A stretch of 61,337 bases of DNA from positions 1 to 61,337 of the forward strand of contig CAZLSH010000003.1 in assembly GCA_964562095.1 (NCBI GenBank), written 5' to 3'. This document shows positions 1 to 61,337 of this stretch, one piece after another; within the stretch, counting starts at the first letter, position 1, and the number at the start of each line of letters is the position of its first letter. The stretch is from an uncultured Clostridia bacterium (lineage in GTDB: Bacteria > Acidobacteriota > Aminicenantia > UBA2199). A model generated the notes under the pieces. The model searched no databases, was not told the DNA's origin, and saw only the letters and a program-made list of their open reading frames with translations. A program made the position numbers and the translations under genes.

Positions 1-473
1 AGCCCCTCCAGGGCATAATACTCTGCCTGGATGGGGATCAGCACATTATGGGCCGCGGTCAGGGCGTTGATGGTCAGCAATCCCAGCGAGGGCGGGAGGT
101 CCATCACGACATACTCGTATTCATCTCCCAGTTCGAGCAGGGCGTTCTTCAGGTAAAGGTGATTGCTGTCGTCGGAGACCGCCTCCATTTCGAAGCGGGC
201 CAGGCTGCGCGACGAGGGGATCACGCTCAGGAATTTCAGCTCGCTGCCGCGGACGGCAGCGCGAATGCCGGTCTCGCCGACCAGCACCGAATAAATGTCA
301 TTTTTTAGCGAATTCTTATCCAGGCCCAGCCCGGTCGTGGCATTGGCCTGGGGATCAAGATCGATGAGCAGGACTTTTTTTTCGGCGATGGCCAGCGCCG
401 CCGACAGGTTGATGGCGGTGGTGGTCTTGCCCACGCCGCCCTTCTGGTTGGCAACGGCGATAATTTCAGTCAT
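1..473 (-). CDS. soj: ParA/Soj chromosome-partitioning ATPase (C-terminal part lies outside the window)
   Basis: The reverse frame is open to the window edge. The rc of 421-473 reads MTEIIAVANQKGGVGKTTTAINLSAALA (deviant Walker A KGGVGKTT), followed by LIDLDPQANAT and DLPPSLGLLTINAL. Its start overlaps the rsmG stop by 4 nt (ATGA). It is missing from the ORF track because the window truncates it. Confidence 0.9.
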   Translation of the reverse strand, partial: MTEIIAVANQKGGVGKTTTAINLSAALAIAEKKVLLIDLDPQANATTGLGLDKNSLKNDIYSVLVGETGIRAAVRGSELKFLSVIPSSRSLARFEMEAVSDDSNHLYLKNALLELGDEYEYVVMDLPPSLGLLTINALTAAHNVLIPIQAEYYALEG

Positions 474-1048
474 GATCCATGCGTTTCACGTGAAACATTC
501 TCCAGTTTGAAGATGATCAGGTTGTCCCTCGATGGGATATTATAGCGGTTTTGGCGGACATTTGCCATCGGGATCTGAATTTTTCTGATTTTTTCCGGCG
601 AAGAGATCAATAACAACTCCCGCACCTTGCGCCGCTGGACGAATTCGGCCAGGACTTCGATGGCCGGAAACCCCCTGGCGGCAAGAGTGCTTTCGAAACC
701 GTGATGGCGGCGCATGAAATCCTGCACCGGCCCCTCGTGCACGACGGCATTGCGTAGGCCCAGATGGCGCAGCGCTTCATTGAGAAAAACCACTTTCTTG
801 CGGACGGTCTCGACCAGGATGAAGCGCTTCCCGGGCAGGGAAACAGCCAAAGGAATTCCCAGCAGCCCGCCACCGCTGCCAGCGTCGATCAGCAGCGGGG
901 TGGCAATGAGATCCTGCAACAGCAGCGTCTCGGCCATCAGGGCCGCCAGCGATTCGCGGGTCGAATGGCGCGAAACGAGGTTGACGTTGCGGTTGTATGC
1001 CAGCAGAAAGTCAACAAACGCATCGAGGCCCATCGGTTCCGGCGTCAT
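470..1048 (-). CDS. rsmG: 16S rRNA (guanine527-N7)-methyltransferase RsmG/GidB
   Basis: 192-aa ORF with the SAM-binding motif DAGSGGGLLGIPLA. Length and layout fit RsmG, and the rsmG-soj synteny is conserved. Confidence 0.85.
   Translation of the reverse strand: MTPEPMGLDAFVDFLLAYNRNVNLVSRHSTRESLAALMAETLLLQDLIATPLLIDAGSGGGLLGIPLAVSLPGKRFILVETVRKKVVFLNEALRHLGLRNAVVHEGPVQDFMRRHHGFESTLAARGFPAIEVLAEFVQRRKVRELLLISSPEKIRKIQIPMANVRQNRYNIPSRDNLIIFKLENVSRETHGS
482..497. promoter_or_regulatory. parS-like ParB binding site (15/16 match to TGTTTCACGTGAAACA)
   Basis: cGTTTCACGTGAAACA lies 8 nt upstream of the soj ATG, inside the 3' end of rsmG. Confidence 0.7.
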
Positions 1049-1089
1049 GGGCGGGGAATCGCGGCGGCGCTCTTCAAAAAATCAGTCAA

Positions 1090-1105
1090 TGTTTCACGTG
1101 AAACA
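1090..1105. promoter_or_regulatory. parS site (perfect 16-bp palindrome TGTTTCACGTGAAACA)
   Basis: Exact match to the widely conserved parS consensus, about 40 nt upstream of the rsmG start. Confidence 0.8.
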
Positions 1106-1122
1106 CGGGATGGAGCCATGGG

Positions 1123-1278
1123 TCAGGCACGGCTCTTGATAAATATGAAATAAGCGGCGGAAAGCAGCCAGACGGTCAGAACGACCGGGATAAAGCGGTC
1201 AAAGTCGATCAACAGCAGGAAGGGCGACAACAATACGACCAGGATCAGAACGATGGCCAGTATTTTTTTCGCCAGCAT
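1123..1278 (-). CDS. Small hypothetical membrane protein (51 aa)
   Basis: Reverse ORF MLAKKILAIVLILVVLLSPFLLLIDFDRFIPVVLTVWLLSAAYFIFIKSRA with two hydrophobic segments. It fills the glnA-rsmG gap. It is too short for the ORF track and I recognise no homology. Confidence 0.3.
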   Translation of the reverse strand: MLAKKILAIVLILVVLLSPFLLLIDFDRFIPVVLTVWLLSAAYFIFIKSRA

Positions 1279-1289
1279 CTTGAAACGGG

Positions 1290-2678
1290 TTATAAATTAA
1301 AATACAACTCAAATTCCTTGGGATGCGGGATGCGCGCGATTTCCTCGATCTCGGCGCGCTTGATCTTCGACCACTGCCGGATCAGCGCATCGTCGAACAC
1401 GCCGCCGTATTTCAGGTAATCATTGTCCTTTTCCAGGCAATCCAGGGCTTCGGCCAGGTCGGCCGGAAGCAGCTTGACCTTGTTTTTGAATACTTTGGGG
1501 TCGGGAATGGCGCCGTCGAAGGGGCCGAAGTTGAATTTTTCCGGGGAAAGGTTCTTGAAGATGCCATCGATCCCCGCCAGCAGCATGGCCGATAGGAACA
1601 GGTAGGGGTTCGCGGAGGCATCGCCCGGGCGGTACTCGAGACGCGTCTCGCTTTCGTCCACGTAAGCCGGGATGCGAATGGCCGCGTTGCGGTTGGAGGT
1701 CGCGAAAATTGCGGAAACCGGCGCTTCGAAACCCCGGACCAGCCGCTTGTAGGAATTCGTCGAGGGATTGGACAGGGCGCTCAGCGAACCGGAGTGAAAG
1801 AGCAGCCCGGACAGGTAGTGCAGGCCGCTATCGGAAAAATTGCCGTAATTTCCTTTTTTGAGGAAAACATTCGTCGCCCGATTCATGATGAACTGGTGGA
1901 CGTGCCAGCCGTTTCCCGCCTTGCCGAAAATGGGCTTGGGCATGAAGGTCAGGAAAAGATCGTGCTTGCGGGCCAGGTTGAACAGGACATACTTGATGAT
2001 CACCGCTTGATCGGCCGTTTTGAGCAGGGGGTTGAATTTGGTCTCGATCTCGTGCTGGTTGACGGCCACCTCGTGGTGGTGATACTTGATCTCGATCCCC
2101 AGCTGCTGCAGGATGGCCACCGCCTCGTTCTTGAAGTCGACATGCTCATCCTCGGGAGAACCGGCATGATACTGGTTTCGCTTCGCTTCACTGTCCATCT
2201 TCAGGTAAAAGTAGCTGCCTTCCTCGCCCACCCCGAATTCAGCTTCCTTGAAAATGAAGAACTCGAATTCCGGACCGAACAGGGCGTGCGTGCCGATCTT
2301 GGATTTGACCAATGCCGCTTCCGTCTTGGCCGCCACGAAGCGCGGATCTTCGGGAAAACGGGTGCGCTCGCTGTCGGTCAGATGGATGTCCGCCATGAAA
2401 ACAGCCGTTTTCCTGGCCCGAAAAGGATCGATGAACAAGGTTTCCAGATCGGGGATCATCACCATGTCGCTTTTTTCAGGCTTGGCGAAACCGTACGAGG
2501 ATGCGTCGAACCCCACGCCGTTGCTGATCAGTTTTTCGTCCAGCATGACGGCGGGAAGGATGAGGGAATGCAATTTCCCCGTCAGGTCAAGCGTCTTCAG
2601 GTCGATGAACTCGACCTGCATTTCCTTCAATTTCCTTTGCGCGGCACCCAGCATGTTTTTGTCTTTCATTTCTGCCAT
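1290..2678 (-). CDS. glnA: Glutamine synthetase (type I-like)
   Basis: 462 aa with GS motifs FGPEFEFF, GNGWHVHQ, NPSTNSYKRLV and NRNAAIRIP. An alternative start at Met4 (2669) is possible. Confidence 0.93.
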   Translation of the reverse strand: MAEMKDKNMLGAAQRKLKEMQVEFIDLKTLDLTGKLHSLILPAVMLDEKLISNGVGFDASSYGFAKPEKSDMVMIPDLETLFIDPFRARKTAVFMADIHLTDSERTRFPEDPRFVAAKTEAALVKSKIGTHALFGPEFEFFIFKEAEFGVGEEGSYFYLKMDSEAKRNQYHAGSPEDEHVDFKNEAVAILQQLGIEIKYHHHEVAVNQHEIETKFNPLLKTADQAVIIKYVLFNLARKHDLFLTFMPKPIFGKAGNGWHVHQFIMNRATNVFLKKGNYGNFSDSGLHYLSGLLFHSGSLSALSNPSTNSYKRLVRGFEAPVSAIFATSNRNAAIRIPAYVDESETRLEYRPGDASANPYLFLSAMLLAGIDGIFKNLSPEKFNFGPFDGAIPDPKVFKNKVKLLPADLAEALDCLEKDNDYLKYGGVFDDALIRQWSKIKRAEIEEIARIPHPKEFELYFNL

Positions 2679-2707
2679 ATACGCAAAAACAATATTTTTG
2701 TCAAGGC

Positions 2708-2736
2708 TTGACAGTCCAGGTCTTTTCTTTTAATAT
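2708..2736 (+). promoter_or_regulatory. Sigma-70-type promoter for dnaA (TTGACA-N17-TAATAT)
   Basis: TTGACA at 2708-2713, a 17-nt spacer, then TAATAT at 2731-2736. The predicted 5' UTR contains the DnaA-box pair. Confidence 0.5.
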
Positions 2737-2778
2737 GACCCGGTAAATCAAGGATTTCAAGGGATGGCGATGATTTTA

Positions 2779-2810
2779 TTTTCCACATTTGTTAAAATTT
2801 TTGTGGAAAA
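2779..2810. promoter_or_regulatory. Inverted pair of DnaA boxes (TTTTCCACA ... TGTGGAAAA)
   Basis: TTTTCCACA at 2779-2787 and its reverse complement at 2802-2810, each 8/9 to TTATCCACA. They lie just upstream of, or overlap, the candidate dnaA start codons. Confidence 0.5.
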
Positions 2811-2821
2811 TGGTGATGGTC

Positions 2822-4156
2822 ATGGACAATCTGCAAAAATTGAAAAACTACCTGAATGGCGTCCTGGACGAGCCCACGATCCGGAAATGGATCGAACCAC
2901 TGAAGTACATCGGTACCCTGGAAAAAACCCTTTTCCTTGGCGCCCCGGACAAAAAGAACATGCAATGGGTCAAGCAAAACCTGCTGGAAGACATCAACCA
3001 TTATACCCGGAAGCATTTCGATTTCATTACCAAGATTGTTCCGCTTGAAGAGGAGGAAAACTTTGCGGAAGTCGACCGCGAAGACCGCAAAAACGCGAGC
3101 CGCGATTCGCGCCTGCAGAAAAAATACACCTTTGATTCGCTGGTCCAGAGCGACTCCAACCGCATCGCCTATTCCTTTGCCCACAGTGTTTCGGAATTCC
3201 CCGGAAAATCATACAATCCGCTTTACATTTACAGCGACGTCGGCCTGGGCAAGACCCATCTGATGCAGGCGATCGGCAACCGCATCTTAGAGAACAACGA
3301 CCAGGTCAGCGTGGCGTACCTGACCACCAGTGACTTTATGAATGAATATGTGGAATATACCCGCTTGAGCAAGCGCTCTGATTTCATAAAGAAATACACG
3401 TCGGTCGACGTGTTGCTGATCGATGATATCCAATATATCACCAAATGGGGCGGCACCAGTGAACAGTTTTACTATATTTTCAACAATCTGATCCAGCAGG
3501 AAAAGCAAATCGTCATCTGCGCCGACAAACACCCGGACAATATCCCCGACCTGGAAAAACGGATCAAATCGCGTTTCGAGATGGGGGCCATCGTCGACAT
3601 CTTCCCCTATGACTTGGAGGCGCGCATCGCCATCCTGCAAAAAAAGATCGCCGAAAGGAAAAGCATCTATCAAAACAACCTTGCCATTCCCAACGAGGTG
3701 ATCGAATTCCTGGCCAATTCCATCAAGGACAACATTCGCAAACTGGAAGGGGCACTGAACCGGCTGCTGGGATACGCCGACTTGAAGCATGCCGACCTGC
3801 AATCGGAGACCATCACTTTGCCGTTCGCCAAGGAGGCGCTGCGGCCATACATTAATATCGAAAAAAAAGCCATTACCATCGATACCATCCAGGAGTTCGT
3901 CTCGGAAAAATTCGACATCTCCATCGAGGACTTGAAATCAAAGAACAATTCCCCCAAGGTCGCGCTGCCCAGGCAGGTCGCCATGTACCTGGCCAAAAAG
4001 CTGACGCGCTGCCCGCTGGTCGAGATCGGCTCGGCCTTCGGCGGCAAACACCATACCACGGTATTGCATTCCATCAACAAGATCGAAAAAATCCTGCAGT
4101 CCGACAGCGACTTTTCCAGAAAAGTCAATTCCTATGTTGAATTTTTCACCGACTGA
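2822..4156 (+). CDS. dnaA: Chromosomal replication initiator DnaA
   Basis: AAA+ Walker A GDVGLGKTHL and Walker B LLIDDIQ. The C-terminal DNA-binding domain reads LPRQVAMYLAKKLT...GGKHHTTVLHS. The start is uncertain: TTG 2789, ATG 2810, 2816 and 2822 are all in frame. I prefer 2822 because the DnaA boxes overlap the earlier codons. Confidence 0.95.
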   Translation: MDNLQKLKNYLNGVLDEPTIRKWIEPLKYIGTLEKTLFLGAPDKKNMQWVKQNLLEDINHYTRKHFDFITKIVPLEEEENFAEVDREDRKNASRDSRLQKKYTFDSLVQSDSNRIAYSFAHSVSEFPGKSYNPLYIYSDVGLGKTHLMQAIGNRILENNDQVSVAYLTTSDFMNEYVEYTRLSKRSDFIKKYTSVDVLLIDDIQYITKWGGTSEQFYYIFNNLIQQEKQIVICADKHPDNIPDLEKRIKSRFEMGAIVDIFPYDLEARIAILQKKIAERKSIYQNNLAIPNEVIEFLANSIKDNIRKLEGALNRLLGYADLKHADLQSETITLPFAKEALRPYINIEKKAITIDTIQEFVSEKFDISIEDLKSKNNSPKVALPRQVAMYLAKKLTRCPLVEIGSAFGGKHHTTVLHSINKIEKILQSDSDFSRKVNSYVEFFTD

Positions 4157-4333
4157 TGTTTCCCACAACCGGCACAATTTTTCAACAAGCATGGCAGGCG
4201 CTGGCAACCAGCGCTGGTTGGGAAAAACAACGATATCCACTTTTTCCAGTTGCATGTTTCATTTATTTTGATTATGATATTATTTCGCTAGAAAAGAAAA
4301 AGGCAGGTCGCAAATGAAAATTTTTGTGGAAAA
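4157..4333. other. Candidate oriC segment (dnaA-dnaN intergenic: DnaA-box-like 9-mers plus an AT-rich tract)
   Basis: TTTCCCACA at 4159-4167, ATATCCACT at 4233-4241 and TGTGGAAAA at 4325-4333. A strongly AT-rich stretch at 4256-4302 contrasts with the GC-rich surroundings. Overlapping palindromes lie at 4198-4220. Confidence 0.4.
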
Positions 4334-5417
4334 GGCGAAACTGGAAAGTGAGCTGCGTTTGTTCCAGGGCATATTTGAAAAAAAAGCCATCATGGAGATC
4401 CTGCAGAATATCAAGCTCTCGGCGCTGGATGGCGGCGTATTGGAACTGGTCGCCACCGATTTGGAAATCGGCATGGCCAGCAGCCTGCAGGTGGAGGTAA
4501 AGAGCAGCGGTTCCTTCACCGTGAACGGCAAGGATTTGTATGATCTGATATCCAAGATGCCCGAGGGCACCATAGAGATTTCTGAAGACAACGACCTGCA
4601 GGTCATGATCACCAACGAGAAAAAGACCTGCAAATACAAAATGCTCGGCCTGCAGTCCTCTGATTATCCCGAGTTGCCCGCCAATGACATGTCCGGCGCC
4701 ATCACTCTTTCATTGGCTGATCTGCAGGCCATGATCAATAATTGCTACTATGTCATCTCCCCGGAGCTGAAATTCAACCTGGGCGGAGCCCTGATGAGCA
4801 TCTCCAAGAACAAACTGGAAATGGCTGCCACCGACGGCCATCGCCTGGCCTACACTTTTTTCCCCGCCGACACGGCCATCAATGACACGGTGGAATACAT
4901 TCTCTCGCGAAAAACTTTGCTTGAGGTTCTGAAAATCGGCAGCTCCGGCGAAGTCAAGTTCGCCTTCGACAACAACAACCTGTTCTTTAAACACAAGAAC
5001 CGCATCCTGTGCTCGCGCATCGTCGACCAGAAATTCCCCAACTACAAAACGGTGATTCCGGAAAAGACGGAGCAGACGGCCATCATCCGCACCGATGAGC
5101 TGCTGCAGACGCTGCGGCGGATCCTGATCTTCAAGACCCGCAACAATGGTGTTGTGTTCAAATTCTCAAAAAACAAGCTGGCCCTGGAACGGACGACTCC
5201 GGAAAAAGGGGAAGGCTACGATGAACTCGCCGTTGAATACAGCGGCAAAGGGGTCAGTGTCGGCTTCAACGGCAATTTTATTCTTGATTTCCTCACCCAT
5301 ATCGATGCGGAAAAGATCAGCGTCGGCATGAACGACAGCGAGAGTTCTTTCCTGTTCAAACCGCTGAATGGCGGAGGTTCCCATTTCATTTACATCGTCA
5401 TGCCGCTGAACATCTGA
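4314..5417 (+). CDS. dnaN: DNA polymerase III beta sliding clamp
   Basis: 367 aa, a length consistent with a three-domain clamp, in the conserved dnaA-dnaN-recF order. An RBS-like AAAGGCAGG lies upstream. Confidence 0.93.
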   Translation: MKIFVEKAKLESELRLFQGIFEKKAIMEILQNIKLSALDGGVLELVATDLEIGMASSLQVEVKSSGSFTVNGKDLYDLISKMPEGTIEISEDNDLQVMITNEKKTCKYKMLGLQSSDYPELPANDMSGAITLSLADLQAMINNCYYVISPELKFNLGGALMSISKNKLEMAATDGHRLAYTFFPADTAINDTVEYILSRKTLLEVLKIGSSGEVKFAFDNNNLFFKHKNRILCSRIVDQKFPNYKTVIPEKTEQTAIIRTDELLQTLRRILIFKTRNNGVVFKFSKNKLALERTTPEKGEGYDELAVEYSGKGVSVGFNGNFILDFLTHIDAEKISVGMNDSESSFLFKPLNGGGSHFIYIVMPLNI

Positions 5418-5424
5418 CCCCGGC

Positions 5425-6459
5425 TTGGTCGTTAAAAAGTTAGAAATTAACGGATTTCGCAACCTGAAAGGTTTTGCCGTCGATCTGACCGCGGCCAAGA
5501 ACCTCATTTACGGCGCCAACGGCAGCGGAAAAACATCGGTCATCGAGGCGCTGTATTTTCTGGGTTTCGGCAAGTCCTTTCTCCCCGTCCAGCGCCGCGA
5601 GCTGGTTCATTTCGGCGGGGCCGGGTTTTTCTTGAAAGCCGGAATTGTCGATAAATCAGGAGAAAACACCATAACTGCCCACCTGGAAAAGGGATTGGCG
5701 CTGCAACTGAACGAGGAGCGGTCTTCCCTGTCGCAGGTGGGCCGCCACCTATACCCGCTGTTCTTTTCCCATTTCCTTTACAGCCAGGTCATCGACGGCG
5801 CGCCGCATCTGCGCCGGCTGATTGACCGCTTCATCTACGGCCTTTCTTCCCTTTACTTGCATGACGTTTTGCGCTATAATCAGGTTTTACAGCAGAAGAA
5901 TTATTTATTAAAAAACTTGGGCAGAGCGATCAATAATTCAGAGTTGCGGGGTTGGAATACACTTCTGGCCGAAACGGGAAGCAAACTGGTGAACAGGAGA
6001 ATGGCTTTCACGAACCAGCTGAACGGCGCGTTAGAAAAACAATGCCGCGACGTCATGCGCCTGCACTATCATCCGGCGCTGTTCAGCGACCGGCCCTTTT
6101 CGGAAACGGCCCTGCTGGACGATCTCGATCGTGCCCGGACGGCGGAGATCAGGAGCCGCCGCTCTCTCATCGGCCCCCAGCGCGACCGCTTCGAGGTCGC
6201 GGTGAACGAAAGAAAACTGCAGTTGTTCTCCTCGGGCGAGAAGAAAAAATACCTGTTGATGATGTATCTGGCCTACATTGGACTGTTCCAAAGGGCTCGA
6301 GGCGAGTACCCCGTTTTTCTTTTGGATGATTACGACGCGGTCATGGATGAGCGCAACCTGGAATTCGTGCTCGATCATTTCCCGGCCATGCAGGTCATCG
6401 CCACTTCGGTTGAGGCCAATGAGCGCTTTGAGCGTTGTATTGAACTTAAGAAGGAGTAG
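5425..6459 (+). CDS. recF: DNA replication and repair protein RecF
   Basis: TTG start. Walker A GANGSGKTS, signature-like FSSGEKKK and Walker B VFLLDD. Confidence 0.9.
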   Translation: MVVKKLEINGFRNLKGFAVDLTAAKNLIYGANGSGKTSVIEALYFLGFGKSFLPVQRRELVHFGGAGFFLKAGIVDKSGENTITAHLEKGLALQLNEERSSLSQVGRHLYPLFFSHFLYSQVIDGAPHLRRLIDRFIYGLSSLYLHDVLRYNQVLQQKNYLLKNLGRAINNSELRGWNTLLAETGSKLVNRRMAFTNQLNGALEKQCRDVMRLHYHPALFSDRPFSETALLDDLDRARTAEIRSRRSLIGPQRDRFEVAVNERKLQLFSSGEKKKYLLMMYLAYIGLFQRARGEYPVFLLDDYDAVMDERNLEFVLDHFPAMQVIATSVEANERFERCIELKKE

Positions 6460-6464
6460 CACGC

Positions 6465-8879
<2,415 letters not shown>

Positions 8880-8890
8880 AGGAATCCGGC

Positions 8891-11347
8891 ATGGAAGACA
8901 AGCAAAGGGAAAAGGAAATCAAGATGGCGATCGAGGAGGTCGCGATCGAGAACGAGATGAAGACCTCATATCTCGACTATTCGATGAGCGTCATCATCGG
9001 CCGCGCCATCCCCGATATCCGCGACGGCCTGAAGCCTGTTCATCGCCGCTGCCTCTATTCGATGCACCAGACCGGCTCGCATTACAACCAGGCCTACAAG
9101 AAATCGGCGCGCATCGTCGGCGACGTGATGGGCAAATACCATCCCCACGGCGACGCCGCCATCTATGACACCATCGTGCGCATGGCCCAGGATTTTTCCC
9201 TGCGCTATCCGCTGGTGGACGGCCAGGGAAATTTCGGCTCCGTGGACGGCGATCCGCCGGCGGCCATGCGCTATACCGAAGCCCGGCTGCACCGGATCAC
9301 CAACGAGATCCTCAATGACCTGGACAAGGGCACGGTCGATTTCGTGCCCAACTACGACGGCTCGCTGACCGAGCCGACGATCCTGCCCTCGCTGCTGCCC
9401 ATGCTGCTGCTCAACGGCACATCGGGCATCGCCGTCGGCATGGCCACCTCCATCCCGCCCCACAACCTGGGCGAACTGATCGATGCCTTCACGTATTTTG
9501 TCGACCATCGCGACGCCAGCGTGGCCGAACTGATGAAGATCATGCCCGGCCCCGATTTTCCCACCGGAGGCTTCATCTTCGGGCAGAACATGATCCGCAC
9601 CGCCTACGAGACCGGCAAGGGCAGCTTCGTCGTGCGCGCCAAGGCCGTGATCGAAACCGACAGCAAGGGGCGGCAGAAGATCGTGGTCACCGAGATCCCC
9701 TACCAGACCAACAAGGCCAAGATCCTGGAGAATATCGCCGAGCTGGTGAAAACGAAGCGCCTGGAAGGCATTTCCGACCTGCGCGACGAGTCGGACCGCG
9801 ACGGTCTGCGCATCGTCATCGAGATCAAGAAGGACGAGATCCCCGAAGTCATCCTGAACACGCTGTTCAAGCACACCCAGCTGCAGATCAGCTATTCGGT
9901 CATCCTGCTGGCCATCGTCAATCAGCAGCCGCAGCAGTTCACCCTGGTTGAATATTTCAATAATTTCCTGGGCCATCGCAAGGAGGTCATCCGCCGCCGC
10001 TCGCTGTTCGAACTGGACAAGGCCGAGAAGCGGGCGCATATCATCGAGGGCCTCAAGATCGCCCTGAACAAGCTCGACCTGGTCATCAAGATCATCCGCG
10101 GCGCGAAGAACCGTCCCGAGGCCAAGGCGGCCCTGATCGAGAAGATCAAGCTGACGGCGGTGCAGGCCGACGCCATCCTCGACATGCAGCTCTACCGCCT
10201 GACCGGCCTGGAGATCGAAAAGCTGGAAAACGAGTACATCGACCTGATCCAGCTGATCAACTACCTCAAGGAGCTGCTGGCCAGCGAGCGCATGATGCTG
10301 ACCGTGATCAAGGAGGAGCTGCAGAAGGTCAAGGAGCAGTTCGCCGACAAGCGCCGCACCGAGATCGTCGAGAAGCAGCTGTCCGAGTTCCGCATCGAGG
10401 ACATGATCAAGAACGAAGACTTCGTCATCTCTTACACGCGCAATGGCTACATCAAGCGCACCACGCTGAGCTCCTACCGCAGCATGAACCGCGGCACCAT
10501 GGGCAAGAAGGGCATCGGACTCAAGGAGGAGGACGTCATTTCGCGGGTGTTCGTCGCCTCCGCCCACGACCACATCCTGGCCTTTACCGAGAAGGGGCGA
10601 ATGTTCTGGATCAAGGTCTATGACATTCCCGAGGGCGACAGCGCCGGCCGCGGCAAGCCCATCAACCGCCTGATCGGCATCGGGGCCGAGGAGCGCGTCT
10701 GCTCGGTCATCAATGTGAAGGAGTTCCCCGAGGACCGCTTTGTCATGCTTTTCTCCAGGCAGGGATACGTGAAGAAGACCGCGCTGTCGGAATTTTCCCA
10801 TCCGCGCATCAACGGCATCATCGCCGCCGAGGTTCCGGAGGGCGATCTGCTCCTGCAGGCGGTGATCACCTCGGGCGCCAGCGAAGTGATTCTGGGCACC
10901 TACCTGGGCAAGGCTCTGAAATTCAACGAGGCGAACGTCCGGCCCATGGGGCGCGGCGCCCGCGGCGTGACCGCCATCAAGCTGGGCAAGGGCGACTTCG
11001 TGGTCGGCGCCGACGTCATCAGCGCGGACGACAAGTACATCCTGACCGTGACCGAAAACGGCATCGGCAAGAAATCCGACCTGGCGCTCTACCGCCTGCA
11101 GAATCGCGGCGGCAAGGGGCTGATCAACATCAAGATCACCGAGAAGCTGGGCAAGGTGGTCGGACTGGTCACCCTCAACGACGACGACAGCGAAATCATC
11201 CTCTGCTCGGAGAAGGGGATCCTGAACAAGCAGGACACTTCGGAGCTGCGCGCCAAGGGACGGGCGACGCAGGGGGTGCGACTGGTCAATCTGAAGCCCG
11301 GGGACCGGGTCGTCGCCATTGAAAAAGTGAAGCGCGACGAGAAGTGA
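8891..11347 (+). CDS. gyrA: DNA gyrase subunit A
   Basis: 818 aa. Active-site region [10 protein letters not shown], the quinolone-region motif [11 protein letters not shown], and GyrA-box-like QNRGGKG in the C-terminal beta-pinwheel. Confidence 0.97.
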
Positions 11348-12145
11348 TCAACGCGCCGCGAAGCGCCGGCAGTTCTCCGCGACCTGGTCCAGGATGTCCT
11401 GGAGGCCGCTGTTTTTGATGGCGGCGATCCTTTCCAGCACCCGGACGACAGCCAACGGCGTGTTGGTTTTCCCCCGCTCGGGCTCGGGAGCGAGGTAGGG
11501 GGAATCGGTCTCGCTGAGCAGGTGCGCCAGCGGGGTGGCGGCCACGACCGCCCGCAGCGCGTCCGCTTTCCTGAAGGTAACGATCCCCGAGATGGAAAGG
11601 AAATACCCCCGGCGCACGATCTCCCCGGCCGTCTCGATGTCGCCCGTATAGCAATGGAACACCACCGGCAGCGGGAATTTTTCCTGTTCCAGGATTCTCA
11701 GCACGAGCCCTTCCGCCTGGCGCGAGTGGATGACCAGGGGCAGCGAGCGCTCCCTGGCCAAGGCGACCTGACGGCGGAACACCCTTTCCTGGTTCTCACG
11801 GGTCGCAAAATCGTAATGAAAATCAAGGCCGACTTCACCCAGGGCCAGAACCGGACAGCGGTCCAGGAAAGCGAGCAGCCTGCCCTCGATCTGCGGCGAA
11901 TAGCCGTCGGCCTGGTGCGGGTGGGCGCCGGCGACCGCGGCGAGGGCGCTGTGATAACCGAGGATCTCCGCCGTCAGCGCCAGGGATCTTTCGTCATGGG
12001 CGTCGGCCGCCGTGACCAAACGGTCGAATCCCGCCGCCAGGCAGCGATCGATGATGCGCCAGCGGTCGCTGTCAAAGCAGGCATCGTCGAGATGGCAATG
12101 GAAATCGATCGGCCCGGCATGTCCCATGGGGGGATTGTACCGCAA
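11348..12145 (-). CDS. tatD: TatD-family metal-dependent hydrolase/DNase
   Basis: Motifs IDFHCHLD, GEVGLDFHYD, LPLVIHSR, VFHCYTGD and SETDSPYLAP. The start is more likely Met7 (12127). Its stop abuts the gyrA stop (TGATCA). Confidence 0.85.
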   Translation of the reverse strand: MRYNPPMGHAGPIDFHCHLDDACFDSDRWRIIDRCLAAGFDRLVTAADAHDERSLALTAEILGYHSALAAVAGAHPHQADGYSPQIEGRLLAFLDRCPVLALGEVGLDFHYDFATRENQERVFRRQVALARERSLPLVIHSRQAEGLVLRILEQEKFPLPVVFHCYTGDIETAGEIVRRGYFLSISGIVTFRKADALRAVVAATPLAHLLSETDSPYLAPEPERGKTNTPLAVVRVLERIAAIKNSGLQDILDQVAENCRRFAAR

Positions 12146-12244
12146 ATCCCGCTCCCTGCCCAGCCGCCTGCGGCCGGGCTTGGCATCTCCGGCTCAAGTT
12201 GACGCCATCCCGGTGGAATCGTATAATGCTGGCGCGAAACGATC

Positions 12245-13459
12245 ATGGTCATCGGCTTACATAAAAACAAGGTCGCGGCGATACTGAAGATCACCGAGGA
12301 TCTCAACCGCATCAAGGACATCGATTCGCTCCTGGACCGGGTCCTGCTGGAGGCCCGGCGATTCTCCCGCGCCGACGCCGGCTCGATCTACCTGCTGGAA
12401 AACCAGAAATTGCGCATCAATTACGTGCAGAACGACACCCTGATGCAAAAGGAAAGCGGCAAGAAATTCCTTTACCAAAACCATGAAATCCCCATCAACG
12501 ACAAGTCCATGGCCGGCTATGTGGCCATGACCCGCAAGCCGCTGATCATCGCCGATGCCTATGCCCTGAACGAAGCCGTGCCCTACGCCTTCAACCGTTC
12601 ATTCGACGAAACGGCGCGTTACCGCACGCGTTCGGTGCTGACCGTGCCCTTGATGGCCAGCCGGAACCGGCTGACCGGGGTCATGCAGATCATCAATTCC
12701 CTGGATAAGGCGGGAGCGGCGGTCCCGTTCCGCAGTGAAGACGAGCTGGTGGTGGCCTATTTCGCCAACCACGCGGCCGGCAGCATCGAAAAGGCAAAGA
12801 TGACCCGCGAGATCATTCTGCGCATGATCGGCATCGCCGAGCTGCGCGATCCCGAGGAAACCGGGGCCCACGTCAACCGCGTCGGAGCCTATTCGATCGA
12901 GATCTACTCCAAGTGGGCGGCGGATCACGGCGTGACGGAACCCGAGATCAAGCGCGTGCGGGACATCCTGCGCATCGCCGCCATGCTGCACGATGTGGGC
13001 AAGGTGGCGATTTCCGACACGCTGCTGAAAAAGCACGGCCCCCTTTCCCCCGCCGAGTACGAGCAGATGCAGCGCCACGTCATTCTGGGCGCGCGCCTGT
13101 TCAAGGATTCCACATCGGACTGGGACGACATGGCGGCCGAAATCGCCCTCAACCATCATGAGAAATGGGACGGCAGTGGCTACCCGGGCAAGGCGGTTGA
13201 CGTCAGCGCCGATGATTGGCGGCCGGGGCCGGGTAAAAAGGGCGAGGAGATTCCCCTGTTCGCCCGCATCGTCGCCCTCGCCGACGTGTTCGACGCCCTG
13301 TCCTCGCCGCGGGTCTACAAGGAGTGCTGGGGCGAGGAGAAAACGCTGGCCTACATCCGCGACCAGAAAGGCAGGCAATTCGACCCCGAACTGGTCGATG
13401 TGTTCTTTTCGATCTACGACGTCATCCGGGCCATCCGGGGAAAATATGGCGAGCACTGA
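12245..13459 (+). CDS. GAF domain-containing HD-GYP phosphodiesterase
   Basis: N-terminal GAF-like region (RADAGSIYLL...). HD-GYP catalytic motifs AAMLHDVGKVAI and HHEKWDGSGYPG. Confidence 0.85.
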   Translation: MVIGLHKNKVAAILKITEDLNRIKDIDSLLDRVLLEARRFSRADAGSIYLLENQKLRINYVQNDTLMQKESGKKFLYQNHEIPINDKSMAGYVAMTRKPLIIADAYALNEAVPYAFNRSFDETARYRTRSVLTVPLMASRNRLTGVMQIINSLDKAGAAVPFRSEDELVVAYFANHAAGSIEKAKMTREIILRMIGIAELRDPEETGAHVNRVGAYSIEIYSKWAADHGVTEPEIKRVRDILRIAAMLHDVGKVAISDTLLKKHGPLSPAEYEQMQRHVILGARLFKDSTSDWDDMAAEIALNHHEKWDGSGYPGKAVDVSADDWRPGPGKKGEEIPLFARIVALADVFDALSSPRVYKECWGEEKTLAYIRDQKGRQFDPELVDVFFSIYDVIRAIRGKYGEH

Positions 13460-16430
13460 GCTGCCGGCCATTGCCGACGGGCCGGCCGGCGCCGACCTGC
13501 CCCTGGAGCGCATCGGCCGCCTGGCTCCCTTCAAGGTGAAGCGGTTTCTGCTGGTCGCCAGCCGTTACGATTTTTTTATGCTGGAGGAGGACGGCCGGCT
13601 GCAGGACCTGCTGCTGCAGACCTACCAGCACTGGAACCGGGGCTACGTCCCGCAATTCCTGCGCGTCAGCGGCGGCGATAACGCGCTGGAGACCATCCGC
13701 CGCGAGCCGTTCGACCTGGTGGTGACGGTCATGCGCCTGGGCGACATGGACCCCTTTTCTTTCGCCCGCCAGGCCAAGGAGATCGTTCCCGGCCTGCCGG
13801 TGATCGGCCTGGCCTACAACACGCCCGAGCTGAAACGCCTGCTGGATATGGACGACGGCAGCGCCCTGGAGAGGATCTTCGTCTGGCAGGGAGACAGCCA
13901 GGTGCTGCTGGGCATCATCCAGTTCATCGAGGACCGCCGCAACGCCGCCGGAGACACGCGGCTGGCCGGCGTGCAGAACATCCTGTTGATCGAGGATTCC
14001 ATCGGTTTTTACTCCGCCTACCTGCCGCTCATTTTTTCCGTGCTGCGCGAGCTGACCCAGGGCCTGCTCAAGGAGGACCTTACCTTCACGCAACGGCTGC
14101 TGCGCCAGAACGCCCGGCCGCGCGTGCACCTGGCGGTGACCCATGAAGAAGCCGAAGCTGTTTTCGTGGAATTCCAGGACCACCTGCTGGGCATCATCAC
14201 CGATGCCAGCTTTCCCCGGGGGGGGATCGTCGATCCCCAGGCCGGGGTGCGCTTCGCAAAAAATGTACTGGCCGGCAAGCCCCATCTGCCCGTCCTGCTG
14301 CAATCAAGCGATGAAGGAGCGGAGATCATGGCCGGCGAGGCCGGCATCCCGTTCCTGTCGAAGAATTCACCGACGCTGCTGCGTGACCTGAAGCGATTCC
14401 TCTCCAGCCATTTCGGCTTTGGCGACCTGGTGCTGCCGGGCGCCGGGCCGGAAGCGGAGACGCGGTTCGCTACCCTGGATCAGTTGTTCTCGGCCTGCGG
14501 CGACCTGCCCGACGAGCCCTTGCGGCAGGCGCTCGCCAGCGGCGATCTGGGCCGCTGGCTGCGCGCCCGCACCGAATTCGCGCTGGCCGATTCCCTGCAG
14601 GGGGATTTTGCCGCCGGCCCGCAGCCGGGAACCCGCCTGAAACGGCTGATCGCCGCCGACCGCGCCGCCAGCCGCCGCGGCGCCATCGTCCCCTATTCAC
14701 GATCCTTCCATGAGGAGTATTCCCAGTTCAGCATCATCGGCTCGGGTTCCATCGGCGGCAAGGCCCGCGGGCTGGCCTTCATGGACCGCATCCTGGCCAG
14801 GCATTTCGATCGCGGGAAATATCCCGGGGTGACCATTTCCATCCCGCGCACGCTGGTGCTGGGGACCGACGTGTTCGCTGACTTCATGAAGGAGAACGAT
14901 CTGTTGCCGCAGGCCGTCCTCGACCACAGCGAGAGCCACATGGCCAACCTGTTCATCAAGGCCAGCCTGCCGGGAAAGATCGTCGGCGATCTGCGCGATT
15001 TCATCCAGAACGTCAAGGTGCCGCTGGCCGTGCGCTCTTCCAGCCTGCTCGAGGATTCCCTCTATCAGCCGTTCGCCGGCATCTATGCCACCAAGATGCT
15101 GCCCAATGACCAGGATAGCGACGACATCCGATTTTTGAACCTGGTCAACGCCATCAAGTTCGTCTATGCTTCGACGTTCTTCCGCCAGGCCAAGGCCTAT
15201 ATCGGCAGCACCCCCCACCGGGTGGAGGAAGAACGGATGGCCGTCGTCATCCAGCCCATCGTGGGCCGTTCCCACCCCGACTGCCTCTACCCCGATTTTT
15301 CCGGCGTGGCCCGCTCCTACAATTATTATCCCGTCGGCCTGGCCAAGCCCGAGGACGGCGTGGTCCATGTCGCCCTGGGGCTGGGAAAGACCGTCGTCGA
15401 TGGCGGCGTCTCCCTGCGCTTCACCCCGGCGTTCGCCGGCATCCTGCCGCAGTTCACTTCGATCAAAGAGATGTTCCAGTTCTCCCAGCGCGATTTCTAC
15501 GCCGTGGCCATGCGCCGCGTGGCTTCGATCGCCTTCCTGGAAGAGGACCAATATTTGGTCAAGTACGGATTGGACAAGGCGGAGAAGGACGGGGTCCTGG
15601 ATTACCTGGCGTCGACCTACTCGCGGGAAAACGACGCGGTCTATGACGGCATCGGTTCTCCCGGGCCGCGCATCGTCAATTTCGCCCATATCCTGAAGAA
15701 CGGCGTCTTCCCCCTGGCCGCCATCGTGGAAGACCTGATGCGGCTGAGCCATGAGGCGATGAACTGCGCCGTCGAGGCCGAGTTCGCCGTAACCCTCGCC
15801 GGCCCGGACGTTTACCCCGCCCATTTCAGCCTGCTGCAGGTGCGCCCGTTGGTCGTGCAGGATGAACTGGTCCAGGTGGAGCTGGACGAACGCCTGCGGA
15901 CCTCCGCTTTCTGCTTCAGCGACCGGGTCCTGGGCAACGGCGTCACCCGCGGATTGCGCGACATCGTGTTCGTCAAGCCCCAGGCATTCGCTGCCGCCAG
16001 CAGCCCGCAAATCGCCGGCGAGGTCGACCAACTCAACTCCCGGCTGCAGTCCGGGGAGATCCCCTATGTGTTGATCGGCCCCGGTCGCTGGGGCAGCACC
16101 GATCCCTGGCTGGGCATCCCGGTCAAGTGGAGCCAGATCAGCGGCGTAAAGATCGTGGTTGAGGTCAGCCTGCCCAACATGAACGTCGACCCCTCGCAAG
16201 GGTCGCACTTTTTCCAGAACATGACCTCGCTGCGCATCGGCTACTTCACGGTGCCCATGGCCCGCGAGCACGGTTTCATTGACTGGCCTTGGCTGCAAGG
16301 CCTGCCCGCCGCCTTCGAGACCGAGCACCTGAGGCATGTCCGCCTCGACGAGGCCCTGACGGTGATCATTGACGGCCGCAGGAGCCAGGGGGTCATCTTA
16401 AAGCCCGGAGCCGCGGCGGCCGCCGGTTGA
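13446..16430 (+). CDS. Receiver-modulated PEP/pyruvate-binding (PPDK_N ATP-grasp) domain protein; no swivel or PEP-utilising domains seen
   Basis: The ATG at 13446 (MASTELPAIA...) overlaps the HD-GYP gene by 14 nt. The 13158 start in the track would require a long overlap. Two receiver-like domains are followed by PPDK_N motifs GGKARGLAFM and LAVRSSSLLEDS. The C-terminal module reads GPGRWGS...GIPV...GSHFFQN. Confidence 0.8.
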   Translation: MASTELPAIADGPAGADLPLERIGRLAPFKVKRFLLVASRYDFFMLEEDGRLQDLLLQTYQHWNRGYVPQFLRVSGGDNALETIRREPFDLVVTVMRLGDMDPFSFARQAKEIVPGLPVIGLAYNTPELKRLLDMDDGSALERIFVWQGDSQVLLGIIQFIEDRRNAAGDTRLAGVQNILLIEDSIGFYSAYLPLIFSVLRELTQGLLKEDLTFTQRLLRQNARPRVHLAVTHEEAEAVFVEFQDHLLGIITDASFPRGGIVDPQAGVRFAKNVLAGKPHLPVLLQSSDEGAEIMAGEAGIPFLSKNSPTLLRDLKRFLSSHFGFGDLVLPGAGPEAETRFATLDQLFSACGDLPDEPLRQALASGDLGRWLRARTEFALADSLQGDFAAGPQPGTRLKRLIAADRAASRRGAIVPYSRSFHEEYSQFSIIGSGSIGGKARGLAFMDRILARHFDRGKYPGVTISIPRTLVLGTDVFADFMKENDLLPQAVLDHSESHMANLFIKASLPGKIVGDLRDFIQNVKVPLAVRSSSLLEDSLYQPFAGIYATKMLPNDQDSDDIRFLNLVNAIKFVYASTFFRQAKAYIGSTPHRVEEERMAVVIQPIVGRSHPDCLYPDFSGVARSYNYYPVGLAKPEDGVVHVALGLGKTVVDGGVSLRFTPAFAGILPQFTSIKEMFQFSQRDFYAVAMRRVASIAFLEEDQYLVKYGLDKAEKDGVLDYLASTYSRENDAVYDGIGSPGPRIVNFAHILKNGVFPLAAIVEDLMRLSHEAMNCAVEAEFAVTLAGPDVYPAHFSLLQVRPLVVQDELVQVELDERLRTSAFCFSDRVLGNGVTRGLRDIVFVKPQAFAAASSPQIAGEVDQLNSRLQSGEIPYVLIGPGRWGSTDPWLGIPVKWSQISGVKIVVEVSLPNMNVDPSQGSHFFQNMTSLRIGYFTVPMAREHGFIDWPWLQGLPAAFETEHLRHVRLDEALTVIIDGRRSQGVILKPGAAAAAG

Positions 16431-16431
16431 C

Positions 16432-17331
16432 ATGGCCGGAATGCCGGAAGACCGTCCTGATTCCTCCAGGCGGCCGTTTCTGTTTGCCAGCGATCTGCAT
16501 GGGTGCGAAGACCGGTATGACAAGCTTTTTGCGCTAGTGCTGAGCGAGCGCCCGGCAGCGGTTTTCCTGGGAGGAGACCTCCTGCCCTCGGGCGCGCTGC
16601 GCTTCGCCCGGAGCGCGCCCGGCGGGGAGGACTTTTTGGCCGGGTTCCTGTTGCCCCGCCTGAACTCGCTGCGCCGCGAACTGGGAGATGGCTACCCGCG
16701 CTTTTTCCTGATCCTGGGCAACGACGACCCGCGCAGCCAGGAAGCCGCTTTGATCCGCCGGGAAAAAGAGGGGCTGTGGCAGTATCTCCATGGCCGCAAG
16801 CTGTCGTTGGGGCCCTATGCCGTATACGGGTATGCCTGCGTGCCGCCCACTCCCTTCGCCCTCAAGGACTGGGAGCGGTACGATGTTTCGCGCTTCGTTG
16901 ATCCGGGCTGCGTTCCCCCCGAGGATGGACGGTTCAGTTGCGAGGTCGCCGCGGAGGACAAAGGCTTTCCCACCATCCAGCAGGATCTGGAAAAACTGGC
17001 CGGCAGCGACCGGCTGGAGAACGCGCTGTTCCTTTTCCATTCCCCGCCCTATCAAACCGCCCTTGATCGGGCGGCATTGGACGGGCGGCAGGTCGACGGG
17101 GCGCCGCTGGACGTGCATGTGGGCAGCATTGCCGTGCGCCGCTTCATCGAGGCGCGGCAGCCGCTGGTCACGATGCACGGCCATGTCCACGAATCGCCCC
17201 GCCTGACCGGTTACTGGCGGGAAACGATCGGCCGCAGCCACTGCTTCTCCGCGGCGCATGACGGCCCCGAGTTGGCGGTGGTGAGTTTCGACCCGGCGCA
17301 TCCGGCCGGGGCGATCCGGAAACTGCTGTAA
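16432..17331 (+). CDS. Calcineurin-like metallophosphoesterase
   Basis: Motifs SDLHG, GGDLLP, LGNDD, LFHSPP and HGHVHES. The start lies 1 nt after the preceding stop, suggesting translational coupling. Confidence 0.8.
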   Translation: MAGMPEDRPDSSRRPFLFASDLHGCEDRYDKLFALVLSERPAAVFLGGDLLPSGALRFARSAPGGEDFLAGFLLPRLNSLRRELGDGYPRFFLILGNDDPRSQEAALIRREKEGLWQYLHGRKLSLGPYAVYGYACVPPTPFALKDWERYDVSRFVDPGCVPPEDGRFSCEVAAEDKGFPTIQQDLEKLAGSDRLENALFLFHSPPYQTALDRAALDGRQVDGAPLDVHVGSIAVRRFIEARQPLVTMHGHVHESPRLTGYWRETIGRSHCFSAAHDGPELAVVSFDPAHPAGAIRKLL

Positions 17332-17451
17332 ACCGCAGCCAGGGGCCGAGGGCACGATTGAGTTCGCCGGCTTAGGGGATCATCTTGCCGCCGGCTCAAA
17401 GGTGCGCGTTCTTTTCCTGCGCCGCGGGTCTGGGAAACCGGGGGCGCGGGG

Positions 17452-20400
17452 TCAGTCGTTTTTCAAGGACAGCGGCCGCGCCGCGTCGGTGACCGCCCCG
17501 ATCTTCACCGCGTAACTGGTTTTGTTGGCGATATCCTCGTCGGTCAGCAGGTGGTAGTCGATCAGCCCATTGGTTTGGTGGCCGGTGCGCGAAAAGTTGA
17601 TTTCGGACAGGCACAGGCTCCAACCCTCCAGCCAGAGGCTGAGCTGCTGCTTCTGCTGGTCGCTGCCCTGGAAATGAATCAGCAGGTCGATGTCGCTGCC
17701 GGGGCCGGAGGTGGCATTCTTGGTGGAACCGAAGACGTACAGGGCCTTGACGCCGAAGCGCTTGCCGTCGAGCTGGCTGGCGATGCGCTCGGCCATGCGC
17801 AGCCGCCAGTGCCAGTGATCCTCGCTGGCGGTCTCTGAAGGCTCTTTCCTTTCCAGTGAATCGGCCGCGGCCGAGATCGGCGTGGCGATGAAGCCCAACG
17901 CCTCGCCCTGGTCGGCGTTCATCGCCACGCGCAGCACCTTGCCGCCGGTCACGTGGGGAACGTCGATGACGTGCACCGTGTCGGCCAAAGCGGAGGAATC
18001 CGGGAGAATCTCCGCCAGGTAGTTGCGCGACCCGAGCAGGAACTTCTCGTTGAACTCGATGCCCGGGTCGTCGGGATAGAGGGGCAGGTAGCGGATCGAC
18101 GATTCGACCAGGTCCTGGAAGAAATGGGTGCCGAAGGACAGCTCGGGCACGTAATTGCCCTTCTTGCGGGCGATCTCGATCAGGGCCGCCGTGTTGTTGA
18201 AGTCCGAGTAGGTGACCGGCACGCCGAGCTTGATGTCGCCGCGGCTGCCCCAGCGCCCTGGGCCCATGAGAATGAACTGCCGCTTGGGCAGCAGGCTGTT
18301 CAGCTTGCCCACGACCCGGCCCACTTCAAGCATCTTCTCGCTGCTTTCCAGCTGGCCGTATTTGTCCGGGTCGACATAGACAATGTGGGTGATGTCGGGC
18401 AGCTTGCCGTTGGAGATGTAGCGGTTGGCGGAGAAGATGATGCGTTCTTCGGCGATGTCCTTGGGGATGGGGGTGGAGACGTTGCCGGCGGTGGACGCCT
18501 GCGGCCGGCACTGCAGCAGGAAGAGCTGGCGGCCGTCATGGGCAAACTCGATGTCCACCGGCGTGTTCATCTTTTCCTGCAGGGTCTTGAGGATCATCTG
18601 CAGCTGCTTGATGAACGGCGTGCGCGTGATCAGCCCCTCGAAGGTGACGAACAGGTTCGTCTGGTCGAAGTCGAGATGAACGGCCGACGGCGGGTAAATG
18701 TGCTCATCCTCGTAAACGGAAACGATCTTCTCGATTCCCTTGTACTCATGGCCGCACTCGCGGAGCAGGCCGGGGATCTCCTTGGTTTCGAAAGTGCCGG
18801 TTTTCAGGTTGATGACGTCGATGCGCCGCGGCGAGTAGCGCATGGTCTCTTCGGCGGTGACATTGACGCGCAGGTTGGGAATGCCCGGGGAAATCAGGAT
18901 CGGGTAGTCGTCGCTGACCCGGTCCACGGCGCGGGTGCCCAGGCCGGGAACGAGACGGGCCAGCCCGTCCTCGCGCTTGATGCGCGAAGACCAGCGGAAC
19001 TCGTTGTGGCTGAAAGCGACGCCGGCGAAGGCGGGGAAAAAGTAATCCCCCACTCTCTGGCCGACGACCTCCTGGATCATGATGCCCATCTCTTCGTGAA
19101 AGTCGAGCAGTCCTCGCTCGGCGCGGTACTCGATGGGGTCGGGGCCGAAGATGGAGGCGTACACTTCGGCGATGGCGTCGGTGAGGGCGTCCAGCTTTTC
19201 CTGCTTGGTCCCGGTGTTGGCCAGGAACAGGCTTTTGTATTTCCCGGAGAACGCCGTGCCCATGCGGTCCTCCAGCAGGCTGGAGCTGCGCACGATCAGC
19301 GGCCTGTCGCCCAGGTCGTCGAGGGCCATGGACAGGCCCTTGATGATCTCGACCGGGAAGTGCGAGTTCTTCATCAGCTGGATCACGTTCTGGTATTCCA
19401 GGCGGATCTGGTCGATCTCCTTGTACTTCTGCTCGTTCACCTCCTCCAGGTTGTTGTAGCTGAGAAAGCTCATGATGGCGTCGGTGGTGATGTACCAGGT
19501 TTTGGGATATTTCAACTCGCCCAGGACCTCGGCATGCTCTCCCGGCTGGGCGAGGATCTTCTGGGCCAGGAACAGGCCGGCGCTCTTGCCGCCCAGGCGG
19601 CCGTAGCCATTGGCGGGATAGATGATCTTCTGCACCAGGTCGTAGAAATGGCGCACCTCGATGTGGTTTTTGGCGATGTTGATGAAGTCGAGGTGGTCGG
19701 AGAAAAAGCGGCGGATCAACGACACGCGCAGCCCCTTCTCCATGGGCGGAGACAGTTCGTAGCTGCCGCCGGAAATGTAGTGGTAATGGGTGATGGCGTT
19801 GATGACGTCGACCAGGGGCATGTCGATGTTGTTGATGGCCTTGCTCAGGAAGCCGGCCTTGTCCTCCTGGATCCATTTCTGGATGTTGCCCAGGATCTCC
19901 TTGTCGGTCAGGTAGCGGGCGGCGATGCGGAAGGTCTTGTCGCTGAGTTCCAGCAGCTCCAGTTGCGAGCGCCGCTGGCTGGGGCGGTTGATGTCGTCGC
20001 TGATCTCGGCCTGGGAGGCGCCCTGGTCCTTGCTCAGCGACTTCAGCAGCTCTTTGGCTTCGGCGACGCCGCTCCAGAACAGGTGATAGACCATCTTGCG
20101 GCTCAAGTGGATGTACAGGTTCTGGTCGGTGCGCCGCAGCAGATCGACGATCACCATCCACTCCTTTTTGTTCTTCTCGCTGAGGTCCTTCTGGGCGGTC
20201 TCCCATTCGCGGGAAACCTGCTCGAGCTTCAAGTGCAGGATGGTGCGGCCGATGCGCTCGGCGATGGTTTGCAGCAGTTTGTGCTCGTCCTTGAGGAAGT
20301 AGCTGCCCTCGGTCTGCGGCACCTCTTTCGAGTAGGATACTTCGATGCTGCCGGCCAACTTGTCGTCCACCCGGATCTCGGCGCACTGAACGCGCGGCGA

Positions 20401-20634
20401 TTCCTGGAACCCGGGACTCTGGTGGGTTTGATCGTCATAAATGATCCTGACCTGGCAGATCTCGGGGAACTGGTAGCCCGTGGGGATGGTCAGGATCAAT
20501 TGGGCGAAAATCTCCTCCAGGGGCAGATTGGTCCGGGTCAGGAGAGCTTCGACCTGGTAGAGGCAGTTCAACTCCTTGGCCCGTTCGCGCATGTCATTGA
20601 GCAGCCTGTCGATCGAGTTCTGCGTTTCGCCCAT
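17452..20634 (-). CDS. Sensor-domain / PPDK_N ATP-grasp / nucleotidyltransferase fusion protein
   Basis: 1060 aa. The N-terminal module carries RAKELNCLY. PPDK_N motifs are GGKSAGLFLA and LIVRSSSLLEDR. It shares the GPGRWGS...GVPV...GTHFFQD module with its paralog. The C-terminal Pol-beta-type NTase motif is FGSTKNATSGPGSDIDLLIHF. Confidence 0.8.
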   Translation of the reverse strand: MGETQNSIDRLLNDMRERAKELNCLYQVEALLTRTNLPLEEIFAQLILTIPTGYQFPEICQVRIIYDDQTHQSPGFQESPRVQCAEIRVDDKLAGSIEVSYSKEVPQTEGSYFLKDEHKLLQTIAERIGRTILHLKLEQVSREWETAQKDLSEKNKKEWMVIVDLLRRTDQNLYIHLSRKMVYHLFWSGVAEAKELLKSLSKDQGASQAEISDDINRPSQRRSQLELLELSDKTFRIAARYLTDKEILGNIQKWIQEDKAGFLSKAINNIDMPLVDVINAITHYHYISGGSYELSPPMEKGLRVSLIRRFFSDHLDFINIAKNHIEVRHFYDLVQKIIYPANGYGRLGGKSAGLFLAQKILAQPGEHAEVLGELKYPKTWYITTDAIMSFLSYNNLEEVNEQKYKEIDQIRLEYQNVIQLMKNSHFPVEIIKGLSMALDDLGDRPLIVRSSSLLEDRMGTAFSGKYKSLFLANTGTKQEKLDALTDAIAEVYASIFGPDPIEYRAERGLLDFHEEMGIMIQEVVGQRVGDYFFPAFAGVAFSHNEFRWSSRIKREDGLARLVPGLGTRAVDRVSDDYPILISPGIPNLRVNVTAEETMRYSPRRIDVINLKTGTFETKEIPGLLRECGHEYKGIEKIVSVYEDEHIYPPSAVHLDFDQTNLFVTFEGLITRTPFIKQLQMILKTLQEKMNTPVDIEFAHDGRQLFLLQCRPQASTAGNVSTPIPKDIAEERIIFSANRYISNGKLPDITHIVYVDPDKYGQLESSEKMLEVGRVVGKLNSLLPKRQFILMGPGRWGSRGDIKLGVPVTYSDFNNTAALIEIARKKGNYVPELSFGTHFFQDLVESSIRYLPLYPDDPGIEFNEKFLLGSRNYLAEILPDSSALADTVHVIDVPHVTGGKVLRVAMNADQGEALGFIATPISAAADSLERKEPSETASEDHWHWRLRMAERIASQLDGKRFGVKALYVFGSTKNATSGPGSDIDLLIHFQGSDQQKQQLSLWLEGWSLCLSEINFSRTGHQTNGLIDYHLLTDEDIANKTSYAVKIGAVTDAARPLSLKND

Positions 20635-20651
20635 GTTCCCCCCCTGCGGCG

Positions 20652-20685
20652 AAAATAAAAAAGGGGGCGTCCCGCGGACGCCCCC
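20652..20685 (-). terminator. Rho-independent terminator downstream of gdhA
   Basis: On the minus strand: GGGGGCGTCC-gcg-GGACGCCCCC (10-bp GC stem, 20663-20685) followed by TTTTTTATTTT (20652-20662). It begins 17 nt after the gdhA stop. Confidence 0.75.
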
Positions 20686-20701
20686 TGGTGTTACTTCTCG
20701 A

Positions 20702-21988
20702 TTACACCCAGCCGCGCAGCTTGCAGGCCTGGGCGACGCGGTTGACGGCGATCATATACGCGGCGTCGCGCATGTAGACCTTTTTCTGCTTGGCCAGCCC
20801 GTAGACGGCGTGGAAGGCCGAGGTCATGATGTTGTCCAGCTTGCTCAAGACCTCTTCCTTGGTCCAGAAGTAGTTCATATTGCACTGGACCTGCTCGAAG
20901 TAGCTGCAGGTGACACCGCCGGCGTTGGCCAGGAAGTCGGGGATGACGAAGATGTTGCGTTTCTTGATCACCTCGTCGGCCTCGGGTGTGGTGGGGCCGT
21001 TGGCGCCCTCGGCGATGACCTTCACCTTGTCGGAGATCAGCTTGACGGTTTCGGCGTTGATCTGGTTCTCCAGGGCGGCCGGCACCAGGATGTCGGCATC
21101 CTGCTGGATCCAGGCCTGGGCGTCGGCTATTTCGTAGCCCAGTTCCTTGGCCTTAACCTTGTCGATGCCGCCGAACTTGTCGGTGATGCCCAGCAGCTGC
21201 TCCAGGTCGATGCCGCTCTTCTTGATGAACGTGTAGGACTTGCTCTCCTTCTGGTCCCAGCAGGAGACGCAGACGGCCTTGCCGCCGTACTCCTGGTAAA
21301 GCCGGACGGCGTACTGGGCCACGTTGCCGAAGCCCTGGAAGGCGGCGGTCGTTTTCTTGATGTCGATGCCCAGCTCGCGCAGCGCCTCGCGCAGGGTATA
21401 GATGACGCCGAAGCCCGTGGCCTCGGTGCGGCCCAGCGAGCCGCCCATGCCCACCGGCTTGCCGGTGATGAAGCCGGGGTACTTGGCGCCGGTCAGGCTC
21501 TCGTACTCGTCCATCATCCAGATCATGTGCTGGGCGTTGGTCATGACGTCGGGGGCCGGAACGTCCTGCAGCGGGCCGACGTTGCGCACGACCTGGCGCA
21601 CCCAGCCGCGGCAGATCTGCTCCTGTTCGCGCTGCGACAGGTTGTGCGGGTCGCAGATGACGCCGCCCTTGCCGCCGCCCAGCGGGATGTCGACGACCGC
21701 GCACTTCCAGGTCATCCAGGTGGCCAGGGCCTTGACGGTGTCGATGGTCTCCTGGGGGTGGAAGCGGATGCCGCCCTTGCAGGGGCCGCGGCCGTCGTTG
21801 TGCTGCACGCGGAAGCCCTGGAAGATCTTCACCGTGCCGTCGTCCATCTTGACGGGGATGGCGAAATGGAACTCGCGCAGCGGGTTGCGCAGCAGGTCGC
21901 GGGTGGCCGGATCCAGGTCCAGCTTCTCGGCGACGTTGTCGAACTGGGTTTGGGCCATTTTGAAAGCGTTGAAAGATTTATCAGCCAT
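20702..21988 (-). CDS. gdhA: Glutamate dehydrogenase (Glu/Leu/Phe/Val dehydrogenase family)
   Basis: 428 aa with KGGIRFHP, the PLGGGKGG catalytic-Lys region and the GFGNVA dinucleotide fold. Confidence 0.92.
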   Translation of the reverse strand: MADKSFNAFKMAQTQFDNVAEKLDLDPATRDLLRNPLREFHFAIPVKMDDGTVKIFQGFRVQHNDGRGPCKGGIRFHPQETIDTVKALATWMTWKCAVVDIPLGGGKGGVICDPHNLSQREQEQICRGWVRQVVRNVGPLQDVPAPDVMTNAQHMIWMMDEYESLTGAKYPGFITGKPVGMGGSLGRTEATGFGVIYTLREALRELGIDIKKTTAAFQGFGNVAQYAVRLYQEYGGKAVCVSCWDQKESKSYTFIKKSGIDLEQLLGITDKFGGIDKVKAKELGYEIADAQAWIQQDADILVPAALENQINAETVKLISDKVKVIAEGANGPTTPEADEVIKKRNIFVIPDFLANAGGVTCSYFEQVQCNMNYFWTKEEVLSKLDNIMTSAFHAVYGLAKQKKVYMRDAAYMIAVNRVAQACKLRGWV

Positions 21989-22025
21989 GCGGGTTACCTC
22001 CTTGGGGTATATTTTGGCTGTGGAT

Positions 22026-22055
22026 ATTGTATCATGTTTCCCGGCGATTTGTAAA
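22026..22055 (-). promoter_or_regulatory. Sigma-70-type promoter for gdhA (TTTACA-N18-TACAAT with extended TG)
   Basis: The minus strand reads TTTACAaatcgccgggaaacaTGaTACAAT. About 30 nt downstream come AAGGAGG and the ATG. Confidence 0.45.
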
Positions 22056-22113
22056 TAGTTTATCCTGTAACGATTCGCGGCGGCCCGGCATCGCGCGGCC
22101 CCGGCTCCCGCCC

Positions 22114-24678
<2,565 letters not shown>

Positions 24679-24699
24679 GGCGCCTCCAATCTCCCGTAT

Positions 24700-24728
24700 T
24701 ATATAATAACTCGCTGCCGGCTTGGCAA
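24700..24728 (-). promoter_or_regulatory. Sigma-70-type promoter for clpB (TTGCCA-N17-TATATA)
   Basis: The minus strand reads TTGCCAagccggcagcgagttatTATATA. GGAGG and the ATG follow within about 20 nt. The -35 lies inside the palindrome CGGCTTGGCAAGCCG. Confidence 0.4.
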
Positions 24729-24751
24729 GCCGTCGCCGTTTCCGGCCCCTT

Positions 24752-24780
24752 TTGACAAAGTATTTTTAACATTATATCAT
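24752..24780 (+). promoter_or_regulatory. Sigma-70-type promoter for the chalcone-isomerase-like gene (TTGACA-N17-TATCAT)
   Basis: TTGACA at 24752-24757 and TATCAT at 24775-24780. AAGGAGG lies just upstream of the ATG at 24808. Confidence 0.45.
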
Positions 24781-24807
24781 GGTGACCGGCTTCATAAAGG
24801 AGGAATC

Positions 24808-25368
24808 ATGTCGCGAAACGCTTGGCTGTCCCTGATTTTAATTTGCCTTTTCTCCGTCCCCATCATCGCCGGCACGCTGGCGGGAGTCACCCTTCCCGAT
24901 GCCATGGATCTCGACGGCCAGCAATTGCTGCTCAACGGCATGGCCCTGCGCAAAAAAGTCGTGTTCAAGGTCTATGTGGCCGGTCTCTACCTGGCGGCCC
25001 GGGAAAAGGACGGGGCCAGGGTCCTGGCCGACGACGGAGCGCGCTGCACGGTCATGCATTTCCTGCGCGGCGTCAGCGCCAACCAGGTCAACGAGGCGTG
25101 GTACGAGGGGCTGGAAGCCAATACGCCTGGCCACAGCGATGAATTGAAGAAGCAATTCGACGAGTTGGCCGCCTTGATGGAGCCCTTGAAGAGCGGGGAC
25201 AAGCTTGTCTTCGCCTACAGGCCCGGCGTGGGCACCGAGGTCAAGGTCAAGGGCAAGGTGAAGGGAACGCTGGCCGGCAAGGCTTTCGCTGATGCCCTGT
25301 TCGCCTGCTGGATCGGACCGAAGCCGGGCCCGGGCGAGAAATTCAAGGCCGGACTGCTGGGCCTGTAA
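24808..25368 (+). CDS. Secreted chalcone isomerase-like family protein
   Basis: Only the last 186 codons of the 697-aa track ORF are credible, because the rest is antisense to clpB. It has an RBS plus ATG, the signal peptide MSRNAWLSLILICLFSVPIIAG, and a VFKVYVAGLYL motif typical of bacterial chalcone-isomerase-like proteins. Confidence 0.7.
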   Translation: MSRNAWLSLILICLFSVPIIAGTLAGVTLPDAMDLDGQQLLLNGMALRKKVVFKVYVAGLYLAAREKDGARVLADDGARCTVMHFLRGVSANQVNEAWYEGLEANTPGHSDELKKQFDELAALMEPLKSGDKLVFAYRPGVGTEVKVKGKVKGTLAGKAFADALFACWIGPKPGPGEKFKAGLLGL

Positions 25369-25386
25369 CCCGGGAGCGATCACTTC

Positions 25387-26316
25387 ATGGCCGCAGCGGT
25401 TGAAAGCCAGGGGAAAAGTTCACTCTATGAGGGGAAACCCAGGCCGCCTTCCCATGGTTCAAGAAGGGTTGTGCGCCCGCTGCTGCTTCTGGCCGGCCTG
25501 GTCCTCGCCCATTTTCTGAACCTGTTCATGCAGTGGACGCTGATCAGCGGCGAGTTGTCCCGGAAGCCTTCTTTCCAATCCCCGGAATACTCGTTCCTGG
25601 GCTTTGCGCCGCTGCACCAACAGGAGATCGCGGCGATCGGCCGCCTGCCGAACTCGGCCCCGGCGGGCCGGATCTTCGCTTTTTTCGATCTGCTTCACCC
25701 CGCGGTCTTCATGGTGTGGAACAATGCCGGCGAGGAGGAATTCTTTGACCTGGGACCGGTCCTGGTCGCCCTCCCCGCCGGGGCCAGCCGCATCGCCTTT
25801 CTACCGGGATCCATTTTTTTGCTCAGCCAACGGGAGAAGTCGGTGGCGAGGGATTTTGCCGGATCGATCGGAGGCGGTATCCTGGCCCGCGCCCTGAACC
25901 AAGATGACTCCAGGAACGGAACCCTGCCGGGATCGTTCGTCGTCAAGGCGGCGGAACGATCGCCTTCCTTGCGTATCCCCTACCTGGTCTATTTTTACCT
26001 GCCGCTGCTGCTGATCATCATCGCCGTGGCCACGTCCGGCGCCGGCATGGCCATGGCCTTTTTTTATTATGCCGGGATGTTCCTGCTTTTCGATTTCGAG
26101 AAGCTGTTCGTCACCATTCCCCTGGCCTGGCTGTTCAATGCCCTGGGCATTGAACTCGCCGCTCCCTGGATCAAAGTGCTGGCCGGGGCCATGGCGCTCT
26201 TTTTTCTGGCCGCGGCCGTGTACGGATGGCTGCGCTGGCAGGTCAGGGAAATGACGCCCAGCGGCAAGTGGCTGGCCTGGTTCTTCGCTCTACTGCCGTT
26301 GGCCCTGTTTTTTTGA
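25387..26316 (+). CDS. Hypothetical integral membrane protein
   Basis: 309 aa with several hydrophobic helices (LLLLAGLVLAHFL, YLPLLLIIIAVATSG, ALFFLAAAVYGWL). I recognise no family. The start is uncertain, and the 3' end overlaps the convergent manC by 27 nt. Confidence 0.55.
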   Translation: MAAAVESQGKSSLYEGKPRPPSHGSRRVVRPLLLLAGLVLAHFLNLFMQWTLISGELSRKPSFQSPEYSFLGFAPLHQQEIAAIGRLPNSAPAGRIFAFFDLLHPAVFMVWNNAGEEEFFDLGPVLVALPAGASRIAFLPGSIFLLSQREKSVARDFAGSIGGGILARALNQDDSRNGTLPGSFVVKAAERSPSLRIPYLVYFYLPLLLIIIAVATSGAGMAMAFFYYAGMFLLFDFEKLFVTIPLAWLFNALGIELAAPWIKVLAGAMALFFLAAAVYGWLRWQVREMTPSGKWLAWFFALLPLALFF

Positions 26317-27381
26317 ACGCCCGCCGGGCTCGGTTTTTTCTCTTTTCAGGATGTCGATGACCCGCTTGACCTGCTGCAGCTTGTCGATGGGGGCGACGAG
26401 GATGCCGTTGGCCGTGTCGATGACCGCGACCCGTTCCAGGCCGATCACGGCCAGCGGTTTTTTGCCGCAGGAAAAAATAAGCGAATTATGGGCGTCGATG
26501 GCGATAGCCCGGCCGCGGCTTACGTTGCCCAGGGAGTCCTTTTCGTTCATTTCATAGACCGAAGACCAGGAGCCGACGTCATTCCAGGCGAAATCGGCCT
26601 TGAACATGACCGCTTCCTTCATTTTTTCCATCAGGGCGTAATCGATCGACTCGGGGGTCAAAGCCTTGTAATCCTTGGCGAATCGGCCCTGCTGGCCGTA
26701 TGAGCGCTCGAGTTTCAAGTATTGCTTCCCGTAATAGGGGCAATATTTCATGATGAATTCCTTAAAAAATGACAACCGATAAATGAACATCCCGGAATTC
26801 CAGTAATAATTTCCTTTTTCCAGGTATTCGGTCGCAGTTTTGTGGTCGGGCTTCTCTTTGAAGCAGCGGACCGGATAAAAATCCCCTTTACGCTGGCTTT
26901 CAGTGAAATGGATGTAGCCATAGCCGATATGCGGTTCACTGGGCTTGATGCCGGCGGTGACGATGCAGCGGTTCTCCGCGTGCTCGAGGGCGGCGGTCAG
27001 CTGGGCGGCGAAAGTTTTGTCGTCGGCGATGTAGTGGTCGGCGGGGACCACGAGCAGATGGGCGCCGGGGTCGATGCGCGAAAGGACGATGTTGGCTTGA
27101 ATGAGCGCCGGGGCGGTATTGCGCGGTGCCGGCTCGGCAATGAAATTACGGCGGGAAAAGCCCGGCAGGCAATGGCGTACGGCCGGCAGGTATTTCCGGT
27201 CGGCGATGACGAAGATGTTCTGCGCCGGGATGAATTTGCGCAGGCGGCCGTAGGTCTGCGTGATCAGCGGCCGTTTGCCGACCACCGGCAGAAACTGCTT
27301 GGGCTTTTCGCCCGTGCTCCAGGGCCAGAAGCGCGTCCCCTGCCCGCCGGCCATGATCAGCGCGAAATGGTTCTTTTTCAT
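26290..27381 (-). CDS. manC: Mannose-1-phosphate guanylyltransferase (no C-terminal cupin/isomerase domain)
   Basis: The N-terminus MKKNHFALIMAGGQGTRFWPWS carries the nucleotidyltransferase G-loop. YWNSGMF is also present. The likely start is Met11 of the track ORF. Confidence 0.85.
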   Translation of the reverse strand: MKKNHFALIMAGGQGTRFWPWSTGEKPKQFLPVVGKRPLITQTYGRLRKFIPAQNIFVIADRKYLPAVRHCLPGFSRRNFIAEPAPRNTAPALIQANIVLSRIDPGAHLLVVPADHYIADDKTFAAQLTAALEHAENRCIVTAGIKPSEPHIGYGYIHFTESQRKGDFYPVRCFKEKPDHKTATEYLEKGNYYWNSGMFIYRLSFFKEFIMKYCPYYGKQYLKLERSYGQQGRFAKDYKALTPESIDYALMEKMKEAVMFKADFAWNDVGSWSSVYEMNEKDSLGNVSRGRAIAIDAHNSLIFSCGKKPLAVIGLERVAVIDTANGILVAPIDKLQQVKRVIDILKREKTEPGGRSKKQGQRQ

Positions 27382-27489
27382 GGTGATAAAGTAGCACATC
27401 AGCGCCCGCATGACAAATGGCCGGGCGGTTGTGTTTTCCTGATTTCCATGCTACCGTTGGCGTGAGCGATATCGTTCAGTGAGGAAGGC

Positions 27490-27852
27490 ATGATTAAAAA
27501 AATAGAGAAGCCGGCCATCATCGCCGCGGCGGGGGACAGGAAAAAACTGATCCAGGAATATTTCGGCCTGGTGAATTCCCAGGATGAGAGGGTCAGCATT
27601 GCCGTGATGCACAGCCCGTCGGGCTGGGCCGAACCGGGGCAGATGCCCGAATTTGACGAGTACACCGTTGTTTTGAAGGGCGTGCTGCACGTCATCTCCC
27701 ATCAGGGCATGTTCGACATCCGGGCCGGCGAGGCGATCCTGGTGCCCAAGGGCGAGTGGGTGCGCTACAGCACCCCGGGTCCCGAGGGGGCCGAGTATGT
27801 CGCTGTCTGTCTGCCCGCCTTTTCCACCGCCGCCGTCCACCGCGACGAATAG
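27490..27852 (+). CDS. Cupin domain protein
   Basis: 120 aa with a small beta-barrel pattern (HSPSGWAEPG...DEYTVVLKGVLHV...GEAILVPKGEWVRY). Confidence 0.65.
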   Translation: MIKKIEKPAIIAAAGDRKKLIQEYFGLVNSQDERVSIAVMHSPSGWAEPGQMPEFDEYTVVLKGVLHVISHQGMFDIRAGEAILVPKGEWVRYSTPGPEGAEYVAVCLPAFSTAAVHRDE

Positions 27853-27947
27853 GCGCCGGCGCCCGGTCCTTGTTGACTATTTGCGGATCCCCCTATAAAA
27901 TCAGGCCAAGCGCTGCAACCGGAGCTTCGCCTGCAGTGCCAACGCAC

Positions 27948-28898
27948 ATGGACGAAAAAACCGTAGGCAAAAGCATCTATTTTATCGCCCCCTCGACCCG
28001 ATTGACGGTGCGGGACATGCCGTTGTTGAAGAACACCATCCATCTCATGCGCACCGGCATGGGCAGGGGCCATGTTGTTCTGAGCGCCCATTTGTTCACC
28101 CGCGACGAGAAGATCGCCCATGTCACCGCCTCGGTCACGGAAAGATCCCGGGAGTTCAAGGCGGCCATCCGCGAGCACGACGTCATTGTCTCGATCGCGG
28201 GAGGGACGGGAGCCGAAGACCTGCTGCTCACCCTCGACCGGGCCGATTTTCGCGCGATCAGAAAAAGGCGCCCCCTTTTCATAGGTTTTTCCGATTTTTC
28301 CTTCCTGTTGAACGAGGTGTATTCCCGCTGCCGGGTCCCGGGAATCCTTTTCCCCTGCCTGAGGCTGAACGAGGGCAATGTCGGCGAGATCATTTCCCTG
28401 ATCCAGGGCGACGAGATCGCCTACCGCGGCTCCGCCTGGCTGGCGGACCCGCCGCCAGGGACGGTGAGCGGAATTCCCATCGGCGGCAACCTGACGACCT
28501 TTGTCAATTTCCTCAACCGCCTGAACCCGCCGCGGCTGGGTTGGCGGGACCATGTCCTGTTCATCGAGGACGTCGGCATCGACATCGAGGACCTGCACCG
28601 GCTGCTGGCGGCGTTGCGGCGCCACCGGGTTTTCAGGAGCATCCGCGGCCTGGTGATCGGGTCATTGGCCGGCGACCTGAACACCCCGGCGGGAGGCGAA
28701 TTCCAGGAGCAGGCGCTTCATTTCATCATGGCCTATCTTGCCGGCGTCCTGAAGAAGCGCCGGGAACAGGGCTCCCCCTTGCCGATCATGGTCATGCGCG
28801 AATTCGCTCACGATACCACCCGCGGCCTTCCCGCCGTCCCTGTCGGCGGCCTGGCATCCCTCTCCGCTTCCCTGGATGTCGCCTTTCGCCTCGGCTGA
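27948..28898 (+). CDS. ldcA: LD-carboxypeptidase (peptidase S66 family)
   Basis: Start at MDEKTVGKSIYFIAPS. The upstream track extension overlaps the cupin gene. It has the nucleophile-elbow motif FIGFSDFSFL and a length typical of LdcA. Confidence 0.7.
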   Translation: MDEKTVGKSIYFIAPSTRLTVRDMPLLKNTIHLMRTGMGRGHVVLSAHLFTRDEKIAHVTASVTERSREFKAAIREHDVIVSIAGGTGAEDLLLTLDRADFRAIRKRRPLFIGFSDFSFLLNEVYSRCRVPGILFPCLRLNEGNVGEIISLIQGDEIAYRGSAWLADPPPGTVSGIPIGGNLTTFVNFLNRLNPPRLGWRDHVLFIEDVGIDIEDLHRLLAALRRHRVFRSIRGLVIGSLAGDLNTPAGGEFQEQALHFIMAYLAGVLKKRREQGSPLPIMVMREFAHDTTRGLPAVPVGGLASLSASLDVAFRLG

Positions 28899-28908
28899 GA
28901 AAATACCC

Positions 28909-29676
28909 ATGGCCATGAAGGAGCTTCTGGTCGTCATCCCGCACAGCGGCATCCTGATCCCGGCCGAGATCCCGTTGGCCTGCCTTTCCGGGCATTTCCC
29001 GCAAATGGCGCGCAACGTGGACTGGTACACCGATTGGCTCTATGATTTTCGCGACCTGCTGGACAACCGCCAGATCGTCTTTCCCTACTGCAGCCTGATT
29101 CTGGAGGCCAACCGCCACCCGGATCAACTGGACGACTGCGTCCCCCTGCGCGACGTGCTCGGGCAAGCGGTCTACCAGAGCGGCCGGGAGCCGGGGCGGG
29201 ACCTGCGCCGGGCCCTTGTCGACAAGTACCTGCGGCCCTTCCATGCGGCCATTGCCGGCCATATCGCCGCCGGAGCCGGATTCCTGCTCGACGGCAACTC
29301 CACCGTGACGGCCCGGGGCATGGCCGACAACCAGATCGATATCATGAATTTTCAGCACTCGGCGCTCGATGACGGCCCGGTCCATTTCTCTCCCCGAGAG
29401 TATGCCGAAGCGTATGCCGAAGAGCTGAGGCTGCGCCTTCCCGAAGCAAGAGTCACGGTCAACGCTTCTGAATATTTCCATGTCTACGGCCATGTGGCTG
29501 CCGCCCATTCCGTGAACGCCAGGGTCGGGACGGGCAAGCGAGTCCCGGCGCTGGTCCAGGAGACCAATATGCGCCTCTTCACCCATCCCGACCACACACC
29601 CGACGTGAACGCTCTCAACCGCCTGCGCGAGGCCTTTGCCATTTCCCTTGCCGCCTCCTGGGAGCGTGTCCGTTGA
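28909..29676 (+). CDS. N-formylglutamate amidohydrolase (FGase) family protein
   Basis: The N-terminus LLVVIPHSGILIPAEI, the length and the overall pattern resemble the FGase/HutG-like family. The start could be 28876, 28909 or 28915. Confidence 0.5.
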   Translation: MAMKELLVVIPHSGILIPAEIPLACLSGHFPQMARNVDWYTDWLYDFRDLLDNRQIVFPYCSLILEANRHPDQLDDCVPLRDVLGQAVYQSGREPGRDLRRALVDKYLRPFHAAIAGHIAAGAGFLLDGNSTVTARGMADNQIDIMNFQHSALDDGPVHFSPREYAEAYAEELRLRLPEARVTVNASEYFHVYGHVAAAHSVNARVGTGKRVPALVQETNMRLFTHPDHTPDVNALNRLREAFAISLAASWERVR

Positions 29677-29692
29677 TGCCGTTTGCGGTTTT

Positions 29693-29720
29693 TTGAAAAC
29701 CAGGGTGGTTGTACTATAAT
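29693..29720 (+). promoter_or_regulatory. Sigma-70-type promoter (TTGAAA-N16-TATAAT) placing +1 on the glycosyltransferase ATG
   Basis: TTGAAA at 29693-29698 and TATAAT at 29715-29720. The A of the ATG at 29727 is exactly 7 nt after the -10, and no RBS intervenes. Confidence 0.5.
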
Positions 29721-29726
29721 GGCGCC

Positions 29727-30923
29727 ATGCCCAGGAAGATCGCCGTTGTCGTGCAGCGCTACGGCTTGGAGATCAACGGCGGGGCCGAGTACCATGCCCG
29801 CCTGATCGCCGAGCGGCTGAACCGCCATTTCGCCGTCGAGGTCTTCACCACCACCGCCAGCGACTATGTCACCTGGGCCCACCACTACCCCGAGGGGCGG
29901 GAGGAGCTGAACGGCATCCCGGTACACCGCTATCGCGTGCGCAAACCCCGCGACCCGGAGGCGTTCGGCCGCATCCAGAAACTGGTTTTCGAGGAAGAGC
30001 ATCTTTTGGCCGACGAGATCCGCTGGCTGGAGGAGGAGGGGCCGCTGGTTCCCGGGTTGCTCAACGACCTGGAGAGGCGGGAAGGAGAGTTCGCCCATTT
30101 CCTCTTCTTTTCCTATCGCTATTATCACTCTTTTCACGGGGTCAGGCGCTTTCCCGCCAAGGCCATCCTTGTCCCCACCGCCGAGCACGACCAGGTCATT
30201 TACCTCGACCTGTTCAGGGATTTTTTCAACCTGCCGGCGGCCATCGTCTACAATTCGCCGGAAGAAAAGGATCTGATCAACCGCATGTCGGGCAACCATG
30301 CCGTCGCCGCCGACGTGGTCGGGGTCGGCTCCGAGGTCCCGGATGAATTCGATGCCGCGGGCGCCCGCTCGCGCCTGGGCATCGACGGCCGCTATGTCGT
30401 GTACATCGGCCGCCTGGACGAGAACAAGGGCGTTCCCGAGCTGTTCCGTTTTTTTATGCGGCTGCATGCCGAGGGAAAATCGGATTTGAAGCTGGTTCTG
30501 GTCGGCAAAGCCTATGTGCCGGTCCCCGACCATCCCGGCATTGTCCACGTGGGCTTCCAGGAGGATCGGGAAAAGTACGGCCTGCTGGCCGGGGCCGAAT
30601 TCCTGGTCATGCCCTCGCAGTATGAGTCGCTCTCGATGGTGGCGCTGGAGGCCTGGGCAACGGGCAAGCCGGTGCTGGCCAACGGCCGCACCGAGGTGCT
30701 GCGCGGCCAGTGCCGGCGCAGCAACGCCGGGCTGTGGTACGACGATTACGATGAGTTCCGGGCGGCATTCCTGGCCCTGGGCAACGATGCCGCATTGCGC
30801 CAGCAACTCGGGGCCAACGGCAGGGATTTCTTCCAGAAGAATTATTCCTGGGAGATCATCGAGGCAAAGTACCTGCGCCTTCTGTCGCGCCTGGACGCCG
30901 GGGTTGGCGTGCCGGGCCCCTGA
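29727..30923 (+). CDS. Glycosyltransferase family 4 (GT-B fold)
   Basis: MPRKIAVVVQRYGLEINGGAEYHA at the N-terminus. The C-terminal region PSQYESLSMVALEAWATGKPVLA is the EX7E-type motif of GT4 enzymes. Confidence 0.8.
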   Translation: MPRKIAVVVQRYGLEINGGAEYHARLIAERLNRHFAVEVFTTTASDYVTWAHHYPEGREELNGIPVHRYRVRKPRDPEAFGRIQKLVFEEEHLLADEIRWLEEEGPLVPGLLNDLERREGEFAHFLFFSYRYYHSFHGVRRFPAKAILVPTAEHDQVIYLDLFRDFFNLPAAIVYNSPEEKDLINRMSGNHAVAADVVGVGSEVPDEFDAAGARSRLGIDGRYVVYIGRLDENKGVPELFRFFMRLHAEGKSDLKLVLVGKAYVPVPDHPGIVHVGFQEDREKYGLLAGAEFLVMPSQYESLSMVALEAWATGKPVLANGRTEVLRGQCRRSNAGLWYDDYDEFRAAFLALGNDAALRQQLGANGRDFFQKNYSWEIIEAKYLRLLSRLDAGVGVPGP

Positions 30924-30940
30924 AGCTGGGCACCGGGTGG

Positions 30941-32308
30941 CTATGGCAGGAGCTGATATTTCTTGATCTTGGCCAGCAGGTTCACCCGGGAGATCCCCAG
31001 GAGTTTCGCGGCCTGGCTCTTGTTGCCCTGGGTGTGGGCCAGGGCCCTCTTGATGTGTTCTTTCTCCATCTCGATCAGAGAAAGCGGTGGCGCTCCGGCG
31101 CCGCTCATCTCGGGGGCGGGGGCGCTCTCCAGGAAATAATGGGGCAGGGAGCGCCTGTGCAGCTCGGGCTCCGATTCAATGATCACGGCGCTGTTGATGA
31201 TATTCATCAACTCACGCACGTTGCCCGGATAGTCGTAGCGGCACAGCAGGCGCATGGCCGCGTCCGAGATTTTCTGGATGGCCTTGCGGTTCTGTTCGTT
31301 GAAGAGCTTCAGGAAATGCTGGCAGAGGAGCGGCACGTCCTCGCGGCGCTCGCGCAATGGCGGCAGGTACACCGAGCTCATGTTCAGGCGGTAGAACAGG
31401 TCCTTGCGGAAGTTGCCTTTCTTCATTTCACTCAGCAAATCCTTGTTGGTCGCGGCGATGATGCGCACGTCGACTTTCTGATTCTTGGTTGATCCCAGGC
31501 GGAAGAATTCCCCCTCCTGCAGGACGCGCAGCAGCTTGACCTGGATGGGCAGCGCCAGCTCGCCGATCTCATCAAGGAACAAGGTGCCCCTGTCGGCCTC
31601 TTCGAGAAATCCCTTCTTGGCCGTGCCGGCCCCGGTAAACGCCCCCTTGTCATGGCCGAAGAATTCCGAGGCGAACAGCTCGTTGGCGAAGACCCCGGCG
31701 TTGACGGCGACGAAGCTTTTGTCGCGGCGGCGGCTGATGCGGTGAATGGCCTTGGCAATCAGCTCCTTGCCGGTGCCGCTTTCTCCCCAGATCAGGATGC
31801 TGTTGTCGGGCTGAGCCATTTTCTCGACCATTTGAAAGATGCGCAACATTTCCGGGTTCTGGGTGATGAAGCCCTGGAAGGCCTCGGGGAAGCGGAGCTG
31901 CTCGCGGGTCAGGGCGGCCGCGTCCGCCTGGGCGCTGCGGTCCTTGCGGCTTTCCAGCAGGGTGGCGATGATGGCCAGCAGCTGGTCGTTGTCTACCGGC
32001 TTGGTCAGGTAGTCGAAGGCCCCGAGCTTCATGGCCGAGACGGCCGTTTCGACGTCTTCAACACCCGTCAGCACGATCGTTTCGATCTCGATGCCGTTTT
32101 CCTTGATGAAGCGCAGGATATCCAGCCCGTTCACCTCGGGCATGTCCATATCCAGGAGCAGCAGTCCGTAGACGTTGCTCTGGAGCTTGGCGTAAGCCTG
32201 GCGGCTGTCGGCCAAGGTGGTAACCTCGTAGGTTCCCGTCTGCAGCAGCATGATGTGGAGGTAGTTCAGGACGGCCTGGTCGTCGTCGATGACGAGAATT
32301 CGCTTCAT
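30941..32308 (-). CDS. Sigma-54-dependent response regulator (NtrC family enhancer-binding protein)
   Basis: REC domain (LLLDMDMPEVNG). AAA+ sigma-54 interaction domain (GESGTGKE, ESEFFGH-type ASEFFGHDKGAFTGA). C-terminal HTH (QAAKLLGISRVNL). Confidence 0.93.
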   Translation of the reverse strand: MKRILVIDDDQAVLNYLHIMLLQTGTYEVTTLADSRQAYAKLQSNVYGLLLLDMDMPEVNGLDILRFIKENGIEIETIVLTGVEDVETAVSAMKLGAFDYLTKPVDNDQLLAIIATLLESRKDRSAQADAAALTREQLRFPEAFQGFITQNPEMLRIFQMVEKMAQPDNSILIWGESGTGKELIAKAIHRISRRRDKSFVAVNAGVFANELFASEFFGHDKGAFTGAGTAKKGFLEEADRGTLFLDEIGELALPIQVKLLRVLQEGEFFRLGSTKNQKVDVRIIAATNKDLLSEMKKGNFRKDLFYRLNMSSVYLPPLRERREDVPLLCQHFLKLFNEQNRKAIQKISDAAMRLLCRYDYPGNVRELMNIINSAVIIESEPELHRRSLPHYFLESAPAPEMSGAGAPPLSLIEMEKEHIKRALAHTQGNKSQAAKLLGISRVNLLAKIKKYQLLP

Positions 32309-34401
32309 GGCAGGTCCCTGGGCCCGACGGGGAGCCGGATGGAAAACGCCGTGCCCGCGTTCACCTCGCTTTCCACTTCGATCCGGCCGCGGTGTTCCTG
32401 GATGATGCCGTGGGCGATGGACAAGCCGAGCCCCGTTCCTCCCTCTTCGGGCTTGGTGGTGAAGAACGGCTCGAAGATGCGCCTCATGGTCTTTTCATCG
32501 ATCCCCTTGCCGTTGTCGCGAATGCGCAGGAGGTTCTCGTTCGCCTCCTTCAGATGGGCGGTACGGATCTCGATTGCGCCCATCTTGCCCTCCATCGCCT
32601 GGGCGGCGTTGATCAGCAGGTTGACCACCACCTGCTCCAGGCGCTGGAAATTGCCCTGGATGTGGGGCAGGCCCTCTTCGAGATCCAGGGTGATCTTCGC
32701 CTTGCGGCTGATCTGGTTGGCCACCAGGCGCAGGCAGTTGTGAACGATCTCGTTGAGGTCGACTTCCTCGTTCAGGGTGCCTTCGTCCTTTTTGGCGAAC
32801 CGCCGCAGCCCCTCGACGATGGCCTTGATGCGGTTGGCGCCCAGGGCCATGTCGTCCAGCAGAACCGGGATGTGGCTGCGGAAGACCTCATATTTCAGGC
32901 GGGCGATCTGCAGGTCGGGCTGCCGGCCGGCCTGTTGGTCCAGGATGGGCAGAATGTCCTTCACCGCCTCCTGGAGGATCGTCACGTTGCCGCGAATGAA
33001 TGTGTTGGGATTATTGATCTCGTGGGCGATGCCGGACACGAGCTGGCCCAACAGCGTCAGCTTGTCGGTCTGCATCAGCTGCAGCTCCATGTTTTTCTGC
33101 CGGGTGATCTGCCGGGAAAACTCCAGCACGCCGTCGACTTCCCCGTGCTCGTCGAAGATGGGGTAAGCCTGCAGCAGGTAATAATCGTCGCCGTACTTGC
33201 CCTCCAGGGTGACGGGTTTCTTCTGCTGGAGCACCATGGCCCCGGCGCAACGGGGACAGGGAGCGTCCAGCTGAAAAATCCGGGCATGGCACTTGCCGCC
33301 GCAGATCCCCTCTCCGCCGTTGGCCATGGTGATGCGGAAGGCGCGGTCGATCAGAATGACCCGGTCGCTGATGGCGTCGAACACCGTCTGTAGTTTGTTG
33401 TTGCTGTCATTCAGCTCCTCGGTCAGGGCCACGAGTTCGGCGTTCTTCTTGATCAGCAGGTTTTTCTGGTTTTCCAGGGAGGCCGTGCGCCGCTGGACGG
33501 TCTTCTCCAGGTTTTCGTTCTGCTCGATCAGCTTGCACTCCAGTTCCTTGCGCAGGCGGATGTCCTTGTACACTTCTTCGATGCAGCAGCGGCCGTCGAT
33601 GTCGACCAGGATGAACGAGCCGATGACGGGGCACTCCTTGCCCCGCGAGTCGATCAGGCTCATTTCCATGCCGCCGAGAAATCCGTGCCGCTTCAGCTTC
33701 TTGAAAACGTATGGGCGGATGCGTGGAATGTTGGCGTACAGCTTGTCCTTGACGAAATTCAATTTGACCGAGCCGTCCTCGGGATAATGCAGCATGCGGT
33801 AGAAGGCGCGGTTGGCTTTCAAGACGTCCCCGTTCATCTCCGAGATGACGATGCCGTCGGGGGCGTTTTCAAACAGGTCCTCGAAGCGCTTCTCTGATTT
33901 TTGCAGCTCCCTGCTCTGGGCTTTTACCCTCTCCTTCAGGTTGCCCACGTACTTGTTTAGCTCGAGCTGCATGTCGTGCTTCTCGACCGCCTTGGCGATC
34001 ATGCGGGCGACTTCGTGGATGAACTGGCCCTTCTCCTGGAGTGCTTCCCGGCCCTTGCGGTAGCTCACCCTGACGCAGCCCCGGCTGCGGCCGTTGACCA
34101 CGATGTCGGCCTGCAGGACCGAGCGGGGCTTCCTGGCCGGGGCCGCCTGCGCGGGGTATGTGGTCCGGTCGAGGACGATGGCGCCGCGGGCCAGGTCGGG
34201 GGCCAAGAAGCCCTTGACCAGGCTGGCCGCCGCGCTCGCCAGGATTTTCGGCAGGGTCTTGCCCGATTCGACCCGGGAACTGATGGCGTATAGGCACTCC
34301 AGTTCCTTGATCCGCTCCTGGAGGCTATGCCCGGGAGAGGTGGTGCCGTCCGCAGGGTTCATGGCCGGAGACCGAACCGTGAGGATTTTTTTGCCGCCCA
34401 T
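32305..34401 (-). CDS. Cytoplasmic multi-PAS sensor histidine kinase
   Basis: No transmembrane segment is evident. It has an N-terminal RIKELECLY module and PAS-like repeats. H-box SGIAHEINNPNTF, N-box LLINAAQAM, G1 IRDNGKGI and G2 GGTGLGLSI. It overlaps the NtrC-type gene by ATGA. Confidence 0.9.
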   Translation of the reverse strand: MGGKKILTVRSPAMNPADGTTSPGHSLQERIKELECLYAISSRVESGKTLPKILASAAASLVKGFLAPDLARGAIVLDRTTYPAQAAPARKPRSVLQADIVVNGRSRGCVRVSYRKGREALQEKGQFIHEVARMIAKAVEKHDMQLELNKYVGNLKERVKAQSRELQKSEKRFEDLFENAPDGIVISEMNGDVLKANRAFYRMLHYPEDGSVKLNFVKDKLYANIPRIRPYVFKKLKRHGFLGGMEMSLIDSRGKECPVIGSFILVDIDGRCCIEEVYKDIRLRKELECKLIEQNENLEKTVQRRTASLENQKNLLIKKNAELVALTEELNDSNNKLQTVFDAISDRVILIDRAFRITMANGGEGICGGKCHARIFQLDAPCPRCAGAMVLQQKKPVTLEGKYGDDYYLLQAYPIFDEHGEVDGVLEFSRQITRQKNMELQLMQTDKLTLLGQLVSGIAHEINNPNTFIRGNVTILQEAVKDILPILDQQAGRQPDLQIARLKYEVFRSHIPVLLDDMALGANRIKAIVEGLRRFAKKDEGTLNEEVDLNEIVHNCLRLVANQISRKAKITLDLEEGLPHIQGNFQRLEQVVVNLLINAAQAMEGKMGAIEIRTAHLKEANENLLRIRDNGKGIDEKTMRRIFEPFFTTKPEEGGTGLGLSIAHGIIQEHRGRIEVESEVNAGTAFSIRLPVGPRDLP

Positions 34402-34405
34402 CGTC

Positions 34406-37400
34406 TCATGGCGTGGTCTTGCCGCGGAGGCGCTGCGCGTATTGGTCGCTGGAAAGCAGGCGCGCAGCTTCTTGGCGGCAGGGAGCCGGATCCAGCGTCA
34501 AGGGGAGGAAACAGGCTTTTCCCGAGCGGGTGGCGAAATGCTCCTGGAAAAGGGGGTCTCCCCAGAATCCGCCGCTGGCAACCCCCCGGTAATGGGGGTT
34601 GGCCAGGGCAATTTCCGCGGCCAGCCCCTCGATGGTGGCCGGCCCCAGGTCCGTGCCCGCCCGGGCGGCCAGGCCGGCGATGATCTCCAGATTGGTCCAC
34701 CCCGACGGCGGCGGCACGAAGGGGGGGCTGTGCTGAACGCGGCGGTCGCAGGCCGTGAAGGTTCCCCCGCTTTCCAGGGGCGACGACAGGGGCAGCACCA
34801 CGTCGGCTTCCTGGGCGGTGGCGGTCGGGAAAAAATCAACGACCAGCTTGAAATCCAATGCGGCGAGCAGGTCGCCGCCATGCGGCGCTGCCAGCGGGTC
34901 TTCGCCGAAGACCAGCAACGCCTTGATCTCTCCCTTTTTCAGCAAGGCCAGGACGTCGGCCGGCTGGAAGATCCGCTGCAGGGGTACGCCCCACAGGGCG
35001 GCCAACCGCTCGATGCTGGCCAGGTCGCTGTGGGCCGATCCGGGCAGGGAACGGCTGTCGACCCCCATGTCCAGAAGGCCTTGGGAGTTGGCATGGTCGC
35101 GGAGTAGGATCAGCCCGCTTCCGGGGCGGCCCGCCTTCCCTTGCTGCAGCAGCAGGCCGCCCAGGGCGCGGAGGTCATCGCGCGATTTTTCCAGGACGTG
35201 GTCCATCCCGTATACGATCACGATCCGCTCGGCCCGGCCCAGGAGATCGACCGCGCGGGCAAATTTCTCCTCCTGAACCCCGGTGCGGGCAACGACGAAC
35301 GGCCCGTCGCAGGCGGCCAGGGAGTCGCGGTAGGCGGCGAATCCCTCGGTGCGCCCATCAATGAATTGGCGATCGATCTGTTGCCGCTCGATCAGGGCGT
35401 GGGCCAGACCAGCCACCAGGATCGTGTTCGCGCCCCTTTTGGGATCGAGCCAGAGGTCGGCGATTTTGCTCAAGGCGGTTTCGGAGGAGCTGACGACGAG
35501 CAGGCGGGAGCCGCTCTTCATCGCTTCCTTGATTTTCAGCTCGGCGATCAGGTTCTTTTCGGTCAAGTCGGTGTTAACGGCCAGGATCACGTCGGCTTCT
35601 CGCAGGTCGTCCATGGTCGCGGTGGAGACGGTGAGGCCGAACATCTCGTCGAGGGCGTCCAGGTCGCGGCCGTTGAGCAGATGGCTGAAGCTGCCGATGC
35701 GGTTGGTCTTAAGCCCGGCACGCGCCCATTTTTGCAGCAGGTAGAGCTCCTCGTTGGCCAGGCGCGGCGAGGCGCAGACGGCGACGGCACCGGGGCCGTG
35801 CGCGGCCATGACGGCGTGCAGGCCGGCGGCGGCCTGATCGAGCGCCTCCTCCCACGTGGCGGCACGCATCCCGGTTGACGTCTTGAGCAGAGGCTGGCGC
35901 AGCCGCTTTTCGTCTAGAAGGTAGCGGTAGCCGAAGCGCCCCTCCAAGCACAAGTAGCCCTTGTTGTGCGAAGCGTCGACACTGCCGGCCACGGCGTATA
36001 GATCGGGGGTGAACACCTTGTAGGACAGGACGCAGCCGAGCGAGCAGAAATGGCAGACCGCTTCGTGTTTCGTGCCCGCCCAGGGGCCGGGCTTGACAAA
36101 GGGCAGCTTCTCGGCGATGGCGCCGGTGGGGCAGGCGGCGATGCAATTGCCGCAGGAAATGCAGTTGGTCTCCAGGAGCTTCTTCTCCATGGAGGGACGC
36201 ACCACCGACTTGAAGCCGCGGTAGACGAAGCCCAGCGCCGAAACCTGCAGGATCTCCGAGCAGGTGCGGACGCAGCGACCGCAGGCGATGCATTTGTTGG
36301 GGTCGAGGGCGATGAACGGGTGCGCTTTGTCCACTTTGTATTTTCTTACTTCGCCCACGAATTTTTCGATATCCACCCCAAAATCCACGGCGAGCTTGCG
36401 CAGGTCGCAGTCAAAATATGCGGAGCAGCCGCATTCCAGGCAGCGCCCGCTTTCCTGGTGCGCCTGGCCGCGGCTGAAGCCGAGTTCGACCTCAGCGAAT
36501 GTTCTCGCCCGCTCGGCCGCGGGGAGCTCCGGCATTTTTTCCTTGCTGATCTTGGAAAATTCGACGAAATCGCTGTCGGGAATGTCCCCGAAAGCCTCCT
36601 TGCGGCTGATGAATTCCTTGCGTTTGCCTTCGGCCTTGCCCGTGCGGACAAAGTGGTCGATGGCGTTGGCCGCGATCTTGCCGTGGGCGATGGCGTCGAT
36701 GGCCACGGCGGGGCCGGTGGCCATGTCGCCGCCGGTAAAGACACCGGGCAGCGAGGATTCGAAGGTGCTCTCGCTGTAGACCAGCGTGTGGTGGCGGGTC
36801 GCCTTGAGCAGCGGGTCTTTCTCGAGCCCGCACAGGTCGACGTCCTGGCCGATGGCCGAAACGACGAAGTCGCACGGCAGCCGGTACTCGGAGCCGGCTT
36901 TCGGCACCGGGCTGCGGCGGCCGCTGGCGTCGGGCTCGCCCAGTTCCATGCGGATGCAGGTCAGGGCCTCCAGCCGGCCGTTCTCGCGCGTCAGTTCGAT
37001 GGGAGCGGCCAGCTCGACCAGCTCCACTCCCTCCTCCAGGGCGGCCTCGATCTCCATCGGGTGGGCGGGCATCTCCTTGCGGGTGCGGCGGTACAGGAGC
37101 GTCACTTTTCCGGCTCCCAGGCGCTTGGCCGTTCGCGCGGCATCGATGGCCGTATTGCCGCCGCCGACCACGACGACGCTGCCGAAAATCTCGGGTTTTT
37201 TGTCGCCCTGCAGCTGCCAGAGAAAATCGATGCCGCTGAGCACGCCCTCGGTCTCGTCCTCTCCCGGCAATCGCATTCCCTTTGCCTTCTGGGCGCCGAA
37301 CGCCAGGTATACGGCGTCGAAGCCCTGCCGCTTCAGGTCGGCGATGGATAAGTCTTTCCCCAGCGCGGTCCCGGTCTTGACCGTCACGCCCAGGCCGGTG

Positions 37401-38155
37401 ATCCAGCCGATCTCCTTGTCCAATTCGGCCTTGGGCAGGCGGTACTCGGGGATGCCGTAGCGCAGCATGCCGCCCAGATGGGGCGCCTTTTCGAACAGGC
37501 TGACGGCATAGCCCTTGAGGATCAGGTAATAGGCGCACGTCAGTCCGGCCGGACCTCCCCCGACGACCGCGATCTTTTTTCCGTTTGCGGCAGGAACAGG
37601 GGGAGTCCAGGGATCCTTGATGTCGATGTCGGTGGCGTAACGCTTCAGGTAGTCGATGCCCACGCGCTCGTCGACGCGGTTGCGGCGGCAGGCCACCTCG
37701 CACTCGCGCACGCAGACGCGGCCGCAGACCAGCGGCAGGGGGTTCGTCTGCTTGATCAAGCGCACCGCCTCGCGCGGTTTGCCGGCGGCGATGAGGGCGA
37801 TGTAACCCTGGACGTCGACTCCGGCCGGGCAGGTTTGCTGGCAGGGGGCTAGGCAGTCGGCATAATGGTTTGACAACAGCAATTCAAGGGCGGTCTTCCT
37901 GGCCGCGCGGATGCGGGGGTTATCGGTATGCACGACCATCTTGTCGGCCACCGGGCTGGAGCAGGAAGGGATCAGCTTTTTGATCCCTTCGACCTCCACC
38001 ACACAGAGATAGCAGGAGCCGTAGGGCGGCAGCTTGGGATCATGGCACAGGGTGGGAATCTCGGCGATGCGGTTCTGGCGAATCACCTCCAGAATGGTCT
38101 GGTCCGGGCGGGCGGTCACTTGTTTGCCGTCGATGGTGAGTGTGATGGGGTCCAT
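34406..38155 (-). CDS. Fusion oxidoreductase: [2Fe-2S] ferredoxin + GltD-like NAD(P)H/FAD module + 2x[4Fe-4S] + molybdopterin-oxidoreductase-like (apparently degenerate) domain
   Basis: 1249 aa. The N-terminal Cys pattern is CHDP..C..C..C. The GltD block carries CLAPCQQTCPAG, VCGRVCVRECEVAC, VVGGGPAGL and VVVGGGNTAID. Then come CIACGRCVRTC and CISCGNCIAACP, followed by CHFCSLGC...C. The molybdopterin-like region has no Cys or TGA at the expected active-site position. Confidence 0.85.
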   Translation of the reverse strand: MDPITLTIDGKQVTARPDQTILEVIRQNRIAEIPTLCHDPKLPPYGSCYLCVVEVEGIKKLIPSCSSPVADKMVVHTDNPRIRAARKTALELLLSNHYADCLAPCQQTCPAGVDVQGYIALIAAGKPREAVRLIKQTNPLPLVCGRVCVRECEVACRRNRVDERVGIDYLKRYATDIDIKDPWTPPVPAANGKKIAVVGGGPAGLTCAYYLILKGYAVSLFEKAPHLGGMLRYGIPEYRLPKAELDKEIGWITGLGVTVKTGTALGKDLSIADLKRQGFDAVYLAFGAQKAKGMRLPGEDETEGVLSGIDFLWQLQGDKKPEIFGSVVVVGGGNTAIDAARTAKRLGAGKVTLLYRRTRKEMPAHPMEIEAALEEGVELVELAAPIELTRENGRLEALTCIRMELGEPDASGRRSPVPKAGSEYRLPCDFVVSAIGQDVDLCGLEKDPLLKATRHHTLVYSESTFESSLPGVFTGGDMATGPAVAIDAIAHGKIAANAIDHFVRTGKAEGKRKEFISRKEAFGDIPDSDFVEFSKISKEKMPELPAAERARTFAEVELGFSRGQAHQESGRCLECGCSAYFDCDLRKLAVDFGVDIEKFVGEVRKYKVDKAHPFIALDPNKCIACGRCVRTCSEILQVSALGFVYRGFKSVVRPSMEKKLLETNCISCGNCIAACPTGAIAEKLPFVKPGPWAGTKHEAVCHFCSLGCVLSYKVFTPDLYAVAGSVDASHNKGYLCLEGRFGYRYLLDEKRLRQPLLKTSTGMRAATWEEALDQAAAGLHAVMAAHGPGAVAVCASPRLANEELYLLQKWARAGLKTNRIGSFSHLLNGRDLDALDEMFGLTVSTATMDDLREADVILAVNTDLTEKNLIAELKIKEAMKSGSRLLVVSSSETALSKIADLWLDPKRGANTILVAGLAHALIERQQIDRQFIDGRTEGFAAYRDSLAACDGPFVVARTGVQEEKFARAVDLLGRAERIVIVYGMDHVLEKSRDDLRALGGLLLQQGKAGRPGSGLILLRDHANSQGLLDMGVDSRSLPGSAHSDLASIERLAALWGVPLQRIFQPADVLALLKKGEIKALLVFGEDPLAAPHGGDLLAALDFKLVVDFFPTATAQEADVVLPLSSPLESGGTFTACDRRVQHSPPFVPPPSGWTNLEIIAGLAARAGTDLGPATIEGLAAEIALANPHYRGVASGGFWGDPLFQEHFATRSGKACFLPLTLDPAPCRQEAARLLSSDQYAQRLRGKTTP

Positions 38156-38167
38156 GGCTGCTTCCTT

Positions 38168-39934
38168 TCAGTCCTTGACAATGGCGTTGAAATTGCAGGT
38201 TTCAAAACACTTGCCGCACTTAATGCACAGGTTTTGGTCGATGACGTGCGGCTGCTTCCTCTCGCCGCGGATGGCCTTGGCCGGGCAAACCCTGGCGCAA
38301 AGGGTGCAGCCGGTGCACGGGTCCGCCAGAATGGTGAAGGTCAGGAGCGGGGCGCAGCTGTGCGCCGGGCACTTCTTGTCGCGGATGTGGGCCTCGTACT
38401 CGTCGCGGAAATATTTCAGCGTGGTCAGCACCGGATTGGGCGCGGTCTGTCCCAGGCCGCAGATGGTATTGTTGCGGATCTTGTCGGCCAGGTCCTCCAG
38501 CAGCGCGATGTCGCCCTCGCGCCCCTTGCCCTCGGTGATGCGCTCCAGGATCTCCAGCATGCGCTTGGTGCCGATGCGGCAGAACGTGCACTTGCCGCAG
38601 CTTTCGTCCTGGGTGAAGCGCAGGAAGAACTTGGCCATCTCGACCATGCAGGTCGTCTCGTCCATGACCACCATGCCGCCCGAACCCATGATCGCCCCGG
38701 TCTGGTTGATCTTCTGGTAGTCGATCTGCAGGTCGCCCATGGTGGCCGGGATGCAGCCGCCGGAGGGCCCGCCCATTTGCACGGCCTTGAATTTCTTGTT
38801 GTCGCGGATGCCGCCGCCGATGTCGTAGATGATTTCGTTGATGGTGAGGCCCATGGGGACTTCAACCAGCCCGCCGCGGGCGATCTTGCCGGCCAGGGCG
38901 AACACCTTGGTTCCCTTGCTGTTCTCGGTGCCCATGGCGGAAAAAGCTTCGGCTCCATTCATGATGATCCAGGCGACGTTGGCGTAGGTCTCCACGTTGT
39001 TGATGTTGGTCGGTTTGCCCCAGAGCCCTTTCTGCGCCGGGAAAGGAGGGCGAAAGCGGGGCATGCCGCGCTGACCCTCGATGGAGGCGATCAGGGCCGT
39101 CTCCTCGCCGCAGACAAAGGCGCCGGCCCCTTCCTTGATCTTGATCTTCAGGTTCATGGCCGAGCCGAAAATGTTGCGGCCCAGGAATCCCCTGGCCTCG
39201 GCGGTGCGGATGGAATGGCGCAACCGGCGAACCGCCATCGGATATTCGGCACGGACGTAGACGTAGGCCTCGTCGGCGCCGCAGGCGTAGGCGGCGATCA
39301 TCATCCCCTCCAGCACCGAGTGGGGGTCGCCTTCCAGGGTGCTGCGGTCCATGAAGGCGCCGGGGTCGCCCTCGTCGGCGTTGCAGATGATATATTTCTT
39401 GTTCCCCGGCGCCTGGCGGCAGAAGCGCCACTTCATCCCGGTCAGGAAGCCGGCGCCGCCGCGGCCGCGCAGTCCTGATTTGATGACGATCTCGATGACC
39501 TCCTCGGGCGTGTGGTCCTTTAACGCTTTCTGGATGGCCTGGTAGCCGCCACTGGCGATGTATTCGTCGATGCAGTCGGGATCGATGATGCCGCAGTTGC
39601 GCAGGACGATCCGTTTCTGCTTGGCGAAGAACGTGTCCTCGCTGGCGGCATCCCTGCCCTTGACGATCCATTCGCCGACCGGCTTGTCGTTCAGGACCTG
39701 TTCGTCGAGGATCCTTCCGGCCTTGTCGGGGGTCACATTGCCGTACAGGTTGCTGCGGCCGTCCTCATCGATGACCTCGACCAGGACCTCCTGGTAGCAG
39801 TTGCCCATGCAGCCGGTTTCCACGAGCCGGACCGGGATCTTGTCCCTGGCGATCGCTTCCCTCAGGGCGGCATGGACCTTTTCGCCGCCGGCGGAAACTC
39901 CGCACGTGCCGAGGCCTATTTTGATGGTCTTCAT
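38168..39934 (-). CDS. NuoF/HydB-like NADH-binding FMN/Fe-S subunit (N-terminal [2Fe-2S] and C-terminal 2x[4Fe-4S] extensions)
   Basis: 588 aa with GLRGRGGAGF (FMN/NADH site), the ESCGKCTFCRIG...ICGLG N3 cluster, an N-terminal GTCG...CMGNC motif and a C-terminal CTGCTLCARVCP / CIKCGKCFETC. Confidence 0.92.
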   Translation of the reverse strand: MKTIKIGLGTCGVSAGGEKVHAALREAIARDKIPVRLVETGCMGNCYQEVLVEVIDEDGRSNLYGNVTPDKAGRILDEQVLNDKPVGEWIVKGRDAASEDTFFAKQKRIVLRNCGIIDPDCIDEYIASGGYQAIQKALKDHTPEEVIEIVIKSGLRGRGGAGFLTGMKWRFCRQAPGNKKYIICNADEGDPGAFMDRSTLEGDPHSVLEGMMIAAYACGADEAYVYVRAEYPMAVRRLRHSIRTAEARGFLGRNIFGSAMNLKIKIKEGAGAFVCGEETALIASIEGQRGMPRFRPPFPAQKGLWGKPTNINNVETYANVAWIIMNGAEAFSAMGTENSKGTKVFALAGKIARGGLVEVPMGLTINEIIYDIGGGIRDNKKFKAVQMGGPSGGCIPATMGDLQIDYQKINQTGAIMGSGGMVVMDETTCMVEMAKFFLRFTQDESCGKCTFCRIGTKRMLEILERITEGKGREGDIALLEDLADKIRNNTICGLGQTAPNPVLTTLKYFRDEYEAHIRDKKCPAHSCAPLLTFTILADPCTGCTLCARVCPAKAIRGERKQPHVIDQNLCIKCGKCFETCNFNAIVKD

Positions 39935-39953
39935 GTTCTTCTCCTTGCCGCGC

Positions 39954-40481
39954 TCAGGCGGTTTGAGGTTTCAGGGCCTTGGACTTGTATTCTTTCAGCA
40001 GTAGCTGGACTTTTTTCGGCGTCAGGCGGCCGAAGGTCTCGTCGTTGATCATGAGGACCGGGGAGAGGGAGCAGCAGCCGAGGCAGGCGACCTTCTGCAC
40101 AGTGAACAGCCCGTCGTCGGTCGTATCGCCGCCTTCCAGCCGGAGCTCCTCCTCGATGACGCCGGCGATGCGCTCGGCGCCGTTGACGTGGCAGGCGGTG
40201 CCGTCGCAGACCTTGATCAGGAAACGGCCGAGCGGTTTGAGCCGGAATTGGGAATAGAACGTGATCACCCCGTAGATCTCGGCGGCGGGAATGCCCACGA
40301 TCTCGCTGATCTGGTCGATGGCCGATTCCGGGACGTAGCCGTACGTGTCCTGGGCGGCTTGCAGCAGTGGGATCAGCGCCCCCTCCTCACCCTCATAATT
40401 CCACAGGTCGACCTTGAATCCGGCCAGCCCGTTCTTCTGCGGTTGGACCTTGCGTTTGTTGTTAGGACTCATGCCCTCCAT
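39954..40481 (-). CDS. NuoE/HydC-like [2Fe-2S] thioredoxin-fold subunit
   Basis: Cys ligands CDGTACHVNG ... ACLGCCSLSP. The start is ambiguous among Met1, Met10 and Met13 of the track ORF. Starting at Met1 would overlap the upstream gene. Confidence 0.88.
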   Translation of the reverse strand: MEGMSPNNKRKVQPQKNGLAGFKVDLWNYEGEEGALIPLLQAAQDTYGYVPESAIDQISEIVGIPAAEIYGVITFYSQFRLKPLGRFLIKVCDGTACHVNGAERIAGVIEEELRLEGGDTTDDGLFTVQKVACLGCCSLSPVLMINDETFGRLTPKKVQLLLKEYKSKALKPQTA

Positions 40482-40497
40482 TATCCAACAGATTCGC

Positions 40498-41505
40498 TTA
40501 CATTTCAAATAGTTTGATGATGGGCATTTCCTTGATGCGCAGCACGCCGTCCAAGGGCTTGATCTTGGTCTTGATGCTGCGGTCGATCTCGGCGAAACTG
40601 GCTCCCTGCATCAGCAGGGCGATGTCGAACGGGCCATCGACGCAATCGCAGGAGACGACCTGGTCGTTGACGTAAAGGGTGGAATAGACTTGTTCCTGCT
40701 TTTCCTTCTCGATCTCGAGAAAGACGTATGAGGAGGCGCTATGCCCATAATTGACGTTGCCGGCGGCGGCGTCTTGGTTGTCCCGGCCCATGGCCCTGTC
40801 GAAAGCGCCGATGATGCCGGCCACGCTTTCGGACAGCTTGGGTTGGCCGACGGGCATGAGCAGGGCCTGCTGCAGCCCGGCGAGCTTCTGGATGCGGCTT
40901 GCGACCAGGGCCTTGATTTCGTCCAGGGTGTTCGCCTGCAGCAGCAGGACCAGGTCGAAATCGCCCTTGATGGCATCGCAATAGAGCATCTGATCCATGA
41001 AGTACAAGTCCTGGTAAATGGAGGTTTGATCGGCCGCGGAGGAGAAGCTCAACAGGACATAAGCGCTGACCGAGCGTTCGCCCACCATCTCATGGTCTTC
41101 CTGGGTTACGGGAGCGGGGGCCGTTTTTTTCGCCGGGATCGCCGAAAGGATTCGGCTCAACTCCTCGGCGGTAAACGGTTTTTCCAGGAATCCGTCGGCC
41201 TTCTCCGACTTGGCGTCGGCGGCGATGGTTTCGTTGCCGTAGCCGGTGATCACTACCACGGGGAGGTCGGGATAATTGTGCTTGATGACCTTGAGCAGCT
41301 TGATGCCGTCGAAATCGGGCAGGCGTACGTCGACGACCACATAATGATAAGGGTCCCGTCCTTCCTTCTGGGACTCCAGGGCCAGCAGCCCGCTCATGCC
41401 GTTTTCCCGGGCTTCGGTCTGGTATCCTTTCTGCATCAAGCCCAAGGCCAGGCTGCGCTGCAGGGAAACCTCATCGTCAATCAATAAAACTTTTCTTTCG
41501 TTCAT
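40498..41505 (-). CDS. Response regulator: receiver domain + two Lrp/AsnC-type ligand-binding (RAM-like) domains, no DNA-binding domain seen
   Basis: REC motifs LLIDDE, VVVDVRLPDFDG, VVVITGYG and EKPF. Two roughly 75-aa repeats follow: SAYVLLSFS...CDAIKGDFDLVLLLQANTLDEI... and SSYVFLEIE...CDCVDGPFDIALLMQGASFAEI.... Both resemble the AsnC_trans_reg fold. Confidence 0.75.
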   Translation of the reverse strand: MNERKVLLIDDEVSLQRSLALGLMQKGYQTEARENGMSGLLALESQKEGRDPYHYVVVDVRLPDFDGIKLLKVIKHNYPDLPVVVITGYGNETIAADAKSEKADGFLEKPFTAEELSRILSAIPAKKTAPAPVTQEDHEMVGERSVSAYVLLSFSSAADQTSIYQDLYFMDQMLYCDAIKGDFDLVLLLQANTLDEIKALVASRIQKLAGLQQALLMPVGQPKLSESVAGIIGAFDRAMGRDNQDAAAGNVNYGHSASSYVFLEIEKEKQEQVYSTLYVNDQVVSCDCVDGPFDIALLMQGASFAEIDRSIKTKIKPLDGVLRIKEMPIIKLFEM

Positions 41506-41559
41506 TTTCTTCTCCTTGAAGTTCTTTTTTCATTCCCGTTCATCTTCCGCTGAAATTGA

Positions 41560-41575
41560 AGCAAAAACCATGCCA
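41560..41575 (-). promoter_or_regulatory. Sigma-54 (-24/-12) promoter TGGCAT-N5-TTGCT
   Basis: The minus strand reads TGGCATGGTTTTTGCT, a near-consensus TGGCAC-N5-TTGCW. The -12 element lies about 55 nt upstream of the RR start codon (41505), with AAGGAGAAG as RBS. Confidence 0.65.
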
Positions 41576-41636
41576 ATCCCAGAAAGGCCGAAAACAATGG
41601 GTTTTGTGGCCTGAGCCGCTATTTCAATTCCGGGAT

Positions 41637-41657
41637 GGTGTAAAATAATTTTACACC
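41637..41657. promoter_or_regulatory. Perfect 10+1+10 palindrome GGTGTAAAAT-A-ATTTTACACC (candidate enhancer/UAS or operator)
   Basis: It is centred about 75 nt upstream of the -24 element, inside a strongly AT-rich divergent intergenic region. A related half-site ATTATACAC lies at 41706-41714. Confidence 0.45.
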
Positions 41658-41899
41658 GAATGGTAAAAGCGGCCTATATGCCTTAAAACTTGGCGGCGAT
41701 AAAAAATTATACACTATACAAGGATCGATCTTCCATTTTTCTTGAAAATATACTATATTCATAGCTTGAATAAAAATTCCTGTGGAATGACATTTGTTTT
41801 TAAATGCTCCGGACTGGAGGGTGTCTTCCGCAAGATGAGGGCGAAAATGTTCGCAGCAAACGGGCCGCGCGGTCCCGAACCGCCTGGGAGGTCGCACCG

Positions 41900-42727
41900 A
41901 TGAATAAGATCCTGGAAAAGGAATTTTTGTCGGAAAACGTGGCGCGGATGGTGATTGAGGCGCCGCTGATTTCGCGCAAACAGCGGCCGGGGCAGTTCGT
42001 CATTGTCCGCACGGGCGAAACTGGCGAGAGGGTTCCCTTGACCATCGCCGACGCCGATGCACACCGCGGCAGCATCACGCTGATCATCCAGCGGCTGGGG
42101 GTCACGTCTCACAAAATTACGCAGCTGAACCCCGGAGATTGCCTGGCCGATGTTTCGGGCCCGCTTGGGCAGCCCACCCGGGTGGAGACCGTCGGGACGG
42201 TGCTAGCCTGCGGCGGCGGCGTCGGCATTGCCCCGCTGTATCCCATTGCCCGCGCCTTTAAGAATGCCGGCAACAAGCTGATCGCCGTCCTGGGAGCGAG
42301 GCACCGCGGGCTGCTGATCCTGGAAAAAGAGATGGCCGCGTTTGCCGATGAAACGATCGTCATGACCGACGACGGATCCTACGGAAAAAAAGGCGTCATC
42401 ACGGTCGGCATCGAGGAAGTGCTCAAGCGGGAACCGGTGAACCTGGCGGTGACCATCGGGCCGGCCGTGATGATGAAGTTCACCGCATTGCTGACTCAAA
42501 AATACGCCGTTCGCACCATCGCCAGCCTGAACACCATCATGGTCGACGGCACCGGCATGTGCGGCGCCTGCCGGGTATCGGTGGGAGGGAAAACCCGGTT
42601 CGTCTGCGTCGACGGCCCTGAATTCGACGCCCATGAAATCGATTTCAATGAGATGATGCAGCGGTTGAACACCTACAAGACGGAAGAAGCGGCTTCCTAT
42701 GAAGCGTACCTCAAGACGGTGTCGTAA
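41900..42727 (+). CDS. nfnA: NfnA/SudB-type ferredoxin-NADP+ reductase subunit (PyrK-like FAD/[2Fe-2S])
   Basis: Starts at MNKILEKEFLSENV; the upstream track extension is unlikely. It has the RPGQFVIV flavin motif and C-terminal DGTGMCGACRV...CVDGPEF. Confidence 0.8.
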   Translation: MNKILEKEFLSENVARMVIEAPLISRKQRPGQFVIVRTGETGERVPLTIADADAHRGSITLIIQRLGVTSHKITQLNPGDCLADVSGPLGQPTRVETVGTVLACGGGVGIAPLYPIARAFKNAGNKLIAVLGARHRGLLILEKEMAAFADETIVMTDDGSYGKKGVITVGIEEVLKREPVNLAVTIGPAVMMKFTALLTQKYAVRTIASLNTIMVDGTGMCGACRVSVGGKTRFVCVDGPEFDAHEIDFNEMMQRLNTYKTEEAASYEAYLKTVS

Positions 42728-42739
42728 AGGAGAAGAGTC

Positions 42740-44227
42740 ATGGCCATCGATATCGAGGACTTGACCGTTGACCGCGGCCTGGATTGGCGTGAGCAACTGC
42801 GGGCCCAGTGGAACGCCAGGGAGCGAAGCGCCCTGCCCCGGGTGCAGATGCCGGCGCTGGATGGCCGCGAAAGAATCGGGAGTTTCGCCGAGGTCAACGT
42901 CGGCTTGAGCGAGGCTATGGCCCTTCAGGAAGCGCGGCGCTGCCTGGACTGCGCAAACCCCACCTGCATCTCCGGCTGCCCGGTCAATATCAACATACCC
43001 GGGTTCATCAAGCGGATCGAAAAGGGGGATTTCGCCGGCGCGGCCCGCAAACTGAAGGAAACCAATGCCCTGTCCGCCGTGTGCGGCCGCGTCTGTCCCC
43101 AGGAAATCCAGTGCGAGGCGAACTGCGTCTACCAGAAAATGAAGAAAGCGCCGGTGGCCATCGGCTACCTGGAGCGTTTTGCGGCCGACTGGGAACGCCT
43201 TTCAGGGAGCACGGCCTTGCCGGCCGCAGCCCGGAACAACTCCATCCGGGTGGCCGCCATCGGCTCGGGTCCGGCCAGCCTAACCTTCGCCGGGCAGATG
43301 GCGCGGCGCGGATATGAGGTGACCGTGTATGAGGCCTTGCATGAGCTGGCCGGGGTGCTGAGTTACGGCATTCCCGAGTTCCGCCTGCCCAAGAGTATCG
43401 TGCGCTCGGAATTGGATTATCTGGCAGCCCTCGGCGTCCGTTTCGAGAAGAACGTGGTCGTCGGCAAGACCCTCACCATTGAGGACCTGCGCGAACAGGG
43501 CTGCCAGGGTTTCTTCATCGGCAGCGGCGCCGGCCTGCCGAAATTCATGCATATCCCGGGCGAAAACGCCATCGGGGTTTACTCGTCCAACGAATACCTC
43601 ACCCGCGTCAACCTCATGAAGGCCTACCATTTCCCGGAATTCGACACGCCGATCGCGCGCGGGAAACGCGTGGCTGTCGTGGGCGGCGGCAATACGGCCA
43701 TGGATTCGGTGCGCACCGCTGTCCGCCTTGGGGCCGAGAAGGCGATGATCCTTTACCGCCGTTCCGAGGTGGAAATGCCCGCCCGCATCGAGGAGGTTCG
43801 CCATGCCAAGGAGGAGGGAGTCGAGTTCCTTACCCTGACCAATCCCCTGGAATACCTCGCCGACGGCGAAGGCAGGGTGAAGCAGGTTCGAGTTCAAAAA
43901 ATGGAGCTCGGGCCGGCCGACAAGTCGGGGCGCAGGCGGCCGATGGCGATTCCGGGTTCCGAATCCCTCATCGATGTCGATACGGTGGTCATCGGCGTGG
44001 GCACCGATCCCAATCCGCTGGTGCCCCAAACCATCCCCGGGATCGAGGTCAGCAAGTGGGGAACGCTCGTCGTCGATGAGGAGACCCTGCAGACTTCTGT
44101 TCCAGACATCTTCGCTGGAGGCGACATCGTTCGCGGCGGCGCGACCGTCATCCTGGCCATGGGAGACGGCAAGCGGGCGGCGGAAGCCATGCACGACCAT
44201 ATTCAGGGCAGGCTCGGGAAGGGCTGA
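42740..44227 (+). CDS. nfnB: NfnB/SudA/GltD-type NADPH-dependent oxidoreductase subunit
   Basis: CLDCANPTCISGCP and VCGRVCPQEIQCEANC (two [4Fe-4S] clusters), GSGPASL (FAD), VVGGGNTAMD (NADPH) and GGDIVRGGATV. Confidence 0.85.
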   Translation: MAIDIEDLTVDRGLDWREQLRAQWNARERSALPRVQMPALDGRERIGSFAEVNVGLSEAMALQEARRCLDCANPTCISGCPVNINIPGFIKRIEKGDFAGAARKLKETNALSAVCGRVCPQEIQCEANCVYQKMKKAPVAIGYLERFAADWERLSGSTALPAAARNNSIRVAAIGSGPASLTFAGQMARRGYEVTVYEALHELAGVLSYGIPEFRLPKSIVRSELDYLAALGVRFEKNVVVGKTLTIEDLREQGCQGFFIGSGAGLPKFMHIPGENAIGVYSSNEYLTRVNLMKAYHFPEFDTPIARGKRVAVVGGGNTAMDSVRTAVRLGAEKAMILYRRSEVEMPARIEEVRHAKEEGVEFLTLTNPLEYLADGEGRVKQVRVQKMELGPADKSGRRRPMAIPGSESLIDVDTVVIGVGTDPNPLVPQTIPGIEVSKWGTLVVDEETLQTSVPDIFAGGDIVRGGATVILAMGDGKRAAEAMHDHIQGRLGKG

Positions 44228-44229
44228 CC

Positions 44230-45012
44230 CTATTCTTCGTCAACCGTTGCGGCGGCCTGCTCCGGCTTGAAGGCGCCGTATTCGACCTTGACCAGCGTCA
44301 GCCCCTTGGCCGGCGCCGTCTGCCCGGCCCGGCGCCGGTCCTTGGCCGCGAAAATGGCGGGGATGTCGGCGGCCGCGATCTTCCCCCGGCCGACGTCGAT
44401 CAGCGTTCCGACCATGTTGCGCACCATGTAGCGCAGGAAGCTTTTGCCGCGCACGGTGAAGGTGATCTCCTCGTTCCTGACCCGCATGGCGAACTGGTCG
44501 ACCTCGCGCAGCCGCTTTTTGCCGGGATCGTCCGATGTGAACGACGAAAAATCCCTCTGGCCCACGAAGTGGCGGGCGGCCCGGCGCATGGCGTTCAGGT
44601 CCAGGGGGAAGGGGACGTGCAGGGCGAAGCGCTGGCTGAAAGGCGACTGCACCTGGCCGGTGAAGATGCGGTACACGTAGGTTTTGCTGACGGCGCCGAA
44701 GCGGGCATTGAACGCCCTGTCCATCAGCTCGCACTCCATGATGCGGATGTCCCTGGGCAGCAGTGAGTTCAGCGCCCTTTTCAGCGAGTCGGGCTGGATG
44801 GCCACAGGCAGGTGGAAGTTGGCGGTCAGGCCGCTGGAATGGACGCCGGCGTCGGTGCGCGAGCTGCCGGTGACCAGCACGTGCTTCTTGGCGATGATCT
44901 TCAGTACCCGGATCATCTCGGCCTGGATGGTCGGATATTCGGGAGTCTGGGACTGCCAGCCGTAGTACTCGCTGCCGTCGAAATGGATGACCACGCGGTA
45001 GTTGTTCGTCAT
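44230..45012 (-). CDS. truA: tRNA pseudouridine(38-40) synthase TruA
   Basis: 260 aa with YDG..Y.GWQ-type HFDGSEYYGWQSQ and the catalytic SSRTDAGVHS. Confidence 0.93.
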   Translation of the reverse strand: MTNNYRVVIHFDGSEYYGWQSQTPEYPTIQAEMIRVLKIIAKKHVLVTGSSRTDAGVHSSGLTANFHLPVAIQPDSLKRALNSLLPRDIRIMECELMDRAFNARFGAVSKTYVYRIFTGQVQSPFSQRFALHVPFPLDLNAMRRAARHFVGQRDFSSFTSDDPGKKRLREVDQFAMRVRNEEITFTVRGKSFLRYMVRNMVGTLIDVGRGKIAAADIPAIFAAKDRRRAGQTAPAKGLTLVKVEYGAFKPEQAAATVDEE

Positions 45013-45028
45013 GGCGGTCCCGGGCTCT

Positions 45029-45517
45029 TTATGGCTGCCTCGCGAAGAACTCGAGGATCCGCTCCATGGCGTCCGGGGCGGAAGAGACGGGGATCACGCC
45101 CGGCACATCCCAGGTTTCGATGCCGAACACCTTCCTGGCGTATATCTGGGTGTAGGCGATCTCGGAGAGGGTCCCGTAGGCGCCGGCGATCGCCACCAGG
45201 CAGTCGGAATTCAGCACCACCAGGGCATTGCGCAGGTAACCCAGGCCGGTGGGGACGGCGACGTCCGTATAAGGATTCGCTTCCTGGGGCGACTTTCCCG
45301 GCAGGATGCCGATGACCCAGCCGTCGCGCGACTTGGCGCCCCTGGCCGATGCTTCCATGACTCCCTTGAGGCCGCCGTTGACCAGCACGAATCCGTTCTC
45401 GGCGATCAGTCGCCCCATCTCCTCGGCGATGCGCAGATGCCTGGGGACAGGGGCGGAACCGCCGATGAGCCCGACCCTTTTTTTCGCGGCGAAGACGCTC
45501 GCGGATTGAGGTTTCAA
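45029..45517 (-). CDS. TIGR00725-family (LOG/SLOG-like Rossmann fold) protein
   Basis: 162 aa with VGLIGGS..., LVNGGLKGVMEA and AGAYGTLSEI motifs. Confidence 0.7.
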   Translation of the reverse strand: MKPQSASVFAAKKRVGLIGGSAPVPRHLRIAEEMGRLIAENGFVLVNGGLKGVMEASARGAKSRDGWVIGILPGKSPQEANPYTDVAVPTGLGYLRNALVVLNSDCLVAIAGAYGTLSEIAYTQIYARKVFGIETWDVPGVIPVSSAPDAMERILEFFARQP

Positions 45518-45530
45518 GCCGGGGGGAAGG

Positions 45531-45722
45531 TCAGACGACTTTTTTGACTTTGCCGGAGCGGATGCAGGCGGTGCAGACCCGCAGGGATTTGGTCTGGCCG
45601 TCGACCAGCACCTTGACCTTCTGCAGGTTCGGTTCCCAGCGGCGATTGGTCAATTTATGGGAATGGCTGACGTTATGGCCGTATACCGGTTTTTTCCCGC
45701 ATATATCGCATACTTTTGCCAT
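45531..45722 (-). CDS. rpmB: 50S ribosomal protein L28
   Basis: MAKVCDICGKKPVYGHNVSHSHKLTNRRWEPNLQK... (63 aa), preceded by AAAGGAGG. The track ORF carries a spurious 20-codon extension. Confidence 0.93.
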   Translation of the reverse strand: MAKVCDICGKKPVYGHNVSHSHKLTNRRWEPNLQKVKVLVDGQTKSLRVCTACIRSGKVKKVV

Positions 45723-45753
45723 GGCAGGAGCCTCCTTTTCAGATGTACGGTCT

Positions 45754-45782
45754 ATTTTACACTTTCCCCGGGGAAAAAGCAA
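45754..45782 (-). promoter_or_regulatory. Sigma-70-type promoter for rpmB (TTGCTT-N17-TAAAAT, extended TG)
   Basis: The minus strand reads TTGCTTtttccccggggaaagTGTAAAAT. The spacer contains the palindrome TTTCCCCGGGGAAA. Confidence 0.45.
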
Positions 45783-45795
45783 TTGCCGCCGCGTT

Positions 45796-46254
45796 TCATC
45801 CCGCGAGAAAGCGCCGGGCCAGCAGCAGCAGCGCCAGGACGTAGGCCCCGGCCAGCACGTCGTCGACCATGATGCCGAGGCCGCCGGGCAGGGATTCGCT
45901 TTTCCTCACCGGGAAAGGCTTGATGATATCGAAGATGCGGAACAAAAAAAAGGCGGCCACATAGTAGCCCGCCTGGGGCGGCAGGAACCAGAGGCTGACC
46001 AATTGGCCGGCCACCTCGTCGATCACGCATGGGCGGGGGTCTTTCTTCCCGAAATGAGTTTCGCTGACGCCGGCGGCCGGGATGCCGATCGCGAAAATCA
46101 CCGCGGTCATGCCGGCCATCACGATGAACGGCGCACCGGACAAGGGGGTGAAATACACAATGAGCGCCACGAACGCCGACGCCCAGGTCCCCGGGGCCAC
46201 GGGCAGAAAACCGGTGCCGAGAAACGTGGCTACCGCCAAGCCGATCTGTTTCAT
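45796..46254 (-). CDS. pgpA: Phosphatidylglycerophosphatase A
   Basis: MKQIGLAVATFLGTGFLPVAPGTWAS... with a C-terminal GGLGIMVDD. Its start overlaps the rimO stop (ATGA). Confidence 0.85.
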   Translation of the reverse strand: MKQIGLAVATFLGTGFLPVAPGTWASAFVALIVYFTPLSGAPFIVMAGMTAVIFAIGIPAAGVSETHFGKKDPRPCVIDEVAGQLVSLWFLPPQAGYYVAAFFLFRIFDIIKPFPVRKSESLPGGLGIMVDDVLAGAYVLALLLLARRFLAG

Positions 46255-47579
46255 GCTTTTTCTCCCAGCAGCATTTCGTTTTCGCAGCCGCTCACGCGCA
46301 CGGGAAACATGGCCGCTTTTTCGCTGAAGCGAACCCTGACCCGGCAATGGCCGTCGACCTCGGGCGCCTGGGCCCAGACGCGGCCGATGGTGCTGTCGTG
46401 GGTCCAGGGTCCCAGCGGCAGGAAGTCAAGCGATTTCCCGACCAGTCCCTTATTGAAGCGCCGCAGGTTCCTGTCGCCTATGTCCAGCAGGCGGTGCTTG
46501 CGGTCCGCGATCGTGCGCGGGCTCTTGCGACCGGGCAAGGCGAAGCTGGCGGTATTCTCCTCGGGTGAATAGGCGAAGACGCCGATGCGCTCAAGGGCGG
46601 CCTCAGCGGCGAAGTCGAGCAATTGCCGGAAATCTTCTTCGCTTTCGCCGGGGAAACCGATGATGAACGTGCTGCGCAGAACAGCGCCGGGAAAACGCCG
46701 GCGGATGTCGCGCACCAGGCCCAGGCTCGCCTCATAGCCGCCGCCGCGCTGCATTTTCTTGAGAATGCGCGGGGAGACGTGCTGGAAGGGAAGGTCGAAG
46801 TACGGCAGGAGCGAAGGCCGGTCGAAGCCTTCAATGATCTCCGGGGTGACCTCCTCGGGCATCAGGTACAATACGCGCAGCCAGCGGAATCCCAGCGCGG
46901 AGACCGCCTTCAGCAGGGCGGGGAGCAGCGAGGCGTTTCCCTTGTCCCTGCCGAAATGGGTGGAGTTCTGGGAAATGAGGTTCAATTCTTCCACGCCCCG
47001 TTTTTTCAGCGCTTCCGCTTCCCTGAGGATGGACGGGATCGTGCGCGAACGGAAGGGACCGCGGATTTGCGGGATGGCGCAGAAGCTGCATGCCATGTCG
47101 CAGCCTTCGGAGATCTTGATGAACGATGAATTGGCCGTGGTAAAGGTCGGGCGCTGATGCGCATCGTCATAAAGGAACGACTCCCGGTCCGGGTAAACGG
47201 CCGGACGGCCGGAAGCGATGGCGTCGGCCAGCGCCGCGGTGTCGTTCACGCCCCAGAGAATGTCGGCGGCTGCGAAAGTTTCCCGCAATTCCCGGTAATA
47301 GCGCTGGATCAGGCAGCCGAAAACGGCCAGGCGCCGGATCTCCCCCTTTTCCTTTTTTTCCAGCGCAGCCAGGATTTCGCCGATGCTCTCCTCCTTGGCG
47401 TCGCGGATGAAACCGCAGGTGTTGATGATCAGCCAGTCCGGGTTTTCGTATTCGGAGACGACGTCCAGGCCGCGCGCCAGGAGCATGCCGGCCAGAACTT
47501 CGCTGTCGACCGTGTTCTTGAAGCAGCCCAGGCTGACAAACGCTGCACGGCGACATTCAGTGATTCGCTTTTCTCTCAT
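46251..47579 (-). CDS. rimO: Ribosomal protein S12 methylthiotransferase RimO (radical SAM + TRAM)
   Basis: N-terminal SLGCFKNTVDSE (UPF0004 domain), radical-SAM CDMACSFC and a C-terminal TRAM-like domain. The likely start is MREKRITE (Met32 of the track ORF). Confidence 0.85.
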   Translation of the reverse strand: MREKRITECRRAAFVSLGCFKNTVDSEVLAGMLLARGLDVVSEYENPDWLIINTCGFIRDAKEESIGEILAALEKKEKGEIRRLAVFGCLIQRYYRELRETFAAADILWGVNDTAALADAIASGRPAVYPDRESFLYDDAHQRPTFTTANSSFIKISEGCDMACSFCAIPQIRGPFRSRTIPSILREAEALKKRGVEELNLISQNSTHFGRDKGNASLLPALLKAVSALGFRWLRVLYLMPEEVTPEIIEGFDRPSLLPYFDLPFQHVSPRILKKMQRGGGYEASLGLVRDIRRRFPGAVLRSTFIIGFPGESEEDFRQLLDFAAEAALERIGVFAYSPEENTASFALPGRKSPRTIADRKHRLLDIGDRNLRRFNKGLVGKSLDFLPLGPWTHDSTIGRVWAQAPEVDGHCRVRVRFSEKAAMFPVRVSGCENEMLLGEKA

Positions 47580-47682
47580 GGGGAACTGCTGTCTTTCTGC
47601 TTGCCCTGCCATTGTAGCAAAAGCCCCGGCCGCTGGCAAATTCCAGCGCCCGGGCGGGCTGGCTGCCGGCACCGGCGCCTGA

Positions 47683-47711
47683 TTGACGAAGATTTTTTTC
47701 TATGATATACC
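47683..47711 (+). promoter_or_regulatory. Sigma-70-type promoter upstream of the dehydrogenase/lyase/CoA-transferase/dehydratase cluster
   Basis: TTGACG at 47683-47688, a 17-nt spacer, then TGaTATACC (extended -10) at 47703-47711. AAGGAGG plus the ATG at 47746 lie downstream. Confidence 0.4.
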
Positions 47712-47745
47712 AACAATGCCTTACTGCCCATTTAAGGAGGAAAAT

Positions 47746-48891
47746 ATGAGCGCTCCGAGTCCGAAAAAAGGCGGCGAAAAGTATAAAATCGCCTGGCTGC
47801 CCGGCGACGGCATCGGCATCGAGGTCCTGGAAGCGGCAAGGATCGTTCTCGACAAGCTGCAGCTCGACGCCGACTACATTCACGGCGACATCGGCTGGGA
47901 GTACTGGTGCAAGGAAGGCGACGCCTTCCCGCAGCGCACCGTCGAATTGCTCGGTCGCGTCGATGCGGCCATGTTCGGCGCCATCACCTCCAAGCCGGTC
48001 AAGGCGGCGGAAACCGAGCTGGTGCCCGAACTCAAGGGCAAGGGGCTGGTCTACCGCTCGCCTATCGTGCGCATGCGCCAGCTTTTCGACCTCTTTACGT
48101 GCCTGCGGCCCTGCAAGGCTTATCCCGGCAACCCGTTGAACTACAAGACCGGCATCGACCTGGTCGTTTTTCGCGAGAACACCGAGGGGCTCTATTCCGG
48201 CGTCGAGTTCAACCCGGTGCCCCAGGAGCTCAAGGACACGCTGCTGAAGAACTCCAAGCCGTTCGCCGCGTTCAAGGATGTTCCGCTGGAACAGTACGCC
48301 CTGACCTGCAAGATCAACACCCGCAAGGGATCGGAAAGGATCGTGCGCGCCGCCTTTGAGTATGCCAAGAAATACGGGCGCAAAAAGGTGACCGTCATCC
48401 ACAAGGCCAACGTGGTGCGGGCCACCGAGGGACTGTTCCTCGAGGTCGCCAAGGACGTGGCTAAGGATTACCCCGGCATCCGCTGCGACGACGCAAACGT
48501 CGACGCCATCTGCATGTGGCTGCTGAAAAACCCCATGAATTACGAGGTGCTGGTGGCCACCAACCTGTTCGGCGACATCATCTCCGACCTCTGCGCCCAG
48601 ATGGTGGGCGGGCTGGGCTTCGGCTGCTCGGGCAACATCGGCGCCAAGCTGGCGGTGTTCGAGCCCACCCACGGCTCGGCCCCCAAGTATGCCGGCCAGT
48701 ACAAGGTGAACCCCATCGCCACCATCCTGGCGGCCAAGATGATGCTGACCTGGCTGGGCGAGACCGATAAAGCCGACAAGATCGAACGGGCCGTCGCCGC
48801 TGTTATCCAGGAAGGCAAGGTGCGTACCTACGACATGGGCGGTGACAGCAAGACGCTGGAAATGGCCAAGGCGATCGCCGCCAAGCTGTAG
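47746..48891 (+). CDS. Isocitrate/isopropylmalate dehydrogenase family beta-decarboxylating dehydrogenase (substrate unclear)
   Basis: 381 aa from MSAPSPKKGGEKYKIAWLPGDGIGIEV, with RSPIVRMRQLFDLFTCLRP, VVFRENTEGLYSG and NLFGDIISDL motifs. Confidence 0.88.
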   Translation: MSAPSPKKGGEKYKIAWLPGDGIGIEVLEAARIVLDKLQLDADYIHGDIGWEYWCKEGDAFPQRTVELLGRVDAAMFGAITSKPVKAAETELVPELKGKGLVYRSPIVRMRQLFDLFTCLRPCKAYPGNPLNYKTGIDLVVFRENTEGLYSGVEFNPVPQELKDTLLKNSKPFAAFKDVPLEQYALTCKINTRKGSERIVRAAFEYAKKYGRKKVTVIHKANVVRATEGLFLEVAKDVAKDYPGIRCDDANVDAICMWLLKNPMNYEVLVATNLFGDIISDLCAQMVGGLGFGCSGNIGAKLAVFEPTHGSAPKYAGQYKVNPIATILAAKMMLTWLGETDKADKIERAVAAVIQEGKVRTYDMGGDSKTLEMAKAIAAKL

Positions 48892-48938
48892 CCCGGGCCG
48901 AGAACGGCAACCGCCGGAATGCAAAGGGAGAACGCCCC

Positions 48939-49859
48939 ATGAAGGAAATCAAGATTCACGAAGTCGGCCTGCGCGACGGTCTGCAGATCGAGAAGCAGTC
49001 CGTACCCCTGGAAAAGAAGATCGCCTGGATCGAGGGGCTGCTGGACGCAGGGATCGACATGGTCCAACTCGGGTCGTTCGTCAATCCCGAGAAAGTGCCG
49101 CAGATGGCCGACACCGACAAGCTGTTCGCCCATTTCAACCAGGAAGGGAAGAAACCGGCCGGGGCCGTGCTTTCCGGGCTGGTGCTGAATGAAAAAGGGC
49201 TCGAGCGCGGCATGGCCTGCGGGGTCGACATGTTCTGCATGGGGGTTTCGGCCAGCGACACCCACAGCCGCAAGAACACCGGCAAGGGCACCGAGGAGGC
49301 CGTCGGCCAGATCATCGCCATGGCCCAGTCGGCCATGAAGGCGCAGAAGCGCATTCAGGCCTCCATCCAATCGGCATTCGGCTGCGGCTTTGAGGGGCCG
49401 ATCGCGCCGGAGCGCGTCCTGTCCATCGTCGAGAAATACCTGGATGCGGGCATCCGCAACATCAGTCTGGCCGATACGGCCGGCCATGCCTATCCGCCGC
49501 AGGTCGAAGCCTTGTTCGGGGAGATCCTGAAACGCGACGATCAGGTCGAGCTGGCCTGCCATTTCCACAACACGTTCGGCCTGGGCCTGGCCAACTGCTA
49601 CGCCGCCCTGCGGACCGGCGTCAGGTATTTCGAGTCGGCGCTGGGCGGGCTGGGCGGTTGCCCCTTCACCAAGGTCGCGGCCGGCAACGTCTGCAGCGAG
49701 GACCTGGTCCATTCGCTGCAGCGCCAGGGTTTGGGCACCGGGATAGACCTTGAGAAACTGCTGGCAACCGCTCGTGATCTGGCCGCATTTTTCGGCCGCG
49801 AGCTGCCCGGCTTCATCCTCAAAGCGGGTTCCATCGTTCATTTCAACAAAGCGAAATAA
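48939..49859 (+). CDS. HMG-CoA lyase-like (HMGL family) lyase
   Basis: 306 aa with EVGLRDGLQ at the N-terminus, the DRE_TIM barrel pattern (ADTAGHAYP, CHFHNTFGLGLAN) and a GGCPF motif. There is no LeuA-type C-terminal regulatory domain. Confidence 0.85.
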   Translation: MKEIKIHEVGLRDGLQIEKQSVPLEKKIAWIEGLLDAGIDMVQLGSFVNPEKVPQMADTDKLFAHFNQEGKKPAGAVLSGLVLNEKGLERGMACGVDMFCMGVSASDTHSRKNTGKGTEEAVGQIIAMAQSAMKAQKRIQASIQSAFGCGFEGPIAPERVLSIVEKYLDAGIRNISLADTAGHAYPPQVEALFGEILKRDDQVELACHFHNTFGLGLANCYAALRTGVRYFESALGGLGGCPFTKVAAGNVCSEDLVHSLQRQGLGTGIDLEKLLATARDLAAFFGRELPGFILKAGSIVHFNKAK

Positions 49860-49870
49860 GGAGTGCGAGC

Positions 49871-51064
49871 ATGAAATTACTGGAGAATGTCAGGGTCCTC
49901 GACCTGACCAATGTCCTGTCCGGCCCGTTCGCCACCATGCACCTGGCGCTGCTCGGCGCCGAGGTGATCAAGATCGAGAATCCCGAGGGCGGCGACCTGG
50001 CCCGCAAGCTGGGCAACGTCAACCCCCTGAACAAGCAACTGATGGGGACCAGTTTCCTGGCCCAGAACGCCAACAAGAAATCGCTGACCCTGAACCTGAA
50101 ATTCGACGAGGCCAAGGAGATCTTCCGCAAGCTGGTCAAGACCGCCGACGTGGTGGTGGAGAATTTTCGCCCCGGGGTGATGGACCGGCTGGGATTCTCC
50201 TATGAAAAGCTCACCGCGATCAACCCGCGGCTGATCTATTGCGCGATCTCCGGTTTCGGCCAGACCGGGCCCGACGCCTTCAAGCCGGCCTACGACCAGA
50301 TCATCCAGGGCCTTTCCGGCGTCATGGCCGTCAATGGCGACGATCGGCTCAATCCGTTGCGCGCCGGCTTCCCGGTCTGCGACACGGTCGGCGGCCTCAA
50401 TGCCGCCTTTGCCATCATGGCCGCCCTCTTTCATCGCGAGCGCAGCAACGAGGGGCAGTTCATCGACATCGCCATGCTCGACTCGATCATGCCGCTGATG
50501 GGCTGGGTGGCGGCCAACCTGCTGATTGGCGGGCAGCAGCCGGTGCTGATGGGCAACGACAACTTCACCGCCGCCCCCTCGGGGACTTTCCGCACCCAGG
50601 ACGGCTACATCAACATCGCCGCCAACCAACAGAAGCAGTGGGAGGACCTGGCCGATGTCCTGGGCGTGCCCGAGCTGAAGACCGACCCGCGCTTCCAGGA
50701 ACGCGACACGCGGAAAGCCAACCGCAAGCAGCTCACGCCCCTGCTCGAGGCGAAGCTCACCCGCAAGCCGACCGAGCATTGGGTGGAAACGCTGAACGAC
50801 AAGGGCATCCCCAGCGGCGACATCTACAGCCTGGAAAAGGCGCTGCTGCAGCCGCAAAGCGCCCACCGCCAGGTGATCGCCACGGTCAAGGAGGAGGGCA
50901 TCGGCGAGATCAAGCTGTTCAACCTCACCGCCAAATTTTCCAAGACCCCGGCGGAGATCATTGCGCCGCCGCCGCGCCTCTCGGCCCATACTGGAGAGAT
51001 CCTGGGCGGCCTGGGCTACAAGGAAGAGGAGATCAAGGCATTGAAGGAAAAGGGCGCGGTATAA
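49871..51064 (+). CDS. Family III CoA-transferase (CaiB/BaiF type)
   Basis: VRVLDLTNVLSGPFATMHLALLGAEVIKIENPEGGD and the catalytic-Asp region GFPVCDTVGG. 397 aa. Confidence 0.88.
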   Translation: MKLLENVRVLDLTNVLSGPFATMHLALLGAEVIKIENPEGGDLARKLGNVNPLNKQLMGTSFLAQNANKKSLTLNLKFDEAKEIFRKLVKTADVVVENFRPGVMDRLGFSYEKLTAINPRLIYCAISGFGQTGPDAFKPAYDQIIQGLSGVMAVNGDDRLNPLRAGFPVCDTVGGLNAAFAIMAALFHRERSNEGQFIDIAMLDSIMPLMGWVAANLLIGGQQPVLMGNDNFTAAPSGTFRTQDGYINIAANQQKQWEDLADVLGVPELKTDPRFQERDTRKANRKQLTPLLEAKLTRKPTEHWVETLNDKGIPSGDIYSLEKALLQPQSAHRQVIATVKEEGIGEIKLFNLTAKFSKTPAEIIAPPPRLSAHTGEILGGLGYKEEEIKALKEKGAV

Positions 51065-51091
51065 GCGCCCCCCATTATAAGGAGGATACTC

Positions 51092-52384
51092 ATGGGCATG
51101 ACAATGGTTGAAAAGATACTGGCCAGGGCCAGCGGGCTATCCGCGGTCAAGGCCGGCGACGTGGTGGAGCCGGCGGTCGACCTGGCCATGTCGCACGAGA
51201 ATGGGGCGCTGGTCATCAACCAGTTCAACGAGATCTACAAGGATACCGGGCTCGAGGCCAGGGTATGGGATCCGTCAAAGATCGCCATCATTTTCGATCA
51301 CCGCGTGCCGGCCGAGAGCTCGAAGACGGCCGGCAACCAGAAGAAGATCCGCGACTTCGTGGCCCAACAGGGGATCAGCAAATTTCACGATATCCGCGGC
51401 GACGGCGGCGGCATCTGCCACCAGATCCTGCCCGAGTTCGGCTACGTGCGGCCGGGGAAGGTCGTGGTCGGCACCGACAGCCACACCACCAGCCACGGCG
51501 CGCTGGGCGCATTCTCCTTCGGCATCGGCGCCACTGAGATGGCCGCGGTCTGGGCGCTGGGCAAGGTGCTGAATGTCGAGGTGCCGGGGACCATCAAGGT
51601 GATCTGCGAGGGCAAGTTCAAGCGCCATGTCGCGCCCAAGGACCTGATCCTGCACCTGGTCGGCAAGCTCAGCGCCGAAGGGGCCAACTTCAAGGTTATC
51701 GAGTTCCATGGACCGGCCATCGAAAGCATGTCGACCTCGGGACGGCTGGTGATCTGCAACATGACCGTCGAGGCCGGGGCGACCTCCGGCATCGTCCCCC
51801 CCGATGCCGAAACGCAGCGCTATTTGAAAGAAGAAGCCGGGGTGCAATGGGTAACCCAGCTGTTCGGTCCCGATGCCGACGCGGTTTACGACCAGGTGAT
51901 CACCATCAACGTTTCCAGGCTGCAGCCGCAGATTGCCTGCCCGCACACGGTGGACAACGTCAAGCCCATCCAGGCCGTCCTGGGAGTCAAGCTCAATCAG
52001 ATCGTCATCGGCTCCTGCACCAACGGCCGCCTGGATGACCTGGCCGTCGCCGCCAAGATCCTGAAAGGGAAGAAAGTGGCCACGGGGGTGCGCATGCTGG
52101 TCTTCCCGGCCTCGACGCGCATCTACCTGCAGGCGCTGAAGAAAGGCTATGTCGCCACCCTCATGGAGGCCGGCGCCGTGGTCATGAACTCGGGCTGCGG
52201 CCCCTGCCTGGGAGTGCACCAGGGAGCGCTGGCCGACGGCGACGTCGCCCTGGCCACCACCAACCGCAACTTCAAGGGGCGCATGGGCAACCCCAACGCC
52301 GAGGTCTACCTGTGCTCGCCGGCCGTGGCCGCCGCCAGCGCCATCACCGGCGTCATCACCGATCCCAGGAAAAAAGGAGAGTAA
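51092..52384 (+). CDS. Aconitase-family dehydratase large subunit (LeuC/HacA-like)
   Basis: 430 aa with MVEKILARASG..., VGTDSHTTSHGALGAF, IGSCTNGR and GCGPCLG (Fe-S ligands). Confidence 0.88.
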   Translation: MGMTMVEKILARASGLSAVKAGDVVEPAVDLAMSHENGALVINQFNEIYKDTGLEARVWDPSKIAIIFDHRVPAESSKTAGNQKKIRDFVAQQGISKFHDIRGDGGGICHQILPEFGYVRPGKVVVGTDSHTTSHGALGAFSFGIGATEMAAVWALGKVLNVEVPGTIKVICEGKFKRHVAPKDLILHLVGKLSAEGANFKVIEFHGPAIESMSTSGRLVICNMTVEAGATSGIVPPDAETQRYLKEEAGVQWVTQLFGPDADAVYDQVITINVSRLQPQIACPHTVDNVKPIQAVLGVKLNQIVIGSCTNGRLDDLAVAAKILKGKKVATGVRMLVFPASTRIYLQALKKGYVATLMEAGAVVMNSGCGPCLGVHQGALADGDVALATTNRNFKGRMGNPNAEVYLCSPAVAAASAITGVITDPRKKGE

Positions 52385-52385
52385 C

Positions 52386-52886
52386 ATGGCCAAAGTCGTT
52401 TTCAAGGTCGGAGACGACGTCTCCACCGACATCATCTACCCGGGCCGCTTCATGGCCACCGTGCTGCCGACTGAGACGCCGCAATACGCCTTCATCGATT
52501 ACCCGGAATTCAATGCCAGGATAAAGAAGAACGAATTCCCCAAGGGGAGCGTCATCGTCGCCGGCAAGAACTTCGGCTGCGGCTCATCCCGCGAGCAGGC
52601 CGCCTCGTGCCTGAAGGGGCCCGATTTCGTGGTCATTGCCCGCAACTTCTCGCGCATCTTCATGCAGAACGCCATCAACCTCGGCTTGAAGATGGTCATC
52701 TGCCCGGCGATCGAGGCCAACGAGGGCGACGAGCTGGAAATCACGACCGAGCAGGTGGTCAACAAGACCTCGGGCAAGAGCTTCCCCTTGATTCCCATGC
52801 CCAAGGCGCGGCAGGCGATCATCGATGCCGGCGGATTGATCCCCTTCACCCGCAAACTGGTGCTTGAGGCCAAGGGCAGGGGCTGA
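52386..52886 (+). CDS. Aconitase-family dehydratase small subunit (LeuD/HacB-like)
   Basis: 166 aa with GDDVSTDIIYPGRF and AGKNFGCGSSREQA. It starts 1 nt after the large-subunit stop. Confidence 0.88.
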   Translation: MAKVVFKVGDDVSTDIIYPGRFMATVLPTETPQYAFIDYPEFNARIKKNEFPKGSVIVAGKNFGCGSSREQAASCLKGPDFVVIARNFSRIFMQNAINLGLKMVICPAIEANEGDELEITTEQVVNKTSGKSFPLIPMPKARQAIIDAGGLIPFTRKLVLEAKGRG

Positions 52887-52891
52887 GCGGG

Positions 52892-53692
52892 TTGGAATTG
52901 AATTTCCGTGGTGCGCTGGCCGCCCTGGCCCGAGCGTTCCCGGCCTACCCTCTCTACGCGGGCCTATGGGTGCTGGGCGGGCTGCTGGTGCTGCTGGAGT
53001 TTGCGCTTCTTCTCGTTGTGCCGCGCATGGTGCCGATCGCTGCGCCCATGGCCGCCGGGATCGTCACCGCCGCCATCCTGCTGGCCGGCTGGCTGACGCT
53101 GGTCTCATGGCGGCGCCTGTTTCTCTTCCGCCGCCAGGCGGCCATGCTGTATTTTTTCTCCGCGGCCGACCCCTGCCGGGCAAAGGCCGTTGTCGGGCAA
53201 TGGTTTCCCTCGCACTCGGCCTGGGCGCGCTGGAACCGGGGCTTGCGCCGGGCCTTGGCCAGACTGGGCAGAGAGATCGGGCCGGCGGCCGGCGGCCTAC
53301 CGCTCCAGTCGCTCTTCAGCCCGGCCATTCTGGCCCTGGCCTTCGCCCGCGGCGGCCAAATCGAGACGGCGCTCCGGGACGGGCTGGCCCTCTATTGCCG
53401 GCACGGGGAGCGGACGCTCCCTCTGGCCCGGCGCTGGCTGGGGGTCTCCGCCCTGGGCCTGTTGCTCCTGTTCCTCTGCCTGGCCCTGCCCAACTGGTTC
53501 TTCTTCCGCGGCGCCGGGGCTCCGGTTGCCGTCGGCATCGCATTGGCCGCGGCGATCGCCTGCTTTCTGCACCAGGCCTTCGTCGCGCCCCTGGCCTTGG
53601 CCGGCGTCAGCGCCGCCCTGCTGGCCGAAACCAGTGGCTTCGAGCCCGACCCGGCCCTCTGCGAGACAATCGCGCCCCTGCTTGTCCCCTAA
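52892..53692 (+). CDS. Hypothetical integral membrane protein
   Basis: This is the only one of three overlapping frames here with membrane-protein-like hydrophobic helices (LYAGLWVLGGLLVLLEFALLLVV, GLLLLFLCLALPNWFFF). It has a TTG start and I recognise no family. Confidence 0.45.
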   Translation: MELNFRGALAALARAFPAYPLYAGLWVLGGLLVLLEFALLLVVPRMVPIAAPMAAGIVTAAILLAGWLTLVSWRRLFLFRRQAAMLYFFSAADPCRAKAVVGQWFPSHSAWARWNRGLRRALARLGREIGPAAGGLPLQSLFSPAILALAFARGGQIETALRDGLALYCRHGERTLPLARRWLGVSALGLLLLFLCLALPNWFFFRGAGAPVAVGIALAAAIACFLHQAFVAPLALAGVSAALLAETSGFEPDPALCETIAPLLVP

Positions 53693-53866
53693 CCTGAAAA
53701 ATAGTTTTTCCAGCCGTCGCCGGGTGCGAGGTAAAAACGCAACAACCCCAGGCATTGTTTTAAAGGAGAGTTTCTTGACCGCAGGGCACTATTGGAGCAA
53801 GCAATCCATTTTATGGCATAATTCCGTCCAAGTGAATGGAGTTTCCTGATCCCAGGGGGAGAAACC

Positions 53867-54433
53867 ATGCGCAACCTGCACACCGCAGCGCTGACCCTGA
53901 TGCTGGCTTGCTTGGCCTCGGGCTGCAGGGGCGACATTGAGCTGGTCGGCTATGGCAGCCGCCCCGGAATCCAGCATGGCCTGAAAGTCGAGCTGGTCAG
54001 CAATGGCCCGAGCGGGGCATTGATCCGCGTTCAGAACGTGGCGAACCATATCATTTCGATCAATCAATCGCCCCTGGCCATAATGGTCTCCGTAAGGATG
54101 CGCACGGGTGGGGGATTGGTTGCCGTCGAGCCCGGCGAGCGCATCATGATTCACATGAATGCCTCTCCGCGGCCCGATGATTTTGTCATCATCGCGCCGC
54201 GCCAGACGAGAACCGTTTCCGTCCCCGTTTCTTACCAGCAGGATCGATATCAAACGCTCGACCAGATCTTCCATATCGAAAAGGGCAATCTGTATGAAGT
54301 CGAAGTGCGGCTTGATCCCTATTTTGGAACATTCACCAGGGAGACAGCGAGCAATACGTTGGCCGATTTCATGATCCCCAACTATTTGTCTGAGCCGTTG
54401 ATGATGAACACCATGACCATACGGGCGCGATAA
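53867..54433 (+). CDS. Hypothetical lipoprotein
   Basis: Lipobox in MRNLHTAALTLMLACLASGC. RBS GGGGGAG. 188 aa, apparently beta-rich, with no recognised family. Confidence 0.6.
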   Translation: MRNLHTAALTLMLACLASGCRGDIELVGYGSRPGIQHGLKVELVSNGPSGALIRVQNVANHIISINQSPLAIMVSVRMRTGGGLVAVEPGERIMIHMNASPRPDDFVIIAPRQTRTVSVPVSYQQDRYQTLDQIFHIEKGNLYEVEVRLDPYFGTFTRETASNTLADFMIPNYLSEPLMMNTMTIRAR

Positions 54434-54574
54434 GGATCCGGCCCGCTCCAGCAGCCCGGCGATTTTTCCGCCCAAGTCACGCCTGACCTCCATCGCTTCG
54501 CTGGCTGTGCGGGCGAAATACTGCGCTGGGTGCTGATGGCCGGGAAACCGCCGGCCCGCCAATCGGCATGTCAT

Positions 54575-54602
54575 TTGACTTTGTTCTGCTTTGGTGTATA
54601 AC
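54575..54602 (+). promoter_or_regulatory. Sigma-70-type promoter (TTGACT-N16-TATAAC) for the repeat protein gene
   Basis: TTGACT at 54575-54580 and TATAAC at 54597-54602. The 5' UTR contains the hairpin CTCCCGagCGGGAG, then AGGAGG and the ATG at 54664. Confidence 0.4.
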
Positions 54603-54663
54603 GGCACGAAGAAGACTCCCGAGCGGGAGCCGCGGCATTGTGAAATCAGCAGGAGGTGTTCGC

Positions 54664-55797
54664 ATGCGTCAGCAATGGGTCCGTGTCCTCTTCGTATTGA
54701 TGGCGTTTTCCTTGATATTGCCCGGCCAGGCCGGATCTTGGAAGCAGGTCGGCAAGCCCAAGGCTTGGGCCGGCACCATTGCCGGGGTGGGTCTCAACGG
54801 CAGGCTCTATACGGTGGAGCGGAGCGGGGCGCTCTTTGCGACCGATCCGGCCGGCGGGGCGTGGAAGCAGCTGGGCAAGCCCGATTTCGCCGCCACCGCG
54901 CTGATGATGGCGGCCGCAGGCAGGCTGTTCACCATCGAGAAGGATGGAAGCCTGTATGCGATCGATCCTGCCAGCGGTGCGTGGCAACGGCTGGGCGCGG
55001 CCGGTTCCTGGGCCGGCACCATTGCCGGGGTGGGTCTCAACGGCAAGCTCTATACCGTGGAAAAGAGCGGCTCCCTGTACGTGACCGATCCCGCCGATGG
55101 GGCCTGGAAGCAGCTCGGCAAGCCCGATTTTGCCGCCACCGCTTTCCTGCTGGCTGCGGCCGGCAAGCTCTATTCCATTGAGAAGGACGGCAGCCTCTAC
55201 GCCATCGAGCCGGCCAGCGGGGGCTGGAAACGGGTCGGAGCCGCCGCAGGCTGGGCCAACACGGTGGCCGCCTGCGGCACGCCGGGCGCCATCCTGACCG
55301 TCGAGCGCAGCGGCAAGCTCTATGCCACCGATCCGGCCAGCGGGGCGTGGAAACAGCTCGGCAAGGCCGATTTTGCCGCCACCCGCTTCATGTTCCCCTG
55401 CTCGGGAAGCCTGTTCACCATCGAACAGGACGGCAGTCTATATCAAGTAGACATCAACGGAACCGCGACCGCCCCGGCGCCAGCGCCGACCGCAGATGCC
55501 GCGAGCGCCGCCGCGGTGGCCGGTAATCTGACGTATGCCTTCATGGGCACCTGGCAGAGCGAATCGGGCATGACCATGAAGGTGACCCTCGACGGCATCA
55601 CCATGTCGATGAACGGCCAGCAGATCGGACCGATCCCGTTCCAGGTGATCACCTCCAAAGGCAACATGCTGCTGATCGAAAGCAGCGAGCCGGGCAAGGG
55701 GCCGACCCGCCAGGAGATCGTCTTCCTCGATGCCAAGCGCATTCAAATGGGCGAACAGGGGAGGACGGACCGCACCCTGACTTTCGTCAAGAAGTAG
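54664..55797 (+). CDS. Secreted six-blade repeat (beta-propeller-like) protein with a C-terminal small domain
   Basis: Start at MRQQWVRVLFVLMAFSLILPGQAG (signal peptide) after AGGAGG. There are six roughly 40-aa repeats of the type G.WKQLGK.DFAAT....A.GKLY.IEKDGSLYA.DPA.G. A PAPAPT linker and a roughly 95-aa C-terminal domain follow. Confidence 0.75.
   Translation: MRQQWVRVLFVLMAFSLILPGQAGSWKQVGKPKAWAGTIAGVGLNGRLYTVERSGALFATDPAGGAWKQLGKPDFAATALMMAAAGRLFTIEKDGSLYAIDPASGAWQRLGAAGSWAGTIAGVGLNGKLYTVEKSGSLYVTDPADGAWKQLGKPDFAATAFLLAAAGKLYSIEKDGSLYAIEPASGGWKRVGAAAGWANTVAACGTPGAILTVERSGKLYATDPASGAWKQLGKADFAATRFMFPCSGSLFTIEQDGSLYQVDINGTATAPAPAPTADAASAAAVAGNLTYAFMGTWQSESGMTMKVTLDGITMSMNGQQIGPIPFQVITSKGNMLLIESSEPGKGPTRQEIVFLDAKRIQMGEQGRTDRTLTFVKK
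54739..55461 (+). repeat. Three tandem roughly 243-bp (81-codon, two-blade) coding repeats
   Basis: WAGTIAGVGLNG recurs at codons 35 and 116, and WANTVAACGTPG occurs at codon 197. Units 1 and 2 share a nearly identical roughly 50-nt DNA stretch (54767-54818 vs 55010-55061). Confidence 0.8.
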
Positions 55798-55878
55798 CCA
55801 AGCGGTTTTGTCGCCGGGCAGATCAACGCCTGCTCAAGAGATCACCCGGAACAATAAATTGGCTGCCGGGCTTCGGGA

Positions 55879-58800
55879 TTACTCCCTGACCTCGATCGTC
55901 TGGATGGCGGTGCGGCCGAAGTACTGGGGATGGTACATGCCCTGGGCCACGGTGGGCATCCAGGTGTAGCGGCCCGCGTAAAGGGCTTTGATGAAATAGA
56001 CAATGCGCATCCGTCCCTGCAGCATGTAGGTGTAGAAAACCAGGCGGTCGGCGGCGTTCTCCTGGCGCACCCATGGCGCGCGATGGGTGTTGTTGTTCAA
56101 GGTGTTGAATTCCTTCAGGGAGCGGGTGGAGGCGATGTCCTGGCGCAGCAGCTCGAAACCGGCGGCCAGCGGTTCGTCGATGACGCCATAGGGAACTTCC
56201 TTGTCGGACTTGACCAGCAGTTCCACCATGTAGGTCTGCCCGCGCAGGAAAGCGGTGACCGACTCCCCTTTTTCGTTATAGACGTTGCGCCGGATGTCAA
56301 TGCCGCGGCTCTTCTTGCCGGCCTTGGACAGCTTCCAGGTCAGTTCGCTGGTGACGTAGACGGGCTGGTCGGCCGTAACCAGCACCTCGATCCGTTTGTT
56401 GGTGTCTGTGATCGTTTTTTGTACCTGCAATGCATCGCGGCGGTTGGCGAACTCCCTGGCTGACTTTTCCCCCAGCAATGTGATCTCGGCCCGGCTCGCC
56501 GTAATTTTTTCCACCTGCTTAAGGTATTCGTCCATAGCGCATAGGATCCAGAAATTGGTCTGGGTCGTGTTCCAGCAATGGGGCTCGGCTTCGAGGAGCC
56601 AGTTGATGATGCGCTCGGCCAGCACGTGGCCCTTCTCCACCTCGAGAACGGCCTGCAGCAGCAACGCCGTGGCGAAGCGCGAGGAATAGAACGGGAAATC
56701 GCGGTGGTAGGCGAACTCGCCGGCGTCGAAATAGGCGAAGTCGGCCTCGACCTGCAGGCTGTTGTTGAACTCGGCCAGCATGGTCGCCAATAGTTTGGAC
56801 TCGATCCCCTGGTTGTGCAGGGCGCGGTAGAGGAAGACCCGGGCCGGCAGCGGCAAGGCATCCCTTTCCACGGCCAGTTTTTTCAGTTTTTTCCCGTCGG
56901 CCTCCTTGTGCAGGCTGAGGACAAATTGGAAGAAGCTTTCGCAGGTCTTGTCGAGGCCGGCGCGCTGCAGGTAAGCGGAGAGTTTCTGCACCAGCTGCGG
57001 GTCGACCTTGTAGTCGCGCTCCCGGGCAAGGTGCAACGCCCAGAGCACATAGGCGGTCAGATAATCCGAGGAATACCGGCCGCCGCGGTAGTAGGAGAGG
57101 GCGCCGTCGCTGTTCATGAACTCGGGGATGATCTTCAGGAAGCCCTCGATCTCCGCGCGGATCTGCTCCTGGTCCATGCCCAGCTCCAGCCGCTCGGCCA
57201 ATTGCGGGCTGAGGGCCAGGAAAGGCATGACCTTCGATGTCCGTTGTTCAAGGCATTCGTAAGGGTAGAAAACCAGTTTTTTGGCGATGTTCACCGCAGG
57301 ACGGAGCAAAGATGGGGAGGCCTTGATCGAAATGGACTGCTCCTCGACTTCAGCCTGGGGCGCGATCGTTTTCTTCACGTGCCTGCCGCTGACAAAGTCG
57401 AGCAGGGTCTCGCCGACCAGGCGGTCGGTCACGGGGAGCTTCTTTTCCAGTCCGTCCTTGTCCGCGGCGCTCAGGGCAAAGAATTCAACTTTGGCCTCGC
57501 CGATTCGATCGGCCAGGAACGGAAACTGGAAAAGGTCGTTGCCGCGCGAGTCGAGGATGCCCTCGGTCCTGTCCACACCGCGGATGGCGATCCCCGCCGG
57601 CTTGGCCAATAGGGTAAAAGGAAGCTTCTGCGCCGTGCGATTGCTGAGCTGGGCGCCGGCCGTGAACTCGTCGCCCTGGCGGGCGAACTCGGGCATGGCT
57701 TCCGAGATGAGCAGGTCCTTGCTGACGACGAGCTTCTTTTCGGCGCTGCCGAAGCAGTCCTCGCCGTAGGCCACGGCCATGATGCGGTAGGTGGAAAGCT
57801 GGTCGGAGCTCGTGAAGTCGACGACGGCGTTTCCCGCCTCGTCGGTCTCCACAACCTTGAAGAACAGCACTTCCTTGAAATCGCTGCGCACGCGGATGCC
57901 GGCTATTGCGGCCTCGACTCCGCCGAGCACGCCTCCGATCATTCCGCCTTCAGCCTCATCCCCTTTCATGCGGGCCATGCTCTTCATTTCAGCCGCCATG
58001 GGGGCGGGCATGACCCCGCCGGCGAAACCATTTTCCGGACCGAATTCTTCTGCGGAGTTCCAATATTTGTCAGCTGCGACCGGGATCAACGCCATGTCGC
58101 AGGGGCGGTGGTTGCTGCCGTCAAAATAAATGTCCGACCAGAGAAACGGATGAAATTCCCTGGCTTCGGCCTTGACCGCGTAGCGTCCGGCGGGCAAAGC
58201 GGGGAAAGAATAGTATCCCTGGGAGCTGGTCGTTGTCGTCTTCAGCTTGTTGTGTTTTTCATCCTCGAGGGTGACTGCTGCCCCGGCCAGTGGTGTGGAG
58301 TTGGGACTGAAGACGCACCCGAAAATAGCCGGCGCCTTCAGCGTGATGTCCATAAGGGGACGCTCGAAGTTCCATTGTTTGAAATTCTTTGAATAATAGG
58401 TATGGATCGGGTTTCCCCGCAGGCCGAAATAAGAAAAATATTCATGCGGGTCAGGCGTCCGGTAGTTGCGCAGGGACAGGTTGCCTTCATCAACGGCATA
58501 TACGAAAAGCTTTGTTTTTACCCCTTTTTTTTGGTCGTCACGAACCTTGATCTTCAATCGGGTTTTGCTGGCCGGCTTGATCTCGCCCGGGCTTTCCAGG
58601 TCCACCCGCAGGATCTTGCTGGCATCCTCAACTTTAAACTCCCTGGCGGCCTGCTCGGAGATGTTGTTGTCGTACATGGCGACGATGCTGACGCGGATGG
58701 CCGGCGAATATTCTTTCTTGACCTGGATATCCAATGGCGTCATCTTTTGCAGCGCGATGATCCGGGAATCGAGCACTTTCTCCCTTTCGATGGTCACCAG

Positions 58801-61337
58801 CGCCTGACCCTCCCGGGTGGAATGAATGAAGCATTTCAGCGTGTCGCCGATATGCAGGGTATGTTGATTGGATTCAATCCGCAGTTTGTCGGTCGCTTCG
58901 GAGTAGCCTCCGCCCCAGGCAAAGAAACCGCCCGAGGTCGAAACCACGCGGCCGTTCGCGTCGGGGGTGTCGCAGCGCAGGATATAATGGCCGGCTTCCG
59001 GAACGCGAACCAAGTGGGTTTTGGTTTTGTCCAGAAAAACATCGTCGGGACCGGAAACTTTCCTTAGCAGGCGCTGGTGTTTTTCGTAATATTCCCTGAA
59101 GAGCGTGACGCGGATTTCGCCGGAAGCGGGCTTGCCTTCGAAATCGATCAGGGCCAGTTCGGCATTGATCGGGTTTTTCAGGTTCTGGTAATAGTCGACA
59201 TGGATGCCGGTCAGGAGTTTTCCAGGAAAAAATAGTGACTGGGCCCGGGCGGTGAATTCCTTGCCTTCAGCTGATTTTCCTGTAGCAAAAAAGCCGAGGT
59301 TGGCCAGGAAATTGGTAGCCTTGAAATCGGTCATGGGGATGCTCAAGGTATAGTTGCCGTTCGCATTCAGCTTTTTATCGCCTTTTTGCGGCGGGTCGCT
59401 CTTGGCCAGGTCGCGGTCGAGCCCGAAATTGAAACGCTCCAAGCCGTTCGTCATGAAGACTTTGGCAGCAAGCGGATTCAGTCCGAACCCATAGCCAAAC
59501 GTATCGCCCGCCATGGGATTGCCTGCCAGGTAGGAGCCGCTGACAACAGGGCGGAACGAGTCTTCCGGAAGGTAGTGCTCCGCCACGCCGGAGATCTTCA
59601 TTTCGAAAGTATTCGGCTGGTAGTAATCGATGATCACGCCGTGATGGCCTTGCCAGGTTTTCAGGTCCGCCACTCTGACAATGATCTGGTGGCGGCCTTT
59701 TTTGCCGGCCGGGTCGGACGTGAATTCGTAGTGAAAGCCGCCCCAGCGGTCGAGCTGGAGGGTATCGGTTTTGACCTGTTGCCGGTCGGGACCGAAAATC
59801 TGCAGGGTTGCCGTTGCGGCCTTTGAAGAAAAGATCTTCCCGGCCTTGTATTCCTTGATGATTCCGGCGATATGGACCGTGTCGCCGGGCTTGTAAAAAT
59901 CCCGTTCGCTGAAGACCGTGATCCTGACCTCGCGATCGGATGGCGGCCGACGGTCGATCCTGGCCAGGGCCACATCGCCGTCGCCGGCATTACTGGCCAT
60001 GACCAGGTCGGATTCCTGGATCTCCCTGTCGCTTAGCAGTACGCCGTTTGCGGCCGATTCTCCCAGGGGCAAGGCATCCTTGACATGACCCTTAAGAAAG
60101 AACGGGATATTGCCCTTGCCTTTGCCGCTGCGGTTGTCATAGAGCCAGTACAGGGTCTGACCCTGGCCGGTCTTAATGACCATGTCCATATGGCGACGGT
60201 GGAAAACCTGCATATCCTTGGGCATGGTGGCCGGCAGGCGCATCAGGGCGACGTCGCGGCAAGCATTGTATGGTTCGTAGCTCTGGACCAAAACGCCGAA
60301 AAACCCCAGGGGCGCTCCCAGTTCATGATCCCGCAATGCGGGGTTGTTCGATGTCTCCGGCAGCCCGCTGAATTTTTGCAGGATCTCTTTCTCGATAAAG
60401 TCCGCCTTGAAATCCTTTTGCTGCAACATGCCATATTCCCCGTCAGTCAGCCGGGTATAAAATTCGGGCTTGAGCTTAAACAGGCGGACACTGGCCTGCT
60501 TCATGCTGTTGGCGGTCATGGTTAATTTTTGATCCTGAATGGCAAAATCAAGGCGCGGGGACTGGCTGGAGCAGACTCGGGCTTCGAGTTCCAGGCTCTC
60601 GGGAAGCCTCTCTTTGTAGGTGTTGGTCAGGTTGCGGTCGACTCTTATGTTCAGGCGATCGCCGGAGGCCAGTTTATCGTCGATGGTCATGAACAGGGTA
60701 TTGTTCTCGTAGTGATGGATTTCGAGGTGGAATGCCAGGGGCGTTCTCTCCTTGCCCGAGATTTTGGTTATCGTGATGAGCGCGGGATCCTCTTCAACCA
60801 GCTCGTTGGAGAATGGCAGCCAGACGGTGGGAGCATCGGGAAAGAGGACCAGGGGGTGCTGGCCGGTATAGTGAAAAGAAGGCACGGTGTCGAAGGTGAA
60901 GAAGAAGTCCTTGGCCGTGCCGGTATTCCCCTCGCTGCCGCGAAAGCCTTTTTTAACGATGAACCTGTACGCGGTCCCGCGCTGCAGATCTTTGCCAGGG
61001 CGGACTTCGATCGCATTATCGGCTCTCTGGATCAGTTGTATCTGGATCCGGGTCCCGCTTTTGGCTTCTTTCAGGACCAGGAAATCCCCGGCGTCGGCGA
61101 CGGAAACCGTCTGTTTGAAGTGCAGGGTCAATGAATCCTTCACCCAGACCGGGAAATGCAAATTTTGCCCAGGTGTCAGGTCTGAGTAATAGCCCTGATC
61201 GCCGGCCTTGACCCCGGCGGGATAGGCCTGGGGCGTGCTCCATTGCCAGCGGATCTCCTTGGGCAGCGCTTCACCTGAGAGCGACTTGGTTCCGGCCGGG
61301 ATGACGGCGGTGTAGGTGGTTGAATAACGGAAGCGGG
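55879..61337 (-). CDS. Alpha-2-macroglobulin family protein with thioester motif (5' end outside the window)
   Basis: The track starts it at TTG 61161, but the same frame has no stop up to 61337 (...YSTTYTAVIPAGTKSLSGEALPKEIRWQW...). The thioester motif YPYECLEQ has CLEQ at 57244-57255. Multiple MG-like domains are apparent and the protein exceeds 1800 aa. Confidence 0.9.
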   Translation of the reverse strand, partial: RFRYSTTYTAVIPAGTKSLSGEALPKEIRWQWSTPQAYPAGVKAGDQGYYSDLTPGQNLHFPVWVKDSLTLHFKQTVSVADAGDFLVLKEAKSGTRIQIQLIQRADNAIEVRPGKDLQRGTAYRFIVKKGFRGSEGNTGTAKDFFFTFDTVPSFHYTGQHPLVLFPDAPTVWLPFSNELVEEDPALITITKISGKERTPLAFHLEIHHYENNTLFMTIDDKLASGDRLNIRVDRNLTNTYKERLPESLELEARVCSSQSPRLDFAIQDQKLTMTANSMKQASVRLFKLKPEFYTRLTDGEYGMLQQKDFKADFIEKEILQKFSGLPETSNNPALRDHELGAPLGFFGVLVQSYEPYNACRDVALMRLPATMPKDMQVFHRRHMDMVIKTGQGQTLYWLYDNRSGKGKGNIPFFLKGHVKDALPLGESAANGVLLSDREIQESDLVMASNAGDGDVALARIDRRPPSDREVRITVFSERDFYKPGDTVHIAGIIKEYKAGKIFSSKAATATLQIFGPDRQQVKTDTLQLDRWGGFHYEFTSDPAGKKGRHQIIVRVADLKTWQGHHGVIIDYYQPNTFEMKISGVAEHYLPEDSFRPVVSGSYLAGNPMAGDTFGYGFGLNPLAAKVFMTNGLERFNFGLDRDLAKSDPPQKGDKKLNANGNYTLSIPMTDFKATNFLANLGFFATGKSAEGKEFTARAQSLFFPGKLLTGIHVDYYQNLKNPINAELALIDFEGKPASGEIRVTLFREYYEKHQRLLRKVSGPDDVFLDKTKTHLVRVPEAGHYILRCDTPDANGRVVSTSGGFFAWGGGYSEATDKLRIESNQHTLHIGDTLKCFIHSTREGQALVTIEREKVLDSRIIALQKMTPLDIQVKKEYSPAIRVSIVAMYDNNISEQAAREFKVEDASKILRVDLESPGEIKPASKTRLKIKVRDDQKKGVKTKLFVYAVDEGNLSLRNYRTPDPHEYFSYFGLRGNPIHTYYSKNFKQWNFERPLMDITLKAPAIFGCVFSPNSTPLAGAAVTLEDEKHNKLKTTTTSSQGYYSFPALPAGRYAVKAEAREFHPFLWSDIYFDGSNHRPCDMALIPVAADKYWNSAEEFGPENGFAGGVMPAPMAAEMKSMARMKGDEAEGGMIGGVLGGVEAAIAGIRVRSDFKEVLFFKVVETDEAGNAVVDFTSSDQLSTYRIMAVAYGEDCFGSAEKKLVVSKDLLISEAMPEFARQGDEFTAGAQLSNRTAQKLPFTLLAKPAGIAIRGVDRTEGILDSRGNDLFQFPFLADRIGEAKVEFFALSAADKDGLEKKLPVTDRLVGETLLDFVSGRHVKKTIAPQAEVEEQSISIKASPSLLRPAVNIAKKLVFYPYECLEQRTSKVMPFLALSPQLAERLELGMDQEQIRAEIEGFLKIIPEFMNSDGALSYYRGGRYSSDYLTAYVLWALHLARERDYKVDPQLVQKLSAYLQRAGLDKTCESFFQFVLSLHKEADGKKLKKLAVERDALPLPARVFLYRALHNQGIESKLLATMLAEFNNSLQVEADFAYFDAGEFAYHRDFPFYSSRFATALLLQAVLEVEKGHVLAERIINWLLEAEPHCWNTTQTNFWILCAMDEYLKQVEKITASRAEITLLGEKSAREFANRRDALQVQKTITDTNKRIEVLVTADQPVYVTSELTWKLSKAGKKSRGIDIRRNVYNEKGESVTAFLRGQTYMVELLVKSDKEVPYGVIDEPLAAGFELLRQDIASTRSLKEFNTLNNNTHRAPWVRQENAADRLVFYTYMLQGRMRIVYFIKALYAGRYTWMPTVAQGMYHPQYFGRTAIQTIEVRE

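Follow-up and report, generated by a model that had tools for sequence, protein, structure and literature searches.

A glutamate dehydrogenase-linked locus encoding dikinase-like ATP-grasp proteins without a swivel domain: one form of an uncharacterised, widely distributed module

The window analysed here, a stretch of 61,337 nucleotides, lies at a chromosomal origin (dnaA-dnaN-recF-gyrBA) in a housekeeping context, and it contains no Rfam families or tRNAs. Within it, genes A, B and C on the forward strand face gene D on the reverse strand, and a glutamate dehydrogenase gene (gdh) lies directly upstream of D in the same orientation (Table 1). A sequence-only reading had described A to D as a four-gene unit. 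Its open reading frames were borne out by the coordinates and by direct reading of the sequence, as were the 14-nt overlap of A and B at 13446-13459 (ATG of B at 13446, TGA of A at 13457-13459) and the 1-nt gap at 16430/16432 (TGA of B at 16428-16430, ATG of C at 16432). The overlap makes translational coupling of A and B likely. Because the open reading frames reach 1000 amino acids, match known families strongly and have thousands of homologs, chance is excluded and A, B, C and D are genuine genes. The functional unit as first drawn did not stand, since it overlooked the gdh partner immediately upstream of D. A strong terminator-like hairpin separates gdh from D in the window, and the two genes therefore need not be co-expressed.

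Table 1. Genes, protein domains and candidate transcription signals at the locus (positions in the window; residues in the protein).
Feature	Position	Strand	Description and evidence
Candidate sigma-70-like promoter 5' of A	12199-12227	+	TTGACG-17-TATAAT, 11/12 matches; consensus match only
A	12245-13459	+	GAF + HD-GYP phosphodiesterase (predicted); ORF, Pfam
B	13446-16430	+	994 aa: pseudo-receiver, receiver, linker, PPDK_N ATP-grasp (435-814), C-module (826-994, H921)
B receiver-like domain 1 (~30-140)	13533-13865	+	Weak REC matches only, E about 2e-3
B receiver-like domain 2 (~175-315)	13968-14390	+	Family alignment; PF00072 match in homolog P0234
B C-module	15921-16427	+	GPGRWGS 878-884; SQGSHFFQ with H921
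C	16432-17331	+	Calcineurin-like metallophosphoesterase; ORF, Pfam
D	17452-20634	-	1060 aa: GAF-like, helical domain, PPDK_N ATP-grasp, C-module, minimal Pol-beta nucleotidyltransferase
D minimal Pol-beta-type nucleotidyltransferase (935-1060)	17452-17832	-	Pfam, ortholog alignment, profile match
D C-module (735-905)	17920-18432	-	Alpha/beta; invariant GPGRWGS (791-797), SFGTHFFQ (H837)
D PEPS/PPDK-type ATP-grasp (346-729)	18448-19599	-	Pfam PF01326, 2e-60
D helical domain (158-338)	19621-20163	-	Common to 780-aa D-core proteins 3' of GDH1 elsewhere
D GAF-like sensor domain (1-150)	20185-20634	-	AF2 pLDDT 80; Foldseek
Intrinsic-terminator-like hairpin	20652-20686	-	Between gdh stop and D start; 11-bp stem, 9 GC pairs, TTTTTATTTT
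gdh	20702-21988	-	428-aa hexameric-type glutamate dehydrogenase, GDH1 clade; Pfam + PDB matches
Candidate sigma-70-like promoter 5' of gdh	22026-22055	-	TTTACA-18-TACAAT, with TG; consensus match only

The product of A is matched in Pfam by GAF (2e-14) and HD_5 (PF13487, 4e-26), and its translation contains the HD-GYP signature HHEKWDGSGYPG (HHExxDGxGYP). With this domain, signature and N-terminal sensor it is predicted to be active as an HD-GYP phosphodiesterase, an ordinary member of the GAF-sensor cyclic-di-GMP phosphodiesterases that is unusual only in overlapping B in this lineage. Outside close relatives, an HD-GYP gene was found near D in 1 of 41 loci with full flanks; A was otherwise seen only in close Aminicenantes-type relatives (loci L002, L003 and L087), making it a lineage-specific accessory of this Aminicenantes lineage. 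The product of C is matched by Metallophos (PF00149, 3e-8) and carries the metallophosphoesterase motif set (DxH / GD / GNH(D/E)-type / H / GHxH), with D21-x-H23, G48-D49, GNDD 96-99, H203 and GHxH 250-253 invariant in 17 orthologs and the metal site intact. Its orthologs are 44-61% identical across phyla, and the nearest solved proteins in a profile search against the PDB are hypothetical only (2YVT and YfcE). A metallophosphoesterase gene follows D in about half of the loci (30/62).

Protein D is matched in Pfam by PPDK_N (PF01326, 2e-60), Polbeta (PF18765, 3e-7) and NTP_transf_2 (PF01909, 8e-7). Its N-terminus drew no Pfam match, and Foldseek paired it with several GAF domains at probability 1.0 (E 5e-3 to 1e-1, TM ~0.3-0.57). 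The sensor domain that the sequence-only reading had placed there is thus predicted by AF2 and Foldseek to adopt a GAF-like fold; the same domain is also found at the head of histidine kinases whose genes neighbor D in other genomes. Residues 153-920 align with the 780-aa D-core proteins at hhalign probability 100, and D also aligns with E. coli PpsA 20-341 (probability 96, E = 1.6e-9), with the ATP-grasp motifs GGK, VRSSSLLED, DIEFA and LQCRPQ all intact. The C-terminal domain shows the signature of Pol-beta minimal nucleotidyltransferases (G-S ... D-x-D ... D/E), and G969, S970, D981-x-D983 and D1026 are invariant in 13 orthologs. In support of the sequence-only reading, the motifs of the nucleotidyltransferase and of the phosphoesterases are complete. 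Profile matches to PDB 2RFF and 1WOT relate these C-terminal ~100 amino acids, with their GS...DxD site, to the MntA-type enzymes (HEPN-MNT), whereas in D the domain follows 930 aa of dikinase-like protein in a single chain, with neither a HEPN partner nor a setting of toxin-antitoxin or defence genes.

Protein B gave matches to PPDK_N (3e-32) and, weakly, to Response_reg. As had been suggested, B and D are paralogs sharing the ATP-grasp and a second module, GPGRWGS...HFFQ (27% identity over 526 aa, E = 9e-36), and every motif quoted for the two giant proteins is present. The proposal of tandem receiver-like domains on B gained qualified support. Receiver 1, compared by eye with the CheY-type receiver pattern, appears to be without the acidic pair and the acceptor Asp (LLVAS..., DLVVTV). 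Receiver 2 drew no domain-search match in the window's own protein; in homolog P0234 (55% identical), PF00072 matches at this place (3e-11, two stretches). Across the aligned family, E183, D184 and K306 never vary and D253 and S287 hardly do; by eye, these are the signature positions of a receiver. A cognate histidine kinase for this receiver is absent from the window's cluster. B ends with the shared module and D with the nucleotidyltransferase.

The core common to B and D is a PEPS/PPDK-type ATP-grasp followed by this alpha/beta module of ~165 amino acids, which we call the C-module; the GAF-like, receiver and nucleotidyltransferase domains are add-ons. ATP-grasp motifs are kept in both subfamilies, and GPGRWGS and the histidine of G[ST]HFFQ are invariant in 32 sequences drawn from both. 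In the AF2 model, in which both key loops of the module are low-confidence regions, the histidine lies at a helix N-terminus, as do the phospho-His sites of HPr and PPDK. Conserved motifs, invariant histidine and its placement suggest that the ATP-grasp and C-module are catalytically competent. A role of the module as phospho-carrier is argued from conservation alone, its fold having no match, and is best called putative.

The C-module matched no Pfam family, no swivel domain and no PDB fold (Foldseek of the module model, E <= 0.001). Twelve isolated C-modules gave no swivel or other match in Pfam at E <= 10. Comparison of the C-module profile with E. coli PpsA and PtsI by hhalign, of limited sensitivity with these single-sequence templates, found nothing at the swivel regions, and neither the window nor 91 loci held swivel-domain proteins on which to base a better profile. 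To the eye, 'SNG..I.HIVYVDP', 'GPGRW' and 'G-T-H + helix' are reminiscent of the 'SPG..G.vrVi', 'DPGW' and 'T-S-H' of PEPS/RPH; a divergent swivel domain, suggested by this likeness, was rejected by Pfam, hhalign and Foldseek. Across the whole of B and D, Pfam found neither the PF00391 swivel nor the PF02896 TIM barrel, while PF01326, PF01909, PF13487 and PF00149 are present in the locus, exactly the pattern that had been forecast from the sequence. To judge from these comparisons, the C-module is a new domain that stands in place of the swivel next to a dikinase ATP-grasp. Clustered at 50% identity, it has about 2,275 representatives.

B and D are not ordinary PEP synthases or PPDKs. The N-terminal ATP-grasp is homologous to that of PpsA and PPDK, with the GGK, VRSS..ED, DIE(F/W)A and LQxRP motifs aligning, but swivel and barrel are replaced by the C-module with its own invariant histidine, sensors are attached at the N-terminus, and the genes are linked to GDH rather than to gluconeogenesis. 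Scores against the PEPS/PPDK NCBIfam equivalogs do not exceed 57 bits, where the cutoffs lie at about 600 bits or higher. In NCBIfam and the PDB, the best neighbors of B and D are the non-pyruvate dikinases (rifampin phosphotransferase, PigC/RedH, glucan water dikinase, phenylphosphate synthase), which show that a PPDK_N ATP-grasp can be reused on other acceptors via a histidine. The closest solved structures are those of rifampin phosphotransferase (5HV1/5FBS), with similarity confined to the ATP-grasp. Rifampin phosphotransferase, PigC and phenylphosphate synthase, at least, keep the PEPS-type phospho-histidine domain, and we know of no non-pyruvate dikinase linked to GDH. Proteins combining ATP-grasp and C-module are an uncharacterised enzyme family, and their public (JGI) names, 'pyruvate, water dikinase' and 'CheY-like chemotaxis protein', are probably wrong. 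Literature on PPDK_N/PF01326 proteins and on GDH with a dikinase, nucleotidyltransferase or response regulator yielded nothing on the family and no pathway of this composition, in agreement with the sequence-only reading.

The gdh product is matched by ELFV_dehydrog_N and ELFV_dehydrog in Pfam and by PDB glutamate dehydrogenases at E = 1e-126; homologs of its GDH1 clade are 77-100% identical across phyla. Neighborhoods were compared at 80 loci from different species in >10 phyla, 65 of which had enough upstream flank. A GDH gene adjoins D on either strand in 63 of these 65 (97%), and in 61 it is GDH1, directly upstream on the same strand; the genes are packed in an operon-like manner, many loci leaving only a few nucleotides between them. 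The association also held in reverse. Three more distant B homologs picked blind to D all adjoin GDH genes, of two classes, and the gene arrangement of the window recurs at a fourth homolog with 75% identity; each of four GDH1 homologs, also picked blind, is followed by a D-core protein of 770-785 aa with a C-module. The linked GDHs fall into two classes, GDH1 with 428 aa and GDH2 with 444-453 aa. In all, the family is attached to gdh in >590 species-level genomes.

Two paralogous subfamilies, D-type and B-type, usually occur together. In 42 of 65 loci a B-core gene directly precedes D, with start and stop overlapping by 4 nt in cases such as L018, and in some genomes the two are fused into a single ~1640-aa protein with two ATP-grasps and two C-modules. 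Among long module-bearing proteins, none fuses GDH to a C-module protein, their extra length being a second ATP-grasp and module or a region with no Pfam match. Shadow ORFs aside, no other gene occurs in >13 of the 80 loci; beyond GDH, B, D and C there is no recurrent neighbor, a GltD/NfnB-like Fe-S flavoprotein lying near the module in only 8 of 80. Conserved co-occurrence, which the sequence-only reading had put up for checking, was therefore confirmed for B-type genes, C and D but not for A, and the four genes did not prove to be a conserved unit (HD-GYP 1/41, metallophosphoesterase 30/62, GDH 63/65). The partner most often kept is glutamate dehydrogenase. Because the family sits beside a GDH gene in hundreds of species from many phyla, it probably controls or works with GDH, and the locus described here is one version of a widespread module built around this enzyme.

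How the family might act on GDH can be proposed tentatively. In the reading that we put forward as possible, without calling it probable, signal-gated and ATP-dependent phosphoryl transfer through the invariant histidine covalently switches GDH or a GDH ligand, and a phosphoesterase reverses the change. A metabolite would bind the GAF-like domain of D, and receiver 2 of B would be phosphorylated on Asp; the ATP-grasp would then cleave ATP as dikinases do, loading a phosphoryl or pyrophosphoryl group onto H837 (D) or H921 (B). Handed on to GDH itself or to its ligand, the group would switch the interconversion of glutamate and 2-oxoglutarate in response to the status of nitrogen, carbon or energy. 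The nucleotidyltransferase of D may add a second, nucleotidyl-type mark, the metallophosphoesterase would remove the mark, and the HD-GYP enzyme may bring in a cyclic-dinucleotide input in this lineage only. GDH linkage, subfamily pairing, catalytic motifs, sensor domains and an intact phosphoesterase, as read from sequences and models, are consistent with this scheme; the lack of a GDH-module fusion and the terminator between gdh and D in the window speak against it. A bolder form, which we consider doubtful, has the core as a phospho-histidine enzyme of a new kind, with no relation to the swivel, that phosphorylates itself in the manner of dikinases, with D/B heteromers gated by the GAF-like and receiver domains turning GDH on and off covalently, the nucleotidyltransferase setting a second mark and the metallophosphoesterase serving as eraser.

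Such a scheme would resemble GlnE on glutamine synthetase, AceK on isocitrate dehydrogenase and PDRP/PSRP on PPDK/PEPS in the way it works only, as an ATP-dependent enzyme dedicated to one central enzyme. The domain composition is entirely different, and the present link is known from genomic association with GDH alone. D and GlnE both carry a Pol-beta-fold nucleotidyltransferase, with no sequence relationship beyond the generic fold. E. coli ppsR adjoins its target ppsA.

Gene adjacency fits a metabolic role equally well. The ATP-grasp and C-module might constitute a small-molecule dikinase for a metabolite or cofactor of the GDH reaction (2-oxoglutarate or its enol form, glutamate, or NAD(P)(H)), or run in reverse for ATP synthesis, forming a short pathway with GDH. 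We regard this as unlikely, though operon-like packing with a metabolic enzyme and the flavoprotein found at eight loci favor it. So do the nearest NCBIfam models, since known PPDK_N enzymes (PEPS, PPDK, rifampin phosphotransferase, PigC, glucan water dikinase, phenylphosphate synthase) use non-protein substrates; to our knowledge all those characterised phosphorylate a small molecule or glucan, not a protein. However, receiver and GAF-like sensor domains fused to an enzyme are typical of signalling outputs, no substrate-binding domain is recognisable apart from the helical domain, and linkage to two GDH classes fits an action on GDH at least as well.

The sequence-only reading itself proposed a signal-gated, ATP-dependent phospho- or nucleotidyl-transfer system with dedicated hydrolases for a nucleotide-derived product. 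Spelled out for this locus, a second messenger would be made by the ATP-grasp and nucleotidyltransferase and degraded by the HD-GYP enzyme and metallophosphoesterase, with GDH at most its receptor. Intact nucleotidyltransferase residues, two phosphoesterases in the window and the sensor domains agree with this, and GDHs of other organisms are regulated by nucleotides. As a general logic, however, a dedicated nucleotide product with two hydrolases failed: B, B-core and the 780-aa D-core proteins lack the nucleotidyltransferase and keep their GDH linkage, the HD-GYP gene is restricted to close relatives and the metallophosphoesterase to about half of the loci, and a diffusible messenger leaves the near-constant (97%) adjacency to a single enzyme gene unexplained. 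We consider it improbable.

Still less probable, in our judgement, is that the proteins sense ATP/AMP (energy charge), or form a new kind of histidine autokinase passing His-P to B's own receiver, and act as allosteric partners of GDH without modifying it. Thermus GDH is regulated by AMP via a protein partner, the receiver of B keeps acceptor-type residues in a cluster with no cognate histidine kinase, and the pairing and fusion of paralogs suggest a heterodimer able to work in trans; yet the catalytic ATP-grasp residues and the histidine are fully conserved in receiver-less forms, and the conservation of a phosphoesterase partner implies that there is a product or a covalent mark. That the proteins are ordinary PEP synthase/PPDK paralogs for gluconeogenesis, as PF01326 matches and JGI names would have it, is scarcely credible, the domain tests and NCBIfam scores already refuting it. 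A search for anti-phage systems with PADLOC gave only generic HD or minimal-nucleotidyltransferase matches and none for B or GDH, and a defence system was rejected.

Looking to the wider biology, the module occurs in hundreds of species, most of them uncultured, of Acidobacteriota, Planctomycetota, the FCB group, Spirochaetota, Bacillota and Myxococcota. The lineages that carry it (Aminicenantes, Zixibacteria, Ignavibacteria, Calditrichota, Planctomycetota and others) are dominant in anoxic sediments and live on protein and amino acids, and GDH is the gate between amino-acid carbon and ammonium. The public naming of these genes as 'pyruvate, water dikinase' or 'CheY-like chemotaxis protein' probably inflates the PEP-synthase and gluconeogenesis capacity inferred from metagenome-assembled genomes. 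A dedicated covalent regulator that would be to bacterial GDH what GlnE is to glutamine synthetase is not known to us, and the literature searched yielded none. A sensor-equipped, ATP-using pair encoded beside gdh in so many species is a concrete and testable candidate for GDH control. If the proposal is true, a covalent GDH switch would be a previously unknown, GlnE-like form of post-translational control at the carbon-nitrogen hub.

The four long genes proposed by the sequence-only reading were recovered as ORFs at the same positions, and the 14-nt overlap between A (GAF and HD-GYP domains) and B (receiver-like domains and a PPDK_N ATP-grasp), like the 1-nt gap between B and C (a metallophosphoesterase), could be read directly from the sequence. 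The claimed paralogy of B and D (a PPDK_N protein with a nucleotidyltransferase) was borne out by 27% identity across 526 aa (E = 9e-36), an alignment that takes in the ATP-grasp as well as a further module at the C-terminus. As had been expected, a Pfam search found neither the phosphohistidine swivel (PF00391) nor the PEP/pyruvate barrel (PF02896) in these proteins; the original observation is therefore confirmed. In alignment with PpsA, the ATP-grasp retains the GGK, VRSS..ED, DIEFA and LQxRP motifs. B and D belong to the dikinase superfamily through the ATP-grasp only, failing two of the three features that define the pyruvate dikinases PEPS and PPDK, and every score of the giants against the NCBIfam equivalog models for these enzymes was far under cutoff.

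Features of the window and, where a locus (L) is named, of homologous loci from other genomes
Feature	Position	Strand	Remarks
Glutamine synthetase gene	1290-2678	-	just upstream of dnaA
Near-consensus promoter	12199-12227	+	ahead of A
A, GAF + HD-GYP protein	12245-13459	+	PF01590 2e-14; PF13487 4e-26; HHEKWDGSGYPG signature
B, 994 aa	13446-16430	+	PPDK_N ATP-grasp residues 435-814 (3e-32)
C, calcineurin-like metallophosphoesterase	16432-17331	+	Pfam match 3e-8
D, 1060 aa	17452-20634	-	PPDK_N 346-729 (2e-60); Pol-beta/NTP_transf_2 nucleotidyltransferase 935-1031
Strong intrinsic-terminator-like hairpin	20652-20686	-	between gdh stop and D start; 11-bp stem, 9 GC pairs, TTTTTATTTT; hairpin proper 20662-20686, then T-run
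gdh, 428-aa glutamate dehydrogenase	20702-21988	-	directly upstream of D, same strand; strong Pfam matches
Weak internal promoter	20751-20778	-	potential source of D transcription
Sigma-70-like promoter	22026-22055	-	ahead of gdh
PAS histidine kinase + sigma-54 response regulator	30941-34401	-	
1249-aa 2Fe-2S/GltD-like flavoprotein/4Fe-4S/molybdopterin-oxidoreductase fusion	34406-39934	-	beside NuoF-like subunit
Bacterial alpha-2-macroglobulin homologue, 1760 aa	55879-61161	-	MG2, bait region, A2M and MG10 domains
Histidine kinases with D's GAF-like domain	L011 2683-4773; L026 5211-6533; L068 20578-22341; L078 4501-6231		within 10 kb of D
~555-aa variant-module family	L036 5104-6762; L047 16409-18073	-	
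FHA-domain protein after GDH, REC-GGDEF cyclase and 7TMR-HD protein beside GDH-module pairs	L084 12504-13025; L091 7817-8866; L089/L090 13278-15287		none conserved

The C-terminal module carries the same invariants in both subfamilies (GPGRWGS with a D after it, LG, an E, S-x-G-x-H-F-F-Q and a Y). An AF2 model of D residues 735-935 (mean pLDDT 80) shows an alpha/beta fold that includes a small beta subdomain, and puts the invariant histidine (H837 of D, H921 of B) at a helix start; the two conserved loops are its lowest-confidence parts. Pfam gave no match to 12 module fragments even at E <= 10, Foldseek found nothing in the PDB at E <= 0.001 (best CD38, E = 0.16), and an hhalign comparison with PpsA and PtsI of E. 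coli gave no match at their swivel regions, results which together mark the module, at the level of sequence and predicted fold, as a new domain. An exhaustive profile search of 1.84 billion representatives returned 2,275 proteins at E <= 1e-3. Judged by their length and by where the module sits, the best 150 of these have B-like, D-like, B-core (ATP-grasp and module without receivers) or fusion architectures, and many further matches are short fragments; in the architectures examined the module is always paired with a PPDK_N ATP-grasp. There is also a third, more distant family of ~555 aa, whose N-terminus resembles an ATP-grasp and whose module is a variant one (VPGRLGS ... GSHFLY / GTHFLTNL); Pfam does not recognise this family at all.

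Homologues of D number in the thousands, at 52-61% identity across phyla. A one-genome-per-species scan confirmed at least 593 relatives (593 of 600 among the matches listed), and 80 loci were sampled from Acidobacteriota, Planctomycetota, Zixibacteria, Ignavibacteria/Bacteroidota, Calditrichota, Cloacimonadota, Spirochaetota, Bacillota, Myxococcota, Gemmatimonadota and others; all their ORFs were translated and searched with the window proteins. Carriers of the module include metagenome-assembled genomes assigned to Melioribacter and Ignavibacterium (L017, L048, L066). Where enough upstream flank was present, a gene of the GDH1 type (the 428-aa glutamate dehydrogenase clade) lay directly upstream of D in the same orientation in 61 of 65 loci, and adjoined D on either strand in 63. 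No other recurrent neighbour family exceeded 13 of the 80 loci, shadow ORFs of module genes aside; the GDH linkage is therefore specific rather than inherited synteny. Neighbourhood conservation, proposed as a check on the four-gene cluster, held in part. A ~580-aa B-core, lacking receivers, lies immediately upstream of D in 42/65 loci, often with start/stop overlap, and a metallophosphoesterase within 3.5 kb downstream in 30/62 (28 convergent), but an A-like HD-GYP protein was near D in only 1/41 and, beyond that, was confined to the window's close relatives (L002, L003, L087). Full-length, receiver-bearing B occurs within 10 kb of D in 8/41 loci and a second, divergent GDH paralogue in 9/41, six loci having both. 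A GltD-like Fe-S flavoprotein is found near the GDH module in 8/80 loci; the 1249-aa fusion in the window is its kin and, with the NuoF-like subunit, may form a bifurcating formate-dehydrogenase-type complex.

The association also held in reverse. All three more distant B homologues chosen blind to D and GDH adjoin GDH genes (at L086, B and a second PPDK_N protein are surrounded by three), and a fourth, 75% identical, has the same arrangement as the window. Likewise, four of four GDH1-clade homologues (77-80% identical, chosen blind to D) have next downstream, in the same orientation, a PPDK_N protein of 767-783 aa bearing the C-terminal module (E ~1e-50). These proteins align to D residues 153-920 with hhalign probability 100, and D is therefore a D-core (helical domain, ATP-grasp, module) with an added N-terminal GAF-like domain and C-terminal nucleotidyltransferase. 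Two ATP-grasps and two modules occur together in proteins of ~1640 aa, which are B-core/D fusions. At its smallest, the conserved pair consists of GDH and an ATP-grasp-module protein.

The window lies in the chromosomal origin region, with glnA, dnaA, dnaN, recF, gyrB, gyrA and tatD upstream of the cluster; glutamine synthetase and the GDH module are ~10-20 kb apart, flanking the dnaA-gyrA block on either side. The gdh product matches solved hexameric GDHs at E = 1e-126, and clpB is the next gene beyond. A G-rich ribosome-binding site follows the hairpin between gdh and D; transcripts of gdh may mostly carry that gene alone, D being fed by read-through or from the weak internal promoter. On the sequences compared, members of the GDH1 clade vary unusually little: almost all have 428 aa, and the mean identity is 72% among 66 loci across phyla. 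H115, C126, H154 and C361, invariant in the clade and replaced by K, A, I and V in Thermococcales GDHs, are candidate regulatory or modification sites.

The first ~150 residues of D are modelled as a GAF-like domain, after which comes a helical region (pLDDT 80), and Foldseek relates them (probability 1.0, E = 5e-3 and weaker) to GAF domains of NifA, Nlh1, CodY and sensor kinases. The same domain (ERIKELTCLY...IPPGWQYP...DEGPFLKEE) is N-terminal in histidine kinases near D at four loci, which suggests a common ligand. Of the tandem receiver-like domains ascribed to B, the second has conserved residues (E183, D184 and K306 invariant, D253 and S287 nearly so) that by eye fit the receiver signature, and its region matches PF00072 (3e-11) in a 55%-identical homologue; the first is weakly detected and by eye apparently lacks the acidic pair and acceptor Asp. 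The PAS kinase-response regulator pair in the window might supply the kinase that is missing for B's receiver. The nucleotidyltransferase of D resembles minimal nucleotidyltransferases, and its GS...DxD...D site is invariant; the metal-binding set of C is also invariant, and no characterised close relative of C was found.

An intact dikinase-type ATP-grasp, an adjacent new domain whose invariant histidine is modelled at the N-terminus of a helix, sensor domains, the pairing and fusion of the paralogues, a phosphoesterase as frequent partner and near-obligate linkage to two classes of GDH gene lead us to propose, tentatively, a signal-gated, ATP-dependent transfer. A phosphoryl (or pyrophosphoryl) group would pass through the module histidine to GDH or a GDH ligand, the metallophosphoesterase would undo the transfer, and D-type proteins would contribute an extra nucleotidyl-transfer step. 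The main rival, somewhat less probable, is a small-molecule dikinase in glutamate/2-oxoglutarate or cofactor metabolism: to our knowledge all known PPDK_N enzymes use non-protein substrates, and the operon packing suits a pathway, but the fused receiver and GAF domains point to a signalling output. The nucleotide messenger suggested by the sequence-only reading is unlikely, because HD-GYP is confined to the window's lineage, the GDH linkage persists without the nucleotidyltransferase, and 97% adjacency to a single gene is not something that a diffusible product would require. A non-covalent sensor, or autokinase-to-receiver transfer, seems slightly less probable again. That B and D are ordinary PEPS or PPDK enzymes is refuted by the missing swivel and barrel and the equivalog scores, and retains next to no probability.

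Returning to the proposed transfer to GDH, B and D may, by analogy, function in the manner of GlnE, AceK and PDRP, covalent regulators dedicated to their targets; we claim no membership. None of the PADLOC defence families applies, and we found no description of this protein family in the literature searched. Public names, taken from one source, are 'pyruvate, water dikinase' for D homologues and 'CheY-like chemotaxis protein' for B homologues; both are probably wrong, and such misnaming could distort metabolic reconstructions from metagenome-assembled genomes. Should modification of GDH be shown, these proteins would constitute a new kind of regulatory system.
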